DNA from: Dehalococcoidia bacterium
GTDB taxonomy: Bacteria > Chloroflexota > Dehalococcoidia > Lucifugimonadales > JADFKI01
Length of the DNA: 64,000 bases
Reading direction: 5' to 3'
Assembly: GCA_963422525.1 (NCBI GenBank)
Contig: OY730226.1
Location: 515,844 to 579,843, forward strand
Part shown: positions 1-64,000 of the stretch, one piece after another
How positions within the stretch are numbered: the stretch's first letter is position 1
Layout: each line of letters starts with the position of its first letter
Notes under the pieces: model-generated
What the model was told of the DNA's origin: nothing
What the model saw: only the letters and a program-made list of their open reading frames with translations
Database searches by the model: none
Translations under genes and position numbers: made by a program

Positions 1-557
1 CTGACGATGCGGCTTCGCATGATGGCGACGCGGCGCGCCTCCGGGTTTGCGATGAGGTCGAGGTATCGCTGGCGGAATCGCAATTCCACATCCTGCAAGC
101 CGTGCCATTTTTCGGGCAGCGGGCGCAGCGACTTGCAGAGGAGCGTGATATTTCTTGCTGAGACGGTTATTTGGCCAGTGCGGGTGCGGATTAGGTCGCC
201 TTCGACTCCTATCCAGTCGCCGATGTCGAGGTCGCGCAGCATGTCATAGTCGTCGTCGGCAAGGGCATTGCGCCTGAAAAGCGCCTGAATGCGCCCTTCG
301 CCGTCGAGGATGTCGGCAAACGACGCCCTGCCCATGCCGCGAAATGCGATGATGCGCCCTGCGACGGATACGGACACGGCTGCATCGTCGTCCGCGCCGT
401 CAGGGCGCTCCGCTTCATGCCGCTCGAACAGGCTGATTGCCTGCGCGCTGGTATGGGTGCGCTCGTAGTTGTGGGGGTACGGCTCTACGCCGCGTTCGCG
501 CAGCCGCTCCAGCTTCGCGAGCCGCACGCGGAACAGTTCATCTTCGGATTGTGTCAT
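1..557 (-). CDS. lysS: Lysine--tRNA ligase, N-terminal part (runs off window start)
   Basis: Manual translation from ATG at 557: MTQSEDELFRVRLAKLERLRERGVEPYP...VAGRIIAFRGMGRASF...LLCKSLRPLPEKWHGLQDVELRFRQRYLDLIAN, the class II LysRS anticodon-binding domain signature. Confidence 0.95.
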   Translation of the reverse strand, partial: MTQSEDELFRVRLAKLERLRERGVEPYPHNYERTHTSAQAISLFERHEAERPDGADDDAAVSVSVAGRIIAFRGMGRASFADILDGEGRIQALFRRNALADDDYDMLRDLDIGDWIGVEGDLIRTRTGQITVSARNITLLCKSLRPLPEKWHGLQDVELRFRQRYLDLIANPEARRVAIMRSRIV

Positions 558-754
558 GGTTTTCTTCTCGACTTTGGAAATGCCTACTCTATCTTATCAG
601 GGACGGGTGTCAAGGGGATATACACGACGATAAGGCTTTTTGTTAAACACTTTCTCAAAAAGTGGCTAGAAAAGTCCTTTATCACTCAAAATGGCGCGTG
701 CTAGTGTTGACACAGAAATTGAGAAGAAGAGAGGGGAAATGCTGAGGTAAGAGA

Positions 755-1318
755 TTGAGCCTGCGGATTACGGGCGGCGAACAGCGCGGACGCAGGTTTA
801 GGCTGCCAAAGGGCGCTGACCTAAGGCCGACTTCGGACAGGGTGCGCGGCGCAGTCTTCTCGATTCTGGGCGCTGATGCGGTGCGTGGCATGCAGGCGCT
901 AGATCTGTACGCAGGCACCGGGGCGCTCGGGCTGGAGGCGTTGAGCCGCGGCGCTGCCAGCGCAGAGTTCGTGGAGGTGAGCGCGCGGCGCTGTCGTCAT
1001 ATCCGCGAGGCGCTCACGGCGCTTGGGCTGGAAGGTCGCGGCAGCGTCCGCAACGGCAGAGTCGAGCGCATGTTGGAGTCGCTGGGTGGTGGCTATGGGC
1101 TGGTCTTCGCGGACCCGCCGTATGCGCTGGACGACTGGCAAGGGCTGATGCGGGCGCTTAATCGGGGCGGCTTCGTGGTCGAGGGAGGCGTAGTGGTGGC
1201 GGAGCATCGGAGCGACGCCGTAATGGCGGATGAGTATGGCAGGCTTTCGCTGTTGACGCGACGACGCTATGGGGATACGGGAATATCAATATATGAAGCC
1301 GGAGGAGTAGATGGTTAG
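755..1318 (+). CDS. rsmD: 16S rRNA (guanine966-N2)-methyltransferase
   Basis: LRITGG..RPTSDRVR, DLYAGTGALGLEALSRGA and DPPY motifs; adjacent to coaD. Confidence 0.93.
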   Translation: MSLRITGGEQRGRRFRLPKGADLRPTSDRVRGAVFSILGADAVRGMQALDLYAGTGALGLEALSRGAASAEFVEVSARRCRHIREALTALGLEGRGSVRNGRVERMLESLGGGYGLVFADPPYALDDWQGLMRALNRGGFVVEGGVVVAEHRSDAVMADEYGRLSLLTRRRYGDTGISIYEAGGVDG

Positions 1319-1811
1319 GGCGTTGTACCCTGGCAGTTTCGATCCCGTTCACAACGGGCATGTGGACATTGCGACGCGGGCGGCGCGGCTGTTTGATGAG
1401 CTTGTGGTTGGGGTATATGACACGCCGCCGTCGAAGAGGCTGATGTTCACAACGGAGGAGCGGGTGGAGCTTTTTAAGCGCTCGATACCGCACTTGTCCA
1501 ATGTGCGGGTGGTTCCGTTCGTGGGGCTTGCGCCTATGGTGGCGCGCAGTGTGGATGCGAAGTTCATCATCAGAGGCTTGCGCGCCGGCGAAGATTTCGA
1601 GACGGAGTTCGAGATGGCGCTGATGTGGCGCAACATAGATTCGGACATTGATGTCGTCTGCCTGATGACTGCGCTGGAAAACCAGTTCGTACATTCGAGC
1701 CGCATCAAAGAGGTGGCGCAGCTCGGCGGCAGAATCGAGAATCTAATACCTGCCCCTGTGTTCGAGGCGCTCACTGCGAAGATGGGGGCGAAAGCGGATG
1801 CGCAAGATTGA
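1311..1811 (+). CDS. coaD: Pantetheine-phosphate adenylyltransferase
   Basis: YPGSFDPVHNGH, IRGLR, SSRIKEVA motifs. Confidence 0.96.
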   Translation: MVRALYPGSFDPVHNGHVDIATRAARLFDELVVGVYDTPPSKRLMFTTEERVELFKRSIPHLSNVRVVPFVGLAPMVARSVDAKFIIRGLRAGEDFETEFEMALMWRNIDSDIDVVCLMTALENQFVHSSRIKEVAQLGGRIENLIPAPVFEALTAKMGAKADAQD

Positions 1812-1881
1812 CAGGGTTACTTTGCAAACTGACTGACTGAAATACAGACACTAGCCGATAAAGTAAAAAGAGGGAGGACAA

Positions 1882-2493
1882 ATGCAGACCCCACAGATAG
1901 CAGACCAATTGGCGGCGCTGGCAAACACGGGCACCCGCGTACCGGGCTTCCGTGGCAAGGTGATGGTGGACATAGACAGCCTGATGAGGTTGAGCCAGCA
2001 GCTCAACAGCATAGATATGACTGACGATGTGCGGGAGGCGGCAGAGGTCATTCAGATGAAGGATAGCATCCTCAATCAGGCGTACTTGGAGGCGAAGCGA
2101 ATTCGCACGAGCGCCGACGAGGAAGTTACGAAGGTAACTACGAAGGCGCAGGAGGAGTATCGCAGCAAGGTTGATGAGTCGTCGATACTCCGGCGCGCCG
2201 AGGAGTTGGCGCAGGAGATGCAAGAGCAGGCGGGCTACGAGTCGCAGCAGATCTTGCAGGACGCGCAGCGCAAGGCGTATCGCATCGTGAGCGAGGCGGA
2301 CAACATCGCGCTGGCGCGGCGCGACGGCGCTGACAGCTACGCCCGCGAGGTGCTTTTCAACCTCGAAGAGCAGCTCGCCGATGTGCTCGGGCAGGTGCGG
2401 CGCGGCATCGATGCGCTCAACCTTGAGGTCGAGGCGAGTAAGCGCAAGCAGCAGCAAAACAGCGTATCCGCCAACGGCGTCGCCGTATCGTAA
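1882..2493 (+). CDS. Coiled-coil protein, DivIVA/SepIVA-like, commonly found after coaD
   Basis: RVPGFRGKVMVD N-terminus, long coiled coil, GADSYA motif; GGAGG RBS upstream. Confidence 0.6.
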   Translation: MQTPQIADQLAALANTGTRVPGFRGKVMVDIDSLMRLSQQLNSIDMTDDVREAAEVIQMKDSILNQAYLEAKRIRTSADEEVTKVTTKAQEEYRSKVDESSILRRAEELAQEMQEQAGYESQQILQDAQRKAYRIVSEADNIALARRDGADSYAREVLFNLEEQLADVLGQVRRGIDALNLEVEASKRKQQQNSVSANGVAVS

Positions 2494-2517
2494 CGACATC
2501 TGACATCGATATACAGA

Positions 2518-2567
2518 GTGGGCAGGATAGTTGGGGGGGATCGCGCGCCCCCGGCTATCCTGCCCAT
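2518..2567. terminator. Long inverted repeat between convergent genes (bidirectional terminator or REP)
   Basis: GTGGGCAGGATAGTTGGGG...CCCCGGCTATCCTGCCCAT. Confidence 0.65.
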
Positions 2568-2670
2568 TCGTTGCCAATGCCGCTTCTTAATGCTCCCTTG
2601 TCCGACTTTCAGCATGATGCGCAGTCTGATGGGAGAGTAAGCCTGAGGCGCCTGTTGGGGCGTGGGTTGC

Positions 2671-3432
2671 CTAGCGCTTGTATGCCTTGATGTTCATGCT
2701 GTGGACGCGCGACGCCCACTCTTCCTTGCCTTCCCACGGCTTGTCGGCCACAATCTCGATGTCATTGATGCCCGCTTGGCGCATCCTGCCAAGATAGACT
2801 TCTTGTGGCTCTGCGCCTGACAGACATGCCACCCAGTTTTCGGCGTCGGCGGTCGCGTGCGCCGGCAGCGGCGCAGTGAGTATCATGTCCGATATGAACA
2901 TCCTGCCACCGGGCTTCAGTATGCGGTACGCCTCGCGGAACACGGCGTCCTTGTCGGGCGCTAGGTTGATGACGCAGTTGGATATGATGACATCGACTGA
3001 TGCGCCGTCAATGGGGGTGTTCTCCATCTCGGCGAGGTGGAATTCCACATTCGACACGCCTAAATTTGCGGCGTTGCCGCGCGCCAGCTCGATCATATCG
3101 GGCGTCATGTCCACGCCGATGACCTTGCCCCGCTCGCCTACCGCTTTCGCCGCGATGAAGCAGTCGATGCCGCCGCCGCTGCCGAAGTCGACGACAGTTT
3201 CGCCGGCGTTGAGGTCGCCGATGGCGGTAGGGTTGCCGCAGCCGGCTGACGCCATGAGCGCCTCGCTCGGCAAACCCTCAATCTGGTCAACGGCGTAGAG
3301 TTGATTGGGCGTAGAGCGTTCGCTGTCGCCGCAGCAGTCGTCGGTATCGCAGCAGCTAGTGGCGGACTGCGCCAACTTGCCGTAACGCTCGCGCACCAGA
3401 TCCTTTACGTCTGAGTCGGAATAGGTCGTCAT
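2671..3432 (-). CDS. arsM: Arsenite S-adenosylmethionine methyltransferase
   Basis: N-terminal [34 protein letters not shown] motifs. Confidence 0.88.
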
Positions 3433-3587
3433 TTTGGTTCTCCTTTAACCTGTTCATATATGCCTATTGCTATTTATGGTATTCCCTACAGGTGTTGATG
3501 CGCGCCCCACATCCTTAGCCTTCCATCATAGGGAGGTAGGGATGGAATACGCTCTCAATATGCTTGTCCAAGTAAATAGCGCCCCAT

Positions 3588-4028
3588 TTATCGCCGTCTT
3601 GCCTCCGCGGAAAACTCTGCGGTAACGATGGTGGCAGGGGTTGCGACCGCAACCGAGCCGTAGAGCGGTCAACGGCGTTTCCAAGTGTCCACGAGGTTTT
3701 CACCGTCGCTGTCGGCGATGCCCCACATCTGAAAGTGGATGCGTATGTCTTCGTAGAGTGTGCGCTCGGCGGGCTCGGCGTCCATGTCGCGATAGGCTTC
3801 GACGCTCACATCCATCCAATCGAGCGGGATTTCGCCTTCGGAAGCCAGCCGCTCAATCATGTTTACGGCGCATGCCGAAATGCCGGACAGGAACAGCTCG
3901 CCGGCGCCAATCTCCTCGCCGCCGGAGTCGTCGGCGACCCAGTGGTGGTTGCGCGCATTGCATATCGAGCGCCCCAGCGTGCCCGTGCTGTAGCTTCGAA
4001 CCGCATACGCCAGACTTAATTCTGCCAT
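3588..4028 (-). CDS. OsmC-family selenoprotein (146 aa; Sec at UGA 3669-3671)
   Basis: ELFLSGISAC first Cys motif; read-through gives WKRR-U-PLYGSVAVATP...* where U takes the place of the second conserved OsmC Cys (C-P-x-Y); SECIS-like hairpin follows. Confidence 0.8.
3639..3654 (-). promoter_or_regulatory. Bacterial SECIS-like hairpin for the OsmC UGA
   Basis: GGUUGC-GGUC-GCAACC, 14 nt 3' of UGA; resembles the apical stem-loop of the E. coli fdhF SECIS. Confidence 0.75.
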
Positions 4029-4082
4029 GTGAGCCTCCCTCGTATTGACACTATATGGGCGGACTTAACCCGTATTGCTTCT

Positions 4083-7000
4083 TCACTCGGCGCGTCGTAC
4101 CCCGATAGTCGCTTTGATGTCGTTCACCTTGAGCGTCTCAATGTATGCGTCGGCGGCGGGCTGCTGGTTGAGGAGCTCGCGCGACAGCGTTTCTTGGCGG
4201 ATGTAGTCGCTGTGGGCGGCGATTACGGCGTCGAGTTCGGGGCTGCTCTCGTAGTATGTAACGATGTAGTCGGCGATGTCGAAATCGGCGGAGCGGCGCA
4301 TGTTCTGGATGTGATGCACAAGTTCGCGCGCGTTGCCTTCGAGGCGCAGCGCCGGCGTTACTTCGGTCGAGATGGCGACCGCATAACCTGCGCCGTCCTC
4401 AGTCGAGAAGCCCTCCGGCGCGACCTTTTCTTCGATGATGTCGAAAACTCCTGACGCCGCTACACCGTCGTCCGAAACGAGATATGCTGATGACGGCGCA
4501 GCGTTGTTGCGTAATTGCTCTAAAGTATCTGCCGAAGCTCCCAACGCTATTGGAGGTAGGGCATCGTCCTTGGATGGCAGTACAATCTTGCGGCGTTGTC
4601 TCAGGCTTGTCACGACCTCCCGCGGGTCCATCGCCGCCAGCGCATCCCTGATTTCCCCTATCCGCCGTCCGTACCGCGGGCCTAGAAACGGCATATTCGG
4701 CGACACCTTCCAGTCCCAGAACTGTATGTCGCTCATGCCGTCGCTGTTGCAGATTACCTCTATTTCTTTGACATTAAGCTCTTCTTTGAGCTGGTCGGAC
4801 AGCGCCTCTACGGTTGCCTTGTCGGTTTCGCTGTGCACAAGCGCCTTCATAGTCTGAACGGGCTGCCGCACCTTGATGCCCGCTTTCTGCCGCGCGGCGC
4901 GTCCCATGCTGGAGAGCTGCATTATCATGCGTGTGGCGCGGGACAGGTTTTCGTCTATGAGCGATTCATCCGCCACGGGGTAGTCGTCCAGATGGACGCT
5001 TTCGCGTCCGCCGTTCATAGCGCCGTTTGTCGTCCGCTCATCCGCCGATTGTGGTGAGCCTGTCGAATGGTCTGACTCTTCGTCGACTGCCGACTGCCGC
5101 ACGAGATTTTGGTACATCCGCTCGGTCATGAAGGGCATTATGGGCGCGATGAGCTTAATCAGCGTGAGCAGGCAGTCGTAGAGGGTGGCGTAAGCGGCGT
5201 GCTTGTCGGCGTCGGCGTTTTCGGCGAGGATACCCGCCTTCCAGAAGCGGCGTCGGCTGCGGCGCACGTACCAGTTGGACAGGTACTCGATGAAGCCTTC
5301 GACGGCGCGCGCCGCCCTGTCCGGCTCGAACGCCTCCATCGCATCCGTTACCTCGAGGACGAGCCGATTGAGTTCGGAGAGTATCCAGCGGTCGAGTTCG
5401 GCGCGCTCGGATACGGGCGGCGGCGCTGCGGTTGCGTCGTAGCGGTCTATGTTGGCGTAAGTTACGAAGAACGAATAGACATTCCACAGCGGGATGATGA
5501 AGCGGCGGCGCACTTCGTCGGCGGAGCGGAAGCCGAAGTTGATATTGAGCGCGGGATTTTGCCGCATGAACACCCAGCGCATAGCGTCCACGCCCATGCG
5601 CTGGGCGGCGTCTTCGAACCAGATAGCGTTGCCCTTGCTCTTGTGCATCTCATCGCCGTTGTCGTCGCGCATTAGGGCGTAGCTGAAGACTGACTTGAAG
5701 GGCGCGGTGTTTTCCAGCGCTGTGCTCATCGTGAGCAGCGAGTAGAACCAGTTGCGGAACTGCCCGGGGAAGCTCTCTGATATCCAGTCGGCGGGGAACC
5801 ATTTGCGCCAGTAGTCTTTGTCGTGGCGGTAGCCGATTGTGGAGAATGAGACGATGCCGGCGTCCAGCCATGCGTTGCCGACATCCGAGATTCGGTCAAC
5901 GACCGCGCCGCACTCGTCGCAGCGAATCTTGACGGCGTCCACCCAGGGGCGGTGCGGCGAATTGCCTTCGAACGCGTCCCAGCCCGCGACGGCGCGCGCC
6001 TGCAGTTCGGTCTCGCTGCCGATGACATCGAACCAGCCGCAGCCGCACTTGTAGATGGGGAGCGCGAGGCCGTAGTAGCGCTTCTTGGAGATCATCCAGT
6101 CGTCCATGTTGCGCAGCCAGTCGAGTTCGCGCGCATAGCCGAACTCCGGCACCCATCGGATGTCGTCCACCACATCCATAATCTGGTAGCGCAGGCTTGC
6201 TGCCTTCTCGTGCGGCGTAAGTTCTTCGCGCGGCTTGTCGCTCTTGTCGCCCATGCTGATGAACCACTCGTCCACCAGCCTGAAGACGAGTTCGGAGTCG
6301 CAGCGCCAGCAGACGGGGTAGCGGTGCGAGTAGCGTTCTAGGTTGTAGAAGGCGCCCTTTTCTTTGAGGCTGTCGTATATGGCGTCGTTCACATCATAGA
6401 CATTTTGCCCGGTGAGCCAGTCGAAGCCGGGGACGAAGTCACCGAATTCGTCGAGCGGCGCGATGGCGGGGACGCCGTTCTCTTTGCCGAGCGCGAAGTC
6501 TTCCTTGCCGGCGCCGGGCGCGATGTGCACGATGCCGGTGCCCTCCGCTTCGCTGACCTCATCCCAGGCGATGACGCGATGCTCGACGCCGTCTTGCGCT
6601 GGCAGCTCGGCGAAGGGGGCGCGGTAGCGCAAGCCGATAAGATTAGACGCCGGCGTTTCGCCGATAACCTCATAGTCGCCCTTGAGCGCCGGCTCGCGTT
6701 CCTTGATGAGGTACAGCGTCTCGCCGTCCTGCCTGACCTTGATATAGGTCTTTTCGGGATGGACGGCGGCGGCGGCGTTAGCCGTCAGCGTCCAGGGAGT
6801 GGTCGTCCAGACCAGCAGGGCTTCCTGCTGGTCAGACGCCTGCGCTTCCTTGATGGGCGAGGGCGATTCATTTCGTATAATCGGAAACTTCACGAACAGC
6901 CCGGGATGCACAATCTCTTTGTAGCCTTCGGTAACGATTTCGTGCTCGGACAAGCCTGTGCCGCAGCGGGGACACCAGGGCATCACATCGCGCCCTTCGT

Positions 7001-7520
7001 ACAGCCAGCCTTTTTCGTGGCAGGTTTTCAGGAAGCGCCAGATGGTGTAGTTGTTCTCGTCGGACTTGGTGTGATACGAATCGTCCCAGTCCATCCAGTA
7101 GCCGAGCCGCATGCTCTGCTGCGAGATGACATCGGCGAAGTGATCGACGCGCTGCTTGCAGAGGTTGACGAACTTGTCCACGCCGAAGGCTTCGATGTCG
7201 CGCTTGGACTTGAAGCCGAGTTCTTTTTCGACCTCGACCTCGATCCAAAGACCTTGCCCGTCGAAGCCGTTCTGATAGCGCTGGTCGTAGCCTTGCATGG
7301 CGCGAAATCGCAGGAAAATGTCTTTGTAGGAGCGTCCCCATGCGTGATGCACGCCCATAGGGTTGTTGGCGGTAATCGGCCCGTCTATGAAGGAGTGCGT
7401 CTTATTGGCGCCGGCGTTGCGCTGTCTGTACTTGGCGGGGATGTCGTTGCGCTCCCACCAGTCGAGGATGCGGCGCTCCATAGCGACGAAGTCGGTCTTC
7501 GTATCGACGGGGTTGAACAT
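4083..7520 (-). CDS. ileS: Isoleucine--tRNA ligase (type 2-like) with several in-frame insertions
   Basis: DGPITANNPMGVHH, WTTTPWTL, GTGIVHIAP, DWMISKKRYYG, EMHKSKGN motifs; start taken at MFNPVD. Confidence 0.93.
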   Translation of the reverse strand: MFNPVDTKTDFVAMERRILDWWERNDIPAKYRQRNAGANKTHSFIDGPITANNPMGVHHAWGRSYKDIFLRFRAMQGYDQRYQNGFDGQGLWIEVEVEKELGFKSKRDIEAFGVDKFVNLCKQRVDHFADVISQQSMRLGYWMDWDDSYHTKSDENNYTIWRFLKTCHEKGWLYEGRDVMPWCPRCGTGLSEHEIVTEGYKEIVHPGLFVKFPIIRNESPSPIKEAQASDQQEALLVWTTTPWTLTANAAAAVHPEKTYIKVRQDGETLYLIKEREPALKGDYEVIGETPASNLIGLRYRAPFAELPAQDGVEHRVIAWDEVSEAEGTGIVHIAPGAGKEDFALGKENGVPAIAPLDEFGDFVPGFDWLTGQNVYDVNDAIYDSLKEKGAFYNLERYSHRYPVCWRCDSELVFRLVDEWFISMGDKSDKPREELTPHEKAASLRYQIMDVVDDIRWVPEFGYARELDWLRNMDDWMISKKRYYGLALPIYKCGCGWFDVIGSETELQARAVAGWDAFEGNSPHRPWVDAVKIRCDECGAVVDRISDVGNAWLDAGIVSFSTIGYRHDKDYWRKWFPADWISESFPGQFRNWFYSLLTMSTALENTAPFKSVFSYALMRDDNGDEMHKSKGNAIWFEDAAQRMGVDAMRWVFMRQNPALNINFGFRSADEVRRRFIIPLWNVYSFFVTYANIDRYDATAAPPPVSERAELDRWILSELNRLVLEVTDAMEAFEPDRAARAVEGFIEYLSNWYVRRSRRRFWKAGILAENADADKHAAYATLYDCLLTLIKLIAPIMPFMTERMYQNLVRQSAVDEESDHSTGSPQSADERTTNGAMNGGRESVHLDDYPVADESLIDENLSRATRMIMQLSSMGRAARQKAGIKVRQPVQTMKALVHSETDKATVEALSDQLKEELNVKEIEVICNSDGMSDIQFWDWKVSPNMPFLGPRYGRRIGEIRDALAAMDPREVVTSLRQRRKIVLPSKDDALPPIALGASADTLEQLRNNAAPSSAYLVSDDGVAASGVFDIIEEKVAPEGFSTEDGAGYAVAISTEVTPALRLEGNARELVHHIQNMRRSADFDIADYIVTYYESSPELDAVIAAHSDYIRQETLSRELLNQQPAADAYIETLKVNDIKATIGVRRAE

Positions 7521-7523
7521 TGT
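7425..7523 (-). repeat. Direct repeat copy 1: 5' end of ileS
   Basis: 99 bp near-identical to 8222-8320. Confidence 0.9.
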
Positions 7524-7584
7524 GGGGTGTCTCCTGGGGGATGGAATTGATAAGGATGGAGGATGGTTCACCTGCGTGTGGGGA

Positions 7585-7865
7585 TTAGGGAAAGAAGCGG
7601 TATATGTCTCTGCGGTGAAGGAATCTGACCATAATGACTACATCGTCCTCAACGATCATGCCTAGGCCATGATGCCTAGACGATAGTCTCCCACCCTGAT
7701 GCGGTAGTAGAGTCTTCTGTCCGTGATTCTCACTGCCGTCCTAATCTCGGTGATGGCAGATGCCGCCTCCAGCTCTTCTATTATTCGGAGGATTCTACTG
7801 CGTATCGCAGCGTTGCGTACTCGTCGCAAATCTCGGGTGAAGGAGTTCCTGTATTCAACTTTCAT
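7585..7865 (-). pseudogene. relE: RelE/ParE-family toxin, frameshifted by a 14-nt duplication
   Basis: MKVEYRNSFTRDLRR...YRIRVGDYRLG; C-terminus MIVEDDVVIMVRFLHRRDIYRFFP* continues in another frame after the duplicated ATGCCTAG (7658 and 7672). Confidence 0.8.
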
Positions 7866-8034
7866 CCGACTTTCGCAGTATGTCGAGGACATGTTGCTTG
7901 CTGACAGGTTCGGAAGCCAAGCCTTCATCGATAGCCTGAACAAGGGCAGCATCCTCGCCTGCCGCATTGCGGCGCACCGTGCGCGCGCAGAGATTTTGAG
8001 CGCCGATTTTGCCGATCTGTTCGCGGGAAGTCAT
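7855..8034 (-). CDS. Putative antitoxin of the RelE module (59 aa, not in the ORF track)
   Basis: MTSREQ...EDAALVQAIDEGLASEPVSKQHVLDILRKSDES*; overlaps the relE start. Confidence 0.6.
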   Translation of the reverse strand: MTSREQIGKIGAQNLCARTVRRNAAGEDAALVQAIDEGLASEPVSKQHVLDILRKSDES

Positions 8035-8221
8035 AGGGGTTCGCCTCGGAATAGTTGCCTAAAGTATAAATAATGTAACAGGAAATGTGTTGATTTTCAC
8101 CATTTTCCAGCAATTATGCGACTAAGGCTAGGATAAGCGCTTGACGAAAGCGTATTAATATTCTATGTCGGCATGTCTATTAACAATGGATTGTCGGAAT
8201 ACGAGCGCCTGACTTGCGCGC

Positions 8222-8320
8222 TCTGTATTTGGCGGGGATGTCGTTGCGCTCCCAGCAGTCGAGGATGCGGCGCTCCATAGCGACGAAGTCGATCTTCGTA
8301 TCGACGGGGTTGAGCATTGT
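8222..8320 (-). repeat. Direct repeat copy 2: degenerate ileS 5' fragment
   Basis: Encodes MLNPVDTKIDFVAMERRILDCWERNDIPAKYR versus ileS MFNPVDTKTDFVAMERRILDWWERNDIPAKYR. Confidence 0.9.
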
Positions 8321-8321
8321 T

Positions 8322-10070
8322 CTATATTTCCTCTTCGTCCTCTACTTGTTGGGTGTCCGTTGCAAATCCCCAGTTTTGAGCGATATATTCTTGTACTATT
8401 TTTCCGCGCTCATTGATGAATGAATTGAAATCAGCCCTCATTTTCATGGGCTTTTCCATAATCTCTATGCAACGTTTATCAATGAAGAAAGGTTCATATA
8501 ATTGTAGCAGTTCTGAAGTCCACTCATTCTTGACATCAGTGATTTGGTTCGCTGGATCCATCTTGCTCCATTTGCGATTTGTCTCTTTTGTAAGAGGCAT
8601 GACGTTTAGCGCCAAGTTGTGCGAATCGCGATTGGCATCCCAGTTTGGGATGTGCTGTTCGCAAAAAGCTTTCGGAAATATGTGATGGGACTGCGAGGAA
8701 ATAATAGATTTTCCTGTTCCACCGACAATCTCCTTATTTAGCGGGTCTTTCGGTTGTTCCTTACTTATCAAGCACGCTATAAGCTTTCCTATGGCACTGT
8801 TTGGGGTGACGCTGTCCAGAGAGCGAATGCGAACATCCGTCATCCATGGTGGCTCAAAGTTATCGCCCTTTTTTATCCAATTCAACAACTGATCTTTATC
8901 CCGGTGCTGTGTAGCAGGCTGAGATTCGGTGTATCGTTGTTCAAGCACTGTTCCGACGAACCACCGCTCCAATTTCCTCTGCCATTGCGCTTTGTCCGCG
9001 CTTGGTTGATCATATTTCTGCTCAATTTCGGCAAGGGCAATAGCAAGCGGAGCTAGCATGGAATCATATGGCATAAATTGATTGGTTGCGTCCAATCCCA
9101 TCCCAAAACGGCTAGAAAGAAACTCGCCGGCACGCTCCAAATTGGTTATTGCATCATTTTTTAACCTTTTGAAGTTATATTCATTTATAGTCCTGGGAAG
9201 CGTGGTCTTTTTGGGATTCTTGCCATCGAGCAACGCAATAGTTTGCAAGAATATCTCACCAGTAGCCTCTATATTTTGATAGTAATTGGTTAATACCTGG
9301 AACTCATCAAGTTCTTGACGCAAGCGTATTCCTTTTGCAAAAAGGACTGCGACCACGATTTCGACAGGTGTTAACCGTTGCCCTGATGTGTTCAGCGTTT
9401 GGAACACTCTGGTTATTGCCTCAACTGGCATATCAGAATCTAGTACAGTCACGGGTACTATAGGTTCAGAACCAATTTTGAAATATGGCCACACCAATCT
9501 TTCAATGAACTTTACTCTGTCGGGATATTTCCTTAGATATCGCTCTTTCGCGTTCGAAAATTCGAACTCGCTTGCCAGGGATGGTGTCCAAAGCAGGTTT
9601 GAATTAAGAAGATTCTCAGGATTGCTGGATTGTCTACGCCCCTTGATGTACTTATCCTCTTCATCTAGGTCGTCGGCAAATTCTTTCAGGGCTTCTCTGT
9701 TGTCATAGTCAAGATTTTTATCGGATGCCATATTCCACAATGCGCCAAGGTCCAGGAAATAGTGAGACCTACCGGTACCGTAGTAAAGCATCAAGCCCGC
9801 TGTGATACGCTGCTGACCATCTAGTACATACGAATCTATCTCGGAATTTCCCGTATTTACACCCTCAAACAGACGAGGGGACAGGTTGAGTATGTCAGAC
9901 GCTTCAAGGGTAAGAAATCCGCCTATCGGATATTCTTTTCGGACGGAATCGAAAAGTTGAAGCACTTTTGGCCGTGTCCACTTCCAATCCCTCTGAAACT
10001 CAGGGAGTCTGAGTTTACCCAAATATGCGTCATCCACAAGGCTTTTGAACTGTGATTGTTGCGCTTTCAT
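8322..10070 (-). CDS. DUF262 (GmrSD-like) modification-dependent restriction endonuclease candidate
   Basis: LPEFQRDWKW, VLDGQQR, FQTLN motifs plus C-terminal HHIFP...N (HNH-like); lower GC than flanks. Confidence 0.8.
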   Translation of the reverse strand: MKAQQSQFKSLVDDAYLGKLRLPEFQRDWKWTRPKVLQLFDSVRKEYPIGGFLTLEASDILNLSPRLFEGVNTGNSEIDSYVLDGQQRITAGLMLYYGTGRSHYFLDLGALWNMASDKNLDYDNREALKEFADDLDEEDKYIKGRRQSSNPENLLNSNLLWTPSLASEFEFSNAKERYLRKYPDRVKFIERLVWPYFKIGSEPIVPVTVLDSDMPVEAITRVFQTLNTSGQRLTPVEIVVAVLFAKGIRLRQELDEFQVLTNYYQNIEATGEIFLQTIALLDGKNPKKTTLPRTINEYNFKRLKNDAITNLERAGEFLSSRFGMGLDATNQFMPYDSMLAPLAIALAEIEQKYDQPSADKAQWQRKLERWFVGTVLEQRYTESQPATQHRDKDQLLNWIKKGDNFEPPWMTDVRIRSLDSVTPNSAIGKLIACLISKEQPKDPLNKEIVGGTGKSIISSQSHHIFPKAFCEQHIPNWDANRDSHNLALNVMPLTKETNRKWSKMDPANQITDVKNEWTSELLQLYEPFFIDKRCIEIMEKPMKMRADFNSFINERGKIVQEYIAQNWGFATDTQQVEDEEEI

Positions 10071-10166
10071 TTCTATCTCCGGAAGCCAATTTACCGGCTG
10101 TACACCGGCGTCCTGTTCATATTATCCTATCATCAGGTTATACGAGATACAAAGGCGGAAAATCTG

Positions 10167-10379
10167 ATGACAGAAGATAAACTAAGAATTGAATCTGAAA
10201 CTGTTCTGCTGGAGATTCCAAGGGATGACTGGACAATGATTCTGGACTACATATACGGCAACCTGGAGTGGGACAGCAATTCCCCTGGAAAAGAGGCTAT
10301 GTATGCCGCAATGGGCAGGATAAGAAACGCTCACTACTTCTACGATATACAGGAGAAGAGTGAGCCTGGCATTGGATAA
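10167..10379 (+). CDS. Small hypothetical protein
   Basis: 70-aa ORF in low-GC island. Confidence 0.45.
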   Translation: MTEDKLRIESETVLLEIPRDDWTMILDYIYGNLEWDSNSPGKEAMYAAMGRIRNAHYFYDIQEKSEPGIG

Positions 10380-10512
10380 GGTCTAAGCAGATCCAACTTC
10401 AATCTCAATGATGTGAACTCTCGGAAGCAAAGTAGACTTAGGCGACTCGAAGTGTAACACGAGCGACTTTGTTAATCGTCCTGCTTGGCAAAAGTACAAG
10501 TAGAGGTTTCTA

Positions 10513-10791
10513 ATGCCTGACAACGAACCTATTATACCCAGAACTAGAATGATCACTGATCCTGTTGTGCCTACTGTCATGTCGTATGTTGCGCTTCGCA
10601 GGGCTGCTGATCATTATGACAATCAAGCGCTGGTTGATTTCTACGATGACATTATTCAAGTGTATGAAAAGCACGACATGGATAACGAATCTATATGGAA
10701 TCTAAATTGGAAAATGGTGAATTTCTGCAGCGAGCTGCTTACAGTCCATGAGAAGCATGACATGAGCGGTGAGATTGAGTGGAGTAAATGA
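10513..10791 (+). CDS. Small hypothetical protein
   Basis: 92-aa acidic ORF, GAGG RBS; internal repeat YEKHDM/HEKHDM. Confidence 0.5.
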   Translation: MPDNEPIIPRTRMITDPVVPTVMSYVALRRAADHYDNQALVDFYDDIIQVYEKHDMDNESIWNLNWKMVNFCSELLTVHEKHDMSGEIEWSK

Positions 10792-10807
10792 GCGCTCTAT
10801 CCCGTCG

Positions 10808-11728
10808 CTACACCACGAACAGCGGCTCCCTCATTGTGATGATGCGGGTTTCGGCGGCGACGGCTTGGCGCAGGAACTTGGGGACGGCGAACATGCCCCG
10901 GTGCGCGATGCCGTCGTAGCTGCGTAGTTCTCCTGCGACGCGCTCGGCGATGCGGCGGTCTATCTCGTCGGCGGGGACGGAGAGCGCGTCGCCGCGCGGC
11001 GCGCCTGTTACGAAGCCCCAGGTCGTGCCGAATGAGGGGATGAATGCTTCGTGTAGATGGGCGGAGGGGAAGACTGCGGCGACGGTGTTCGCTACGGCGG
11101 AGAAGCACTGCTCGTAGAAGGTGGCTCCGGTTGGGCCTGCTTGCGCTACCATGATGCCGCCGGGGTTGAGACGCGCGCGCATTGTGCGGTAGAACTCCTG
11201 CGTGAAGAGCATGTAGGCGGGGCCTGCTTCCAACGGGTCGGGCACGTCTATGATGGCGATATCGAAGCGCTCGTCGGTCGTCTGGATGTATCGAAGCGCG
11301 TCTTCGTGTCGCAGATGCAGGCGCGGGTCTTCGAATGCGCCTTGATGGTGGTTGGGCAGGTACCGTTTGCACATGTCCACCACTAGCTTGTCCAAGTCCA
11401 CCATGACCACGCGCTCTACGGAGTTGTGGCGCAGGGCTTCTCGCGCGGTCGCGCCCTCGCCGCCGCCTGCGATGAACACTGAGCGCGGCGCGGGATGCGC
11501 TATCATCGCCGGCTGCGCGAGCGCCTCGTGGTACACGAACTCGTCAAGCTCGGTGGATTGCGTCTTGTCGTCGAGCACGAGGCTTCTGCCGAAACATTCG
11601 GCGTCGTGGATGCGCACATGCTGATACGGCGAGTCGTCCTCGAAGAGCACCTCGCGGATGCGCTCAAGTTGCATCAGCCCGTCGGTGATTAGCTCATAGT
11701 GCCAGTTGCCTTTGGGGGGAGTGTTCAC
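10808..11728 (-). CDS. speE: Polyamine aminopropyltransferase (spermidine synthase)
   Basis: DEFVYHEAL, GGGEGATAREAL, IIDVPDP motifs; downstream of speD. Confidence 0.93.
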   Translation of the reverse strand: MNTPPKGNWHYELITDGLMQLERIREVLFEDDSPYQHVRIHDAECFGRSLVLDDKTQSTELDEFVYHEALAQPAMIAHPAPRSVFIAGGGEGATAREALRHNSVERVVMVDLDKLVVDMCKRYLPNHHQGAFEDPRLHLRHEDALRYIQTTDERFDIAIIDVPDPLEAGPAYMLFTQEFYRTMRARLNPGGIMVAQAGPTGATFYEQCFSAVANTVAAVFPSAHLHEAFIPSFGTTWGFVTGAPRGDALSVPADEIDRRIAERVAGELRSYDGIAHRGMFAVPKFLRQAVAAETRIITMREPLFVV

Positions 11729-11741
11729 GGGCTGTCAGTAA

Positions 11742-12116
11742 TCAGTATGCCAGTGCGCTGATTGCGCCGCGCTTGAATTCGGTTATGTCGCGCTGAGTGG
11801 ATTGCAGGCTCTCGGCGATGCGACTGGCAGCCTTGTGCGGCTTGAAGTCGTCGCCGCATGTGAAGATGTCCACGGCGGCGTAGGCGTGCTCGGGCCAGGT
11901 GTGGATGCTGATGTGCGATTCGGCGATGCATACTATGCCGGTTACTCCGACCGGCGCGAACTTGTGGAACACTTCGCCGACGATGGTCGCGCCCGCCTCC
12001 GCCGCCGCGACGAGCAACACCTGCTTCACCAATTCCATGTCATCCAGCAGCGCTGGGTCGCAGTCGTTTAGCTCCACCAGCAGGTGTGTGCCTAATGTTC
12101 TGGGCGGTGCATTCAA
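11742..12116 (-). CDS. speD: S-adenosylmethionine decarboxylase proenzyme
   Basis: ESHISIHTWPE self-cleavage motif, DIFTCG. Confidence 0.93.
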   Translation of the reverse strand: MNAPPRTLGTHLLVELNDCDPALLDDMELVKQVLLVAAAEAGATIVGEVFHKFAPVGVTGIVCIAESHISIHTWPEHAYAAVDIFTCGDDFKPHKAASRIAESLQSTQRDITEFKRGAISALAY

Positions 12117-12296
12117 TCACCTGGCCTCCGTCGTGCCAATTCTAGGTTTGAACACATATTATACAGATTTCAAACATGGATATACAGACGAGGCATGGGC
12201 TGATAGCGCGCGCGGATTTTCAACAGGCGCAGAACAGGGATGGAGAGAACGGGATGGTCGGTGGTAAAATCTTGTGTATCTATGTGAATATTGTGA

Positions 12297-12971
12297 ATGC
12301 TCTTGGAGGTTTGGCGAATGATAGTGGAGTGGATACCTGACGATGCGCCGGGGAGCGCGCTGTTTCCTGAGTATGAGACGCTGTGTGAGCTGATAGTGAA
12401 AGAGGTCGAGGGGCTGACGGATGAGCAGCTTGACTGGGCTTCCGACCGCTGGGAGTGGGCGCGCTGGAGCATCCGACGGCAGACGAGCCACATGGCGTCG
12501 CTGCTGTTCCGTTGGCTTGTTGTGCGCTGGGGGGATACGCTCTATCCTGACGGCGAGCACGGCGTTGATGATGTGCGGGGCGTGGCGATGTCTGACAATG
12601 ACAGGGCGCTGGATACGCGCTACCATAGCATGGATGTGATACTTGATAAGCTGCGCGAAGGGATGGCGTTGGCGCAGGCGGCGCTGGCGGAGCGCACGGC
12701 AGGGTTTTTGCGCGCGCATACGCTGGTAACGTCGTATGACGCGCGCCGCGAGTTTATCAACAGGGCGCATCCACATGGGATCACGATGGACGCGGAGGCG
12801 GGCACCGAAACTACGACGCTGGAGGCGACCTTTCGGCATATGTACTTCGAGGAGACGACGCACCTTTACAATATTCAACGCCTTAAGCGGGCGCAAGGGC
12901 TGCCGACGGTGGTGGATGTGCCGCGCGTGGGGTACTGGGCGCTGGACGGGTGGGACAGGAGCGAGGCGTAG
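12297..12971 (+). CDS. DinB/DUF664-family protein
   Basis: EGLTDEQLDW, WSIRRQTSHM, HMYFEETTHLYNI; start may be 12318. Confidence 0.7.
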   Translation: MLLEVWRMIVEWIPDDAPGSALFPEYETLCELIVKEVEGLTDEQLDWASDRWEWARWSIRRQTSHMASLLFRWLVVRWGDTLYPDGEHGVDDVRGVAMSDNDRALDTRYHSMDVILDKLREGMALAQAALAERTAGFLRAHTLVTSYDARREFINRAHPHGITMDAEAGTETTTLEATFRHMYFEETTHLYNIQRLKRAQGLPTVVDVPRVGYWALDGWDRSEA

Positions 12972-13028
12972 TGGTATGGGAGCTGCTCAGGCTGGAGGTT
13001 TTGCCCCCTCCCCCATTTACGCTTCGGT

Positions 13029-15722
13029 TTACTCGGGGCAGAAGCGATGGTAGGAAGTATATTCGCAAGGGGTTTTGCCGGAATCGTTTCGCAGGCTGAG
13101 GTCTGGGTCTCTGTCGAGCAGCACGTCGAGCAGCATATTCAATAGTTCAATAGCATCTTTAGGGAAAAACTCCGAATTCAATTCTTTTACAGATCTGAAA
13201 CCGAACTTTTGGGCGACGAGGTGCAACAGTGTGTTTCCATTCTCGTATCTGGCATTGATGTCCACATCCGTGTGATCCAGCAATGCCTTTATTGTGTAGG
13301 GATGTGGGCCCTCATTGATGGCAAAAAGCAGGGTGTCGATATCGGCGTCGGCGCCGCGTTCCAGCAGTAATTTTACGATCAATGGATTCATTCTTTGTAT
13401 TGCGTCTTGGAGAGGTGTAATTCTCTTCAGTCTTGTAGGGACCGTCGTGGTCGATGTCTCAGTGTCTACGGCTATTGTAGGCGCATAATTCCTGGCTCTT
13501 CTGTCTGCCTCGATATTTACATCCGCGCCGTAGTTCAGCAGCAGTCTTGCCATTGTAGGTTTACCGGAGTTTAACCGTGTCGATATATGTAATAGCGTCG
13601 AATTTTCAATATCGTTTATAGGCGATAGGGCGTGAATATCCGCCCCTCTTTTCAGCAACAACTCAGCGACTGCCAGCCTTTCCTGCTGCACGGCGTCATG
13701 CAAAGGCGTATTGCCGTCTCTCACCCACGCCTTAACGCGAAAAACATCGATGTCAGCGCCGTTATCCAGCAGCGAAGCGGCTATTGCAGGCTCTTCGTTC
13801 GTGGCGGCGGCATAGTGCAGCGGCGTCGCCCCAGACGCAGTCCTGAGGTTGACATCGATGCCTTGGTCCAACAGCAGTTGGATAATTGCGGGGTCTTTGA
13901 CTCTCTTTGCTGCATGGTGCAAGGCGAGTCGGCTTCCATCATGAAGGTAGGCGCCTTCCCCTCGATTCAGCAGGGTGCGTACATCATCTAAGGTCGCATG
14001 CGCCCAGAAACGCCAGGCGCATAGCATGCCGCATCTAGGGTCGGCGTTCCGTAAAGGTTTATGCTCCGGGCACAGGCGGTAATGTGTTGTGGTGTTATAG
14101 ATTGCGCCTGGACTCCACTCCAGATATTCACATATTGATGGTTTAGGGAACTGGTCTCCCCAATTGCCGGTGTCTGCGCCGTAGTCTAACAGCAGTTCGA
14201 TGATGGGCAGATCCATTTGCATAAGCGCTTGCTGCAGGGTGGTTCGATCGGTGGGTATATTGACATCGGCGCCACGCTCTAACAGCAACTTGGTGATTTC
14301 AAAGTTGCCTCCCCATTCCATGGATTGGTCAAGTGGCGGGATGGATGTTTCGCGATCATTGATTTCAGCCCCGTTGTTTAGCAGCAGCTCCGTTACCGCT
14401 GCGCTGTTCAATACCGCAAGGGTTAGAGGGGATTGTCTTCCCAACATAGGATGATCCCGGACATCATTAATTTCTAATCCATGCTTTAATAGCAGTTCCA
14501 CGACCGCCGGGTTTTTGTTATATTCCGCTGCTCGATGCAAAGCCGACATTTCGTTCTCGCCGTATGCGTATGGGTCTGCGCCGCGCTCCAACAGCGCTTC
14601 TAATACGGACGGCTCCGGATTATGCTTTGCCGCTAGAAATAGAGGGGTTTGCCCATCTACGTTTCTCACATCGATGTCTGTGGCGCTTTCAATTAGGAAC
14701 ACAACCGTTTCGGGGGATTGATTTAGCATGGCCGCGTAGTGCAGCGGCAAGCTCTGGTAGGCTTCGTCGCCAACGGTTAGCGTTGGTCTTCCGTCAAAAT
14801 TCAACAGAGCTCTGATCACTGCCACTTCGTTGTACGCTGCGGCGATGTGTAGAGGTGTCATTTCTTGGTAAAAAAAGTTACCTGTGCGCGCGTTGATGTC
14901 TGCGCCTTCATCCAGCAGTAGATTAACCACTGCTGGATTGTTGTTCGCTGCCGCAAGGTGTAGAGGGCTGATATTGATGAAGTACATAGGGTCGGGCTCC
15001 GCGCGAGGGGTGGGGTGCGGAATGGGGTAAGGATTCATATCATCAAACCGCCTATCAAACACTGCTGCCCTGTTCGCCATTATAAGGCGTCGAGGTCTGA
15101 CAGCGATGAAGTGCACAGGGTCGGAATGCATATCATCCACATCCGGGAAGAATGTTACTGCGTTGGATCTTATTTGCGTATTCACATCCGATCCCCCATC
15201 TAGCAACGCTTTTGTTATTGCCGGTTCTGCGTTGTATGCGGCGGCAAGGTGTAAAGGTTCGAATGCATAGTCGTCGAGGGCTTCAATGTCTGCGCCACGT
15301 TCGAGCATCAGCCGTATTACTGATACATCTTTGCTGTACATTGCAGCAAGGTGTAGGGGAGTTTGGCCATAAAGGTTTGTAGATTTGAGATTGGCGCCGC
15401 CACGCACCTCGTGGAGAATCTCTTGAGTGTCTGCATTGCGCCAGAAGTCCTCATCACACAGGTGGCCGCATATGAGCGATATTGCAGTTTGAACAGGCGC
15501 GGGTGTTGTGGTTGGCGATGGGACTACGGTTGGTCTTGGCGCGGCGTTCTGCGCTGCCGTTATTGCTGTAGATGCGTCGGGTACGACGATTGAGGTCGCT
15601 GCAAGTACAGCGATGTCAGGTTCTTGATCCGCAGCTTCGCTGTACGCCTGCACAGCAAAGGAGAGCGCCAACAATATGCTTGGCAGCGCCAGATATTTGA
15701 GTAGGGATGCTAAAGTTTGCAT
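13029..15722 (-). CDS. Secreted ankyrin-repeat protein with two Cys-capped ankyrin modules
   Basis: Signal-like N-terminus, Pro/Thr linker, many TPLHxAA...LLxxGAD repeats. Confidence 0.9.
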   Translation of the reverse strand: MQTLASLLKYLALPSILLALSFAVQAYSEAADQEPDIAVLAATSIVVPDASTAITAAQNAAPRPTVVPSPTTTPAPVQTAISLICGHLCDEDFWRNADTQEILHEVRGGANLKSTNLYGQTPLHLAAMYSKDVSVIRLMLERGADIEALDDYAFEPLHLAAAYNAEPAITKALLDGGSDVNTQIRSNAVTFFPDVDDMHSDPVHFIAVRPRRLIMANRAAVFDRRFDDMNPYPIPHPTPRAEPDPMYFINISPLHLAAANNNPAVVNLLLDEGADINARTGNFFYQEMTPLHIAAAYNEVAVIRALLNFDGRPTLTVGDEAYQSLPLHYAAMLNQSPETVVFLIESATDIDVRNVDGQTPLFLAAKHNPEPSVLEALLERGADPYAYGENEMSALHRAAEYNKNPAVVELLLKHGLEINDVRDHPMLGRQSPLTLAVLNSAAVTELLLNNGAEINDRETSIPPLDQSMEWGGNFEITKLLLERGADVNIPTDRTTLQQALMQMDLPIIELLLDYGADTGNWGDQFPKPSICEYLEWSPGAIYNTTTHYRLCPEHKPLRNADPRCGMLCAWRFWAHATLDDVRTLLNRGEGAYLHDGSRLALHHAAKRVKDPAIIQLLLDQGIDVNLRTASGATPLHYAAATNEEPAIAASLLDNGADIDVFRVKAWVRDGNTPLHDAVQQERLAVAELLLKRGADIHALSPINDIENSTLLHISTRLNSGKPTMARLLLNYGADVNIEADRRARNYAPTIAVDTETSTTTVPTRLKRITPLQDAIQRMNPLIVKLLLERGADADIDTLLFAINEGPHPYTIKALLDHTDVDINARYENGNTLLHLVAQKFGFRSVKELNSEFFPKDAIELLNMLLDVLLDRDPDLSLRNDSGKTPCEYTSYHRFCPE

Positions 15723-15754
15723 AGGTTGTACTTTTTTATTTAGATATGACAGCG

Positions 15755-16166
15755 TTAGGGTCCCCTCAACTCGGGGAAATAGGTTCTGTAAAATCCGTTA
15801 TCGCGTGTGAGGAAGGTGTCGGCTGTAGCTAATGCATGCGCTCCGATGAGGAAATCGGGCAGTAGGCGCGTGTTCGCGTGCCGCCGGCTTGGCGGTATCG
15901 CTGCCAGCGCAACCCTGCTTCGTAGGCGATTTCGACATCGATGGGCGAGAACGCCACACTGAAGTTAGTCAAAGCTTCGTCCAAGTCGTCCTTGCTAAGT
16001 CGTCCTTGCTATTGAAGGATGGAACGAGTTCCGCATATACGGCAGCGCAGATGATTACATCGCCTCTGATGCGGGCAGTGTCAATCCAATCCCTTGATTG
16101 AGCGGCATAAGGTGGATTGCCTTGAAACACATCTAGGAGGATATTCGTATCCACTGCCGTTATCAT
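15755..16166 (-). pseudogene. vapC: VapC (PIN) toxin, frameshifted
   Basis: MITAVDTNILLD...YAEL; perfect 14-bp tandem duplication 15983-16010 and a second shift near 15868; C-terminus [10 protein letters not shown]...FLTRD...FPEL in another frame. Confidence 0.8.
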
Positions 16167-16645
16167 ACTCTTCCTCGGACGATGTCCATGTACTCATCCG
16201 CGGACATGCCCAATTTTCTGACACCGCGAATGTTATCTAGCGGGTGTGTCCCCGGCTTGCGCCTCTGAACGAGAATTCCTTCGTCTGCTCGAACGCAGTC
16301 GATCTCCACATTCGGGGTTATGCCGTAGTCTTCTCGCATGCGCCCGGGGATGGTGATTTGCCCTTCTTCATTGATTTGCATCTTGCGCTTTTTGATGAGA
16401 AGCCCGTCGTCGGTAAGGATGATGTCAACCGACATATCTTCGGCTATTCCGAAATGCTCTCGCAGCGGCTTAGGCACGACGAAACGCTTTTCTTCGTCGA
16501 ATTGCATCTTGCGGTTTTTGATGAGAAGCCCATCGTCGGTCGGAATAATGTCAACTTCTGCGTCTTCGTTGATGCCAAAGCGGTTTCTCATCGCGCTGGG
16601 GATGGTGATTTGCCCTGTTTCGGTGATCCGCATGGCTTGCTCCAT
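16163..16645 (-). CDS. AbrB/MazE-family antitoxin with three tandem AbrB domains
   Basis: Three ~42-aa repeats of GQITIP..R..FGI....V.I....DG.L(I/V); ATGA overlap with vapC. Confidence 0.85.
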   Translation of the reverse strand: MEQAMRITETGQITIPSAMRNRFGINEDAEVDIIPTDDGLLIKNRKMQFDEEKRFVVPKPLREHFGIAEDMSVDIILTDDGLLIKKRKMQINEEGQITIPGRMREDYGITPNVEIDCVRADEGILVQRRKPGTHPLDNIRGVRKLGMSADEYMDIVRGRV

Positions 16646-16702
16646 AACGAGTTATGGCTGCGTGAAACTGCATTCATTGTAGCGTGCGGATTGCGGCGCG
16701 CC

Positions 16703-17905
16703 TTAAGCCGTCTCGCGCATGCGGCGTCGCACATCGTCAGGGATTGCGCGGATGCGGCGGCGGGTGGGCGAGTCGTGGCGGCTTGCGACGCTGACGGCGG
16801 CTTCCGATATGAGCGCCACGCCGCCGAGGTAGTCGGATACGCTGATGCACTCTGAGTCCACGCCGCCGTCGGGGTCGGGGATGCTTGTGGTGGCGTTGTG
16901 CCAGTTGCCTAGCGGGAATGCCAGCCCCGTTACCTTGTATCCGAAGACGGCGAACGCAGTCGCTTCGCATCCGCCGCCGCTCATAAGCTGGCGCTGCGCC
17001 TTAAAGCCGCCGTCCCTTGCTTGAAGGCTGTGCTGCGCGGCGATGAAGACCTGCTCCGCGTCGGCGTCGAAGGTATAGACGCGGTCGCCGGTGCGGATGA
17101 CGGGACCTTCGCCCTGTGTCACACCTGGGATGATAGGGCTGGCTTCGACGGATACGACTATCGTGTTCTCGGGCAGCGTGCGTGCCTCTGCCATCAGCCG
17201 CGCGCCGAACAGCCCGCCCTCTTCCGCGCGCGTGAACACGGCGTAGAAGTCTGTCGCTGCTGCGTTCTCGACCAGTTGCTCCAGCGCCGACAGGATTGCG
17301 GCGCAGCCGGCGAGGTCGTCCGCCGCGCGCATGCGGATGATGTCATCTTTGATGCCAAAGTCCGGCAAGTCGAACACTACCGCTGCCGGCAAAGTCAAAT
17401 CGGCGACCGATTTCAGACGCACTCCGACTAGCCTGTTGTCGCCGGCTGCGGCTGCATGCTGCGCGATGGCTTCGGGCGGCAAGGGTAGAATGTCGGCGGG
17501 TATGCGCTCGCCGTCGGGCATCAGTACGAGCGCCGGGGTGGGCTTTGTCATGGATGCCGCCGGCACGCCCCCGAGCGCCCTTGCGATGTATTTCGTTCCC
17601 CTGCTATCTGCCGCGTCGTCCGTATCCGATGCGTCGTCGGGACAGAAAATTTCGTAGCCGGGATGGTCCATATGCGCTACGAAGGCGATAGGCGGGGGGC
17701 GCTCCGCGTCGGGGAGAGATGCGATGCGCGGGCTGACATAGCGCGCTATGATGTTGCCGAAGTCGTCGCGGCGGCAGTCCACGCCGTTGAGCGCGCTGAC
17801 CGCATTTAGGATGTGCTGAGCGACCGCCCATTCGTGGAATGGCGCGGCTGGATTTTTCGCTAGTTCCGCCAATATGTCCAGCGCGCGTTGTTCCTGTTTG
17901 TTCAT
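16703..17905 (-). CDS. M20/M28/M42-family metallohydrolase
   Basis: AHMDHPG, AADDLAGC, TRAEEGG, C-terminal WHN motifs. Confidence 0.75.
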   Translation of the reverse strand: MNKQEQRALDILAELAKNPAAPFHEWAVAQHILNAVSALNGVDCRRDDFGNIIARYVSPRIASLPDAERPPPIAFVAHMDHPGYEIFCPDDASDTDDAADSRGTKYIARALGGVPAASMTKPTPALVLMPDGERIPADILPLPPEAIAQHAAAAGDNRLVGVRLKSVADLTLPAAVVFDLPDFGIKDDIIRMRAADDLAGCAAILSALEQLVENAAATDFYAVFTRAEEGGLFGARLMAEARTLPENTIVVSVEASPIIPGVTQGEGPVIRTGDRVYTFDADAEQVFIAAQHSLQARDGGFKAQRQLMSGGGCEATAFAVFGYKVTGLAFPLGNWHNATTSIPDPDGGVDSECISVSDYLGGVALISEAAVSVASRHDSPTRRRIRAIPDDVRRRMRETA

Positions 17906-17919
17906 GGTGATAGTCTAAC

Positions 17920-20499
17920 ATGGATAGAGGGTACGGATGGGCTATAATGAAGGCTATGGTTTCACGAAGACAAGGTGGGCGCGCCGTTAGCGCCGCAGAA
18001 CAGATACTGGACGGGTTGAACACTAACCAGCGCGAGGCTGTGGAGGCGATCGACGGGCCGCTGCTCATCATCGCTGGGCCCGGCAGCGGCAAGACGCGCG
18101 TCATAACGCACCGCATCGCCTACATAACGCGCGTGGTGGGCATTACGCCGTATCGCATCGCCGCATTAACTTTCACGAATAAGGCGGCGCGTGAGATGCG
18201 CCAACGGCTAATCCCGCTGCTTGGGCAGGCGGCGGAGCGGCTGACCACATCCACATTCCATGCCTTCTGCGCGGCGGCGCTGCGGCGTGAGGGCGAGCAT
18301 ATCGGGCTCAACCGCGAGTTCGCTATATACGACGACGCCGACCAGATGGCGCTGATGAAGCGCGCGCTCATCGAGCTTGAGCTTGACCCTAAGCGCTTCC
18401 CGCCGCGCTCGATATTGTCCGCCGTGTCGGGCGCGAAAAGCCAGCTTCTCGGCGTTGAGGGGCTGGCGCACCGCTCCGCCAGCTACTGGGACGAGATTGT
18501 GGCGCGCGCCTACGAACACTATGAGGACTTGCTGCGGCAGTGCTCGGCGTTGGACTTCGACGACCTGCTGCTGAAGACACACCAGCTCTTTGAGCGAGCG
18601 CCCGATGTGGCGCAGAAGTATCAAGAGCGATATGTCCACTTCATGATAGACGAGTTCCAGGATACGAATGTGGCGCAGTACGCTATCGCCAAGCAGTTGG
18701 CGCGCCAACATTTGAATATTTGCGTGGTGGGCGACCCTGACCAGTCTATCTACACATGGCGCAACGCCGACATTCGCAACATCCTCAGCTTCCAGGACGA
18801 CTATCCACAGGCGAAGCTCATCGCGCTGGAAGAGAACTATCGGTCCACGCAAACTATCTTGGATGCGGCGCGCAGTCTCATCGCGTCCAACACGCAGCGC
18901 GTGGAGAAGGATTTGTGGACGCGCAACGGTTCCGGTGTGCCGATTGTCATAGCCGAGGGCTATAACGAGGACGAAGAGGCGCGCTTCGTCGTCAGGGAGA
19001 TACAGAGCCTGACGCGCAATCGGCAGTCAGGGGGCAGCAGTCAGGATGGCGTTGCTTCTTCCTCAGGGAGGAATTTGCGCGCAGGCGGCGGGGGCGCTCC
19101 TTCTGGAAGGGGCGGAAGCGCTAGCTTGGGCGACATCGCGGTGATGTATCGGGTGAACGCGCAGTCGCGGGCGCTTGAAGAGGCTTGCCTACGCTATGGC
19201 GTGCCGTATCAAGTGGTGGGCGGGCAGAAGTTCTACCAGCGCCAGGAAGTCAAGGACATCATCGCTTACCTGCGGCTCATCGCCAACCCGAACGACGATG
19301 TGAGCCTGAACCGCGTCATCAACCTGCCGTCTAGGGGTATCGGGCAGCGCACGCTCGACCATCTGGCGCGAACGGCAAGAGACGCCGGCACATCGCAGTT
19401 CGCCGCCATCCGGGCGCTGTCGGGCGGGGGCATAGCGGCGTCGGGCGCCGGTGTCAGCCCGTTCACGTCGCGCGCGCGCGCTGCGCTGATTGGCTTCGGA
19501 AGTCTCATCAGCGACATCGCAGACGAGCGCGAGGACCTCGACCTGCTCGATATTATAGACTTGATATTGGAGCGCAGCGGCTACCAGCGCTGGCTGCTGG
19601 CGCAGCCCGACCGCGGCGAAGAACGCATGGAGAACATCCAGGAATTCCGGGCGTCGGCGCGCGAGTTTCTGCAATTTGGCAGAGCGGAAGCGTTGACGGC
19701 GTTCTTGGAGAGTGTGAGCCTCGTCGCCGATGTGGACCGCATGGATGATAGGGCGGACGCGATAACGCTCATAACGCTGCATCAGGCGAAAGGGTTGGAG
19801 TTTCCCGTCGTGTTCATGGTAGGCATGGAGGAGGGGCTGCTGCCGCACACGCGCTCGATGGACGATGCAGCGCAGTTGGAGGAGGAGCGCCGCCTGTGCT
19901 ATGTCGGCGTTACGCGCGCCAAAGAGAGGCTGTATCTGTTGCGCGCGTTTAGGCGCGGCTTCCGCGGCGGCTCGGAGCCTGGGACGCCCTCGCGCTTCTT
20001 GCTGGATATTCCGCAGGATCTTCTGGCAGCGCCGGCGCAGGGCGTTAGCAGCCAGGCGTCGAGCGCAGGGCGCGGCGTTCAGGGCGTGGATGCGCGGTCG
20101 GCGTCGGCTGAAAGGCGTCCAGAAGGCGCAAGGCGCGGCGTTCGGGGCGTGGATGCGCGGTCGGCGTCGGCCGAAAGGCGTCCAGAAGGCGCAAGGCGCA
20201 CTAAGAGTCCTGCGCCTTCTTCGGCGTCGCGGTCCGATGGTCGAATGCCGACGCGCAGAGGCGGTCGCGCGCCAAACGTCCCGGGCCAGCGCCCTGTTCG
20301 CAGTGGAGGCGGTCGTGCAGCCGAAGCGTCGGTGTATCTGGCGACGGGCGACAAGGTGCGGCATGGAGTATTTGGCGAGGGCATCGTGATGGAGTGCAAG
20401 CCGTCGGGCGGCGACTACGAGGTAAAGGTGGCGTTCAGAGACGGCGCCGGTGTCAAGCGGCTGCTGCAAGGCATGGCGAAGTTGGAGAAGGTTGGGTGA
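17920..20499 (+). CDS. pcrA: ATP-dependent DNA helicase PcrA/UvrD
   Basis: AGPGSGKT, TFTNKAA, DEFQDTN, GDPDQSIY, HQAKGLEF, EERRLCYVG motifs and Tudor-like C-terminus; true start probably slightly downstream. Confidence 0.93.
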   Translation: MDRGYGWAIMKAMVSRRQGGRAVSAAEQILDGLNTNQREAVEAIDGPLLIIAGPGSGKTRVITHRIAYITRVVGITPYRIAALTFTNKAAREMRQRLIPLLGQAAERLTTSTFHAFCAAALRREGEHIGLNREFAIYDDADQMALMKRALIELELDPKRFPPRSILSAVSGAKSQLLGVEGLAHRSASYWDEIVARAYEHYEDLLRQCSALDFDDLLLKTHQLFERAPDVAQKYQERYVHFMIDEFQDTNVAQYAIAKQLARQHLNICVVGDPDQSIYTWRNADIRNILSFQDDYPQAKLIALEENYRSTQTILDAARSLIASNTQRVEKDLWTRNGSGVPIVIAEGYNEDEEARFVVREIQSLTRNRQSGGSSQDGVASSSGRNLRAGGGGAPSGRGGSASLGDIAVMYRVNAQSRALEEACLRYGVPYQVVGGQKFYQRQEVKDIIAYLRLIANPNDDVSLNRVINLPSRGIGQRTLDHLARTARDAGTSQFAAIRALSGGGIAASGAGVSPFTSRARAALIGFGSLISDIADEREDLDLLDIIDLILERSGYQRWLLAQPDRGEERMENIQEFRASAREFLQFGRAEALTAFLESVSLVADVDRMDDRADAITLITLHQAKGLEFPVVFMVGMEEGLLPHTRSMDDAAQLEEERRLCYVGVTRAKERLYLLRAFRRGFRGGSEPGTPSRFLLDIPQDLLAAPAQGVSSQASSAGRGVQGVDARSASAERRPEGARRGVRGVDARSASAERRPEGARRTKSPAPSSASRSDGRMPTRRGGRAPNVPGQRPVRSGGGRAAEASVYLATGDKVRHGVFGEGIVMECKPSGGDYEVKVAFRDGAGVKRLLQGMAKLEKVG
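20069..20194 (+). repeat. 63-bp in-frame tandem duplication in the pcrA C-terminal linker
   Basis: RGVxGVDARSASAERRPEGAR twice. Confidence 0.85.
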
Positions 20500-20651
20500 A
20501 ACGGTGGTACAGGCGTCGACGATGGTGGTACAGGCGTCGACGATAATGTGGCTACTAGTGGGCTGTTATCTGAATGGCGGTCTGCGCATATCCTGTTGCA
20601 AGGATGATATTTTTGGAATCCGTATCGGATAGAAATGAAGAGGGTGATAGG

Positions 20652-21080
20652 TTGCCCTTCCTACCGTCTAAAAGATGGTTGGGTACTTATATCGCACTGT
20701 TCTCGGTTATTGTGGTAGTGTACTGCATTGTACTACTCACTAATCCGCCGGAGGATTATGTTGGTCAGCGAGGAGCGGGCGGGCTTCGCAATTTTCTCAA
20801 TGACATTGGAGCGGTGGTTTCGGTCGTAGCGTTCTTGTCATATTGGGGAACGGAGGCAATAAGAGTTATGGTGTTTTTCTCGGAGAAGGTCAGAGAAAGC
20901 AGGGACAGGCAAAGGGCAAAATTCAAGGCAGAGGGCATATCTGAAGGCATGGCAGAGGGCATGGCAGAGGGCATGGCGCATAAGGATGCTAAGTGGCGCA
21001 CTTGGTTTGACGAGTGGAGCGAGGCTCAGCGCGAGGGGCGACCGTTCAATAAGCCCGCGCCTGACGAAGAAGAGGACTAG
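20652..21080 (+). CDS. Membrane protein with AEG-repeat and W..W...PF C-terminus
   Basis: Two hydrophobic segments, EGISEGMAEGMAEGMA repeats; start uncertain. Confidence 0.6.
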   Translation: MPFLPSKRWLGTYIALFSVIVVVYCIVLLTNPPEDYVGQRGAGGLRNFLNDIGAVVSVVAFLSYWGTEAIRVMVFFSEKVRESRDRQRAKFKAEGISEGMAEGMAEGMAHKDAKWRTWFDEWSEAQREGRPFNKPAPDEEED

Positions 21081-21143
21081 AGTTAAGGTTACGAATTCGT
21101 CACAACGGAAGAGGCGCCTGGATGTAGGACGCGCAGAATTAGA

Positions 21144-22448
21144 ATGAAGCGACAAGTCCTGAACATCCTGTCCACTCTAGCCAATTCGCCCGCCCTGCGC
21201 TACCGCGACTTGCGCGTGCTGATGGCAGCGTCCTTCTTCGACGCCATCGGCTTCATGGGCGAGCAGGTCGTTATCGGCTGGCTTGTGTTGGATCTGACAG
21301 GCAGCCCGTTTATGGTAGGCGTCGCTCTTAGTCTGCGTATGGCGCCGCTTTTCTTCCTCGGCATCATCGCAGGCGCCATCGCCGACATGGTTGACCGCCG
21401 CACGCTGATACGCGCGCTGAATGTGGGTATGGCCGTACTGATGGTCGGCATCGGCGCTCTGATATACTTCGATATGCTGGAAGTCTGGCATCTGCTGGCT
21501 TTCGCGGTCGCCGGCGGATGCGTCAGCGCCATGCATCAGGCGGCGCGCCAGAGCTTCGCCTTTGATGTCGTCGGGCGCGACAATCTCGTCAGCGGCCTTG
21601 CCTATGTCGGGCTTGGCATGCGGCTTGGCGGTCTTGCCGGCTCGCTCGCGGCGGGCTACCTAATAGACGGCCCCGGCGCGCACATGGCGTACTGGATGCT
21701 CGCAAGCGGCTACATCGTATCTACGCTGCTGCTCAGTTTCATACGCTCGCCCGGACAGGCTGCGTCCCGCTCGCGCCAGCCTATATTGCAAAACCTGCGA
21801 GAATTCGGCGTCGAACTTCGCCGCAACAATCCGCTGCTTATGCTCATGATAATCGTCGCCGCAACCGAGACGCTCGGCTTTTCCAGTGGGGCAGCGTTCC
21901 CAAGCCTTTCGCGTGATGTGCTGAATGTAGGCGCCGAAGGGTTAGGCTGGCTGAGCGCCTTCCGTAGCGGCGGGGCGGTTGCCGGGATATTGCTGCTCTC
22001 GCTCTTTGGCGAGGTAGGGCGCAAGGGGGCTTTGCTGCTGCTCAACATGGTCATGTTTGGCGCTGCGCTGCTGCTGCTGGGACAGTCGTCCGCAGTCGCC
22101 GACTTCGTCCTAGGCGGAAGCGGCACAGCCGAACCTGCAGGTCTGATATTCGGGCAGGCGTCTGCGTTCGTGATAGCGCTGGCGGCGACGGCGGTCGTAG
22201 GCGGCGCTATGGCGCTATCCGATGTCTTCTCGCAGAGCATGATGCAGGACATCGTGCCGAACGAGCAGCGCGGCAGAGCGATGGGGGCATGGGTAGTGGG
22301 CATCGGGACCGCGCCCATCGGCAACCTGCAGGTCGGCGGGCTTGCGACGGCAATCGGCGTGGGCATTGCGCTGAGCGCCAACGGCATTGCGCTGGCAGTC
22401 ATAGCAGTCGCCGTCTTCGCCTTCTATAGCAGGATGCGCCGAATGTAG
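21144..22448 (+). CDS. MFS transporter
   Basis: GAIADMVDRR motif A, about 12 hydrophobic segments. Confidence 0.88.
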   Translation: MKRQVLNILSTLANSPALRYRDLRVLMAASFFDAIGFMGEQVVIGWLVLDLTGSPFMVGVALSLRMAPLFFLGIIAGAIADMVDRRTLIRALNVGMAVLMVGIGALIYFDMLEVWHLLAFAVAGGCVSAMHQAARQSFAFDVVGRDNLVSGLAYVGLGMRLGGLAGSLAAGYLIDGPGAHMAYWMLASGYIVSTLLLSFIRSPGQAASRSRQPILQNLREFGVELRRNNPLLMLMIIVAATETLGFSSGAAFPSLSRDVLNVGAEGLGWLSAFRSGGAVAGILLLSLFGEVGRKGALLLLNMVMFGAALLLLGQSSAVADFVLGGSGTAEPAGLIFGQASAFVIALAATAVVGGAMALSDVFSQSMMQDIVPNEQRGRAMGAWVVGIGTAPIGNLQVGGLATAIGVGIALSANGIALAVIAVAVFAFYSRMRRM

Positions 22449-22475
22449 CGCATCCTGTCTATTCCGTTCATCCCG

Positions 22476-23939
22476 TTAACTCTGATCAGGCCGAATGAAT
22501 GAGAATACGACGCCGACGAAGACCAGCCCCGCGATGATGATGTAGGCGAGGCGCAGCCCAGACACGAACGCCGCCAGCAGCCCGTAGTCGCCCGCCTGTG
22601 AGATGGCGGATAGGTTGGGCATATAGCCCGTGGACACCATCACCGCCGCCACGATTGCCGTCGCGACCGCCGTGCCCGTAATGTTCGCCGAATTGCGCAC
22701 TAGGTTGATGAAGCCCGACATCACGCCGTAGCGACTTTCCGGCACCTGCTGCATAATGGATGAGTTGTTAGGGGGGTAGAATGCGCCAGTGCCGCCCGTC
22801 TGCAAGAGCATGCCGACGGCGACAATCCACACCGACGATTCGGTGGTCAGCGTGGACAGCAGCAGCAGCCCGCATACGGACAGCATCAGCCCGCCGACGG
22901 TGAACCAGCGATAGCCGAAGCGATCCGACAGCCGCCCGCTGATGGGGCCGGTTACTATCATCGCTATGGAGCTTGGCACGAAGATAAGCCCAATCTGCTG
23001 CGGCGTGTAGTTCAGCGCCGCCTGCATGTAGAATGGCAGCAGGAAGCGCATCGAAGAGTTCCCGATGAACGATATGAACTGCGCCGCCACGCCCAGCGAC
23101 ACGATGCGCATCTTGAACAGCCGCACATCTATCATCGGCGCGCGCGCGCGAAGCTCCCACCAAATGAAGGCTGTCACCAGAGCCGTCAGCGCCGCAATGC
23201 CGCCAACCACGGGCGGGTACAGCCAGCCGAGACGCGGGGCAGTGGTCATCACGAGCAGAAAGGTTACGAGCGCCGATGTGGAGAGCGCAGCGCCGAGCCA
23301 GTCGAAGGACGCGCCAGCGCCGCTGCGACGCGAGTATTTGTTTCCGTCTAACACTAACGATACCGCCGCGATTGCGAACAGCCCGAGTATGACGCCGAAA
23401 TAGAATACCCACTGCCAGCCTAGAGAGCCGGCGATGAAGCCGCCGAGCGCAGGCCCCGCCACATTGCCGGAGCCGACTACCGTTATGAACGATCCTATCG
23501 CCTTGCCGCGCTCCTTGTCCGGGAAGGACGACAGCACCATCGCCATGCCTGTCCCCTGCGTCATGCTCGCCCCTACGCCTTGCAGCGCCTTGAACATGAT
23601 TAGCGTCAGGATGCTGTCCGATGTGCCCGCGAACAAGCCGCCTACGATGAAGATGACGAAGCCTGTGATATAGACGCGCTTTCGCCCGATGATGTCCGAC
23701 AATCTGCCCATTGGCAGCAGCAGAGCGCTGATGGCGAGCGCGTAGCCTATCAGCACCCACTGCGCCGTAGGCAGGTCGGTGCCGAAGCGCTCGGCGATGG
23801 TGGGCATCGTTACATTCAGGCTGCCGAAATCGGCGACGGAGGTGAATGTGCCGATGGCGAGCGCGAGGAACACCCACCACTTGTATTGACGGCTCCGAGA
23901 TATATCTAATCTAAGTAAAGTCATAAAGCGCAGAGGCAA
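22476..23939 (-). CDS. MFS drug:H+ antiporter (DHA2-like)
   Basis: GRLSDIIGRKR, GPALGG, GRLSDRFG motifs. Confidence 0.88.
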   Translation of the reverse strand: MPLRFMTLLRLDISRSRQYKWWVFLALAIGTFTSVADFGSLNVTMPTIAERFGTDLPTAQWVLIGYALAISALLLPMGRLSDIIGRKRVYITGFVIFIVGGLFAGTSDSILTLIMFKALQGVGASMTQGTGMAMVLSSFPDKERGKAIGSFITVVGSGNVAGPALGGFIAGSLGWQWVFYFGVILGLFAIAAVSLVLDGNKYSRRSGAGASFDWLGAALSTSALVTFLLVMTTAPRLGWLYPPVVGGIAALTALVTAFIWWELRARAPMIDVRLFKMRIVSLGVAAQFISFIGNSSMRFLLPFYMQAALNYTPQQIGLIFVPSSIAMIVTGPISGRLSDRFGYRWFTVGGLMLSVCGLLLLSTLTTESSVWIVAVGMLLQTGGTGAFYPPNNSSIMQQVPESRYGVMSGFINLVRNSANITGTAVATAIVAAVMVSTGYMPNLSAISQAGDYGLLAAFVSGLRLAYIIIAGLVFVGVVFSFIRPDQS

Positions 23940-24268
23940 TTGTACGCCCCCGCGCGACGTTCACACAACGAAAAGCCGCCGAAGGCGAACTCATGCGCAA
24001 GGGCGCTGTAGCTCACCGGCATAGGCAGGATGCAGCATTCGATAGGTCTGTCGGCCTGGCGCGTTTTTGGACAGGGATGCGCGCAACGGATATAATCGCC
24101 GCCGGAAGCTGAAAGGAGAAACGCCGTGAAAGCCCGGCTATCCCTGATGCTTTCTCATTACTCGGAGCGTTCTACCTACCCCAAGAGCCTTGGCATCAAT
24201 GCAGCCTGTATGTGAGCCGTGATGTGAGGAGCGATTGGGACGATGTAGAGGGGCGCAGACGCCGCTAA

Positions 24269-25103
24269 AAGGTTGTTTATGAAGGCGCCAAGCGGCGCAA
24301 CATAAGCTGAATCATAGATATCTGTATCCAAGCCTCACTGCTGCTCACCAAGCGCTCATAGTCTTTGCTCAACCGACGACATCGCCCCAACCACGCCAAT
24401 GTCCGCTCTACGACCCATCTGCGAGGCAATACCGCAAACTCCCGTTTGCCACGCGGACGTCTCACTATCTCCAATTTCCAGCCTGTACGCTTCCATACCC
24501 ACTCAACCAATTGCCCTGCATATCCACCATCTGCCCAGATGATATTTAATTCACGGAATCGGCCAGTCAGTTTGTTCAGCAGCAACTTAGCGCCATCCCT
24601 GTCTTGGATGTCCGCAGGATGCACCACCACTCCTAACAGCATTCCCATAGTATCCACTAGTATGTGTCGCTTTCGTCCGAGTATCTTCTTACCGGCGTCA
24701 TAGCCACGAGGCCCCCTTTTTCTGTCGTCTTCACCGACTGGCTGTCTATAATGGCTGCTGTGGGCATTGCGCTCCTACCCTCACTTTCACGCACATTCGG
24801 GCGTATCGCATCGTGCACTCGTTCCCAAGTCCCGTCCTCTGAGAAGCTTCGGAAGTATTTGTACACTGTTTGCCACGGCGGCAGATCGTGCGGTAGCATC
24901 CGCCAGGCGCATCCGGTGCGAAGCACATACATAATGGCGTTGATTATCTCTCTCAGATCAACGGTGCGTGGCCTGCCTCCCGGCTTTGCCGCAGGTAGCA
25001 GCGGCGACAGCAGTTCCCATTGTTCGTCCGTCATATCGCTTGGATATGTCTTGCGTTTCATCCGTATATATTAGTATATGTACTATACTTTGAAAACACC
25101 CTC
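24269..25103 (-). mobile_element. IS5-family insertion sequence (IS1031-like), about 835 bp
   Basis: Imperfect terminal IRs AAGGTTGTTTATGAAG / GAGGGTGTTTTCAAAG, flanked by TAA on both sides (24266-24268, 25104-25106). Confidence 0.85.
24277..25061 (-). CDS. IS5 transposase, two ORFs joined by a probable -1 frameshift
   Basis: YPSDMTDEQW, TGCAWRMLPHDLPPWQTVY, IIDSQSVKT; slippery AAAAAGGGGG at 24712-24721 gives GPRGYDAGKK..GRKRHILVDT, WADGGY, RRWVVERT. Confidence 0.88.
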
Positions 25104-25120
25104 TAAAGGACGAAACGACG

Positions 25121-25267
25121 ATGCATCCTCTGTTAGCGCTTCTAATTGTGGCATTAGTGGCGTATGCGGTGTTTGCCGCATACCGCACACATCAGACCAT
25201 CAAACAAAGGCGGGGGGACGATGATGCGTGGGGGCGGCGGCCCGGTCGCCGTCGGCGGTTTCGCTGA
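25121..25267 (+). CDS. Small membrane protein (48 aa, not in the ORF track)
   Basis: MHPLLALLIVALVAYAVFAAYR...RRRRFR; AAAGGA RBS. Confidence 0.5.
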   Translation: MHPLLALLIVALVAYAVFAAYRTHQTIKQRRGDDDAWGRRPGRRRRFR

Positions 25268-25314
25268 CGAAGCGGGGACTTGCTGCGCTGCAAGCAGCTT
25301 CGCCTCTATGCACG

Positions 25315-25737
25315 CTAACTTGCCGACTTGAGGGCAGCAGGGCTGAAGATGTGTCCGCATAGTTGGCATCGGTAGCAGGTGTTGAAGTGCGGGCGCAGTT
25401 TCTCGAGCGCGATGAACGCCGTATCGTCGCAGCGCGGGCAGCGCGCATCGGCGTCTGCGTCGTTCCTATCGATGCTATCGTTATCAGCATTTTGCGGCGC
25501 GCCTGCGCCATCGAAAATAGCGTTCACATCGGCAGCTTTTGGCGTGCTGCCTCCGCCGTCTATCACCTGTTTCCCATGCCGTCTCAGCGCCGTGATTGGC
25601 AGCGCGGGCCTGTGTCCGCACTGGAGACAGCGAATGTTATTCGCGTCCGCCGTCAGAATATCTCCGCCGCACCGCCCGCATCCTCTTAGTATTGCCATGA
25701 GTCGCCCCCTGATTTTCGTCTTTGGTATCGCAATCAA
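25315..25737 (-). CDS. Double zinc-ribbon protein
   Basis: CGRCGG...CLQCGH and CPRC...CQLCGHIF; start may be 25698. Confidence 0.7.
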   Translation of the reverse strand: MIAIPKTKIRGRLMAILRGCGRCGGDILTADANNIRCLQCGHRPALPITALRRHGKQVIDGGGSTPKAADVNAIFDGAGAPQNADNDSIDRNDADADARCPRCDDTAFIALEKLRPHFNTCYRCQLCGHIFSPAALKSAS

Positions 25738-25761
25738 CCTTGGTCTATCTTTACAGAAGTG

Positions 25762-25790
25762 ATATTACCTAACAAGAACATATGGGTCAA
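25762..25790 (-). promoter_or_regulatory. Sigma70-type promoter of the zinc-ribbon gene with GTTC half-site in the spacer
   Basis: TTGACC-17 nt-TAATAT; spacer contains ATATGTTCT. Confidence 0.5.
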
Positions 25791-25848
25791 TGATTAAATC
25801 AAGATTGTTGTGATTACGGGCAAACCTCGAAGTTCTTGAAAATAGAGG

Positions 25849-25904
25849 TTGACAAAACGAACAATCGTGCTTATAGTAGATATGCGTTCAAGAACAAATG
25901 GTCG
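25849..25904 (+). promoter_or_regulatory. Near-consensus sigma70 promoter with two LexA-like boxes
   Basis: TTGACA-17 nt-TATAGT; GAAC-AATC-GTGC in the spacer and GAAC-AAAT-GGTC downstream, each one mismatch from GAAC-N4-GTTC. Confidence 0.65.
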
Positions 25905-25970
25905 TGCATATGAATATAAAAAGTAAACTGAACGCAGAAAGGAAGGCGCGAAGTACAGGACTGGTGATGG

Positions 25971-26129
25971 ATGACGGAACGGCGCTTCACGCTCTTCGAC
26001 TTGCGGATTGCAGAGATCGACTCATCGCCGAAGGGCAAATTTGTGTATCGGCGCAGTCGGCAAATGATAGAGTGGAAGGATAAAAGTAATGAAAGTCTTT
26101 CTTCTGAAGAAGAACGGAGGTTGAAGTGA
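25971..26129 (+). CDS. Small hypothetical protein (52 aa)
   Basis: MTERRFTLFDLRIAEID...EEERRLK*, GTGA-coupled to the next ORF. Confidence 0.4.
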   Translation: MTERRFTLFDLRIAEIDSSPKGKFVYRRSRQMIEWKDKSNESLSSEEERRLK

Positions 26130-26215
26130 GCTTTGTATTGCTTTGTGGCTTCGTAGCGCTATGCATAGTCGCATCGGAGCTGATGCGGAAGATATTTATC
26201 GAAAGGAACAAGTAA
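26126..26215 (+). CDS. 29-aa hydrophobic peptide
   Basis: (M)SFVLLCGFVALCIVASELMRKIFIERNK; GGAGG RBS; stop abuts next ATG. Confidence 0.5.
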   Translation: MSFVLLCGFVALCIVASELMRKIFIERNK

Positions 26216-26668
26216 ATGATTAGGTGGCTGAAGAAGGGGGCCGAATGGTTCCTAAAAACGAAGATTGGCAAGCAGATAGACAATCTCAGTGGTTATTCGC
26301 TGAGTAAAGCGAAGACCAAGTATGAGACTATCCTCGAAGAAGCGATAGAGTACGCAGTTGACCACGCGATTGACTATGCCTTTGATGAGCTCGAAGAAGC
26401 GAATCCGGGCGTCAACTACTCCAACGCTAAATCGGCGATGGCAAGGGAGATGAGGCCGATTATTCGCAACGTCGTTGAAGGCTGGGTCGTGGTGGAGCTT
26501 GCGAATTTCATGAACAGCAACAAGGTTAGGAAGTGTACGACTAGTTCAGAGTTCCGAACCGTCTGCTACGAGCATTGGGATGGGATTCGGAGCGCCATGA
26601 CTCGGAAGGCGCAGGACGCGCTTTCCCAGGCTTGGGAGACGGTATCAGGCGAATACGAAATTTACTGA
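26216..26668 (+). CDS. Hypothetical protein
   Basis: 150-aa ORF, AAAGGA RBS, followed by a terminator. Confidence 0.65.
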   Translation: MIRWLKKGAEWFLKTKIGKQIDNLSGYSLSKAKTKYETILEEAIEYAVDHAIDYAFDELEEANPGVNYSNAKSAMAREMRPIIRNVVEGWVVVELANFMNSNKVRKCTTSSEFRTVCYEHWDGIRSAMTRKAQDALSQAWETVSGEYEIY

Positions 26669-26693
26669 TTAGTTCGAAATTGAAGAATGCCCC

Positions 26694-26727
26694 AAAACCC
26701 CTCCGCAATCATCGTAGAGGGGTTTTT
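26694..26727 (+). terminator. Intrinsic terminator
   Basis: AAAACCCCTC...GAGGGGTTTTT. Confidence 0.7.
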
Positions 26728-26760
26728 CTGTGTACGGTCTATAACGTTGTGTCAATAAGT

Positions 26761-26876
26761 AAGTCAAGATTGTCGTGATTGCGGGCAAACCTTCGAAGTT
26801 CTTGAAAATAGAGGTTGACAGAACAAACGGTTGTGCATATGAATATGAAAAGCAAACAGAACGCAGAAAGGAAGGA
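26761..26876 (+). repeat. Diverged copy of the 25796-25946 promoter region lacking the -10 element
   Basis: Shares CAAGATTG..GAAGTTCTTGAAAATAGAGGTTGACA and GTGCATATGAATAT..GAACGCAGAAAGGAAGG; the segment between the two GAAC boxes is deleted. Confidence 0.8.
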
Positions 26877-27006
26877 GGAATACTCGGACATTGTATTTTG
26901 CTATATCTTGATGATTTGACTACCGGGAAAAGCAGTGGCGCTCAAATTATAATCAAAGAGGATGAGGCAAGCATGCAATGTCCGCATTTTGGGAGGCGAT
27001 ATTCTC

Positions 27007-27078
27007 ATGTTGTATGTTATTTTGTTGTTGTTGGTCTGGCTATTAGGAATGTGGGTAGCATTCAAATTTTTCAAATGA
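27007..27078 (+). CDS. 23-aa hydrophobic peptide
   Basis: MLYVILLLLVWLLGMWVAFKFFK; GGGAGG RBS; ATGA overlap with the next ORF. Confidence 0.5.
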   Translation: MLYVILLLLVWLLGMWVAFKFFK

Positions 27079-27311
27079 GCGTAAATTTGGCTATTTCTGG
27101 GATTATCAGAATATCTGATGTTTGGGGCGAATTGCCTAACCTATTCAGATGCGCTATGGAAGACGCTCAAAGTGAGGCTTATAAGGAATGCAAGAGGAAA
27201 TTTGGACCGAAGCGCGCGAAAGAAATACGGAATGCCATTGAAAATGTGCCTTATGAGAGACCTATCACAGCTGGTCTGGTGAATATCCCTAATAGCGCTT
27301 ATTTCCTTTAA
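27075..27311 (+). CDS. Hypothetical protein (78 aa)
   Basis: C-terminal part of track ORF 26775-27311, coupled to the upstream peptide. Confidence 0.5.
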   Translation: MSVNLAISGIIRISDVWGELPNLFRCAMEDAQSEAYKECKRKFGPKRAKEIRNAIENVPYERPITAGLVNIPNSAYFL

Positions 27312-27434
27312 TTGTCGATGCTTGAAATAGCCCATAGGCTACTGTTAGTTAGCTTGTGGGCTAATCTTTTGCATCAATGGATATGCCCACGCATGTTGAG
27401 GGGCGCGTTCAGTGGGCTTTCGGCGTTCCCCGCG

Positions 27435-27908
27435 TCAATCTCCGCCTCTTCGCACAGCTGCCGTCACGGTCAGCGCCATTATCGCTGTCATCAGAAACGC
27501 TGATGTGAGGCAATAGACGCAGTATGAGCCGATGATGAGCGTCTGCGTCGCCGTGAGATATGCGGAAAAGGCGAAGCCGACGCATGCGACGCCGGCGAGC
27601 GCCCACCTCAGCAGCGCCGATGGTTGCCCAAGTCCAAGCGCGGCGAGGCTGCCCATCAGCAACGCGGCGTAGCCGCCAACGCCCAACAGCGCGACGGGCA
27701 TCCCCAGAAAGCGCGCATATTCACTGCTGGTCACCGCGCCGCAGCCACCGCTGACGCCGCAGGCGACGCTAGCGCCGCTCAGATATGCGACGCTGAGATA
27801 GGTTGCGAGCGCCAGCCCCGCAAGGCTCATCGCCGCCGAAATCGACCAGCAGAGGATACGCGCGGGGGGCATTATTGCGCTAACGCCGTTATCTTGCCGC
27901 TCCCACAT
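27435..27908 (-). CDS. Vitamin K epoxide reductase (VKOR) family protein
   Basis: C-x6-C loop (ACGVSGGCGAV), S..ARFLGMPVA, YCVYC; start uncertain. Confidence 0.88.
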   Translation of the reverse strand: MWERQDNGVSAIMPPARILCWSISAAMSLAGLALATYLSVAYLSGASVACGVSGGCGAVTSSEYARFLGMPVALLGVGGYAALLMGSLAALGLGQPSALLRWALAGVACVGFAFSAYLTATQTLIIGSYCVYCLTSAFLMTAIMALTVTAAVRRGGD

Positions 27909-27974
27909 CCTGGCTTCAGCGTGGTAACGGACATTATCCCCACTGCCTTGCCCCCGCTATCCTTCTCATTGCTG

Positions 27975-28643
27975 TTAGCCCCCTGCCGCTGCCAGCGCCG
28001 CTTCGATGGCGTCCTTGAATATATCGTAATCCGCGCCGCGCACAATCTCGCCGTTGATGAGCACCGACGGCGTAGAAGTAAGGCCGATGCTGTCCGCATA
28101 CTCGCTGTCGCCGCGCACCCTGTCGAGGTAGCGGCGTTCGGTCATGCATTCGGAGAATTGCCCTGAGTCCAGCCCCAGGTCGCCCGCGAAGTTGAGCAGG
28201 TTGTTGTAGCTGTAGCCGCCCACATTAGTGCCTTGCCAGTTTTCGAACAGCGCGTCGTGGTAGTCCCAGAAGCGCCCTTGCTCATCGGCGCATTCGGCAG
28301 CTTCACCGGCCCAGACGGACTCTTCGCCGAGAAACGCGAAGTGGCGATATACGAAGCGCACCTTGCCGGTATCGACGTAATCATTCTTCATAGCTCGCCC
28401 TATCACGAGGGCGAAGTTGCGGCAGTGCACTCACTGGAAGTCGGAGAACTCCACGACCGTCACGGGTGCGTCCGCGTCGCCGATTATGTGCGCATAGGCG
28501 GGGAACTCGTCTGCGCCGATGATGTCGCCTGCGCTTGAGCCGTCGGTCAGGTTCAGCGCCACTACAGCTATGACCACGCCCGCAATCGCCACTGCCACTG
28601 CGCCCGCGCCTAGCATAATCCAAAGCTGCTTTCGGTTTGCCAA
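27975..28643 (-). CDS. Membrane-anchored DsbA-family selenoprotein (UxxC; 222 aa)
   Basis: Two track ORFs joined in frame at UGA 28431-28433: VVEFSDFQ-U-VHC; GDADAPVT, GRFWDYHDALF, STPSVLING motifs. Confidence 0.85.
28395..28414 (-). promoter_or_regulatory. SECIS-like hairpin for the DsbA UGA
   Basis: UCGCCCU-CGUGAU-AGGGCGA starting 16 nt 3' of UGA. Confidence 0.6.
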
Positions 28644-28699
28644 GTTCTTTTTGCTCCTGAAGTTTATATTGTGCCGCTCATTCTAATCAGCCTAATCCA

Positions 28700-29512
28700 T
28701 TATCGCACACTGAGACGGGCAACGCCGAGCCCTTCGATTTCTGCGCTGGCAGTGTCGCCGGCGCTCAGCATTGCGGGCGCGGCGAAGCTGCCCGTGAGTA
28801 TGAGCGCGCCCTTTTCGAGAGATACGCCTTCGGCGGCGAGCGTGTTGGCGAGCCAGACGAGTGGCTCCAGCGGATGCCCCATCACATCGGCTCCGACGCC
28901 TGCGCCCACTACCGCGTCGTTGATGCGCATGACGCCGCGCGATGCCGCAAGGTCTATGCCGCGCCAGTCGGATACCGGCGCGCCGAGCAGCGCGCCGCCG
29001 TTGCTGATGTTGGTTACGATACTGCAAATCTCCGGAATCTGGCCGTCAAGAGAGGGAGCGTTCCGCCTGTCCACAAGCTCGAACGACGGCGCAAGCCACT
29101 CGATAGCGTGGGCGATGGCGTCGAGTGTATAGGATGCGCCGGATGCGGGCAGTTCCGCCCCAAGTTTGACGGCGACTTCGCACTCGATGCCGATGTCAGC
29201 ATAGTCGCGGCTGTCCACGACCGCAGGTGAGTTGTGAACCATAGCCGCCGGGATGTGTCCGTAGCAGGGCTGACGGACGCCGGTGCGTTCACGCATTACG
29301 GCGTTGGTGTAGGCGACCTTGTAGCCTGCCGCAGGCCCGCGCGTCTCAGCGAGCTTGCTCACGAGCGCCGCCTGAACGGCGTATGCTTCGGCAATCGTCC
29401 GCGGCGCGAACGGCTGCAGCATCAAGTCAAGTGGCTTGCGCGCGCGGTACTGCGCCGCCTGGTAATCCGCCGCCTGTTCGATTCTTCCCTCGTCTGTCAT
29501 GTGGTCGTTCAC
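28700..29512 (-). CDS. 2-keto-4-pentenoate hydratase / FAH-family protein
   Basis: GYKVAYT, IECEVA, GHPLEPLVWLAN, ILTGS motifs. Confidence 0.85.
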   Translation of the reverse strand: MNDHMTDEGRIEQAADYQAAQYRARKPLDLMLQPFAPRTIAEAYAVQAALVSKLAETRGPAAGYKVAYTNAVMRERTGVRQPCYGHIPAAMVHNSPAVVDSRDYADIGIECEVAVKLGAELPASGASYTLDAIAHAIEWLAPSFELVDRRNAPSLDGQIPEICSIVTNISNGGALLGAPVSDWRGIDLAASRGVMRINDAVVGAGVGADVMGHPLEPLVWLANTLAAEGVSLEKGALILTGSFAAPAMLSAGDTASAEIEGLGVARLSVR

Positions 29513-29553
29513 CTCATAAAAACTCGCATGAGTGGATAGGGTATAGGACTATT

Positions 29554-30492
29554 CTACTTGCCTTCGGCAACTTCGGCAAAGCGCCCTGCGCGTCCCGCGC
29601 CGAATAGGTAGGTGGTTACCCAGCTTCGCCAAGGCGACCAGCGTTCGGAGTATGCGAGCGCTTCATCGGGCGGCATCGGCGCGCCGTCTCCCACGAGAGC
29701 GCCCATCATGCGCTGAAGGGCGAGATCGCCGTGCGGGAAGCCGTCGGAGCGCCCGAACGCGCGTATGAGCATCCAGTGCGCTGTCCATGCGCCCACGCCG
29801 CGCAGAGCCATTAGGCTGCTGATAATCTCGTCGTCCGGCAACTCATGCATAGATTCCAGCGACAGTTTGCCCGACGCTATCCGCTCCGATATGCCGGTGA
29901 TGTACTCCGCCTTGCGTCCACTGAACTTGATGGCGCGCAAGCCGCCCACGCCGGCGTCTGCGATAGTCTCCGGCTGTGGGAATGCGTAGAAAGTCTCGCC
30001 GCCTATGCTGATGCGATCGCCGTATGTCTCGATGAGCAGATTGCGCAGCATCCGCGCCACATGCGTGCTTATCTGCTGTCCTAGAATTGCCAGCGCCAGC
30101 GCCTCATACGCCGTCGGCGCGCGCGTCAGTCGCAAGCCGTACATGTAGTTGACAAGCGGAGCAAGGCGCTTATCGGCGCGCGCCATCGCGTAGAACGCGC
30201 CGATGTCGTCGTCGGTGGCGAGCATACGGCGCACAAGCCGCTGCGCCTCGTCGGCGTCTGTCGAAGTCAAGCCGCCGCCGCTGAGCTCGACCGCTAGGCG
30301 CGGCGCATCAACGCTGCCCACCGAGCGCACGGATACGAGCGCAAGCCTGCCGTCCAAAGCCACCACGCGCTTCAGCGCGCCGTCCTCGAACACATCGGCG
30401 GCATGCCGACTCTGAAAGTAGGTCATGCTGCCGACCGTTAAGTCGAAGTCATACGGCGAGGTTGGCGTTATTTCGAAGTGAAATTGTCTCAC
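29554..30492 (-). CDS. alkA: DNA-3-methyladenine glycosylase II
   Basis: AILGQQIS, LRGVGAWTA (HhH), FPHGDLAL, WSPWRS motifs. Confidence 0.88.
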   Translation of the reverse strand: MRQFHFEITPTSPYDFDLTVGSMTYFQSRHAADVFEDGALKRVVALDGRLALVSVRSVGSVDAPRLAVELSGGGLTSTDADEAQRLVRRMLATDDDIGAFYAMARADKRLAPLVNYMYGLRLTRAPTAYEALALAILGQQISTHVARMLRNLLIETYGDRISIGGETFYAFPQPETIADAGVGGLRAIKFSGRKAEYITGISERIASGKLSLESMHELPDDEIISSLMALRGVGAWTAHWMLIRAFGRSDGFPHGDLALQRMMGALVGDGAPMPPDEALAYSERWSPWRSWVTTYLFGAGRAGRFAEVAEGK

Positions 30493-31247
30493 GGCTTGAG
30501 ACGGAACGGCGGATAGTTGTCGTACAGCAAGGCAGCGTAACCGACTACGCGGTTGCTCCAGCGCTGCATGCCCATTACTAGATCGAATATGTCCTGTGGG
30601 TAGCGTCCGCGGAACAGTAGCGTAATTGCTGCGATGAGCGTCAGCGTTCCCATTAACCCGAGTGCGACGATTAAGGCGAAGGGCATGCTGGACGCCCCTA
30701 TGAATATCAGCGTCATACCATGCTCAAACACATCCGGATAGTCTTCATATCTGAAGAACAGCACTCCAACGCCAAGAATGAAGGTTTGGAAGGCGTTTTC
30801 AAGCAGCGACGGCATTCCCGAGAAGAGCATCACCACTAAGTAGTGCGGGATTGCGAGCAGCCACCACTTGAAGATGACCTTGAGGCGCGACAGCCGCTCC
30901 GGGTACTCTACATACAGGTCGGCAGGGTAGTCGGCTTTAGACGCGAGGCTGAACGGCGGATAGCGGTCTGTGCCAAGCGGTCGGAGCGAATAGAACGACA
31001 CACGCCACCACCAGCGCATCACGCCGACGATGTAGTTGAACATCCAACGCGGATAGCGCGCCGTGAACAGTATTGCCCACCATGCGATTATCCATACCAC
31101 AAACGCGACTAATGATAGGAAAATCAGAGCGATGAAGTGCGGTATCGCGAGAATCCACTTCACCAGCCACAGCCAGCGGCTCAATTCAGGCGACAATTCG
31201 CCGCGGATCTCCAGCGGGTATGTTTGAATGTGGTCGTTCTCGGTCAT
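30489..31247 (-). CDS. DUF4389-domain membrane protein
   Basis: Duplicated SRWLWLVKWILAIPH...RYP...DRYPPF unit. Confidence 0.8.
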   Translation of the reverse strand: MTENDHIQTYPLEIRGELSPELSRWLWLVKWILAIPHFIALIFLSLVAFVVWIIAWWAILFTARYPRWMFNYIVGVMRWWWRVSFYSLRPLGTDRYPPFSLASKADYPADLYVEYPERLSRLKVIFKWWLLAIPHYLVVMLFSGMPSLLENAFQTFILGVGVLFFRYEDYPDVFEHGMTLIFIGASSMPFALIVALGLMGTLTLIAAITLLFRGRYPQDIFDLVMGMQRWSNRVVGYAALLYDNYPPFRLKP

Positions 31248-31368
31248 AACAACCTCCTATCGGCGATGAAGGTGTAGTCTAAAAAGAAGTTGTACCGCAC
31301 CCTCCCCCTTTTGCGGGCGGCGATCCTTAAAATCCCTTCCTTCCCGTCCCGTATATCCTGTCAGCCGC

Positions 31369-32325
31369 TTAGAACACCGCTATCGGATTGACCGGCGAAC
31401 CCGTGCCGCCGATGACATTCAGCGGATTGATGGTCAGCATAAACTCGTAGCGCCCTTCTTCGGCGCATGCATTGGCGAGCGGCTCCAGCAGCGCATTGTC
31501 CAGCAGCGCCACGCCGTAAGCGAAGATGACGCCATGCACGCTCCAGCCGATGTCGTACTCGTTCGGCGATGCGTCCATCATGTCCCAGCCGAGCAGGGAC
31601 ATGTCGCTGTCGCGCACGAACGGCAGGCATGACGCGTGCAGCCCCGGGCGCGGCTCGCCGGACACCGAGTTCGCCCAGATGCCCCCGCGCTCCGCTGAGA
31701 ACGCTTCGCGTCCGCTGTACACCATCACCGCGTCGCCCGGCTCCAGCGTTACGCCCTGCGCCTTCACGATGTCTTCGAGCTCCCAGCCATGCACCGGCTC
31801 ATCGACCGTAACATACGGCTTGCCGCGATGCTTCGGCACATCCAGCAGCACGCCGCGCGTCAGGATGCCGTCGCTCCATGCGTCCACCGTGCCGTAGTTG
31901 GCGCCCTGAAATGTCAGTGTGTCTTCGGGCTTGCGTCCGTCCCACATGCCGTTCTCGTCCCACACATGGCAGAGCGCGTCTATGTGCGTCGTGGATGTGC
32001 CGTGATATATCAGCCCGTAGTAGTCCACCGCCGCGCCCGAATTGCCGGGCCTCTCCCACACCTGCATATAGTGCTGGGCAGGTCGCGGGTTTTCCGCCGT
32101 CGGCGTAACCGGGAACGGCCTGCTGAGCGACACGGTGCGCCCCTTCTCCACCAGGCCGACCGCTTGCATCCGCTTCCGCTCGTCGATCAGGTTCATAGCG
32201 CCCGCTGAACCTTTCTCCCCCCAGCGCCCCCAGTTGCGCCGCTCGCTCAGATAAGCCAGCACTTCGTCTTTGGTGGGCACGCTTCGTTCCGTTGCAACCA
32301 TGCAAATCACCTCCAGCATACTCAA
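31369..32325 (-). CDS. Cyclase-family (kynurenine formamidase-like) metallohydrolase
   Basis: NWGRWG, THIDALCH, RGVLLDV, GGTGSPVNPIA motifs. Confidence 0.85.
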   Translation of the reverse strand: MSMLEVICMVATERSVPTKDEVLAYLSERRNWGRWGEKGSAGAMNLIDERKRMQAVGLVEKGRTVSLSRPFPVTPTAENPRPAQHYMQVWERPGNSGAAVDYYGLIYHGTSTTHIDALCHVWDENGMWDGRKPEDTLTFQGANYGTVDAWSDGILTRGVLLDVPKHRGKPYVTVDEPVHGWELEDIVKAQGVTLEPGDAVMVYSGREAFSAERGGIWANSVSGEPRPGLHASCLPFVRDSDMSLLGWDMMDASPNEYDIGWSVHGVIFAYGVALLDNALLEPLANACAEEGRYEFMLTINPLNVIGGTGSPVNPIAVF

Positions 32326-32393
32326 TCTAAGTCGGATTATACCTGCGGCGAACTAACATTGGTAGAGGGGATATTGAGGATGCGACGGCATGC

Positions 32394-33115
32394 TCACCAT
32401 AGCGTGGGCTTGGTGAATATGCCCCCGGCATCGGTGATGGCGGAAGGGAACTGGGCTTTGGCGAGCGCGCTTTTGTTGATGGTGCGGTAGAACCATGTTG
32501 CCACATCCGCCAGTTCACGGCTGACTCTGTTGCGCTGATGTAGGTTGATGACGCTCACATCCTTGTGGAACTTCCGCCAGTTCACGGCTGACTCTGTTGC
32601 GCTGATGTGGGTTGATGACGCCCACATCCTTATGGAACTTCATGGAACTTCCGCACGACATAATCAATCGGGAGCGTTAGGTCGGAGTCGTTGGATATGA
32701 CGACCGCTTCATCGAAGTCATCGTCGAAGCAGTCTATCAGCAGCATCGTGGCAAGGTTCACATCGGAGCGCTTCTCTTCTGTCTTCAGTATCCGCACTCT
32801 TTCGGGCGGGTCGGATGGGCTGGAGTAGGTGAGCGGGTATATGGGAGCGGTTGTTGGATGAAAAGAGAAGCGCCCGTAGTGAATGGTCAAATGCGGTATC
32901 GTCTCCAGTGCCCTTAGATAATTATCCTGTCTGTCGGGAGCCTGCGGATCGTGCGAGTAGGATGCTATGCGTGCTGTGAAATACCTGATTCGGTTAATCT
33001 CTCTGTCAGGTAAAATACGACGGCACAGCGCATTGAGATTCAGCCACTTATACGGGGTGCCCCGCAGCGCGCCATAGTAGAGATTGAAGCCGTCAATATA
33101 GACATTTACGCTCAA
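32394..33115 (-). pseudogene. NYN (LabA/DUF88, PIN-like) RNase disrupted by 10-bp and 67-bp tandem duplications
   Basis: VYIDGFNLYY, EEKRSDVNLA, VISNDSDL motifs; duplications at 32632-32651 and 32506-32654; C-terminus ...FTKPTLW* out of frame. Confidence 0.82.
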
Positions 33116-33127
33116 AAGAAAAGTCCC

Positions 33128-33198
33128 ATAAATGCAATGACCACCCCGAAAGGTGGTCTTGCTACCCTGACCACCAGAAGCGGTAGGGGCGATGAACA
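33128..33198 (-). ncRNA. Putative two-hairpin leader RNA upstream of NYN copy 1
   Basis: Hairpin CCCU-ACCGC-UUCUG-GUGGU-C-AGGG, then GACCACCU-UUCG-GGGUGGUC; promoter TTGACA(33228-33233)-17 nt-TAAACT upstream. Confidence 0.55.
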
Positions 33199-33283
33199 TG
33201 TATTAGTTTAACCGCTTTTGCGCTCGGTGTCAATAGCAATTTTGAGGCCTGATACTGTCCCGGATTAGTAGGTAGAAGCATCA

Positions 33284-33344
33284 CCCTCACCCCCTGTTCA
33301 AGCCAGGGGCAGGCTCTAGCTCTCTCCCATCAAGGGAGAGGGGA
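33284..33344. repeat. REP-like palindromic element (CCCTCACCC...CTCTCCC-N-GGGAGAGGG type)
   Basis: CTCTCCCATCAAGGGAGAG palindrome; degenerate relatives near 31300, 51545, 56818. Confidence 0.6.
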
Positions 33345-33465
33345 TTATTGCACCACCTACCAAACATGGACAGCATCTTGAAGCCCGGCGAGGATAAACG
33401 GAATGGATATGATGGCATCGCCGTTCCTGAAAATCCTGTTCATCCTCTCTATATGATGCCACCCT

Positions 33466-34929
33466 CTAAAACAACGCATCGCTCGCATACTGCACAGCTC
33501 GCATTAGCGGCGCGGGATATACGCCCAAGATGACCATGCCCGCGAACAGCGCGCCCAGCAGCCCCATCGTCAGGCGCGGCATCGGTATCGAGCTTGCGTC
33601 CTCCACAGGCTCGATGTACAGCTGCCGCACCACCTGCAAGTAGTAGTACAGCGAAATCAGGCTGGCGAAGATGGCGATGCCCGCGACCCACAATAATCCT
33701 TGCGCGGCGGCGGCGTTGAACAGGTAGAACTTGCTGGTGAAGCCCACGAATATGGGCAGCCCCGCGAGCGAGAACAGCGATACCGCGAACACCAGCCCCA
33801 CCAGCGGCGCGCGGCGCGCCACGCCCGCCATGCCCGCGATGTCGTCCCGTCCCGTGATGTTGTAGATTGCGGCGAGGCACAGGAACGCCGCCATGTTCGT
33901 AACAGCGTATCCCACAAGGTGCAGCATCACCCCGTTGGACGCCAAATGCGACAGCTCCGACGAGCCACTGCCAACAGCCGCGAGCGCCGCGACGCCCATC
34001 AGCAGGTAGCCCACCTGCCCTACGCTGGAGTATGCCAGCAGCCGCTTCATATTGCGCTGCGCCAACGCCACTAAGTTGCCCAGCAGCATCGTTATCACGG
34101 CGAGTATTATCAGCAGCGTCTGCCACTGCTCCACGATGGGCATGAACGCCTCGGCGAACAGTCGCAGCGACAGCGCAAACGCCGCCGCCTTCGAGCCGAC
34201 CGCCAAGTGCGCCGTGATGGGTATCGGCGCGCCCTCATACGCGTCCGGCGCCCACATGTGGAACGGCACGACGGCAAGCTTGAACCCCAACCCCGCGACT
34301 ATCAGCGCCATGCCGAGTATCAGCCCCGGACTGAGCGCGTCCGAAGCGGCAAGAGCGGCGCTAATCTCATCGAACCTAGTCGTGCCCAGCAATCCGTACA
34401 CCTGGCTGATGCCGTACAGCAGCAACGCCGACGAGAACGCCCCCAGCAGGATGTACTTCGTCGCGCCCTCGTTCGACTTGGCGTTGTAGCGGTCATAAGC
34501 GACCAGCACATATAGCCCGAAGCTCAGCAGCTCCAACGATATGTACGCCGTTAGCAGCTCGCCCGCCGCCGTCAGCAGCAGCATCGCAACCACAGTGAAC
34601 AGCAGTATGCCGTAGTATTCGCCGGGATATTCGAGGTTGCGCTTCACATAGTCAATCGACGCCAGCACGACCACGATGCCCAGCGCAATGAAGAACGCTT
34701 TGAAGAACAGCGCATATCCGTCGATGCGGATAACCCCGCCATACAGCGAATCGTTCACGCCCCACAGATACGCAAGCGAAACCACCAGCGCCACGACCAG
34801 CCCCGCGACCGCCACAAACGGCAGCAGATACTTGTGCCGCTCATGCAGGAACAGGTCCATCCCCAGCACGACAAACGCCAGCCCAGTGACGATAAACTCA
34901 GGTAGGAGAAGAAGGAAGTTGTTGTTCAT
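33466..34929 (-). CDS. nuoN: NADH-quinone oxidoreductase subunit N
   Basis: SNEGATKY, FKLAVVPFHMWAPDAYEGAP, KRLLAYSS motifs. Confidence 0.93.
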   Translation of the reverse strand: MNNNFLLLLPEFIVTGLAFVVLGMDLFLHERHKYLLPFVAVAGLVVALVVSLAYLWGVNDSLYGGVIRIDGYALFFKAFFIALGIVVVLASIDYVKRNLEYPGEYYGILLFTVVAMLLLTAAGELLTAYISLELLSFGLYVLVAYDRYNAKSNEGATKYILLGAFSSALLLYGISQVYGLLGTTRFDEISAALAASDALSPGLILGMALIVAGLGFKLAVVPFHMWAPDAYEGAPIPITAHLAVGSKAAAFALSLRLFAEAFMPIVEQWQTLLIILAVITMLLGNLVALAQRNMKRLLAYSSVGQVGYLLMGVAALAAVGSGSSELSHLASNGVMLHLVGYAVTNMAAFLCLAAIYNITGRDDIAGMAGVARRAPLVGLVFAVSLFSLAGLPIFVGFTSKFYLFNAAAAQGLLWVAGIAIFASLISLYYYLQVVRQLYIEPVEDASSIPMPRLTMGLLGALFAGMVILGVYPAPLMRAVQYASDALF

Positions 34930-34999
34930 ATAACACTACGATACGACACGAAGCCTGTTTCAGGCAATTGTTGGGTGTTGTCAAAGAGATGTAAAAAGG

Positions 35000-35156
35000 T
35001 TGACGAGGCATCTATCCCGAATGTACTATGGGTACATACTCCCCCTATTCAATTCGCTGGTAGGGTCGAGGCTGTCTCCGCGGAGGCAGCCTCTGTTTTT
35101 ATGCCCGCTTCGCATCTTGAGATTTCTCGATGATTACGAATGTTTTATTTATTGAC
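35000..35156 (+). repeat. Upstream duplicate of the NYN promoter/leader cassette with a degenerate gene start
   Basis: 190-bp offset copy of 35190-35343: TTGACG..TACTAT, both hairpins, ATGATTACGAATGT. Confidence 0.9.
35036..35102 (+). ncRNA. Putative two-hairpin RNA, copy A
   Basis: CCCUAU...GUAGGGU plus GAGGCUGUCUC-CGCG-GAGGCAGCCUC-UGUUUUU. Confidence 0.55.
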
Positions 35157-35225
35157 ATACATTACCTCGCAGAGATGCGCCGACAACGCTTGACAAGGCA
35201 CTTATCCCGAATGTACTATGGACGC

Positions 35226-35292
35226 ATACCCCCCCTATTCACTTCGCTGGTAGGGTCGAGGCTATCTCCGCGGAGATAGCCTCTGTTTTTAT
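35226..35292 (+). ncRNA. Putative two-hairpin RNA, copy B, leader of the intact NYN gene
   Basis: Promoter TTGACA(35190)-18 nt-TACTAT; CCCUAU...GUAGGGU plus GAGGCUAUCUC-CGCG-GAGAUAGCCUC-UGUUUUU; compensatory change relative to copy A. Confidence 0.6.
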
Positions 35293-35319
35293 GCCCGCTT
35301 CGCATCTTGAGACTTCTCG

Positions 35320-35958
35320 ATGATTACCAATGTCTATGTTGACGGCTTCAATTTGTATTACCGCGCTCTCAGGCGGTTCCCTCAGTACAGATGGCTCGAC
35401 CTAGCCAAATTAAGTCAAGCCCTGCTGCCCTCCCATCAGATAAACCGCATACGATACTTCACCTCCATAGTTGACCAGCGCCCCGATGACCCTCTACAGC
35501 AACGCCGACAGGCTATATATCTTCGCGCACTGCAAACCATACCTAAATTAGAGATTCATTACGGGCAGTTCAAGACTCGCAATGTGTGGCGCCCTCTCGC
35601 CAAACCCGTCTCTGGCTTCGAAGGTTCCGTCCTTGTGAAGAACACCGAAGAAAAGGGCACGGATGTTAATCTGGCGACATATCTCATAATGGACGGGTAT
35701 GACGGCGATTACGAGCAGGCGCTAGTCATCTCCAACGACTCCGATTTGGCGCTGCCGATTAGAATGGCGCGCGACAGGCTTAAGCGGCCGGTGGGAGTTG
35801 TCAACCCTAATGTGAATTTGAGACGCGATTCCGCGCCGGTGGAACTCAAAGAAGCGGCGACATTTCTCAGGCAATTAAGGGCCGCCGCGTTGAAGAACAG
35901 CCAGTTCCCGGACTCGTTAGCAGACGGCGTAGGCGTATTCACAAAGCCTTGGGCTTGA
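35320..35958 (+). CDS. NYN (LabA/DUF88, PIN-like) domain ribonuclease, intact
   Basis: VYVDGFNLYY, EEKGTDVNLA, VISNDSDL, VGVVNP motifs. Confidence 0.9.
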   Translation: MITNVYVDGFNLYYRALRRFPQYRWLDLAKLSQALLPSHQINRIRYFTSIVDQRPDDPLQQRRQAIYLRALQTIPKLEIHYGQFKTRNVWRPLAKPVSGFEGSVLVKNTEEKGTDVNLATYLIMDGYDGDYEQALVISNDSDLALPIRMARDRLKRPVGVVNPNVNLRRDSAPVELKEAATFLRQLRAAALKNSQFPDSLADGVGVFTKPWA

Positions 35959-36054
35959 TGTATCCCTTGAGCTGCCACCGCTTTGCGCGGCAGACTACTG
36001 CGGGCGACATCGTCTATTAGCAATAGCCCCGTATTAGCGTTTCGCAGTAGGCGT

Positions 36055-36095
36055 GTGGATGTAGAATAGGGTATTCCACTTTATTCTACATCCAC
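36055..36095. terminator. Inverted repeat between convergent genes
   Basis: GTGGATGTAGAATA...TATTCTACATCCAC (14-bp perfect arms). Confidence 0.7.
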
Positions 36096-36112
36096 TTGAT
36101 TCGGAACGCTGT

Positions 36113-36718
36113 CTAGCCCTTGTCCACACGGATGATTTGGCAGTCTTTCAACATGATGATGCCTATTCCAGTCCCTATTTCTATTTCACCCTGCACAGTC
36201 ACCAGATGATCATATCGTAATGTGGCAAGAAGATTGAGATCCGGATTTTCCATAAAACACCATATTTCGATTTGATAGGATCTATCATCATCATCTTCAA
36301 TGTATAGAATGATTTGTCCCTCATGCACATTACTAATTGGCGCTTGCGCTAGAATCTTTTTGTCTTTGTATTTTTGGTTCGCAGCCACACTATTTTCATC
36401 ATAGAAACTGACAACTTCTAGAAAATCCTCATAAGTCGTTAACTTCTCATAAGCGTCGGATGCGACTGCCGTTGGCTGGGGCATGGGCGTGGGGTATGGC
36501 GTAGGCAGGTTCGCGCTTGCCGGGACAGGGGTCGGCGCGGGCAGGTTCTCCAGCCCGTGGAAGGTTAGGTTGTCCATGGGTACGGTGGCGCTTGCGCCGT
36601 CCGGCGTCCAGACGGTAACGCTCTCTTCGGTAATCTGAACTGCCGTCTTCTGCCCCACAGCGCAGCCTATAAGCAGCGCAAGCGTCATCACGGCTGCTGC
36701 TGCTGCGATGGTTTTCAT
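36113..36718 (-). CDS. Lipoprotein with OB-fold (tRNA_anti-like) C-terminal domain
   Basis: LLIGC lipobox; YDENSVAANQKYKDK...VTVQG...LKDC pattern. Confidence 0.7.
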   Translation of the reverse strand: MKTIAAAAAVMTLALLIGCAVGQKTAVQITEESVTVWTPDGASATVPMDNLTFHGLENLPAPTPVPASANLPTPYPTPMPQPTAVASDAYEKLTTYEDFLEVVSFYDENSVAANQKYKDKKILAQAPISNVHEGQIILYIEDDDDRSYQIEIWCFMENPDLNLLATLRYDHLVTVQGEIEIGTGIGIIMLKDCQIIRVDKG

Positions 36719-36833
36719 AGAGATAGTCTCCTCTTCGTTTTGTTTATGATGCAGCGTTACCATTTGGAGCGGTCGGTGCTGAAGTTAAGTTCACGCACGA
36801 GTTGGAAGGTGTCGTGCGGAGAGGTTCAGAGAA

Positions 36834-38798
36834 TTATTGTGCCAATTTGATTGATCGAACGCCGTTGATGCCGCCAAGGTTGCCAAGCGCCGTAGGCCTC
36901 TGGTCCCATTGAGCAATTTTGTCCGGGCTATAGGCAGGCCATGTCGGGAACTCAAACACACCTACACACAGCGCCCAATGCCTGTTGTTCGTGTAGAAAG
37001 CTTCAGCCAGATCCTCGCGCGTAGCCTTGTCAGGCTCTCCCGCCATATTCAGGTAGGTCTGCGCAGCCCACGGTATCTCCATTCCAACTCCGTATCCTCC
37101 CGCGCTGATGGAACTCATCACGAAGCCGTGCGCCCAGTCATACGGGAAGTTGGAGTGGTTCTCGTCTCCGCAGCCAGTGAACGGCGTCTTGTTCGTGCGC
37201 GCTACTAGACCGGGACGGAATGTCCTGTACTCGGTCTTAATCATGTTAACCTTCACGCCGAGGTTCTGCTGCCACGCCGCGCCGACCGCCTCACCCACAT
37301 GAGAGTTCAGCTCGCCCGTGCCTATCCACATATCCATCTCGAAGCCGTCCGAATAACCCGCCTCGCCCAGAAGACTCTTGCCCTGGACATAGTCGGTGCC
37401 CCAGCTCCAAGCCTCATCGTAGTTGGTGTTGTTGATCGACAGGTACGGCTGATGGTTCACAACGCCCAACCCTGCGATAACATTCTCCAGCAAGTCCTCA
37501 CGCGGGATGCTCCAAGCAAGCGCATTGCGAACTAGCCTTGTAGACTGCATCGAAGCCGTATCTTCGCTGAAATCAGCGCCATCCTCAAACGGATTGCCTA
37601 TGTACGGGTACTCAGATGTGCCTGCGCCCGAAAGGTCCCGCGAAAGCGCCTCACCCGTCAATGCGCCGTGGCTCTCCCAGTAGTTGCCCGAGAAACCGAT
37701 GTTGAACATTGTGTTGTGAGCCGCGCCGCGCTGCGCCTCATAGCCGCCGTCCAGCAAGCTAGGCAGGTGAGCAAGCTCAACTCTGGCTATCTGAGCTTCA
37801 CCCGCCTCCAGCGCCGCCTTGCGAGACTCACCCGCAGGGATGTCCCGCCACTCAACATTCTGAACAAACGGGCCCGCAGTACCCTCGCCTCGCGCATAGT
37901 AGTCCTCGAACGCATGCAGGAAGATGCCTTTCTGCTGCGTCCACTCATCCACTACGAACGCTCCTACTCCCGTGTAGTCGTTCTCCATCCCATCTACGCC
38001 CTTCTCGGCATAGACCTTGCTGCTTACGATGCCGGCGGTCTGCCAGAAGGCGCTGAAGCGGTGCAGCATGCCGCGGCTGTCATAGTTGCGGTAGTGCAGG
38101 CGCACGGTGTAAGGGTCTATCGCTTCCATCTCTTGAATCAGCGGAGCGAAGTCGCTTGCCTGTCCGTGCACACTCTCCGGATTGGTTACGGAGTTTGCGT
38201 CATTGTACGAGAACGCCACATCTTCCGAGGTCATCTCGCCCCAGCCGTTGTGGAACTGCACGCCCTCGCGCAGGTCAAAGTCGCCGAACTCAAGAGACGG
38301 GTCAAGCGTGAACTCGGTGGCAAGCATCGGCTCAATTGTGGGCGAACCGTCCGCTCCCATCTTGGAGTTGAACAAAGTGTCTGTCATGCCCGCCATGTAG
38401 ATGATTTCTGCGCAACCGCCCGCGCTCGCCGAACAAAATCTCGGCAATCCGTTAGGCGCGCCCACAAACGAAGTGGCTATAATCAAATTGCCCGTAGGCT
38501 GTGGCATATCCGAACCGCTAGGCGCAGGCGTTGGCGCAGGAGCCGGTACTGCTGGCGCTGGCGTGGGGTATGGCGTAGGCGTAGGCAGGTTCGCGCTTGT
38601 CGGGACAGGCGTAGGCGCGGGCAGGTTCTCCAGCCCGTGGAAGGTTAGGTTGTCCATGGGTACGGTGGCGCTTGCGCCGTCCGGCGTCCAGACGGTAACG
38701 CTCTCTTCGGTAATCTGAACTGCCGTCTTCTGCCCCGCTGCACAGCCTATAAGCAGCGCAAGCGTCATCACGGCGGCGGCGACTGCGATGGTTTTCAT
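36834..38798 (-). CDS. ABC transporter substrate-binding lipoprotein (family 5, peptide/nickel-like)
   Basis: LLIGC lipobox; PMLAT..LREGVQFHNGWGEMTSEDVAFS, GVGAF, VRNALAWSI motifs; no permease adjacent. Confidence 0.85.
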   Translation of the reverse strand: MKTIAVAAAVMTLALLIGCAAGQKTAVQITEESVTVWTPDGASATVPMDNLTFHGLENLPAPTPVPTSANLPTPTPYPTPAPAVPAPAPTPAPSGSDMPQPTGNLIIATSFVGAPNGLPRFCSASAGGCAEIIYMAGMTDTLFNSKMGADGSPTIEPMLATEFTLDPSLEFGDFDLREGVQFHNGWGEMTSEDVAFSYNDANSVTNPESVHGQASDFAPLIQEMEAIDPYTVRLHYRNYDSRGMLHRFSAFWQTAGIVSSKVYAEKGVDGMENDYTGVGAFVVDEWTQQKGIFLHAFEDYYARGEGTAGPFVQNVEWRDIPAGESRKAALEAGEAQIARVELAHLPSLLDGGYEAQRGAAHNTMFNIGFSGNYWESHGALTGEALSRDLSGAGTSEYPYIGNPFEDGADFSEDTASMQSTRLVRNALAWSIPREDLLENVIAGLGVVNHQPYLSINNTNYDEAWSWGTDYVQGKSLLGEAGYSDGFEMDMWIGTGELNSHVGEAVGAAWQQNLGVKVNMIKTEYRTFRPGLVARTNKTPFTGCGDENHSNFPYDWAHGFVMSSISAGGYGVGMEIPWAAQTYLNMAGEPDKATREDLAEAFYTNNRHWALCVGVFEFPTWPAYSPDKIAQWDQRPTALGNLGGINGVRSIKLAQ

Positions 38799-39051
38799 AG
38801 AGATCGTCTCCTCTTCATTTTTGTTTATAGTGCAGCGTTACCAGTTGGAACGGTCGGTGCTGAAGTTAAGGCAAATAAGACGCAACGTGCTGAAGAACAG
38901 TCAAGTGTGAGAATACTGTTGCAATGTCTAAAACAACATGTTATATTATTTGCAAATTAAAAATTAAATAATATCTACAATACGTGGTTATCCATCGGCC
39001 TCGTGAAAATTGCGTCCACATTCAAGATACAAGATAAGGGAGATGTTTCAA

Positions 39052-40653
39052 ATGACACTTGTTGATCGTCCGAACAGACAGGCATTGATTGACGCGCTGG
39101 ACATATACCGTGATGAGATGCGGTCTTTTATCGTCAGAAACCTGAAGCGCGTGCCCGGTAGAAAGGTTGAAGATTGTATAAAATTCGCTCTTCATGACAC
39201 GCAGTACAACCAGTTTGTGGAGAGCAGATCTGAAGATCGGAGCGTTGAAGCGTCTATAGACATCAATGCCTTTCCCCAGATTGTTAAAACCTATTGGCGC
39301 GATGCGTTTGGCGACAGATTTAAGACAGGCGGCAATGTTCAGGCTGCTATGTATTCGATTATTGAGGTGCGTAATAATGTGTCGCATCCCGGAACCGATG
39401 ATGTTGGACTAAACTATGCCGTGGATTTCTTAAAGCGTATAGCCACATTGCTAACAGAGATTAACCAATCTGACCAAGCTGATGTTGTGAATGCTATTAG
39501 AGTTGGGCTGCTTCCATTCAAGACGCATGCCCACAAGTTCCGGCAAGGCGGGCGCGATGTGTACGCCTTTTCTTTGGATTTAGAAACTCTAGACAAACTT
39601 CTGCCTGACCGAGTGGATGACAAAATGGTCATAGACGCCAACCGGCCTCTAACAGCAAGTCATGCCAAAGACATTCAGATGTATCTGGAAGATCGCTCCG
39701 ACTGGCTGTTAGGTGCGCTGCTACTGGGTGTGCCATCGAGCAATGTGGATTTCCAAACATATACGCCCGACTCTAACGCTGAAAACTGTGTGGGATCGCT
39801 CATCATCGATGCTGATGGAGCCGCTGCTATGAAAATGTTCGACGGGCAGCACCGACGCCGAGCCATTAAGGATGTTATTAATGGCCTTGCGCGCAATACA
39901 AGTAATTCTAATAAGTTGGCGTCTCTGAAAGAAAATTCCATACCCATTATGTTGTATGTGGAGGATGACATTGACGCTTTGCGGCAAATGTTCGCGGATG
40001 CGGCTCAAACTAGGTCTATAGAAGGGAACACAGTAACCCGATTTGACCAGCGAGACGCTTTCAACCTAGCGGCGCTGTGGATTGCGGACTACAGCGACCT
40101 GTTTGTCGGACGCGTAGAGATGGAGCGAACCTCTGTCGCCAGAAGCAGCCACAACATAATTGCTATAAACCAACTGGCGCAGACATTGAAAACTCTGGAG
40201 GTTGGATACTCAGGGCGCATAAGCAAAGACCGAAACGAAGTCTATATGCAGGATTTGGATTCCTTGTACGAGCGATGCTTGACATGGGCGGACGACTTTA
40301 TGCCGTCTGCCAGAGATGAGTATAACGATCTGATGGCTGGCGAAATTGACAACTCCGACATCCCTGGGGAGCGTGTCAAGACGATGGCATACAACGCCAT
40401 CGTAATTCGGATTTTTGCAGCCTGCTACTATAAGTGGACTAACGGCGGCTACAAATTGCCCGCCTTATCTGACTGGTCTCGCTTGGCTGACTTTCTGCGA
40501 AACGCCTCACTGCGCCCCGGAATCAAGACAGGCTCTCTGTTGATAGACGCAGGCGTCGTTCCCCCAGGCGGCACATCCCCAATTGCACAACGACAAACCG
40601 TAGTTCAAGCGATTGATTACATCATAGAGCAGGCGCGAGAAATTTTGGCATAA
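39052..40653 (+). CDS. Swt1-like HEPN domain fused to a DndB/DGQHR domain
   Basis: N-terminal helical domain with R-x4-H (RNNVSH); FRQGGR, ANRPL...H, FDGQHRR, RQMFAD motifs. Confidence 0.8.
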   Translation: MTLVDRPNRQALIDALDIYRDEMRSFIVRNLKRVPGRKVEDCIKFALHDTQYNQFVESRSEDRSVEASIDINAFPQIVKTYWRDAFGDRFKTGGNVQAAMYSIIEVRNNVSHPGTDDVGLNYAVDFLKRIATLLTEINQSDQADVVNAIRVGLLPFKTHAHKFRQGGRDVYAFSLDLETLDKLLPDRVDDKMVIDANRPLTASHAKDIQMYLEDRSDWLLGALLLGVPSSNVDFQTYTPDSNAENCVGSLIIDADGAAAMKMFDGQHRRRAIKDVINGLARNTSNSNKLASLKENSIPIMLYVEDDIDALRQMFADAAQTRSIEGNTVTRFDQRDAFNLAALWIADYSDLFVGRVEMERTSVARSSHNIIAINQLAQTLKTLEVGYSGRISKDRNEVYMQDLDSLYERCLTWADDFMPSARDEYNDLMAGEIDNSDIPGERVKTMAYNAIVIRIFAACYYKWTNGGYKLPALSDWSRLADFLRNASLRPGIKTGSLLIDAGVVPPGGTSPIAQRQTVVQAIDYIIEQAREILA

Positions 40654-40695
40654 ACAAATGTCTATACCATGGATAAAGCGTTCTGGAGGTTTGAA

Positions 40696-41859
40696 ATGTC
40701 GCCGGTAATATCTACTTCTACTAATCAGTACAGCCTGAGTGCGCCAGCGCATCGCTTCCGACAAGGTGGGCGCGATGCCTATTACTTTACACTTACATTG
40801 GAGACGCTTGATGGTCTTTTGCCTCAGAGGGTAGAGGACGACGTGGTGCGAGAGGCTAACCGCCGGCTTACGCCCAGCCATGCAAAAAACATTCAGAAAT
40901 ACTTGGATGAAAAAGATGATTGGTTGTTGGGAGCGATGATGCTAGGGATTGCTCATGATGCGGTGGATTTCGAACCTTATCCTATTGAAGATGGTGAAGC
41001 CGACAGTCTGAACTTTGGTGAATTGCGGATACGCACCAACCGCATCAACACTATGCGGATATTCGATGGGCAGCACCGGCGTCGAGCTGTACAAGAGGTT
41101 CTTGCAGCCTTGGCGTATGACGAGTGCCGCTCTGACAAACTAGCGGTGCTACAAAAATCCTCTATGACTATAATTCTCTATGCAGAAGATAACATCAAAA
41201 CTCTGCGCCAGATGTTCGTGGACGCGTCCAAGACCAAGCGAATTGAGGGTAGTACAGTTGCGCGATTTGATAGACGCGACGCATTTAATTTGACAGCGGT
41301 TCGGCTTGCCAACGATAGTCGCATGCTTAAAGGGCGAGTTGAGATGGAGCGTTCGTCAGTGTCCGCATCCAGCCAGAATCTTTTGGCAATCAATCAGCTG
41401 GCTTCAATTTTGAAGACGCTGGAAGTCGGAAATAATAGACGAGTCAGCCGTGAACTTAACGATACCCATATGCAGAAGCTAGACGACTTATATGAGCGCT
41501 GTCGCATCTGGTGCGACGAGTTTATTCCTGCCGTCAGAGAGGAGTACAACGAATTACTCAATGGCGATATAAAGAATTCGGAAATACCGCAGCTGCGCGG
41601 CAAAACTTTTGCTTATAACGTCACATTCATTCGAGTGCTTGCCGGCTGTTATCGTATGTGGCTAATGGAATATAGACCTTGGGAAGCTCTTGCCGATTTC
41701 ATTCATAAAGCATCAATAAACCGCGGCAGCAGTTACGGTTTGCTAGTAGATGCCGGGCTGGTTACCCTGGATGGCAAAAATCTCTTGTCGCGTCGGCAGG
41801 AAGTGGCAAAGTCGATTGAGTATATTGTCAGCGCATCAAAAGCAACTGTTGTCGATTAG
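40696..41859 (+). CDS. DndB/DGQHR-domain protein, paralog of the upstream C-terminal domain
   Basis: FRQGGR, ANRRL..SHAK, FDGQHRR, RQMFVD; GGAGG RBS. Confidence 0.85.
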   Translation: MSPVISTSTNQYSLSAPAHRFRQGGRDAYYFTLTLETLDGLLPQRVEDDVVREANRRLTPSHAKNIQKYLDEKDDWLLGAMMLGIAHDAVDFEPYPIEDGEADSLNFGELRIRTNRINTMRIFDGQHRRRAVQEVLAALAYDECRSDKLAVLQKSSMTIILYAEDNIKTLRQMFVDASKTKRIEGSTVARFDRRDAFNLTAVRLANDSRMLKGRVEMERSSVSASSQNLLAINQLASILKTLEVGNNRRVSRELNDTHMQKLDDLYERCRIWCDEFIPAVREEYNELLNGDIKNSEIPQLRGKTFAYNVTFIRVLAGCYRMWLMEYRPWEALADFIHKASINRGSSYGLLVDAGLVTLDGKNLLSRRQEVAKSIEYIVSASKATVVD

Positions 41860-41920
41860 CATGATCGTATGAGCGCAGGCATTAGCCTATCTGCAGTATT
41901 GCTTTGTATCTGCCTCCCGC

Positions 41921-43549
41921 TCACCCGAACCGCGCCAGCAGCTCCGCCACGCCGCCGTTGATGACGCGCATGAACGGCCATGGGAATAGCCCCACCAGCA
42001 GTATGAACGCAGTCAGCGTTGCTGCGGCGAATATCTCGACGCGCGTGGCGTCCATCGTCGCTGACGGTTCGGGATGAGTGGCGGCGTGTTGAGCGACGGC
42101 GATAGGCGCGCCGGCGCGATCAGACTGCGGCGTCTCGCCATCTATCGCCGTCTCCTGGCTGTTGACCGCCTCATCGGTCGGCGCGCCGGCAGGGCCGAAG
42201 AATACTTTTGCCAGCAGGCGCAGGATATACACGGCGGTTATCGCCGCTCCGATGACGCCCAGCGCCCCCAGCAGCGGGTATGTCTGGAATAGTCCTAGGA
42301 ATACCAGCAGCTCGGCGACGAAGCCGCTTAGGCCAGGCAACCCCAGCGAGGTTAGCCCTGCGATGGTGAAGAACACGGCGGTTGTGCCCATCCGCTTGGC
42401 GAGGCCTTCTAGCGCCATGATGTCGCGGGTGTGCGTGCGATCATACACGACGCCCACGACCGCGAAGAACAGCGCCGTCATTACGCCGTGTGAGAACATC
42501 TGCAAGACAGCGCCGCCCAATCCCAGTGGGTGCAGCGTGGCGATGCCCATCACCACATACCCCATATGGCTCACGCTGGAGTATCCCACGACATACTTTA
42601 GGTCGGTCTGCCCCATAGCGGAGATTGCGCCGTATATGACATTCACCGCGCCGAGCAGGATGAGCGCAGGCATCCAGAATTCGGCCCCTTCCGGCAGTAT
42701 GAACATCCCGATGCGGATGATGCCGAACGCCCCTAGTTTCATCAGCACGCCTGCGTGCGCCATGCTGACGGCGGTGGGCGCCGCCACATGGCCGTCCGGC
42801 GACCAGGTGTGAAACGGCCACAGCCCAGCCAATATGCCGAAGCCGACTGCTAGGAATGGGAAGAAGACCTTCTGGAAGGTGGGCGAATACTCTGCTTCGG
42901 CGAGCAGCCGCATGTCGAATGCGCCCAGCCCAGCCTCCACGAAGATCGCCATCAGCGCAACCCATATGAGGACACTGCCCGCCACGAGGTACAGCGTCAA
43001 CTTCATTGCGCTGTACTCCTTCGTGCGGCTGAATTTCGGGAATCTGCTGCTGCTGCCCCAGACGCCGATGAGCAGGTACATCGGCAGGACCGAAAGCTCG
43101 TAGAAGAAGAAGAAGAAGAAGAGGTCGTAGGAAGCGAACACGCCGAATACGCCCGCCAGCAGCAGGAAGTAGAGGATGAAGAAGTCCTTGTTCCACGCCT
43201 TGATAGACCACGAAACGAGAACTCCCGTGAACATGACGATGCCCGTGAGCAAAATCATGGGCGCTGCGATGCCGTCCACGCCGAGCGTCAGCGATATGCC
43301 GATGTCGCCGAACTGCCACGGGCCTGGAATGCTCAGCCAGCGCCATGAGGCGGCGAAACGCTCGCCGTCGCCATCGAAGTAGTAGCGCGCGAACACATAG
43401 AACGACAGCAGCGTCACAACCAGCGCAAACACCGTCGCCGTCCGGCGAATCGCTGCATCATAGGCGCTCGGCGTCGCCATGATGATCGCGGCGCCGACTA
43501 TCGGCAGCGCAATGATTGCGAGGAGAATGTGCTGGTCAAAGAATTGCAT
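41921..43549 (-). CDS. nuoM: NADH-quinone oxidoreductase subunit M
   Basis: LGVDGI, FFFYEL, PFHTWSPDGHVAAP, YSSVSHMG motifs. Confidence 0.93.
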   Translation of the reverse strand: MQFFDQHILLAIIALPIVGAAIIMATPSAYDAAIRRTATVFALVVTLLSFYVFARYYFDGDGERFAASWRWLSIPGPWQFGDIGISLTLGVDGIAAPMILLTGIVMFTGVLVSWSIKAWNKDFFILYFLLLAGVFGVFASYDLFFFFFFYELSVLPMYLLIGVWGSSSRFPKFSRTKEYSAMKLTLYLVAGSVLIWVALMAIFVEAGLGAFDMRLLAEAEYSPTFQKVFFPFLAVGFGILAGLWPFHTWSPDGHVAAPTAVSMAHAGVLMKLGAFGIIRIGMFILPEGAEFWMPALILLGAVNVIYGAISAMGQTDLKYVVGYSSVSHMGYVVMGIATLHPLGLGGAVLQMFSHGVMTALFFAVVGVVYDRTHTRDIMALEGLAKRMGTTAVFFTIAGLTSLGLPGLSGFVAELLVFLGLFQTYPLLGALGVIGAAITAVYILRLLAKVFFGPAGAPTDEAVNSQETAIDGETPQSDRAGAPIAVAQHAATHPEPSATMDATRVEIFAAATLTAFILLVGLFPWPFMRVINGGVAELLARFG

Positions 43550-43558
43550 GCGGCTATT

Positions 43559-45448
43559 TTACAGCATAACCCACCACACTAGCGCCAGCGCTACGAGTCC
43601 TACCGCCATCGCCATGCCGTAGTTGTGCAGTCGCCCCGTCTGCATCAGCCGCAGTCGGAATGCGGCGATCCGAACCGAGAGCGCCATGCCGTCAACGCCA
43701 AGGTCGTTCACTACCGCGCGGTCGAACAGCGCGACAAAGCGGCTGAACGCGAGCGCGACGCGGTCTATCAGCCACTGGTACAAGTCGTCCATGTAGTACT
43801 TGTTGAGCAGGATGCGGTGGATGGGCGCGAATCGCCTTGCTATGCGCTCATGCGGCGTATCGTCTGTGTCGAAGGCGGTCGTCTCCCCTGTGCCCGTCGG
43901 TTTCCTGTTATACAGGTACCAGCCCGCCGCTATGCCGCCGGCTGCGAGTGCGAGCGATACGACACTCAGCCAGGGGATGATGTGGAAGCCGCCGTATCCG
44001 GTCAGCCAGTTGGCAAAGCCATGGTAGCTGCCCCAGCCGATTGCGAGCGCGCCTAGCGTCACCGACAAGAACGCTAGCAGCAGCAAGGGAGCGGTCATCA
44101 GCGTCGGCGACTCGTGCGAGCGCTTGGCGTCGGGATGCGCCGTGCCGAAGAATGTGCGATACACGATGCGCGCCATGTACAAGGCGCTGAGCGCCACGCC
44201 CACAAGCGTGAACGCGAGGAACGCCGGGCTGCGATGCTCCATCACCGCTATCAGCACTTCGTCCTTGCTGAAGAAGCCGCTCAGTGGAGCGATGCCCGCA
44301 AGCGACAGCGCGCCTACCACGAATGTCAGCGCTGTCAGCGGCATAGCGCGCCGCAAGCCGCCCATCCGCCGCATGTCGGTCTCTTCATCCAAGCCGTGCA
44401 TCACGCTGCCCGCGCCTAGGAATAGCAGCGCCTTGGATACGCCGTGCGCAACGAGATGGAAGATGGCGGCGGCGAGTCCGAACGCTCCCAGCGACAGCAT
44501 CATCAACCCGAGGTGGCTTATCGTCGAGTACGCCAGCGCGCGCTTGATGTCGGTCATCACGAGCGCGAGGGCGCCTGCGTATATGAATGTGAACAGCCCG
44601 ATGACTGCGACGACGAGCATCACGACGGGCGCAAGCTCGAACAGCGGCAGCATACGCGCTACCAGATAGACGCCCGCAGCGACCATCGTCGCGGCGTGTA
44701 TCAGTGCGCTGACCGGCGTCGGTCCCTCCATCGCGTCGGGCAGCCACACATGGAAGGGGAACTGCGCCGATTTGCCCATAGCGCCCATGAACATCAGCAG
44801 CGCCGACGCCGTAAGCGTACCCTGCCCGATGTCGCCCGCCTGCGCTGCCGCGATGATGTCTCCGATGTCGAATGTGCCGGTAGCGCGGAACAGCAGGATG
44901 ATGCCTATCAGCAAGCCCACATCGCCGATGCGCGTCGTGATGAACGCTTTCTTCGCCGCTTCAGTCGCCGAGCGCCGCTCCCACCAGTGCCCTATCAGCA
45001 GGTACGACCCGAGCCCGACAAGCTCCCAAGCGATGTACAGAAATAACAGGTTGTCGGCGAGAACCAGCGCCAGCATCGCTGCGCCGAACAGCGAATGCAC
45101 GGCGAAGTACCAGCCGAAGCGAGCGTCGCCGCGCATGTATTCCAGCGAATACACCTGCACCAGCAGCGCCACGAAGGTAACCAGCCCCAGCATCACTACC
45201 GCGAGGCGGTCAACGAATACGCCCCAAGCGATGGCGGTATCGCCCACGCGCAGCCATTCTACGCTGTATGCGCCATATGCCGCGCCGCTCCCCATCAGGT
45301 CCGCGAGAACGAAACAGAACAGCGCGAACCCGCCTGCCATCGCCGCGATGGACACATACGCCCCGCGCGCAGGCAGCCAACGTCCGCCGAACGCGACTAT
45401 GACGAATGCGGCGGCGCTAAGCGCTGGTATGAGGTATGCGAGGTGCAA
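43559..45448 (-). CDS. nuoL: NADH-quinone oxidoreductase subunit L
   Basis: WELVGLGSYLLIG, GKSAQFPFHVWLPDAMEGPTPVSALIHAATMV motifs. Confidence 0.95.
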   Translation of the reverse strand: MHLAYLIPALSAAAFVIVAFGGRWLPARGAYVSIAAMAGGFALFCFVLADLMGSGAAYGAYSVEWLRVGDTAIAWGVFVDRLAVVMLGLVTFVALLVQVYSLEYMRGDARFGWYFAVHSLFGAAMLALVLADNLLFLYIAWELVGLGSYLLIGHWWERRSATEAAKKAFITTRIGDVGLLIGIILLFRATGTFDIGDIIAAAQAGDIGQGTLTASALLMFMGAMGKSAQFPFHVWLPDAMEGPTPVSALIHAATMVAAGVYLVARMLPLFELAPVVMLVVAVIGLFTFIYAGALALVMTDIKRALAYSTISHLGLMMLSLGAFGLAAAIFHLVAHGVSKALLFLGAGSVMHGLDEETDMRRMGGLRRAMPLTALTFVVGALSLAGIAPLSGFFSKDEVLIAVMEHRSPAFLAFTLVGVALSALYMARIVYRTFFGTAHPDAKRSHESPTLMTAPLLLLAFLSVTLGALAIGWGSYHGFANWLTGYGGFHIIPWLSVVSLALAAGGIAAGWYLYNRKPTGTGETTAFDTDDTPHERIARRFAPIHRILLNKYYMDDLYQWLIDRVALAFSRFVALFDRAVVNDLGVDGMALSVRIAAFRLRLMQTGRLHNYGMAMAVGLVALALVWWVML

Positions 45449-45475
45449 TCGGTTGCCTATCTAGCCGCGGCAAGG

Positions 45476-45880
45476 CTATTGGTATTGGCTCAATTCTTTC
45501 ATCATACGCGGAAGAGCCTTTTCTACGCGCCAATGGTCGTAATCCCAGCATTCGTAGCAATCCTCTAATGCTCCACACTCAAGGGTCATGAGATTGAACA
45601 TAACCATCTTGGCGTCTATATCCGGCTCATCCCAATCCTTGAACATTTCGGAACGGTTTTCGTCGAAAAAGCGCTCGCATATATTCTTTGGGTACGCTTC
45701 GTTCAACTCAGCGCGAGTTACATAGCGTCCCCCTACGGAAACAGTGTTCTGATCGTCCTCTGCATGGATGTGTCCGTTCAATATGATGTCCACACCGTCT
45801 ATTTTGGCTTCGTAAAGCATATGTATCCTCACCGATAACGGAGTCTTACGGTATGAATTGTCAATTAACCTAGTCGCCAT
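45476..45880 (-). CDS. Hypothetical protein inserted between nuoK and nuoL
   Basis: 134-aa lower-GC ORF starting right after the nuoK stop. Confidence 0.65.
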   Translation of the reverse strand: MATRLIDNSYRKTPLSVRIHMLYEAKIDGVDIILNGHIHAEDDQNTVSVGGRYVTRAELNEAYPKNICERFFDENRSEMFKDWDEPDIDAKMVMFNLMTLECGALEDCYECWDYDHWRVEKALPRMMKELSQYQ

Positions 45881-45881
45881 C

Positions 45882-46199
45882 CTACCACTTCATTAGGCTT
45901 ATCTCGTCCACATTGACGGTGGAGCGGTTGCGGTACAGCCGTAGGATGATGGCGATGGCGAGCGCGAGTTCGGCGGCGGCTATGGTGATGACGAATATGA
46001 TGAGTACCTGCCCCAAGGCGCGCTGCCCCTCTGTGAAGTCGCCGAAGGCGGCGAAGCCGATAAGGTTCACATTGACGGCGTTGAGCATCAGCTCGATGGA
46101 CATCAGGATGAGCACGGCGCTGCGGCGGGCGAGCACGCCGTATATGCCGATGGCGAACAGCGCCGCGCTCACAACCTGAAAGTGCGCAAGTTCTATCAA
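45882..46199 (-). CDS. nuoK: NADH-quinone oxidoreductase subunit K
   Basis: LMSIELMLNAVNVN, IAAAELAL; TTG start after GGGAGG. Confidence 0.92.
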   Translation of the reverse strand: MIELAHFQVVSAALFAIGIYGVLARRSAVLILMSIELMLNAVNVNLIGFAAFGDFTEGQRALGQVLIIFVITIAAAELALAIAIILRLYRNRSTVNVDEISLMKW

Positions 46200-46271
46200 G
46201 TCAGCGCCTCCCGCACGAAGCGCAACAACCACTCACCCGGTGGTCGCAATGTCGCTGCTCATACGAAGAAG

Positions 46272-46772
46272 TCAATCTCTGCTCCCTCCGCCGCGAACCA
46301 GGACGACGGCGCCGATGAGCGCCACCAGCAGCACCAGCGAGGCGACCTCAAAGGCGACTGCCCACTCGGTGAAGAGGTTCCTGCCGAGCGCGGTGAAGCT
46401 CAACCCTTGCCGATCCGATGCGGCGGCGGTTGTGCCTACGACGGTGGCGGCGATGAGACCGAAGACGGCTATGGCGACTAGCGCCGCTACTGGCCACTGT
46501 GGATGGTCGGACAGGTTCTCGAAGTCCTCGATGCGGGTGAGCATCAGCGCGAATAAGATGACGATTACAACGGCGCCGCCGTAGATGAGGATCTGCGCGA
46601 GCGCTAGAAACTCGGCGAAGGCGAGCAAAAACAGCCCGGCGACGCCTATCATGGAAGCGAGCAATCCGAATGCCGCATAGACGATATTGCGGCTCATGAC
46701 GACGACGAGAGCGCCTCCAAGAGCGAGCGCCCCGACGACATAGAATAGCGCCAGTGAGGGGGTTATCGGCAT
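46272..46772 (-). CDS. nuoJ: NADH-quinone oxidoreductase subunit J
   Basis: AEFLALAQILIYGGAVVIVILFALML, FEVASLVLLVALIGA motifs. Confidence 0.92.
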   Translation of the reverse strand: MPITPSLALFYVVGALALGGALVVVMSRNIVYAAFGLLASMIGVAGLFLLAFAEFLALAQILIYGGAVVIVILFALMLTRIEDFENLSDHPQWPVAALVAIAVFGLIAATVVGTTAAASDRQGLSFTALGRNLFTEWAVAFEVASLVLLVALIGAVVLVRGGGSRD

Positions 46773-46793
46773 CGGTTATTAGCGGTCAGCGTT

Positions 46794-47441
46794 TCAGTCG
46801 GTCGTCTGGGAATGGGTGGCTTGCGTTTCTCTATCGATAGAAGCGTCCCGCTCCTTGGCCCTTGCGCGAACCGCCGCTCTGCGATGCTCTAGGGCAGCGG
46901 CGGATACCGGCGCAAGCTCGATTGAAGCGGCTTTCTTCGCCGGCTTGGGCTTGGGGACGCCGCTGTTTTTTTCGGGCTGGCGAGGCGTCCATGCGGTTGA
47001 CGCTTGATATTCTTTACCCATGTCGAGCAGGGCGGGCAAATCAACGCGGTTGCCGTCGCGCTCGTACTTGCTCAGCTCGTGCTCGTGGCTCATCTCGATA
47101 GCGTCGAAGTTGCACACATCGACGCAGATGCCGCACAAGATGCAACGCCCTAGGTTAATCTCGAACTCGTCTATAATCTTGCGGCGTTTGCTGTCGCCGG
47201 CGGCATGCAGCGGATTGTCCTTCATCTGCGCGCTCATACACTGCGTTGGGCAGTTGCGTATGCACACCATGCAGCCGGTGCAGTACGGCTCGCTCACATC
47301 GTTGTCCCAGGTCAGCGCAGGGAATCCCATGTAGCGCCGCTGAACCTCTAGGCGCTTATCAGCCTCCGGGTACTCGGCGGTAACCGGCTTGCGCCCGGCG
47401 GTCTTGAGTGTGACTTTTAGTCCTTCGAGAAAGCCTATCAT
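46794..47441 (-). CDS. nuoI: NADH-quinone oxidoreductase subunit I
   Basis: Two CxxCxxCxxxC ferredoxin motifs, FEINLGRCILCG. Confidence 0.92.
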   Translation of the reverse strand: MIGFLEGLKVTLKTAGRKPVTAEYPEADKRLEVQRRYMGFPALTWDNDVSEPYCTGCMVCIRNCPTQCMSAQMKDNPLHAAGDSKRRKIIDEFEINLGRCILCGICVDVCNFDAIEMSHEHELSKYERDGNRVDLPALLDMGKEYQASTAWTPRQPEKNSGVPKPKPAKKAASIELAPVSAAALEHRRAAVRARAKERDASIDRETQATHSQTTD

Positions 47442-47528
47442 GTCAGTTCACAATCATATTGAGTTCACAAGCGAATTGGTTGTAAGTGATCAGGTATCGG
47501 GATTAGGGTTGTGGACTGGTATGTATGT

Positions 47529-47972
47529 TCAACCCACGAAAAAAACCGCTCTGACGGCTATTGCCGCAAGGCTGATTACGGCTGCGGTCATCAAGCCCAG
47601 CACCCAGTAGTAAAGTCTCTCCTGCTTGGCTTCAAGCCTATCCTGTCGCGCCTCCATATTCGTAAGGCGTTCGTCCATGCGCGCAAGCAAAGCGATAATC
47701 TCTCCTTGCCCTTCTATGATTGCGGTCATCCTCTCTTGCATGCTGTCTTGCTTAGCGTCAAGCCGGTCTTGCTGGGCTTCCAAACGAGCTTGCCCTGCTT
47801 CCAAACGAGCTTGTCCCGCTTCTAGGACATCCATCCTCGCTTCCAATCGCACTTGGCCTGCCTCGACGCTGATAAGCCTGGCGGTGTTTTCTTGACCTTC
47901 GATTTCGAGGCGCGACTGCCCCACTTCAAGGGTGTCAAGCCTTTGTTCGATAGTTAGTTGTTCAGTTGTCAT
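47529..47972 (-). CDS. Heptad-repeat coiled-coil protein with C-terminal membrane anchor
   Basis: (Q.RLEA)n repeats then YWVLGLMTAAVISLAAIAV. Confidence 0.7.
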   Translation of the reverse strand: MTTEQLTIEQRLDTLEVGQSRLEIEGQENTARLISVEAGQVRLEARMDVLEAGQARLEAGQARLEAQQDRLDAKQDSMQERMTAIIEGQGEIIALLARMDERLTNMEARQDRLEAKQERLYYWVLGLMTAAVISLAAIAVRAVFFVG

Positions 47973-48011
47973 GATTGCCGCTCTCCGGTTTCAAGCGTTC
48001 TTTCTTTTGAT

Positions 48012-49133
48012 TCAGCGCCGCAGACTTGCCGCGCTGCGCACCGTAACCGTGTTGCGCTCCATGCGTGTGCCGGCATTCCTGACTATTATGTAAAATGTTA
48101 TGGCTAATGTTATCACAGAGAGCAAACTCAGTGTCCACAGCGGCAGCCCATAGAACAGCACGACGGCGACCAGCACGATGTTCAGGAACGACAGAGGCAC
48201 AAGCAGCTTCCAGCCGAACGCCATAAGCTGGTCTATGCGAAGGCGTGGATAAGTGCCGCGTATCCAGAATATGACGAGGATGACGGCGTAGGTCTTGAGC
48301 AGGAACCACATCGCTGAAAGCGCCGAGTGCGGCAAGCCGTCGAAAGGCATCGTGGGCCAGCCCCATCCGCCTAGGAACAGCAAAGCCGTTAGCGCCGCTA
48401 TCGTGAAGGTGTTGATGTACTCTGCGAGGAAGAAGACAGCCCAGTGCGCGCCGCTGTATTCGACGAACGGGCCGCCGACAACTTCTGATTCGGCGTGGTG
48501 GATGTCGAAGGGTGTGCGCCCAAGCTCGGCTAGCCCCGCTGTTAGGAACAGGAACAGGCTTAGAGGCAGGACGAGCGCATAAGCGACGGTCGATTGCGCC
48601 GCCACTATGTCGCGCAGGTTCAGTGTCTGCGCCAGCATCGCCACGGCGAGTATCGCCATGATGAAGGGTATCTCGTAGCTGATGAGCTGGCCTGCGGCGC
48701 GAAGCCCGCCCAGCATCGCATACTTGTTCGCCGAACTCCATCCCGCCATCACAAGCCCCATCACCGACAGCACCGATACGGCGACGATGTAAAACAGCCC
48801 CAGCTCGAGGTTGGCGAGCGCCACATCGCGCGCCACGGGTATAGCGACCCACAGCAGGAATGCCGGTATGAAGACGGCAAGCGGCGCAAGCCAATACACG
48901 CGCCTGTCAGCCCACGACGGCAGGATGTCCTCTTTGGAGACGAGTTTGAGCGCGTCGGCGAGTGGCTGCAATGCGCCGTGAAATCCGACGCGCATCGGCC
49001 CCATGCGCATCTGTATGCGCGCCAGCGCCTTGCGCTCGAGCCAAGTCAGCAGCAGCACCATCACCGACAAGAACGCGAGCATCGCCGCCGCGCCGAGCGC
49101 AACTCTTATTCCCAGCTCCAAATCCATATGCAC
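48012..49133 (-). CDS. nuoH: NADH-quinone oxidoreductase subunit H
   Basis: ERKALARIQMRMGP, QPLADALKL, RTPFD..AESE..G..VEYSG motifs. Confidence 0.95.
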   Translation of the reverse strand: MHMDLELGIRVALGAAAMLAFLSVMVLLLTWLERKALARIQMRMGPMRVGFHGALQPLADALKLVSKEDILPSWADRRVYWLAPLAVFIPAFLLWVAIPVARDVALANLELGLFYIVAVSVLSVMGLVMAGWSSANKYAMLGGLRAAGQLISYEIPFIMAILAVAMLAQTLNLRDIVAAQSTVAYALVLPLSLFLFLTAGLAELGRTPFDIHHAESEVVGGPFVEYSGAHWAVFFLAEYINTFTIAALTALLFLGGWGWPTMPFDGLPHSALSAMWFLLKTYAVILVIFWIRGTYPRLRIDQLMAFGWKLLVPLSFLNIVLVAVVLFYGLPLWTLSLLSVITLAITFYIIVRNAGTRMERNTVTVRSAASLRR

Positions 49134-49173
49134 GCCTCGGGGTAGGGATGTTCTGTTTTATGGATGTATTGCA

Positions 49174-49701
49174 CTACTTCCACATGAAATCAAAACGACG
49201 ATAAGGGAACAGAACTTTCTGATCCGGGTGGTTACTCGTCAACAAATCAGTTTCAACCATTGTCGGTATATTATTATCTCCCGAAGTTGCCATTAATCTC
49301 TTTCTAGCATCAGCGTCTTGTTTCCACGCTATGATTGATATTACTGTGGCAGCAATAGTTAAGACGAGTGCAAGGTAATATGCAGCAGCGAAAGCAGACC
49401 ATGTGTCAATCACAATGCCGACGCTCACAAGAAATAGTCCTACAATAATAAAGCAGGTTGAAGTTCGCCTAGCTGCGAATGCTAAACCGGCGCCTATGTA
49501 GAGCAATATCCCATTTATGACCGCAAGAAGCCCAGCCCCGATTACCTCATCAGTAGTAGAGCCTTCGCTGGAGGAGTCAAGATCCAAATCAAATGCTTCA
49601 TCCAAATCTTGCGCAGCCAGCCCGACACAAGCCGCAGCGCACCCACCGAACAGCAGCAATGTCGCTGCAAGAACTCCAAGCAGCAGAATGGCTATGTTCA
49701 T
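49174..49701 (-). CDS. Hypothetical membrane protein inserted between nuoD and nuoH
   Basis: Four hydrophobic segments, lower GC, AGGAG RBS. Confidence 0.65.
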   Translation of the reverse strand: MNIAILLLGVLAATLLLFGGCAAACVGLAAQDLDEAFDLDLDSSSEGSTTDEVIGAGLLAVINGILLYIGAGLAFAARRTSTCFIIVGLFLVSVGIVIDTWSAFAAAYYLALVLTIAATVISIIAWKQDADARKRLMATSGDNNIPTMVETDLLTSNHPDQKVLFPYRRFDFMWK

Positions 49702-49783
49702 AGGTCTCCTCTATGATGGATTTCAGTGTGATATGGTTGCTCTCAACCTATAGTAGGTGACCGGTAGTAGGTGACCGCCGCCT

Positions 49784-50908
49784 TCATCTGTCCACCTCGC
49801 CCAGTATGATGTCTATCGAACCTAGTATGACTACAGCATCGGCGACATAGGCGTCCCGGAGCATGTGCTTGAACGCTTGAAGGTTGGCGAAAGACGGCGC
49901 GCGCACCTTGACGCGATAGGGCTTGTCGCTGCCGTCGCTGACGAGGAAGACGGCGAAATCGCCGCGCGGCGATTCGGTTCGCACATAGACCTCGCCCTTT
50001 GGCGGACGCGCTATGCGCCGCACATTCGCCATTATCGGCCCATCCTCCATCTGCGCCATCGCCTGCTCGATGATTCGCATGGACTGCCGCATCTCCTCCA
50101 CACGCACATAGTACCTGTCCCAGCAGTCGCCGTATGTGCCGACGGGTATGCCGAAGTCGAAGCGGTTGTATATGCTGTATGGTTCCGATATGCGTACATC
50201 CTCCGGCGCTCCGGTTGCGCGTAGGGCCGGTCCTGTGAGACCGTAGTCGAGGGCGTCCTCTGCGCTGATTGCGCCGATGCCCTTCGTGCGCGCCAGAAAC
50301 ATCTCGTTCTGCGACAGCAGCTCGTCGCACTCGGCGATGCCTTGTTTCAGCTGCTCTGTGAGGCGGTGCATGCGCTGCGCAAAGTCGGCGGGCAGGTCGT
50401 CTTTTACGCCGCCAACGCGGAAGTAGTTGTGCATCATGCGCGCGCCGGTAACGCTCTCAAACAGCTCCTGTATGCGCTCACGCTCGCGGAAGCCGTACAG
50501 CACGGGCGTCATAGCGCCCACATCCAGCCCATAGACGCCGTAGAAGAGCATGTGGCTTGCGATGCGGTTTAGTTCGGCTAGGATGACGCGGATGTGCTCG
50601 GCGCGTTCAGGGACATCGATTCCCATCAGCTTCTCTGCTGCAAGCACGAATGCAAGCTCGCAGTTGAGGTTGCCCACATAGTCGAGGCGGTCGAACAGCG
50701 TGATGACTTGGCTGTAAAGTTCGCCCTCGCACAGCTTCTCAGAGCCGCGATGCAGGTAGCCTATATGCGGCTCGGCGCGCACGATGCGTTCGCCGTCAAT
50801 CCAGATGACGACGCGAAAGACGCCGTGCGTGCTTGGATGCTGCGGCCCCATATTGACCATGAGGTCGAGAGCGTCGGCTTGTTCTGTTGGCTGTTGTTGG
50901 ACTTGCAT
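49784..50908 (-). CDS. nuoD: NADH-quinone oxidoreductase subunit D
   Basis: NMGPQHPSTHGVFR, GYLHRGSEK, GEVDR motifs. Confidence 0.96.
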   Translation of the reverse strand: MQVQQQPTEQADALDLMVNMGPQHPSTHGVFRVVIWIDGERIVRAEPHIGYLHRGSEKLCEGELYSQVITLFDRLDYVGNLNCELAFVLAAEKLMGIDVPERAEHIRVILAELNRIASHMLFYGVYGLDVGAMTPVLYGFRERERIQELFESVTGARMMHNYFRVGGVKDDLPADFAQRMHRLTEQLKQGIAECDELLSQNEMFLARTKGIGAISAEDALDYGLTGPALRATGAPEDVRISEPYSIYNRFDFGIPVGTYGDCWDRYYVRVEEMRQSMRIIEQAMAQMEDGPIMANVRRIARPPKGEVYVRTESPRGDFAVFLVSDGSDKPYRVKVRAPSFANLQAFKHMLRDAYVADAVVILGSIDIILGEVDR

Positions 50909-50946
50909 TGGCGTTTTGGTGGGCGGTATGTCGGTTGGTCAGTATT

Positions 50947-51480
50947 CTACCATTCATCATAGTCGTGAAACGGAAAACTCTTGCGTCCTGGAAAGCCTTC
51001 GAAGCCGTCGTACAGCAGCAACGGCGACAGATCGGGGTGTCCGTCGAAGACTACGCCGAAGAGGTCGTGCGCCTCGCGCTCGAACCAGTTCGCGCCGCGC
51101 CATACGGATACGATTGAGGGCACATTCGGCGCATCCGGCGACACACTCGTCTTCACCACGAATTTGTGCCGCTTGTCCAGCGAGAACAGGTGATAGTTCA
51201 CCTCAAGGCGCTCCACATAGTCCACGACGGACAGGCATCGCAGGTAGCCGCAATCGATTTTGGCATGCTGGCGGGCAATGCGGCACACGGCCGGCACATC
51301 CTTAGGCAGCGCCGTGAGGGTTACCTCGTCCACGGCGGCGGCGATCTCCACATCGAAGTCGGCGAACACATGCGTGAGTAGCTCGGACAACGCCTCGCCG
51401 CGCTCATCAAGCGCAACCGGCGCAGTCGGTATCACAGGCTCGCGGCGCTGGCGTCGGGGACGATTGGACGGCGTTGTCAT
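50947..51480 (-). CDS. nuoC: NADH-quinone oxidoreductase subunit C
   Basis: ANWFEREAHDLFGVVFDGHPDL motif. Confidence 0.93.
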   Translation of the reverse strand: MTTPSNRPRRQRREPVIPTAPVALDERGEALSELLTHVFADFDVEIAAAVDEVTLTALPKDVPAVCRIARQHAKIDCGYLRCLSVVDYVERLEVNYHLFSLDKRHKFVVKTSVSPDAPNVPSIVSVWRGANWFEREAHDLFGVVFDGHPDLSPLLLYDGFEGFPGRKSFPFHDYDEW

Positions 51481-51572
51481 CTCGGTTCACCCGTTGGGGG
51501 GCTAACATGGATGGACAGGGCGCCGGGGGATAGCCCCTACCGCTTATCTCTCCCCCGGAGGTGAAGGCGATA

Positions 51573-52106
51573 CTATTCGGCGCTGTCGTGTTTGGCGTCC
51601 TGCCGTATTTTCTCTTGGAGCTGCATCAAGCCATACATCAACGCCTCCGGTCGCGGCGGGCAGCCGGGCACATACACATCAACCGGAATGAGGTGATCAA
51701 CCCCCATTACTACCGAGTATGAGCGGTAGTAGGGCCCGCCGTTGGTGGCGCAGCTTCCCATGGCGACTACCCACTTGGGATCCGGCATCTGTTCGTATAG
51801 CAGCTTGATAGGGTCTGCCATCTTCTTGACGACCGTGCCGGCGACAATCATCACATCCGCCTGTCGCGGCGAGGGCCATGTAACGATACCGAAGCGGTCG
51901 AGGTCGTGATGCGACATGTGCGCGCTCATCATCTCGATGGCGCAGCATGCCAGGCCGAACGACAAGGTCCACAGCGATGACTTGCGCGCCAGCGCGAAAA
52001 GTTCGTCTGATTTGGCGACGACGGCGTTCGGCAACGCGCGATGCAAAACGCTGTCAGCCGGCGAGTTGCCCTTGCCGGGTTCGTAGCCGAGACCGAGTGG
52101 TTTCAT
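51573..52106 (-). CDS. nuoB: NADH-quinone oxidoreductase subunit B
   Basis: [34 protein letters not shown]; ATGA overlap with nuoA. Confidence 0.95.
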
Positions 52107-52471
52107 CTCCAATGCAGCACTCCCTTTCGCCAGCCATATACCACGCCGAAGAACAGGATTGCGATGAAGATGAGCATCTCGTAGAAGACTGCCGGGATGG
52201 TATCCAAGAAGACGATTGCCCATGGGAAGAGGAATACCGCCTCAACATCGAAAATCAGAAATAGGATGGCGAACACATAGTAGCGGATCTGGATTTGCGA
52301 CCAGCGGAAAGGCGCAGGCTCAATGCCGCACTCATAGGGGATGTCTTTGATTGCCGACGGACGCTTGGGCGCGATGATATACGAGGCGATGAACATGGCG
52401 ATGACCGCAGCCGCGCCGACGCCCGCCACGATGAGCGCCGCAGTCCAGTTCACCGCATATTCTTCAGGCAA
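52103..52471 (-). CDS. nuoA: NADH-quinone oxidoreductase subunit A
   Basis: [20 protein letters not shown] motifs. Confidence 0.95.
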
Positions 52472-52711
52472 ACCGTCCCTCCCGATGCCGAGTTAGAGGA
52501 TATGGTTATGGTAGCATCGGTTTCAGCAGGGTGTCAATTTGCGTAGGTAGCCTCATGTTGGCATGGCGCGGCTTCTTAATCGTCCGGTTACACGGGCGTA
52601 CAGTGGTTGTGCTGGCGGGACAGACGAAAAGAGCGCCTGTAACAAATTGAACGGGCGCATTAGTTCTGATAGTATTGGATTATGTGAATTCTCCAATCCA
52701 GGGGGTGGCGG

Positions 52712-53152
52712 ATGCCGTTTGAGAGGGGCCCATACCTTTCGGTAGCTACATTCTGCGAACAGGTTATAGAGGACAAATCGGGGACATTATCTCTGATTCG
52801 CATAGTGGACAGGTTAAGTGTTACTGCCCAAGGTTCAGATGCGCCTGAAGAAATGCCAGAATCAAATTTTAACTGGACTTTCGTACTGGCGCTGAAATCA
52901 GGTGAAGCGCGGGGCTCGCACGAGATTAAAATCGTGCCTGAATTACCGTCAGGTGAAATGCTGCCGCCCTCAATTTTGAGTATTCACCTTGAAGGCGGAA
53001 ATAGGGGGGCTAACTTAATTTCCAAGTTTGATATGCCCCTGACAATGCCGGGTGTGTACTGGTTCAAGATATACTTGGGCGGCGAGTTTCTCACCCAGAT
53101 GCCATTAGAGGTGATATATTCCAGGATTGTTCCACCGGAGACGCAGTTTTGA
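52712..53152 (+). CDS. Hypothetical protein (DUF6941-like beta-sandwich)
   Basis: FCEQVIEDKSGTLSLIRIVD...PGVYWFKIYLGGE pattern. Confidence 0.55.
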   Translation: MPFERGPYLSVATFCEQVIEDKSGTLSLIRIVDRLSVTAQGSDAPEEMPESNFNWTFVLALKSGEARGSHEIKIVPELPSGEMLPPSILSIHLEGGNRGANLISKFDMPLTMPGVYWFKIYLGGEFLTQMPLEVIYSRIVPPETQF

Positions 53153-53468
53153 CGGGCATTAAGTTGCGAGACGAAGAAGCGGACGATACCACAATCTTTT
53201 GAGTCTTGGGAACGAAATATCTTGAACGCGTCTCTTTGGCGACGAAATCTGATGCCTCGCGCGCAAACTCAATCTCTTCCCGGAAGCCTTCAAGCACATC
53301 GGTAGAGAGTAGCTCGAATAATCCCAAAACCTTCTGCCCGTCGGAGTCCAATTCAGGATCATCCCAGTCCACACTTGCCAGCCACATATAGCAATCGGAC
53401 AGCGTTTTCCAGCCAGAAAGGTACGCAGTCAGAATATCAGCCAACTCCTTTTTCAATTCTTCGTTCAT
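53091..53468 (-). CDS. Hypothetical protein
   Basis: 125-aa acidic ORF in low-GC island. Confidence 0.5.
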   Translation of the reverse strand: MNEELKKELADILTAYLSGWKTLSDCYMWLASVDWDDPELDSDGQKVLGLFELLSTDVLEGFREEIEFAREASDFVAKETRSRYFVPKTQKIVVSSASSSRNLMPVKTASPVEQSWNISPLMASG

Positions 53469-53497
53469 TTCTTATCTTCCTTCCGTTGGAGCGGTTT

Positions 53498-53791
53498 GTG
53501 GCTAAGATTCCTACTCGTAAGGTGTCTCGAGAATGTATCGACTCATTGTTTGAAAAATTTGGCATCTGGGACATGATTCAAGATGGGCGTTTGACGACCG
53601 AACCAATTGACAAAACGATTGCACGTTCCACGACATACGTGAACGCTGCTTCCCAAATCATAAAACACCGCACTATTGACGGTAATCACCTCGCTACAAC
53701 TCATCGGGTCGCTGACAATGATGATGGCCATGTCCACCATTGGGACGCAAAGGACATCGTAATAAATGGCATCCGTCTGGTCCGTCCTTGA
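53498..53791 (+). CDS. Hypothetical protein
   Basis: GTG start after GGAG; His-rich C-terminus (ATTHR..HVHHWDAK). Confidence 0.5.
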   Translation: MAKIPTRKVSRECIDSLFEKFGIWDMIQDGRLTTEPIDKTIARSTTYVNAASQIIKHRTIDGNHLATTHRVADNDDGHVHHWDAKDIVINGIRLVRP

Positions 53792-53852
53792 GGACCTCTG
53801 CATTGATAGAACTAAAAATGATTCTTTAGATGGGCTTGCATTATAACAGACC

Positions 53853-54281
53853 TCACCCCCGTACGCTCTTCACAAACCGAAAGTGAAAGTTCGCCCCAAG
53901 GCAGCTCACGCCGCACCGCTTTCGCCCGCCTATGTTGTCCACGCTCACCAGCCGCGCGTCATCCACCGCTCCGCCCCAGGTCGGGTCTGCGTCCACGGCA
54001 GCTTCCACGCTGCTTGCGCCCGACGGGTCGATGAATGCGTTAAGCGCTCTGAACGCCTGCTGAGCGTCCGCCGCCGCCACCAGCGTCTCGACGCGCATCG
54101 TGCCCATAAGCGCGCCGCCGCCGAGCGTCTCTATCGTCTTGCGCGTTTCCAGCCGCACAATCGCTGCCGGAAGCTGATGCATCGTATCGGGCGCATGGTC
54201 GAACACTCGCAGCCCTTCGATTGCGGACAGCGCCTTCACTAACCCTTGCTTCGCTTCGTTTATCTCGTTCGCCATCGGCAT
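53853..54281 (-). CDS. Phage tail-completion/terminator-like protein
   Basis: IEGLRVFD..PD...PAAIV, SVEAAVDADPTWGGAVDD; position after the connector gene. Confidence 0.6.
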   Translation of the reverse strand: MPMANEINEAKQGLVKALSAIEGLRVFDHAPDTMHQLPAAIVRLETRKTIETLGGGALMGTMRVETLVAAADAQQAFRALNAFIDPSGASSVEAAVDADPTWGGAVDDARLVSVDNIGGRKRCGVSCLGANFHFRFVKSVRG

Positions 54282-54338
54282 TCCTCACATGGTTGTCAGT
54301 TCACAAGTCGTCAATCATTAGCGCTCTTCCTGCGCAAT

Positions 54339-55181
54339 TCAGTGGATCCCGAGCGCCGGCTTGCGGTACGAGCTGAGCAGCAGCGCGATGTCGGCGTCCA
54401 TGCTGTCGCGCGCTACCTGCTGCGCCGCCGCTCCCACGAGTGCGCCCTGCCACATGCGCGCCACAAGATGCAGCGCCGCTTCCGTTACAGGCGCCGGGTA
54501 CTCATAGATGTCGATTGCGCTATCAACGGTGATTGCGGCGGCAGTCGTGCCGTTGACGCCGCGCTCCGCCGTGAGAGCGCCGCCCGCGCGTGCCCGCGCA
54601 TAGATCTGCTCGTCGCCGATTAGCAGCGTATGACCTGCCGATATCTGCATCTCGTCGGCTGATTGTGCGGACAGCGTAAGCGTCATAGCGGAAGCATCGG
54701 CGGCAACTGCGACGGTCTGCGTTATGCGCCGCAGCCGCAGCCACCATCCCCAATGCCCGCTCACCTCCACATTGTCGCGCCTACGCGGAAAGCGTATTTT
54801 GCCGCCGGAAGTCCCCGTTGCCAGTATCTGCGTGTAGGGCCGAGAGTTCGGGTTGTCCGCAGAGGCCGGAGCGGCGTCTGCCGGCAGCAGACGATAGTCG
54901 GCGGCGTTCCACTGCGTCGCGAATTCGCCGTTGCCGCTGTCGTAGGTCCGCAAGCCGCCGCCGTCCACGCTTACCAGGTCCGGCACCCCTATCGTCTCCT
55001 TGCCGCCGCCGCCGAAGCGCAGCGTAGCCTTGCGCACGAAGAAGTGTCGATTGCACCAGCCGTCTATGACCCTGCTTGACGCTTCCGCCAGGCTGAGCAG
55101 CCTGCTATCGTGGTTCGTCCCTGTAATGTTCAGCGCCGATGCGCCCTTCAGCGCATCCAGCGTTATGTATGCATTCGTCAT
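54339..55181 (-). CDS. Phage head-tail connector (gp6/gp15-like) protein
   Basis: NAYITLDALK...D..L....EASSRVIDGWCNRHF and C-terminal PAPVTEAAL...LLSSYRK. Confidence 0.75.
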   Translation of the reverse strand: MTNAYITLDALKGASALNITGTNHDSRLLSLAEASSRVIDGWCNRHFFVRKATLRFGGGGKETIGVPDLVSVDGGGLRTYDSGNGEFATQWNAADYRLLPADAAPASADNPNSRPYTQILATGTSGGKIRFPRRRDNVEVSGHWGWWLRLRRITQTVAVAADASAMTLTLSAQSADEMQISAGHTLLIGDEQIYARARAGGALTAERGVNGTTAAAITVDSAIDIYEYPAPVTEAALHLVARMWQGALVGAAAQQVARDSMDADIALLLSSYRKPALGIH

Positions 55182-55296
55182 TTTGAGCGCCTCTTCGAGA
55201 GCTGGGAGGATAGACGGGATAGACAGGCGGATAAACACAGGCGGGATGGACAAGATAATCTGCTTTCCTATTCCGTCCATCCCGTTAGTTTCGCTC

Positions 55297-56772
55297 TTAC
55301 GCCAAGCTGATGTTGTGCTGCAAGCCCGTATGAGTTGCCGAGCTACGTGTGCCGCTGCGTTCCACCAGCGCATGGCGGAAGCTGACGGTTACGACCGTCT
55401 GCCGCTTCTGCGTGTCGCGGTCAACATCTATCATGAGTTCGCGGCGGAAGCCCTGCGCCCACTGTGTGCGGTTCACCAGCAGCAGCCTCCCCTTCGTGTT
55501 CGACGAGGCGCCGTCCGTCACCTTGCCATCCGCGTCTGCCAGCGGCATCTGCTCCGACACGATGACAGGTATGCCCTCCACCGCCCCCAACATCCCCGTC
55601 AGCGCCGTCGCGTTCGGACCTAGCTTATCCATCGTCCTGAACTGCTCGACCGACTGCGTGCGGATGAAGGTGTTCACATCCATAATCCACGCGAGCTGCG
55701 AAGGTCTTGCGCCGTACTTGCCCAGTTTGGCGCGCAGCTTGTTGAACATATCGTCTGACACTGTGGCGTTATGGTTGATTGCCTGCGCCGTGTTATCTAC
55801 CAGCGGCAGGTGCAAGATGCCATCGTAGCCGAGCAGCCAGTGCGCCTTGCCGGCAGAACTTGTCGTGACGGAAGCGCCGTCGGCGTTGATATTGTTGACG
55901 GTGGTCGTGTCGGCATTCAGTACGATGTCGTCTAGCACCTCAGCGACATTGCGCACCAGCCCCGCCCGTATCTCCGGCAGCATGGCGATTACGCCGTCCT
56001 CTTCCAACGTGAAACTGTACGGCACATGCCCTACCAGCTCATACGCCGTCAGCGTCGTCCTGCCCGTAGTGAGCGCGGTGGGCGTCGTGGCGGCGTTCTC
56101 CGCGCCCGGATAGAAGCTCACATCACCCAATTGCCGCGGCACCTCGAACGGGTTCGACGGCATAGGGAATGTCGGGATGATAGGCGCGATCAGTGTCTGC
56201 AAGTTCACATCCTGCCAGAGTTCCCGCGCTTCCAGCGTCGCCACCAGCTCGTCGCCGCTGCCTGCCGTAGCGCTGTCCATTGCCGCGCGTGTCATTGTGC
56301 CCAGCAATTGGTGGCTGAACCCTTGAAACTGCCCCGTGTCCCTAGAATCGACCTGAAACCAGCGTTCGAGCCGTCGCTTCGCCGCAGAGTGCGACGCCTG
56401 AACATCGGCAGGCGTGATGCTCGCCGCAAGCAGTCGCTTCGCCTCCTCCGCGCGGGCAATCCATGCCGCAGCGAACCCCTCGCGTCGCTGCGAGTGCGCG
56501 AACCGCCGCATCAGCCCCAGGTCGAAGATGTCCATCCCGGCGTATGCGCCCGAAGGCACGGTCGGCAGCGCCTCCTCCTGCGCGTAGCTGCTCAGAGCGC
56601 TGCGACGCAGACTGCGTTCGCGCTGCGTCGCGGCGTTCACCGACTTTCGCACGCGCTCCGTCTCCTCGCGCAGCAGCCCCACATCCCGGCTCATCGGCTC
56701 GAAGCGCTCCCGCACGAAGGTATTGATGTCAACCAAGTCTTTCTTGATTGCCTCGATATCCGTGGTAGTCAT
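55297..56772 (-). CDS. HK97-fold major capsid protein with N-terminal delta-like extension
   Basis: AMDSATAGSGDELV, EDGVIAMLP, VLDDIVLNAD, G.VEGIPVIVSE motifs. Confidence 0.82.
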   Translation of the reverse strand: MTTTDIEAIKKDLVDINTFVRERFEPMSRDVGLLREETERVRKSVNAATQRERSLRRSALSSYAQEEALPTVPSGAYAGMDIFDLGLMRRFAHSQRREGFAAAWIARAEEAKRLLAASITPADVQASHSAAKRRLERWFQVDSRDTGQFQGFSHQLLGTMTRAAMDSATAGSGDELVATLEARELWQDVNLQTLIAPIIPTFPMPSNPFEVPRQLGDVSFYPGAENAATTPTALTTGRTTLTAYELVGHVPYSFTLEEDGVIAMLPEIRAGLVRNVAEVLDDIVLNADTTTVNNINADGASVTTSSAGKAHWLLGYDGILHLPLVDNTAQAINHNATVSDDMFNKLRAKLGKYGARPSQLAWIMDVNTFIRTQSVEQFRTMDKLGPNATALTGMLGAVEGIPVIVSEQMPLADADGKVTDGASSNTKGRLLLVNRTQWAQGFRRELMIDVDRDTQKRQTVVTVSFRHALVERSGTRSSATHTGLQHNISLA

Positions 56773-56892
56773 TGCGATACTCCTTATCTAGCGCTGCTTG
56801 GCAGCGCTTCTTGAAATCCCTTCCCTCTACGGGGGAAGACTAAGATAGCCGTGAAAATGTCGGGTCAAGATGTGTTCAGCCCCTTATCCCCG

Positions 56893-57501
56893 TCACTCAG
56901 GTGGTCCACACAGCGCATCCCGCAATTGCGCTGTCAACGCCCGAATCTCTGTGAAATCTGCCGAGCGCGGCTGCTCATCGAGCAGCGAGTGGAGCATGCG
57001 CCGGTGCGATTCGCGCAGCGCGTCCGGGTCTGCCGGCACCGAGACGATCGACCATTCCAGCAGCTCGGCGCGCGTATCCCGCAGAATGCCACCCTCAGCA
57101 GGCTTGCTCTCCAGCGGCAGCCAGCTTATCGACGCCGCTTGCAGGAACCCCTTGTCCCAAGCGTTGCGGATTCGCTGAGCGAAGGCGTCGTCTTCCAGAA
57201 ACTCGAACTCCGCAACGATGCCGCCTTCCGGCGAGCGGCTTATGCTCAAAGTTTTGCCGATTGGCAGCCCGCCCGACGGCGACCGCCCTACCGAGTCGTG
57301 CGCCCACATCACCACCGGATTGCGGCGATAGTTGTCGAACTGCAGCCCATTAAGGTCGAGTTCAGGCGCAGTGCGCGCCCTGTCGTTCGCGGCGATGGTA
57401 ACGCTGCGCCTGCTCACACCCACACTTCCCATCTTCAAAACGTCCATGCTCATTGACCGTGCCTTCTTCTCCGGATTGTTCACTGCTTCCCCCATTCTCA
57501 T
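56893..57501 (-). CDS. HK97-family prohead protease
   Basis: NYRRNPVVMWAHD, PIGK, GFLQAASISW, ELLEWSIVSVPADPDAL motifs. Confidence 0.88.
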   Translation of the reverse strand: MRMGEAVNNPEKKARSMSMDVLKMGSVGVSRRSVTIAANDRARTAPELDLNGLQFDNYRRNPVVMWAHDSVGRSPSGGLPIGKTLSISRSPEGGIVAEFEFLEDDAFAQRIRNAWDKGFLQAASISWLPLESKPAEGGILRDTRAELLEWSIVSVPADPDALRESHRRMLHSLLDEQPRSADFTEIRALTAQLRDALCGPPE

Positions 57502-57581
57502 TTGGATGCTCCGTCCGTCAGCTAATACCGCTATCCTGCCCGACTGGCTGCCTCGCAGGCTGCCCGACTGGCAAACTCGCT

Positions 57582-57636
57582 AAACACAAAAGCCCCCGAT
57601 TTGCGGGACCGTCTTCGGCCACGAAATCGGGGGCTT
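57582..57636 (-). terminator. Terminator/attenuator hairpin in the leader of the capsid operon
   Basis: AAGCCCCCGAUUU...AAAUCGGGGGCUU followed by UUGUGUUU. Confidence 0.7.
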
Positions 57637-57689
57637 CCTCGCCCTCTAAGGCAGGCTCCATCACGGAGCGGTTATTGAATTATGCGGGT

Positions 57690-57718
57690 ATGTTAGCGCT
57701 AATGTTTTACGGTGTCAA
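57690..57718 (-). promoter_or_regulatory. Sigma70-type promoter of the capsid operon
   Basis: TTGACA-17 nt-TAACAT. Confidence 0.65.
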
Positions 57719-57766
57719 TGGAGAAGATCCGCGCAGGGGCATATTCCTAGCGCATAGGCGATGCGT

Positions 57767-58885
57767 TTAATCTGAACCCAATTGCCAGATGTCTTGAAGC
57801 ACAATGCGATTACCGGTGCGAAGTCCGGCGATGACCACTTCTAAATCCCACATCGGGCGCACAATATCATTCATCATACCTTCGGGAACTTCTATGCTAT
57901 GTATCGTTTGTTCCTGATCAATAATCCCGATAGTGTTGCTACCCTGCTTGTGAATAGCGTCGGCGTGGCGAAGTCTTCCGCGTAATTCTACATTTTCAGC
58001 TTGCGACGATGATGGTTCCTTGGACAAGAGCAAAGGAATTTGAGACGAGTTTTTGGTAACTTGAACGAAGCGTTCAACCCCGTTTCTGATGGTTGTGAAG
58101 CCTACCTGATGAATTTCTTTCCCGTCCGGGGCTATCTTCTTTACTAGTCCAACGAAGTTTACGCGATATGCAGAGTCTGGGATTCGTCTCTCAATATCTG
58201 CAAATTTGAGATTATCTGCAAGTTCCATCAAATCCATAAACTCATCTATAGTCTCCTCAGTACCCAAGGTATTTGGAAATGATGACTGTTTGGGACTGCT
58301 AAATTTCATTGTAATTGCAAAACTTGCAGCCCTTGGAACGGAAATATGAGGTTCGTAGATTCGCTTTATTTCATTGTCAATTCTTCCACGCTCTCTGAAC
58401 GGGAATCCTTTTTTCCGCTCGGCGATCCGATATATTAATTTTGAAGCGTTATTGATACGTTTCGTAAATTCGCTAAGGTTCACTAAGCCGTAACCCACAG
58501 CCTGGCCGGAGAGGCTCAGTTGGAATTCGTCGTGGTTTAAGACGACGCCTTTCAGTTCAAGGTGTCTTTGGAAGTTAGCTTGTTCCAGATCGTCTCGTAA
58601 TTCTTCCGCGATCGCGAAAGGTGGTTCTTGCGCCAAGGCTTTTGCAACCAATTGCTCGGCTAGACGCAGTTGTCCGCAATCCAATGCAAGTGTTGCTGCG
58701 CTACGATGCAGCACAGAAAAGGTCGGCTCGACCGGCTCGTCCAATTCTGCGATGGCGGCGAGTTCGCTCTTTAGCGCTTGCTCAAACATCTCAGCCGCTC
58801 TGTCTATGTTTCCGCGCGCTCTTTCCATAAGAGCGACTGACGAGAAGTCCATTGCTTCGTCATGCAATTTGTTGATAGCGCTCAT
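57767..58885 (-). CDS. Hypothetical protein with TPR-like helical N-terminus
   Basis: LHDEAM...FEQAL..E..A....EPTFSVLHRSAATLALDC; ATGA-coupled to the upstream gene; low GC. Confidence 0.65.
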   Translation of the reverse strand: MSAINKLHDEAMDFSSVALMERARGNIDRAAEMFEQALKSELAAIAELDEPVEPTFSVLHRSAATLALDCGQLRLAEQLVAKALAQEPPFAIAEELRDDLEQANFQRHLELKGVVLNHDEFQLSLSGQAVGYGLVNLSEFTKRINNASKLIYRIAERKKGFPFRERGRIDNEIKRIYEPHISVPRAASFAITMKFSSPKQSSFPNTLGTEETIDEFMDLMELADNLKFADIERRIPDSAYRVNFVGLVKKIAPDGKEIHQVGFTTIRNGVERFVQVTKNSSQIPLLLSKEPSSSQAENVELRGRLRHADAIHKQGSNTIGIIDQEQTIHSIEVPEGMMNDIVRPMWDLEVVIAGLRTGNRIVLQDIWQLGSD

Positions 58886-59406
58886 TTTTCCACAATCTTA
58901 GCAGCAGGTTGTCCGAACTCAACCACAACCACATAGGCTGGCATCCCCAGGTTATCGGAGCGTGAAATCTGTTTCAATTTTCGTCGTGCTCGTGCGTCCA
59001 AAACTTGAGGATCTCCTTTGCGAATACCTGATATTTCCAATCTTGCTTTGTCTTGAAAAGGATGGCGCATCTCATCTCCCAACCAGTAATCGAAGCCCGT
59101 TCCTTTTCGAGATCGTCTAATTACTTCATAGCCGATCTCTTCTTTAGCCAACAAAACAGCGATACCTACGGCGCCATATTCAGTAGTGTATTCAGCATCA
59201 TTCCAAGCGTTAACGGACTGCTGCTTAGTAATTGACGGCCATATCAGAAAGTAGCTATTGTCGCTATAACCGCTAATGGCAAGACTGACATTCTGGTCAT
59301 GCTTTTGTGATTCCAAGCATACACCCGCCGCTTCTGCCAACATCGCGCCGATAGCCGGGGTAATAGCTGGAATCAAGCCATTAGCCAAGTCATTCAAATC
59401 CAGCAT
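58882..59406 (-). CDS. Putative PD-(D/E)XK-like nuclease
   Basis: TEYGA...SRKGTGFDYWL...ARLEISGI spacing resembles the restriction-endonuclease fold. Confidence 0.55.
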   Translation of the reverse strand: MLDLNDLANGLIPAITPAIGAMLAEAAGVCLESQKHDQNVSLAISGYSDNSYFLIWPSITKQQSVNAWNDAEYTTEYGAVGIAVLLAKEEIGYEVIRRSRKGTGFDYWLGDEMRHPFQDKARLEISGIRKGDPQVLDARARRKLKQISRSDNLGMPAYVVVVEFGQPAAKIVEK

Positions 59407-59655
59407 TTACGAATTCCGTGAAAAGGTGGAATACCAACCATAAAAAATAAGAGCGCCACTTAATTTTATTGAAGCAGGCATCTGTCTAACGGGCTGTTAG
59501 TGCAGCACGATTGTCAATTCAAGCAGGAAATGTTTCGTTGAGCGCATCATGAACAACAACAACAACAACCATTTCCCACCAATCCGCATCTTCCCGTTAA
59601 TTCACCTACTTCTTTCTGCTAGAATAGGATGCAATTTCCTGCCAGGAGTTTTGCG

Positions 59656-60678
59656 ATGAATACCGGCAAACTGAATGATACGGCTCTGGCTCTCGTCGCC
59701 CCGCGCAAGGGCATCCTTGCCGCCGACGAGAGTACCAACACTATCAGTCGTCGCTTCGATTCCATCAATGTAGAATCAACCGAGCAGAGCCGCCGCGACT
59801 ACCGCGAGATGCTCTTCCGCACGGCGGGCGTCAACGAGTTCATCAGCGGCGTCATCCTGTACGACGAGACGCTGCGACAGCGCGGCGCGGACGGCACGCC
59901 AATCGTCAGCATCCTGCGAGAGCAAGGCATCATCCCCGGCATCAAGGTTGATAAGAGCGCCAACCACCTCGCAAACACCGACGGCGAGCTGATTACCGAC
60001 GGTATAGACGGATTGCGCGACAGGCTCGCCGAATATCACGCCATCGGCGCGCGTTTCAGCAAGTGGCGCGCCGTTATCACCATCGGCGACGGCATCCCAA
60101 GCCAGTACTGCATCGACGCCAACGCACATTTGCTCGGGCGCTTCGCCGCCCTCAGCCAAGAAGCCGGACTTGTCCCAATCGTCGAGCCGGAAACGCTGAT
60201 GGACGGCGATCACACCATCGAGCGCTGCTATGAAGTTACGCTGCAAGCGCTGCGCAGCACATACGCCGAACTCGCGCGACAGCGCGTTGACCTGCGCGGC
60301 ACGCTGCTCAAGCCCAATATGGTCATCTCCGGCAAGGACGCCGCGGAGCGCGCCGACGCCAACCGGGTCGCCGCACGCACCCTCGACTGTCTTATGCGCG
60401 CCGTGCCCGCCGCCGTGCCGGGTATCGTCTTCCTCAGCGGCGGCCAAAACGACGACGAAGCAACCGAAAATCTACACGCCATCAACTGCGCCGCCGACGG
60501 CATGAGCGTTCCTTGGAATCTCAGCTTCTCATACGGGCGCGGCTTGCAGGCAGCCCCCCTAAAGGCATGGGCAGGCAGCGCCGACAACGCCGAAGCCGCC
60601 CAGCGGGAATACTACCGACGCGCTAAGCTCACCAGCGCGGCGCGGCAGGGCGCATACTCGCCCGACATTGCGGACTAG
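59656..60678 (+). CDS. Fructose-bisphosphate aldolase class I
   Basis: KGILAADES, GIKVDK, KWRAV, VPIVEPE, LLKPNMV, FSYGRGLQ motifs. Confidence 0.95.
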   Translation: MNTGKLNDTALALVAPRKGILAADESTNTISRRFDSINVESTEQSRRDYREMLFRTAGVNEFISGVILYDETLRQRGADGTPIVSILREQGIIPGIKVDKSANHLANTDGELITDGIDGLRDRLAEYHAIGARFSKWRAVITIGDGIPSQYCIDANAHLLGRFAALSQEAGLVPIVEPETLMDGDHTIERCYEVTLQALRSTYAELARQRVDLRGTLLKPNMVISGKDAAERADANRVAARTLDCLMRAVPAAVPGIVFLSGGQNDDEATENLHAINCAADGMSVPWNLSFSYGRGLQAAPLKAWAGSADNAEAAQREYYRRAKLTSAARQGAYSPDIAD

Positions 60679-60863
60679 CCTATGGCTGCCAACCAAGCCG
60701 CCGCCGCATCGCAGATTGCCGTCGTTGTCGACGCGCTGCCGTTCCGCGCGACGCCCGTCGAAGGACGCCGTCGCCAGACTCGTCATTGCCATCGCCCGCG
60801 TCCCGCTCAGCCGGAATGTGTCGCCCGGACGCGCATGAATCCTTTACATCCTGTTAACTCCCA

Positions 60864-61457
60864 ATGACCGACAAACTTCTGATAGCCACCCACAACGCCG
60901 GCAAGCTCGCCGAGCTGCGCAGCCTATTGCGGGATGCGCCTTATACGCTGCTATCGCTGACGGATGTCGGCATAGACACCGAAGTCGAGGAGACCGGCGA
61001 CACCCTTGAGGCGAACGCCGCGCTTAAGGCATCCACCTACGCACGCCTTTCAGGACTGCCCACGCTCTCCGACGACTCCGGGCTGGAAGTGGACGCATTG
61101 GATGGCGCTCCCGGCGTCCGCTCCGCCCGCTATGCCGGCGCCAACGCAACCGACGCCGACCGCATCGCCAATCTTCTCGCCAACCTTGCGGCGCATCCGC
61201 AGCCTTGGACGGCGCGCTTCCGATGCGTCATCGCCATCGCCGTACCCGACGGCGGCGTAGAGCGATACTGCGGCGCTTGCGAAGGCGTCATCATCACGCA
61301 GCCGCGTGGCGACAACGGCTTCGGCTACGACCCCGTATTCCTGTTGCAAGAGAGCGGCAAGACAATGGCAGAGCTCTCCGCCGCCGACAAGAACGCCCAC
61401 AGCCATCGCGCAATCGCCGCCCGCAAGGCGACGCAGGCGCTCAGAAGAAAGACCTAG
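60864..61457 (+). CDS. rdgB: Non-canonical purine NTP pyrophosphatase (RdgB/HAM1)
   Basis: ATHNAGK, DDSGLEVDAL, GFGYDPVF, SHR motifs. Confidence 0.93.
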   Translation: MTDKLLIATHNAGKLAELRSLLRDAPYTLLSLTDVGIDTEVEETGDTLEANAALKASTYARLSGLPTLSDDSGLEVDALDGAPGVRSARYAGANATDADRIANLLANLAAHPQPWTARFRCVIAIAVPDGGVERYCGACEGVIITQPRGDNGFGYDPVFLLQESGKTMAELSAADKNAHSHRAIAARKATQALRRKT

Positions 61458-61638
61458 CCGCCATGCCTAGTGGCAACCTCATCAGCGACGGCAAGACCCT
61501 GCAAATATGGCCTAGCGCCCAGTGACAGCCCTTGTCGCCGCCCATCTTGCGCCGCCCATCCTTGCGCGGGCGCCGTTGCCTACCCTTGTAGATAGGACTA
61601 TCGCCCGGTCGCCACAGCCAATCCCGGGCGCGCCGCTC

Positions 61639-62076
61639 CTATTCCTGATAGCGCGGATGCCAGCCGGGACCCGCCCATGATGTTAGCTTGCGTGGCACGA
61701 TACGTATGTACGCGCGCGGCATGCGCTTCGTCTCATCGTAGTAACGCGTGCCCGCTTCGTCGCCCAAGTATCGCACTGCCCAATGCTTCCACTCCCCCAG
61801 CCATGCGCCGTCCACAATCTCCGCAGCGCCCTCCGCCACCACGCGCGTGTATGGCGCATCGCTTGTATCTATGCAGAACGACACACGCTCGTCGCCCCGA
61901 ATGTGCGCCACCCACGCCGCCGTCCGCCTTCCCGCGATGTAGAACGCCTCGCCGTCGTAGTCATACCATACGGGCGTAACATACGGCCAGCCCTCCGCTG
62001 TCAGCGTCGCCAGCTTCATCAAGTGGCTGCCGCCTGTCAGAAACTCGTTCAGTTGCCGCTTGTTCAATTGAGGCAT
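61639..62076 (-). CDS. PNPOx-family (split-barrel flavin/F420-binding) protein
   Basis: LATL..EGWPYVTPVWY, RVSFCID..PY.RV. Confidence 0.8.
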   Translation of the reverse strand: MPQLNKRQLNEFLTGGSHLMKLATLTAEGWPYVTPVWYDYDGEAFYIAGRRTAAWVAHIRGDERVSFCIDTSDAPYTRVVAEGAAEIVDGAWLGEWKHWAVRYLGDEAGTRYYDETKRMPRAYIRIVPRKLTSWAGPGWHPRYQE

Positions 62077-62259
62077 AATATACTCCTTGCGCTAATCAGT
62101 CGCCGCGTCAGTATATCAGTCAGTATATCGGTGGCTAACATGTGTGGACAGCATATACGGAACGGCAAGTAAGCATGAACGCCCCGGCAATATCCGCCCC
62201 TACGCAAATACCGACCGACACACCAACCCGAAAGGACGATGCGCCGAAAGGAATATGCA

Positions 62260-63618
62260 ATGACTGAACTGTACGAACTCGGCGTCGCTGATGCTGCGGA
62301 AGCGATACGCTGCAAGACGCTGTCCGCAGTGGAGTTGATGGAAGCGCTGCTGGCGCGCTGCGCTGCGCTCGATGACGCCCTAAAGGTATGGGTTACGCTG
62401 GATGGCGACGCCGCTCTTGCCGCGGCGCGAACCCGCGACACTGAGATTGCGACCGAAGGCGTGCGCGGCCCCCTGCATGGCGTCCCAATCGGCATCAAGG
62501 ACATCTACAATACGCGTGGCGTGCTAACGACCTGCAACTCGCCCATATTCGCCGACTTCGTGCCCGACCATGACGCCACGACCGTCGCGCTGCTGAAGCG
62601 TGCGGGCGCAATCATCATGGGCAAGACGGTTACCACCGAGTTCGCGTGCGGCGACCCCTCGCCGACTGTGAACCCGTGGAACGCGGCGCACACCCCCGGC
62701 GGTTCGAGCAGCGGCTCCGCTGTCGGCGCGGCAGTTGGCATGTTCCCCGCATCGCTAGGCTCACAGACCGGCGGCTCCATTGTGCGCCCGGCAGCCTACA
62801 ACGGCGTCATCGGCTTGAAACCCACATTCGGCCGCGTCAGCAGGCAGGGTGTCTATCCGGTCGCCCAGTCCCTTGATACTATGGGCCCTATCACACGCAG
62901 CGTTGCCGATGCCTCGCTGATGTTGCACGCCCTCCCAGGCCATGACATTAGCGACCCCGACTCTTCGCAGCGAGCCGTCGCCGACTATTCGCACGCAGTG
63001 GCATCAGCCGCCAAACCGCCGCGCATCGGCTTAGCGCCGCAGTTCTTCATGGAGCAGTGCGACGACGAAATCAGGACACATACCGAAAATGTCGCCGAAC
63101 TCCTAAGGGAAGCGGGCGGCCCGCTCAACGAAGTAACGCTGCCTGTGGACTTCGACCGGGCGCTCTTGGCACAGCGCACCCTGATGTCGGTCGAAGGCGC
63201 GCAAGTGCATGAGCGCAACTTCGCGCTCCGCCCCGACGACTACTCGCCGAATGTGCGCGCAATGATAGAGCAGGGGCTTGCGACGCCCGCACTCACATAC
63301 CTGAATGCAAAGCGCTTTCAGCGCGAATTCAGGAGCGCCGCGTATGCCGCCCTTCACGGCTTCGATGCGCTGCTGATGCCATCCACGCCATCGCCCGCGC
63401 CCGCAAGCCGTGACACCACAGGCGACCCAAAGTTCCAGTCCCCTTGGACATTCGGCGGCTTCCCTGAAATCACGCTCCCGTCCGGGCTGAGCGCAGACGG
63501 CTTGCCGCTTGGCATCCAGCTCGTTGCCGCGCACTTCGATGAAGCCGGGCTGCTTGCGGCTGCGGCGTGGTGCGAGCGCGCAATGTCGGTAGATTTAGGC
63601 ATGCCACGTATCTCCTAG
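62260..63618 (+). CDS. Amidase-signature family enzyme
   Basis: GPLHGVPIGIKD, PGGSSSGS, GSQTGGSIVRPA motifs. Confidence 0.92.
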   Translation: MTELYELGVADAAEAIRCKTLSAVELMEALLARCAALDDALKVWVTLDGDAALAAARTRDTEIATEGVRGPLHGVPIGIKDIYNTRGVLTTCNSPIFADFVPDHDATTVALLKRAGAIIMGKTVTTEFACGDPSPTVNPWNAAHTPGGSSSGSAVGAAVGMFPASLGSQTGGSIVRPAAYNGVIGLKPTFGRVSRQGVYPVAQSLDTMGPITRSVADASLMLHALPGHDISDPDSSQRAVADYSHAVASAAKPPRIGLAPQFFMEQCDDEIRTHTENVAELLREAGGPLNEVTLPVDFDRALLAQRTLMSVEGAQVHERNFALRPDDYSPNVRAMIEQGLATPALTYLNAKRFQREFRSAAYAALHGFDALLMPSTPSPAPASRDTTGDPKFQSPWTFGGFPEITLPSGLSADGLPLGIQLVAAHFDEAGLLAAAAWCERAMSVDLGMPRIS

Positions 63619-63805
63619 AAGCCGCTTCGCCGATGCCCTTCCTATCAGTCAGCCATGCCGCGCACAGGGTCAGCAAGAGCGCATCATCGGAATCTGGCAT
63701 CAGTAGGCAGGATACTCGGTTTGCGCGGCATCAGTTTGCTGATATACTGGCAGTTGTCCTGTATAGCCACATCAACTCCTCGCCAGTCTCTTTCCTGGTT
63801 GCTCT

Positions 63806-64000
63806 ATGAAGATAGCGGTATGCGTCAAACAAGTGCCGGTCGTCTCGCTGCTGAAGTTCGACAACGAGACGCGGCGGGTCGTGCGCGACGGCGTGCCCAG
63901 CGAAGTCAACCCGTTCGATGTGTTAGGCATGTCTCTTGCTGTCGAGCTGGCGCGGACGCATGATGCAGAGATCGTCGTCTATACGATGGGACCACCGCAG
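63806..64000 (+). CDS. etfB: Electron transfer flavoprotein beta subunit, N-terminus (runs off window end)
   Basis: MKIAVCVKQVP...VNPFD...VYTMGPPQ. Confidence 0.88.
   Translation, partial: MKIAVCVKQVPVVSLLKFDNETRRVVRDGVPSEVNPFDVLGMSLAVELARTHDAEIVVYTMGPPQ

Follow-up and report, generated by a model that had tools for sequence, protein, structure and literature searches.

A conserved two-hairpin small RNA gene accompanies NYN ribonuclease genes of Chloroflexota and is a candidate for their direct control

Introduction

Proteins of the NYN family (PF01936) are abundant in bacteria. In a 2017 classification of PIN-like domains the bacterial members were described as functionally unstudied (PMC5499597). 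One bacterial NYN protein is reported to be a robust, sequence-nonspecific single-stranded RNase in vitro (PMC11346440), and for this reason an unrestrained NYN protein is plausibly harmful. Here we consider a window of 64,000 nt from a Dehalococcoidia bacterium (the whole stretch of DNA that was analysed), which holds two NYN genes, each with its own RNA unit, and ask what the RNA is to the gene beside it. Type III toxin-antitoxin systems (ToxIN, CptIN and TenpIN) are laid out on a single strand, with a constitutive promoter followed by a structured RNA gene, then an intrinsic terminator and an RNase gene; their RNA binds and inhibits a protein that is toxic by itself and that processes the RNA. 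The window NYN loci share with them the order of promoter, RNA, terminator and RNase gene on one strand. The original prediction had rested on this likeness and proposed that the RNA neutralises or attenuates the RNase, possibly as an antiphage module.

Results

The window holds one intact and one broken NYN gene

NYN2 (positions 35320–35958, + strand) is intact and encodes a HEC-09-type protein of 212 aa with an NYN domain, and NYN1 (32630–33115, − strand, with a TTG start at 33115) is a truncated reading frame. Their predicted membership of the NYN family was borne out by Pfam PF01936 matches with E-values of 1.3e-7 and 3.6e-8; the scores of 32.7 and 34.5 bits exceed the cut-off of 24.2, and the PADLOC HEC-09 profile (PDLC04163) matched NYN2 with an E-value of 1.3e-38 and NYN1 with 9.1e-36. 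The two products share 50% identity over residues 1–150. The NYN1 frame is broken because 67 nt of its coding sequence are tandemly duplicated (32503–32636, − strand; family D2, 94%), which shows as a duplicated stretch of peptide, and a C-terminal remnant matching NYN2 residues 160–210 lies in another frame (32406–32552, − strand).

The AlphaFold model of NYN2 has a pLDDT of 90.5, and its best Foldseek matches were 2qip and the MARF1 NYN domains 5yaa and 6fdl. A sequence search of the PDB with the NYN profile gave no match, and the kinship to known structures came from the fold search. HEC-09 is a candidate defence gene in PADLOC whose product is described as having a MARF1-like NYN fold with conserved aspartates (bioRxiv 10.1101/2024.01.29.577857). 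By analogy with that description, rather than by superposition, the presumed catalytic residues are D8, D115, D125, D140 and D142, which were invariant in 41 sequences. A single HEC-09 representative has been tested in print; cloned together with its native promoter region, it conferred no defence against the phages used, and as described in that preprint the system is a single protein gene and an RNA goes unmentioned (bioRxiv 10.1101/2024.01.29.577857). The window NYN genes have an RNA unit beside them.

Each NYN gene is preceded by a promoter-like site and two hairpins

Directly 5' of NYN2 lies sRNA unit B (35225–35302, + strand; genome coordinates 551068–551145), which matched our covariance model R1 with 64 bits. 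Its promoter-like site at 35190–35219 (TTGACA-18-TACTAT, 10/12 consensus positions) is followed by a first hairpin, P1 (35233–35255), a second hairpin, P2 (35258–35283), and a U-rich tail (35284–35292). Unit A (35035–35112, + strand; R1 match of 63.1 bits) is its upstream tandem copy, with a promoter-like site at 35000–35029 (TTGACG-18-TACTAT, 9/12), P1 at 35043–35065, P2 at 35068–35093 and a U-rich tail. On the other strand, unit C (33118–33196, − strand; genome coordinates 548961–549039; R1 match of 48.3 bits) lies 5' of NYN1, with a promoter-like site at 33205–33233 (TTGACA-17-TAAACT, 10/12), P1 at 33190–33164, P2 at 33158–33139 and a tail. P2 is the terminator-like hairpin in all three units (35258–35283 and 35068–35093 on the + strand, 33158–33139 on the − strand), and in units B and C the hairpin with its U-rich tail ends 28–36 nt 5' of the start codon.

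The predicted order of sigma-70-like promoter, hairpin and GC hairpin with U-rich tail is thus present 5' of both genes, and P1 and P2 fold in all three window leaders with z-scores of −3.4 to −3.8, none of 200 shuffles being as stable. Counting promoter-like sites is uninformative, as the 5-kb region holds four where shuffles lead one to expect 3.8; their weight comes from a fixed position 5' of the hairpins that is conserved in relatives. The cassette duplication proposed for the intact gene is also real. It occupies 34995–35333 (+ strand; family D1) as two 149-nt copies at a 190-nt offset, 34995–35143 and 35185–35333, which align at 90% identity and span promoter, sRNA, terminator and the first codons of NYN2. 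As had been claimed, the P2 stems of units A and B are set apart by a single A-U to G-C exchange together with a single U-A to U-G change. Neither window start codon has a visible Shine-Dalgarno-like sequence in front of it, again in line with the original prediction, but such a sequence is present at 61 of 80 homolog loci, which marks its absence here as a local trait.

The RNA unit is conserved, covarying and specific to NYN genes

A unit of ~62 nt was found 5' of 80/80 Chloroflexota NYN homologs, in ~42 distinct flank contexts, and where distant loci were compared the similarity was limited to promoter, RNA and NYN gene. A third NYN paralog elsewhere in this genome likewise has the same type of promoter, P1, P2 and U-rich tail 5' of the gene. 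In the alignment of homolog leaders, 95.1% of cells were paired, compared to 38–53% when the partners were slid, and double changes occurred in 113 cells as against 22.8 in shuffles. Compensatory changes were seen at 12 of 18 pairs and affected both helices, and an independent MAFFT alignment of a second subfamily gave them at 14 of 17. The conserved, covarying structure that the original prediction called for is therefore found throughout these 80 loci.

The position of the promoter-like site is kept as well, with 69 of 84 units scoring at least 9/12 compared to 7 of 84 after shuffling. Across the 80 homolog loci, the median distance from the end of P2 to the start codon is 22 nt. The U-tail is a modest one, usually with 6 U among 9 nt, and is absent from a few variants (L047, L077 and L131). 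Searching the whole genome with R1 returned four matches only, all beside the four NYN genes, and nhmmer gave 4+2 significant matches, again all beside these genes. A search of Rfam 15, proposed in the original prediction, matched no family for the window leaders (E up to 10) or for the RNA unit at 11 further loci (E up to 1). The only Rfam family met near the further loci was RNAI of ColE1-type replicons. The RNA element is thus conserved with covariation, and its association with NYN genes is specific.

The RNA is an independent gene that can face away from or towards the NYN gene

R1 was trained on same-strand leaders only. We applied it to 80 metagenomic loci of subfamily 2, contigs from metagenomes being used because the class sample held too few loci of this subfamily, and it matched 71 of them. 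In 69 of the 80 the match lay on the opposite strand, ~85–160 nt upstream and so divergent from the NYN gene, and in two it was convergent; the divergent and convergent units that were inspected had their own promoters. Further convergent units came from several sources. The fourth NYN paralog of this genome has two tandem units behind the gene, each with a promoter, and convergent units were found at a Paenarthrobacter plasmid NYN gene (40.9 bits) and at a Mycobacterium abscessus prophage NYN gene (51.7 bits). One Mycobacterium plasmid NYN locus, L120, had no unit within 500 nt. The unit thus occurs in Chloroflexota and in Actinomycetota (plasmid and prophage), with a related, weaker form on proteobacterial plasmids. 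The layout of promoter, RNA, terminator and RNase gene on which the original prediction was built does recur, but it is not universal, since subfamily 2 has the RNA gene divergent or convergent.

These arrangements bear on whether the unit is only a cis-acting 5' leader, either an attenuator or an operator hairpin through which NYN would repress or cleave its own mRNA. In the window subfamily this would be natural enough: unit and gene share a strand, the end of P2 lies close to the start codon, where a bound protein could stand in the way of the ribosome, and P2 itself would throttle transcription. However, a divergent or convergent unit cannot belong to the NYN mRNA, and the unit is transcribed away from the gene in most subfamily-2 loci and lies convergently behind it in four further settings. 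Moreover, tandem units each keep their own promoter, and inspection revealed no alternative antiterminator pairing overlapping P2. On the strength of the opposite-strand arrangements we rejected the reading of a cis leader and nothing else, which we regard as distinctly improbable; in the same-strand arrangement a cis role may exist alongside a trans role. The RNA is an independent gene that can be placed divergently or convergently, not simply a 5' leader, and this freedom favours a trans-acting partner over an attenuator.

Divergent, non-overlapping pairs of sRNA and toxin gene are known from type I systems such as tisB/istR-1 and zor/orz, and together with the C-rich 5' end of the RNA they lend some appeal to an antisense antitoxin that pairs with the NYN mRNA. 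We consider this extremely unlikely. In a crude test on 53 loci, the duplex energy was −37.2 kcal/mol for cognate and −37.0 kcal/mol for non-cognate pairs (p = 0.44), the conserved bases lie almost all within helices, and the target would be a 200-aa enzyme instead of a small membrane peptide.

RNA units often outlast their NYN genes

In a sample of 151 genomes of the class, all 25 intact close-family NYN genes had a unit beside them, 23 upstream and two just downstream. The reverse did not hold, as 36 of 58 strong RNA matches were without an intact NYN gene, and units often outlast decayed NYN genes: RNAs close to the consensus (~82 bits) adjoin barely recognisable NYN remnants. In eight sampled genomes with the RNA (G008, G020, G066, G070, G076, G102, G109 and G137) the NYN profile found no intact NYN gene, and hence retention of the RNA does not always depend on a toxin to neutralise. 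Solo units or arrays precede genes for RelA/SpoT, prs, parts of acyl-CoA synthetase, an SDR, a Na/H exchanger and a GSDH-like gene.

Such placements before unrelated housekeeping genes, and the eight genomes with units and no intact NYN gene found, are what one would expect of a portable promoter-terminator cassette or the relic of a mobile-element end, functionally unconnected to NYN. This explanation appears very unlikely to us, given that compensatory changes keep the helices and that the unit stays beside NYN genes in Chloroflexota and Actinomycetota, and more weakly on plasmids of Proteobacteria, in three orientations. In addition, NYN remnants are still seen at seven of the solo loci, and syntenic comparisons of solo loci fit deletion of the NYN gene. 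We also considered a regulon or riboswitch and rejected it, since there is no common theme among the genes that follow solo units, the unit consists of two plain hairpins that lack a ligand-type junction, and the same seven loci retain NYN remnants.

A closer competitor to inhibition is a stable NYN ribonucleoprotein in which the RNA serves as cofactor, scaffold or specificity subunit and is needed by the enzyme. Strict adjacency of RNA and NYN gene in any orientation, the presence of the unit beside 25/25 intact genes and the co-divergence of RNA and protein subfamilies all agree with it, and the asymmetry (RNA without NYN, not the reverse) and the linkage would fit it too. However, near-consensus RNAs persist beside dead NYN genes, P1 and P2 are conserved helices with no variable guide-like stretch apparent in the alignments, and tandem amplification together with an expression-limiting terminator implies an excess of RNA that a 1:1 cofactor would not need. 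We judge a cofactor role to be rather unlikely on balance.

Plasmid relatives carry hairpin arrays

NYN homologs were found on 418 plasmid records. Small E. coli plasmids carry a promoter-like site, four or five hairpin repeats of 29–33 nt, a terminator and then the NYN gene, and the number of repeats differs between near-identical plasmids. This succession of hairpin array, terminator and NYN gene is the ToxIN layout. True repeat arrays are confined to these E. coli plasmid relatives, the Chloroflexota unit being single, and tandem units with their own promoters arose repeatedly, with periods of ~84 to 190 nt. The RNA unit has a defined structure and promoter, is linked exclusively to NYN in any orientation and undergoes tandem amplification.

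Discussion

We propose that an independent small RNA binds to the NYN RNase and restrains it in the manner of a type III toxin-antitoxin pair, a reading to which we assign an even chance. Each NYN gene would carry its own small-RNA gene, whose strong constitutive promoter would give a ~60–65-nt transcript consisting of P1, a short linker, the GC hairpin P2 and a U-rich tail. P2 and the tail would end most transcripts, and in the window subfamily the RNase would be made only from the minority that read through P2, a limit that would leave the RNA in large excess over the protein. The RNA would then bind the NYN protein directly and keep the nuclease inactive, and loss of the RNA supply would free the RNase. 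We infer the discrete transcript, its binding, the inhibition and the toxicity.

The proposed pair resembles type III systems beyond the layout of the window loci. The NYN relatives on E. coli plasmids have tandem RNA repeats of ~30 nt, and NYN modules are multicopy, plasmid-borne and prone to decay. It also differs from them. First, the protein has an NYN (PIN-like) fold where type III toxins have the ToxN/Kid-like fold, which places it outside the three known type III families. Second, the Chloroflexota units have their own promoter and terminator and are not cut from a repeat array. Third, we know of no type III locus with a divergent or convergent RNA gene, as occurs in NYN subfamily 2. 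As to tandem antitoxin repeats within one transcript, another type III trait, the window has two complete units 190 nt apart, each with promoter and terminator, and arrays of repeats occur in the E. coli plasmid relatives. AbiF of Clostridioides difficile is reportedly a recent case of a non-ToxN protein that is paired with an RNA regulator and placed among type III systems, and its protein family differs from NYN.

Two other precedents are relevant. The RNase genes rne, rnc and pnp of E. coli have autoregulatory 5' leaders, and the same-strand NYN arrangement shares with them a conserved hairpin between promoter and RNase gene. The NYN unit differs in that it ends in a terminator, has its own promoter in tandem arrays and, in many relatives, is found behind the gene or on the other strand. 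A small CRISPR-associated NYN ribonuclease of Bacteroides fragilis is described as a Mn-dependent single-stranded RNase that acts on repeat-derived small RNA (PMC11346440). The window, in contrast, has neither a CRISPR array nor cas genes, its NYN proteins belong to another subfamily, and the RNA is a fixed two-hairpin unit without spacers. A search of the openly accessible literature, over titles and the openings of abstracts, found no RNA partner of NYN proteins and no paper joining type III toxin-antitoxin systems with NYN.

The pairing of NYN gene and RNA, recurring in several phyla and on plasmids, looks like an undescribed RNA-controlled toxin module. Somewhat more tentatively than the mechanism itself, we suggest a new class in which a constitutively made ~60-nt two-hairpin sRNA, or a tandem hairpin array on enterobacterial plasmids, directly neutralises an NYN/PIN-like RNase for toxin-antitoxin or defence purposes in several phyla. 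If this is true, it would be the first type III-like system whose toxin has a fold other than that of ToxN. Its gene order would also be free, with the RNA gene on the same strand, divergent or convergent, and the RNA would be the component that is missing from the candidate defence gene HEC-09 as now described. For NYN genes at large, a dedicated structured small RNA provides a concrete and cheap hypothesis of how they are controlled, which the 4.6-kb E. coli plasmids make directly testable. Should the RNA be an antitoxin, type III would extend beyond ToxN-like toxins and beyond a fixed gene order, and in hundreds of modules on plasmids and chromosomes annotation would have missed one of the two partners.

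The NYN locus and its leader units

Both NYN-domain genes of the window matched Pfam NYN, NYN2 on the plus strand (35320-35958) and NYN1 on the minus strand with a TTG start at 33115. They share 50% identity across 150 residues and also match HEC-09, a PADLOC candidate-defence profile (E 1.3e-38 for NYN2 and 9.1e-36 for NYN1). NYN1 is broken: it carries a frame-shifting 67-nt tandem duplication (32503-32636), and its C-terminal part remains in a different frame. The two genes are divergent, and their cassettes are separated by a single nuoN-like gene (33466-34929, minus strand; Pfam Proton_antipo_M) that has no adjoining nuo gene on the side read. The AlphaFold model of NYN2 was confident (pLDDT 90.5), with LabA-like protein 2qip and the MARF1 NYN domains as the best structural matches to this predicted model, and five aspartates were invariant across 41 homologs. 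In vitro, a bacterial NYN protein from a different subfamily acts as a sequence-nonspecific ssRNase (PMC11346440).

The layout originally proposed for both genes was borne out: each is preceded by a unit consisting of a promoter-like site, two hairpins and a U-rich tail, and the unit is duplicated before NYN2. The first hairpin (P1) is closed in the window leaders by a C-rich and a G-rich arm; the second (P2) is a GC hairpin. The second NYN2 copy lies 190 nt upstream and includes the first NYN2 codons; the P2 stems of the two copies differ as described, by a compensatory A-U to G-C pair and a U-A to U-G pair. A 49-aa open frame (35130-35279) running from the duplicated codons through sRNA unit B, one of the tandem copies, is a relic of the 190-nt duplication and not a gene. 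Other short frames (35291-35323 and, on the minus strand, 33129-33112) open immediately behind the P2 U-rich tail and end in a TGA that overlaps the start codon of the NYN gene (ATGA for NYN2, TTGA for NYN1); at L009 and L011, two other loci, an ATG at the equivalent place opens a different short frame, which ends at the NYN start or slightly beyond it. Such a frame may provide translational coupling in this clade, which lacks a Shine-Dalgarno. NYN2 and the next gene converge, and the stretch between their ends holds a perfect inverted repeat of 14 bp (36055-36095; 13-nt loop, no U-tract).

Conservation and covariation

The unit was found 59-139 nt upstream of the NYN gene in 80/80 loci encoding the closest homologs (the union of two regular-expression passes recovering 79 and 78 loci), a sample from species-representative genomes, all Chloroflexota by record title. 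The loci represent ~42 distinct flank contexts, and distant ones are alike only across promoter, RNA and NYN gene. The start codon is mostly TTG (51/80) and lies a median of 22 nt from the end of P2. In an alignment of 84 units, 95.1% of cells were paired, vs 38-53% with slid partners, and 113 double-change cells were observed vs 22.8 after shuffling, with compensatory changes in 8/9 pairs of P2 and 4/9 of P1. The promoter hexamer TTGACA was present in 56/84 units and a 17-nt spacer in 63/84, and 69/84 reached a promoter score of at least 9/12 vs 7/84 shuffled. No family in Rfam 15 matched the window leaders or the further loci searched.

The host genome (2.71 Mb, one contig) encodes four NYN paralogs, the third with a promoter/P1/P2 leader like those of NYN1 and NYN2 and the fourth without an upstream leader. 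R1, a covariance model of the unit trained only on same-strand leaders, matched this whole genome in four places only, each beside a NYN gene, in agreement with an exhaustive nhmmer scan. R1 matches were detected in at least 48/151 genomes of the class sample (E <=0.001) and at least 28/151 of the phylum sample (E <=1e-6), lower bounds because only part of the candidates was scored. The phylum tally includes two unpublished genomes (G185, G282), without which it is at least 26/149; our other claims are independent of both.

RNA units without NYN genes

Among 58 strong R1 matches in the class sample (>=38 bits), 22 lie upstream of an intact NYN gene and nine of a broken or partial one; for the other 27, profile search found no NYN gene within 900 nt. 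Twenty regions covering all 27 were examined. Seven contained NYN N-terminal remnants (L094, L095, L098, L107, L108, L111 and L112), and at L097 the unit precedes a gene of another NYN subfamily. Genes behind the remaining units were unrelated (RelA/SpoT, DUF3800, SDR, a Na/H exchanger, a GSDH-like gene and parts of an ADP-forming acyl-CoA synthetase), and four regions had no recognisable gene there. At L096 (G138:C1:414560-419000), which has no NYN gene, three tandem units with individual promoters sit immediately upstream of a full-length RelA/SpoT gene, with a fourth ~900 nt further upstream. At L112 (624-1850), a NYN N-terminal remnant of ~100 residues behind a solo unit forms an in-frame fusion with a ribose-phosphate pyrophosphokinase gene. 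Syntenic comparisons are consistent with loss of the NYN gene, through deletion or decay, while the RNA was kept, and the top R1 scores (~82 bits) include those of RNAs next to dead NYN genes. A passive cassette is, in our judgement, a quite improbable reading of the unit.

Conversely, of the 25 intact close-family NYN genes in the class sample, 18 have an R1 match upstream; five are accompanied by a unit of divergent form, recognised on visual inspection and confirmed with filters off; and two, from one genus, have a unit 58-62 nt downstream. An RNA often without NYN, with the converse rare, is what a toxin-antitoxin pair predicts; a required cofactor RNA for the NYN protein would give the same pattern, though we regard this alternative as unlikely. 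In eight genomes the RNA was present and no intact NYN gene was found, which argues there against the simple reading of an antitoxin retained because of its toxin.

Units in other orientations

Downstream of the fourth paralog (L004 2109-2351; ~466750-466990, outside the window), R1 with filters off detected the unit on the opposite strand, directly 3'; by eye, two tandem units of a second NYN subfamily converge on the stop codon, each with TTGACA-17-TAAAGT, P1, P2 and a U-rich tail. A Paenarthrobacter plasmid likewise carries a convergent unit beside its NYN gene (40.9 bits, with a promoter-like site of its own), as does prophage prophiGD43A-1 of Mycobacterium abscessus (51.7 bits). In the prophage the NYN homolog (43.6% identity) is gene 6 (L238, record 3279-3968), which bears the annotation hypothetical; the unit converges on its 3' end. 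Two HTH repressor-like genes adjoin this prophage pair. R1 matched 71/80 metagenomic second-subfamily loci, none of which had been used in training; in 69 the unit is divergent, lying 85-160 nt upstream and on the strand opposite to the gene, and in two it is convergent. Consensus promoters were present in the units inspected, and an independent alignment of 56 second-subfamily units showed compensatory changes in 14/17 pairs.

Because divergent and convergent arrangements recur, the conserved feature is a small RNA gene adjoining a NYN gene, whichever way the two are oriented. As general explanations this eliminates self-cleavage of a 5' leader and attenuation, the latter offered as an alternative in the original prediction. 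A role of the RNA purely in cis is correspondingly improbable, and the unit is very probably a genuine small-RNA gene with a product that works together with the NYN protein.

Plasmid-borne relatives

NYN2 homologs occurred in 418/72,556 plasmid records vs 3/50,697 phage records. ColE1-type 4.6-kb E. coli plasmids carry a promoter-like site, an array of four or five 29-33-nt tandem repeats that each hold a 7-bp hairpin, a strong terminator and a Shine-Dalgarno before the NYN gene, an arrangement resembling ToxIN; two plasmids have a fifth repeat, and the duplicated unit differs between them. A Phaeobacter plasmid has a single such hairpin and terminator. R1 matched the E. coli and Phaeobacter elements weakly (19-23 bits). 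More distant NYN genes on Klebsiella, Pseudomonas, Aeromonas, Xanthomonas and Salmonella plasmids have a different structured stretch, terminator-ended and directly before the start codon. Among ten plasmid loci (L113-L122) and one prophage locus inspected, one, L120 (Mycobacterium), had no unit within 500 nt.

A candidate RNA-NYN module

An RNA that inhibits the NYN protein in the type III manner fits these observations best, and we hold this function with even confidence. A strong promoter would drive the RNA unit, while the terminator would leave the RNase encoded by read-through transcripts only; repeated, independent tandem amplification and the ToxIN-like plasmid arrays would likewise fit inhibition. 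An antisense role is very unlikely, as a crude duplex-energy test found no cognate-specific complementarity between sRNA and NYN mRNA. Searches of the open literature uncovered no account of an RNA partner for NYN proteins. A role in defence is unsupported, since the sole published HEC-09 test, of a single representative, is reported as negative (bioRxiv 10.1101/2024.01.29.577857). Since the candidate NYN toxin differs in fold from the toxins of ToxIN, CptIN and TenpIN, the module stands outside these families.

Follow-up and report, generated by a model that had tools for sequence, protein, structure and literature searches.

What does a gene that joins a HEPN domain to a DndB domain do when a second, stand-alone DndB gene follows directly behind it? 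Such a pair lies in a 64,000-nucleotide stretch of DNA (the window) from a Dehalococcoidia genome of 2.71 Mb (complete, single contig, 97.7% completeness). A first-pass annotation, made from the sequence alone, had read the pair as a candidate defence or toxin-antitoxin system in which the DGQHR domain activates a HEPN RNase and the second protein serves as a decoy or a co-subunit. The DndB family relationship raises the further question of whether the two proteins instead belong to a DNA-modification pathway.

The gene pair and its surroundings

The two genes are adjacent and share the forward strand. Gene 1 (A), the HEPN-DndB fusion, was called as an open reading frame with a TTG start at 39010–40653 (547 aa); the ATG at 39052, with AAGGGAG ahead of it, was judged the likelier start and gives a gene of 533 aa at 39052–40653. 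Gene 2 (B), the stand-alone DndB/DGQHR paralog, was called from an alternative ATG at 40669–41859 (396 aa), and here the ATG at 40696, preceded by GGAGG, was judged likelier (40696–41859, 387 aa). Depending on the start, the gap between them is 15 to 42 nt; the longer HEPN gene comes first, and the module occupies about 3 kb including its own promoter. Its GC content (0.44 to 0.51 over 39000–41999) is below that of the flanks (0.58 to 0.59 at 37000–38499 and 0.59 to 0.65 at 42000–45499), in agreement with the low-GC two-gene unit first described. In the window, the pair is flanked by an ABC substrate-binding gene and by nuoM; the locus is no defence island, and the pair stands between housekeeping genes. 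A check for insertion scars found no direct repeats flanking the islet, and terminator-like sites in the region were at chance level (4 found; 3.7 ± 2.2 expected).

A promoter-like element, TTGCAA-17-TATATT with a TG-extended -10, was located where the first-pass annotation had placed it, at 38919–38947 on the forward strand, some 100 nt ahead of where gene 1 starts. Promoter-like matches in the region numbered 6, with 4.2 ± 2.2 expected, so the match in this single sequence is not above chance, though the -35/-10 block is conserved across loci: it aligns upstream of gene 1 elsewhere, with TTGACA matched exactly in 7 of the 14 sequences aligned and one or two mismatches in a further 4, the window's included. 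Beyond this block and a ribosome-binding site, the upstream regions of the 14 loci had nothing in common. An Rfam scan for an RNA antitoxin upstream returned Yfr17 alone, below its gathering score of 50 (21.1 bits), and the sole tandem repeat there was an 18-nt two-copy repeat at 38857–38904. No AbiF-like RNA antitoxin or repeat array was found upstream of gene 1.

Gene 1 begins with a HEPN domain

The N-terminal domain of gene 1 (39052–39507, forward strand; residues 1 to 152) is a HEPN domain of the Swt1/Abi2 clade with an intact Rx4H motif. Pfam HEPN_Swt1 (PF18731) matched residues 29 to 152 of the 547-aa form at 28.7 bits (cut-off, 27.5), and the catalytic motif RNNVSH lies at 39370–39387 on the forward strand (R107 to H112 of the 533-aa form). 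Within it and just beyond, R107, N108, H112, and P113 (RNxxxHP) were invariant in all 43 aligned gene 1 homologs, which argues for catalysis by the HEPN domain over binding alone. In the AF2 model, pLDDT was 76 to 95 across HEPN residues 11 to 150. When the domain was compared with 48,161 structure chains, the top match was AbiF (8vz6_B; Z 8.3, 145 residues aligned, rmsd 4.0) and the second the C-terminal domain of yeast Swt1 (4pqz_A; Z 7.8, 122 aligned, rmsd 3.3), although Z scores of 7 to 8, indeed anything below about 13, are common for helical bundles; further HEPN entries among the matches were 2hsb, 3o10, 1wwp, Cas13, and AbiA. The family match, the invariant motif, and the fold together bear out the Swt1-like HEPN domain that had been read from the sequence.

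The window copy clears the HEPN_Swt1 cut-off by just 1.2 bits and is marginal in this respect. A HEPN homolog separated from its pair by an IS (locus L014) scored 41.5 bits with the same model. Gene 1 had 735 homologs at E ≤ 1e-3; the best 120 of these were 58 to 71% identical over 88 to 100% of the query (at least 98% in all but three), and 110 of the best 120 carried both Pfam domains, PF18731 and DndB.

Both genes carry a conserved DGQHR domain

The remainder of gene 1 (39529–40650, forward strand; residues 160 to 533) comprises a DndB/DGQHR domain of ParB fold and a C-terminal helical domain. As expected from the earlier reading, Pfam DndB (PF14072; cut-off, 29.1) matched gene 1 at 135.8 bits and gene 2 at 141.9 bits, the NCBIfam DGQHR domain (TIGR03187; cut-off, 58.85) matched at 92.6 and 96.1 bits, and structural matches agreed. 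The DndB match of gene 1 spans positions 3 to 217 of the 338-position model, and both genes together cover positions 2 to 226. Gene 2 has no HEPN domain and is collinear with residues 157 to 529 of gene 1 at 52% identity, as the first-pass annotation had it. The DGQHR motifs lie on the forward strand at 39841–39855 in gene 1 (D264 to R268) and at 41065–41079 in gene 2 (D124 to R128). F263 and DGQHRRRA (264 to 271) were invariant in all 43 aligned homologs of gene 1, as were F123 and DGQHRRRA (124 to 131) in all 41 of gene 2, and the D, G, Q, H, and R of the gene 2 motif did not vary even across a 60-sequence alignment with identities as low as 20%. Gene 2 had 885 homologs at E ≤ 1e-3. It is paralogous to the DGQHR part of gene 1 through an ancient duplication, and both copies have kept the nucleotide-binding motif.

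The AF2 model of gene 2 (pLDDT 93.8, pTM 0.89) placed its N-terminal domain near PadC (Z 7.0), pNOB8 ParB-N (6.5), SspE (6jiv_A; 5.7), sulfiredoxin (5.1), and KorB (4.7), with further matches to BrxU (7p9k_A; Z 4.4, 251 aligned) and DndI (9jfl_A; Z 3.8, 263 aligned); its C-terminal part is helical, with weak structural matches (Z ≤ 4). Foldseek against the PDB gave nothing at E ≤ 1e-3 for either model, ParB (7bm8_A) appearing only at probabilities of 0.85 and 0.51, and a PDB sequence search with profile A1 gave no matches at E ≤ 1. The ESM Atlas returned DndB-type clusters only, and PHROGs a single family of unknown function (phrog_5732; 20.7 and 30.4 bits). In some members of the family, a DNA-reader domain (Mrr_N or HARE-HTH) is present at the C terminus.

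Structure prediction supports association of A and B through their ParB-like N-terminal domains, the predicted interface joining residues 159 to 320 of A with 17 to 177 of B. The complex scored an ipSAE of 0.70 (0.68, 0.70, and 0.71 in three runs; best of 3 controls, 0.00), a score that does not tell an A-B heterodimer apart from A-A or B-B homodimers, since the partners are 52% identical and close paralogs pass too. In calibration, 58 of 80 solved complexes reached this ipSAE mark, as did 2 of 110 mismatched pairs. Between runs, at least 50% of contacts agreed, and partner pLDDT was 76 to 77.

The pair is conserved and mobile

Treated in the first pass as one system, the pair is indeed conserved elsewhere as a unit: in a neighborhood survey, A and B were adjacent at 22 of 28 fetched loci. 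Among these 22, the HEPN domain was fused in 14, split off by an IS in 1, and absent in 7. The loci bear four phylum-level labels (Dehalococcoidia/Chloroflexota, Latescibacterota, Nitrospinota, and Caldilineaceae). In a quick tree, the subclades of A mirrored those of B, for pairs with HEPN and for pairs without it, and A and B of the window were both closest to one Latescibacterota locus, at 75 to 77% identity. Within the genus, the distribution is patchy (4 of 22 genomes); of 19 genomes from other genera of the order, 0 had the pair, and of 401 genomes sampled from the phylum, 3 had it. The two genes are inherited together along with a promoter of their own, and the pair is independent of dnd genes.

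Congeners hold the pair at different sites, and the spot beside nuoM is variable, similarity to congeners stopping at the nuoM stop codon and the left flank being non-syntenic. Synteny thus shows a variable spot here and not the empty site of a clean insertion. Across loci, the neighbors were mostly housekeeping genes, with transposases within three genes of the pair at 5 of 28 loci and toxin-antitoxin-, Abi-, ATPase-, or nuclease-type genes at 7. The survey covered 158 genes within three of the core, of which 146 were scanned with Pfam; the other 12 were 6 SF1 helicases and 1 transposase already annotated plus 5 unscanned genes. The sole recurrent extra gene encoded a UvrD-like SF1 helicase (6 of 28 loci), for which the window's own genome offered only a generic match of 19.9 bits. 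A 761-aa neighbor at another locus (L049) was ruled out as a homolog of this helicase at 21% identity.

Searches of mobile and environmental collections were sparse in relatives. An IMG/VR scan with the gene 2 alignment gave 15 pattern matches and none confirmed, and a JGI metagenome scan gave 3 loci only. In a plasmid collection, tblastn returned 272 records, all below 60% identity (23 to 26% among the matches listed); all were DndB/DGQHR genes, and none covered the HEPN part. From its recurrence across loci, we describe the pair as a self-contained two-gene module that is horizontally mobile and crosses bacterial phyla as a unit.

Proposed function and competing explanations

We put at about even odds that the pair is a stand-alone module, most likely of anti-phage or abortive-infection type, in which a DNA- and NTP-sensing A-B switch controls an RNase. 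The A-B complex would act as an NTP-driven switch that reads DNA, foreign or modified. The template is SspE, DndI, and GmrSD/BrxU, whose DGQ(Q/H)R domains link recognition of DNA and hydrolysis of NTP to a nuclease; by this analogy, we infer that A-B may sense DNA or modified DNA. A HEPN active site requires two HEPN domains. An A-B heterodimer has one, so activation would require two A subunits to meet, perhaps in an A2B2 complex or through assembly on target DNA. Once active, the RNase would cleave RNA of the cell, of the phage, or of both, and the infected cell would stop growing. At HEPN-less loci, the adjacent SF1 helicase-domain protein or another factor may serve as the effector. A more specific version is possible, and we advance it tentatively: an obligate heteromeric ParB-fold NTP switch would sense, or load on, invading and possibly modified DNA and gather two HEPN domains into an active RNase, causing abortive infection, with swappable effectors (HEPN or SF1 helicase) and readers (Mrr_N or HARE-HTH). 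An obligate heteromeric switch would be of a kind not yet described for the ParB fold.

The decoy role suggested for gene 2 in the first-pass annotation leads to a different reading, resembling a toxin-antitoxin system, in which A is toxic only as an A-A dimer, B occupies the ParB interface and leaves a single inactive HEPN domain, and loss or titration of B, for instance during infection, frees A. The co-oriented genes 15 to 42 nt apart with the longer, toxin-domain gene first would suit this arrangement, as would the adjoining toxin-antitoxin genes at some loci and the nearest structural match, a HEPN toxin such as AbiF; competition is also geometrically plausible, the predicted interface being in the domain common to both proteins. 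Even so, we think it unlikely. At 7 of 28 loci, A and B occur without HEPN, where B would have nothing to neutralise, and the retention of both genes there implies that B does more than mask an RNase. Nor does B look like a degenerate decoy, as it keeps the invariant DGQHRRRA and all other conserved family motifs. The DNA-reader domains on some family members and the upstream regions, which held no repeat or RNA family fit for an AbiF-like RNA antitoxin, also speak against it. The decoy proposal is weakened accordingly, and a role for gene 2 as a co-subunit fits better.

Membership of both proteins in Pfam DndB suggests another explanation, that they are accessory or regulatory proteins acting in trans on a DNA-modification pathway, like DndB, which regulates dnd, or DpdB, which drives preQ0 insertion. 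We consider this improbable. Scores fell far below the cut-offs of the DndB equivalog (TIGR03233, 328; gene 1, 60.5 and gene 2, 62.5 bits) and the DpdB equivalog (NF041060, 300; 29.6 and 24.6 bits). DndC and DndD had no match in the genome itself (97.7% complete, 1 contig); the search of it for DndE also found none, but the control likewise gave none anywhere. PADLOC found no Dnd, Dpd, Ssp, or Pbe model match (E ≤ 1e-5) among the other 62 window open reading frames of at least 100 aa, so the noted absence of dndCDE, dpd, and pbe genes from the window holds, and no DndC, DndD, or DndE lay among the 146 Pfam-scanned neighbors at the 28 loci, where no modification gene recurred beside the pair. 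A HEPN RNase, moreover, has no obvious role in a modification regulator. At E ≤ 1, PADLOC matched both genes with generic DndB and DpdB models only and otherwise linked them to no described system; they did not score as Dazbog, Menshen, or PD-T4-2, models of which PADLOC 2.0 presumably contains.

The genome has a third DndB gene, about 60 kb from the pair and near dnaA, beside a GIY-YIG gene and an SspD-like PP-loop gene (PADLOC SspD, 48.6 bits). This trio is the candidate partner under the modification explanation, and it leaves room for some link to a modification pathway; in one genome (G018), an SspD-like gene is about 2.4 kb from the pair. The SspD-like gene, however, was equally frequent whether or not the pair was there (4 of 5 genomes in each case), and it was absent from a pair-bearing genome (G310). 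A functional link between the pair and this gene was dropped on account of these equal frequencies.

Finally, a non-defence pair serving mobile-element segregation or silencing, or transcriptional control, with HEPN as an RNA-binding or regulatory domain, would accord with reports that ParB-fold proteins often occur as orphan homologs, varied in NTP specificity, on mobile elements (PMC12704722) and that canonical DndB is a transcriptional repressor (PMC10853773), but it is very improbable given the invariant Rx4H, which favors catalysis, the lack of parA, plasmid, or phage context (no confirmed IMG/VR relatives; plasmid DndB distant, at about 25% identity), and a genomic context that differs between loci.

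The preferred reading, a DNA- and NTP-sensing A-B switch that controls an RNase, is compared below with systems of similar parts.

Comparison with known systems

The fold of gene 2 is shared with the ParB CTPase clamps (ParB, Noc, KorB, and PadC). In ParB, the N-terminal NTP-binding domains engage in an NTP-dependent manner, and the predicted A-B contact would likewise run through the N-terminal NTP-binding domains. Known ParB clamps are homodimers whose HTH reads parS-like sites, whereas here two different subunits are encoded, one with an RNase domain, and no parA or parS context was seen.

SspE, DndI, and GmrSD/BrxU resemble the pair in having a DGQ(Q/H)R NTPase domain of ParB/Srx fold with a helical domain behind it and a nuclease effector to which it is coupled. 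SspE and DndI follow a "recognise-hydrolyse-activate" mechanism in which recognition of a DNA mark leads to NTP hydrolysis and licenses the nuclease (PMC13251355, PMC11662687). Unlike these proteins, which end in a C-terminal DUF1524/HNH DNase, the effector here appears from its sequence to be an N-terminal HEPN RNase, and the sensor is split over two paralogous genes; Pfam at E ≤ 1 matched neither DUF262 nor DUF1524/HNH in either protein, only DndB and HEPN_Swt1. The setting also differs from that of phosphorothioate-sensing SspE and DndI, as the phosphorothioate genes DndC and DndD are absent from this genome. Canonical DndB and DpdB share the Pfam family with the pair, but here the model match is partial (2 to 226 of 338), the equivalog models failed, no dndCDE neighbors were found (the DndE control gave no match), and the genes are tandemly duplicated with HEPN on one copy.

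On the effector side, AbiF/AbiD and the HEPN-DUF499 ATPases (Ava_2192 type; Anantharaman et al. 2013) share the HEPN clade with gene 1 by both Pfam and structure. HEPN domains 26 to 48% identical head DUF499 proteins of 1118 to 1220 aa in the same genus and in the window's own genome, and a Swt1-type HEPN heads DUF499 ATPases in 6 of the 11 proteins examined from the genus. AbiF differs in that its partner is an RNA antitoxin, for which the pair showed no upstream RNA or repeat. Fusion of HEPN to ParB is itself not new: a Swt1-like HEPN fused to ParB (Saro_3948) was catalogued in 2013 (Table 1 of PMC3710099) as an architecture only, and a HEPN-DndB fusion is mentioned in PMC3632139. In the portion of the 2013 catalogue available to us (PMC3710099), no paralog partner, module, or test is mentioned. 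We found no description or test of a module of HEPN-DndB with a DndB paralog in the literature, although the supplementary tables of PMC3710099, PMC3632139, and PMC10853773, outside our search, may list such operons.

Dazbog, Menshen, and PD-T4-2 come close in layout, being small operons in which DUF262 occurs without DUF1524 and an essential ParB-like DGxQR protein is accompanied by a separate effector (PMC10952713, PMC12065111). They too are built around a ParB-like protein of the DGxQR type, but their effector is unrelated to it, whereas the second gene here is a paralog of the first.

Several defence systems, SspE, DndI, GmrSD/BrxU, Menshen, and Dazbog among them, are increasingly seen to use DGQHR/DUF262 ParB-fold NTPases as their sensing switches, and the characterised ones are, in the portions of the reports available to us, single proteins or paired with an unrelated effector (PMC13251355, PMC11662687, PMC10952713, PMC12065111). 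The pair points to a different design, a conserved couple of paralogous switches, both apparently competent for nucleotide binding, with an RNase on one of them and natural variants in which the RNase is missing or a helicase or DNA-reader domains are added. If the heteromer is real, it would show a ParB-type switch made asymmetric and wired to RNA cleavage, in a candidate defence system from phyla that have received little study (Chloroflexota, Latescibacterota, and Nitrospinota), one that, at about 3 kb with its own promoter, is small enough to be tested easily in laboratory strains.

Results

Both of the adjacent low-GC genes reported in the first-pass annotation were found as open reading frames (ORFs) on the plus strand, gene 1 (A) at 39010-40653 and gene 2 (B) at 40669-41859, with a GC content of 0.44 to 0.51 over the two genes versus 0.58 to 0.65 in the flanks. 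ATG 39052 and ATG 40696 were taken as the real starts because ribosome-binding sites (AAGGGAG and GGAGG, respectively) point there, giving proteins of 533 and 387 amino acids (aa). The promoter-like site TTGCAA-17-TATATT was located upstream of gene 1 at 38919-38947 on the plus strand. Just upstream of that site, an 18-nt sequence (GTGCTGAAG...; 38857-38904) is directly repeated, its two copies lying 30 nt apart, and may serve for binding of a regulator or be due to chance.

In Pfam searches, A matched the Swt1-like HEPN model (28.7 bits; cut-off, 27.5) and DndB (135.8 bits), B matched DndB (141.9 bits), and the DGQHR domain assigned earlier to each protein was borne out by the NCBIfam model, which both passed. 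Both failed the equivalog models widely, at approximately 60 bits against a cut-off of 328 for DndB and 25 to 30 bits against 300 for DpdB, and PADLOC matched them to its DndB and DpdB models and to no others. The R-x4-H motif that had been read as intact in the HEPN domain of A is conserved, with R107, N108, H112, and P113 (RNNVSH-P) invariant among 43 aligned homologs, as are F263 and DGQHRRRA. F123 and DGQHRRRA of B are invariant among 41 homologs, and the residues D, G, Q, H, and R remain so in a 60-sequence alignment reaching down to 20% identity. At the level of sequence, a HEPN domain with an intact catalytic motif sits on a DGQHR scaffold in A, and B is a co-inherited paralog with its motifs intact. 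The original description of the two genes is accurate, since the ORFs, the Pfam and NCBIfam domains, the promoter-like site, the GC content, and an empty scan of the other window ORFs for Dnd, Dpd, Ssp, and Pbe genes all agree.

The pair is kept as a unit well beyond this genome. Among the best 120 of 735 database relatives of A, query coverage was 88 to 100% (at least 98% in all except three), identity was 58 to 71%, and HEPN and DndB were both present in 110. B had 885 database relatives, and its profile recovered 770 cluster representatives at E <= 1e-3 and 97 at E <= 1e-30 among 1.84 billion. A neighborhood survey covered 28 loci, 25 from species-representative genomes and 3 from metagenomes, labeled Dehalococcoidia/Chloroflexota, Latescibacterota, Nitrospinota, and Caldilineaceae. 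HEPN-bearing A was followed by B at 14 of these loci, A and B occurred without HEPN at 7, a single DndB-type gene was present at 5, and one locus was fragmented. At the one remaining locus, in a Dehalococcoidia genome (L014:5820-9116), a DDE transposase gene (DDE_Tnp_1_4) on the opposite strand cuts the HEPN part (a 211-aa ORF) off the DndB part of A, which looks like an insertion sequence splitting the fusion.

Clustering of neighbors at the 25 genome loci yielded a single further recurrent family, a protein of 755 to 808 aa with a C-terminal UvrD-like SF1 helicase. Counting the metagenomes, it occurs at 6 of the 28 loci (L017:10840-13134, L014:10345-12711, L023:10879-13200, L021:5441-7867, L026:5568-7835, and L048:1053-3320), and at three of them its start overlaps the stop of B. 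A Walker A motif lies near residue 215 and the UvrD-like motifs in the C-terminal half, while the N-terminal 200 aa or so have no family match. This protein may extend the pair to a three-component version.

A tree of 46 rows was computed quickly by maximum likelihood (A of locus L009, which has masked bases, and L025, L029, and L048 to L050 were omitted; the root is unreliable owing to a very long outgroup branch). In it, B was recovered as a clade with support (SH-aLRT, 99), A and B from HEPN-less pairs fell into matching subclades (96 and 98), and A and B of the window were both nearest the same Latescibacterota locus, at 75 to 77% identity. This pattern indicates that the duplication is old, that A and B evolve together, and that the module crosses phylum boundaries.

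Distribution within the lineage was sparse. Of 22 genomes of the genus, 4 carried the HEPN-bearing pair; 19 genomes from the order's other genera had none, and an even sample of 401 genomes across the phylum gave 3. In congeners that have it, the pair is located at other sites. Similarity to pair-lacking congeners stops exactly at the nuoM stop codon, and the stretch from nuoM to a conserved gene at 35320-35958 differs in gene content between species. When upstream sequences were compared between the window and 13 loci, a -35/-10 block and the ribosome-binding site were all that they shared (TTGACA was exact in 7 of 14, with one or two mismatches in 4 more), so the module carries its own predicted promoter. 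Up to three genes away from the pair, transposases were present at 5 of 28 loci and toxin-antitoxin, Abi, AAA_15/21 ATPase, or nuclease genes at 7 of 28 (AbiJ_NTD4, TumE, HigB with HTH, NTP_transf_2, PDDEXK_4, and HNH); the remaining neighbors were housekeeping genes. An IMG/VR scan did not recover the A/B family, and plasmids yielded distant DndB genes alone, with no closer relative.

Several other features of the surroundings were recorded. Left of the pair on the minus strand, 216-aa and 654-aa proteins (36113-36763 and 36834-38798) have a near-identical N terminus of approximately 65 residues, comprising a lipoprotein-like signal and a proline-rich linker, which suggests a recent partial duplication. 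Small proteins at 32630-33199 and 35320-35958 match the PADLOC candidate HEC-09 (121 and 131 bits), the latter being the conserved gene already mentioned at the edge of the variable stretch beside nuoM. Further PADLOC matches in the left part of the window, at 755-1318, 2671-3432, 8322-10070, 10808-11728, and 13029-15722, comprise three mad2-like ORFs (47 to 88 bits), a PDC-M55C/HEC-05-like protein of 582 aa, and a PDC-M72A/ankyrin-like protein of 897 aa, and may be generic domain matches. Elsewhere in the same genome, a second gene of the A/B family persists as a decayed fragment (L004; G000:C1:1232896-1233304) that is 58 to 60% identical to residues 230 to 367 of gene 1 and is interrupted by TAA and TGA stops.

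The module is autonomous from dnd genes. The first-pass annotation had noted no dndCDE, dpd, or pbe genes in the window, and indeed none of its 62 other ORFs of at least 100 aa matched a Dnd, Dpd, Ssp, or Pbe model. Searches of the whole genome (a single contig of 2.71 Mb, 97.7% complete) gave no match for DndC or DndD, and none for DndE, a search whose control was silent everywhere too. An operon of three minus-strand genes directly after dnaA, approximately 20 kb ahead of the window (L051:9547-12090; G000:C1:493546-496089), encodes an SspD-like PP-loop protein of 298 aa (PADLOC SspD, 48.6 bits), a GIY-YIG nuclease of 141 aa, and a third, fuller-length DndB of 419 aa (Pfam model positions 2 to 331) that lies approximately 60 kb from the pair and is more canonical than A or B. 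This operon may be another small DndB-centered module, in a genome without DndC or DndD; its SspD-like gene occurs as often with the pair as without it, in 4 of 5 genomes each. Upstream of dnaA, tandem Uma2-family paralogs of 290 and 311 aa (L051:5857-7883) are putative restriction endonucleases.

The AlphaFold2 model of A was confident in the HEPN part only (pLDDT, 76 to 95 over residues 11 to 150; overall mean, 69.3). Compared against 48,161 chains, this part best matched AbiF (8vz6_B; Z 8.3, 145 aligned, rmsd 4.0) and then the C-terminal domain of yeast Swt1 (4pqz_A; Z 7.8, 122 aligned, rmsd 3.3), with other HEPN entries ranking below; the clade of these matches agrees with the sequence model, at Z values that are not decisive for helical bundles. 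The very confident model of B (pLDDT, 93.8; pTM, 0.89) resembled ParB-like proteins in its N domain, namely PadC (Z 7.0), pNOB8 ParB-N (6.5), SspE (5.7), Sulfiredoxin (5.1), KorB (4.7), BrxU (4.4), and DndI (3.8), and its C-terminal helical half had nothing above Z 4. Foldseek gave no match for either model at E <= 1e-3, and no PDB sequence was matched in a profile search.

Discussion

The pair is a real, conserved, and mobile two-gene module, probably of the kind that joins a ParB-fold NTPase sensor to a nuclease effector. By analogy with SspE and DndI, we infer that it may act as an NTP-dependent DNA sensor controlling an RNase. The A-B complex would sense DNA in an NTP-dependent way and control the putative RNase. 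It takes two HEPN domains to form a HEPN active site, so a single A-B heterodimer would be inactive and two A subunits would have to meet to fire. A modular sensor-plus-effector design is consistent with HEPN domains (26 to 48% identity) heading DUF499 ATPases in 6 of 11 proteins examined in the genus, one of them in this genome, and with Mrr_N or HARE-HTH DNA-reader C-terminal ends in 2 of 22 extended or longer family members scanned. The DUF499 protein of this genome (L038:225-3887; G000:C1:1045724-1049386) has 1220 aa, and its N-terminal Swt1-like HEPN scores 22.2 bits, below cut-off, and is 32% identical to that of gene 1; congener versions have 1118 to 1134 aa.

Prediction of the complex between the DndB part of A (residues 153 to 533) and B, in three runs with three controls, scored 0.70 (0.68, 0.70, and 0.71) against 0.00 for the best control. 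Among solved complexes, 58 of 80 attained the 0.70 mark, as did 2 of 110 mismatched pairs. Contacts agreed by at least half between runs (partner pLDDT, 76 to 77), and the predicted interface is pseudo-symmetric, pairing the ParB-like N domains (A 159-320 with B 17-177). The model supports a domain type that dimerises and does not separate a heterodimer from homodimers, because A and B are 52% identical. Geometrically, such a shared interface would favor the possible alternative that A and B form a toxin-antitoxin or decoy pair; however, HEPN-less pairs exist and B is fully conserved, both of which speak against it. Regulation in trans of a modification pathway, or a ParB-like role outside defense, is less likely.

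Table 1 of a 2013 HEPN catalogue includes a Swt1-like HEPN fused to ParB, Saro_3948 (PMC3710099), a 2025 study describes a DndB-like protein that binds ATP and GTP (PMC12704722), and a 2024 reappraisal of Dnd systems discusses DndB within dnd neighborhoods (PMC10853773). Literature searches at the level of main texts turned up no account or test of the two-paralog module. According to the accounts of SspE and DndI, the DGQ(Q/H)R domain recognizes a DNA mark and this drives NTP hydrolysis (PMC13251355, PMC11662687), and the conformational change that follows licenses the nuclease (PMC13251355, PMC11662687; reviewed in PMC10952713, PMC12065111). Licensing of a nuclease through DGQ(Q/H)R is a feature of those systems that we borrow as a model for A-B, and what would distinguish the present module from them is a paralogous sensor pair coupled to a putative RNase effector.
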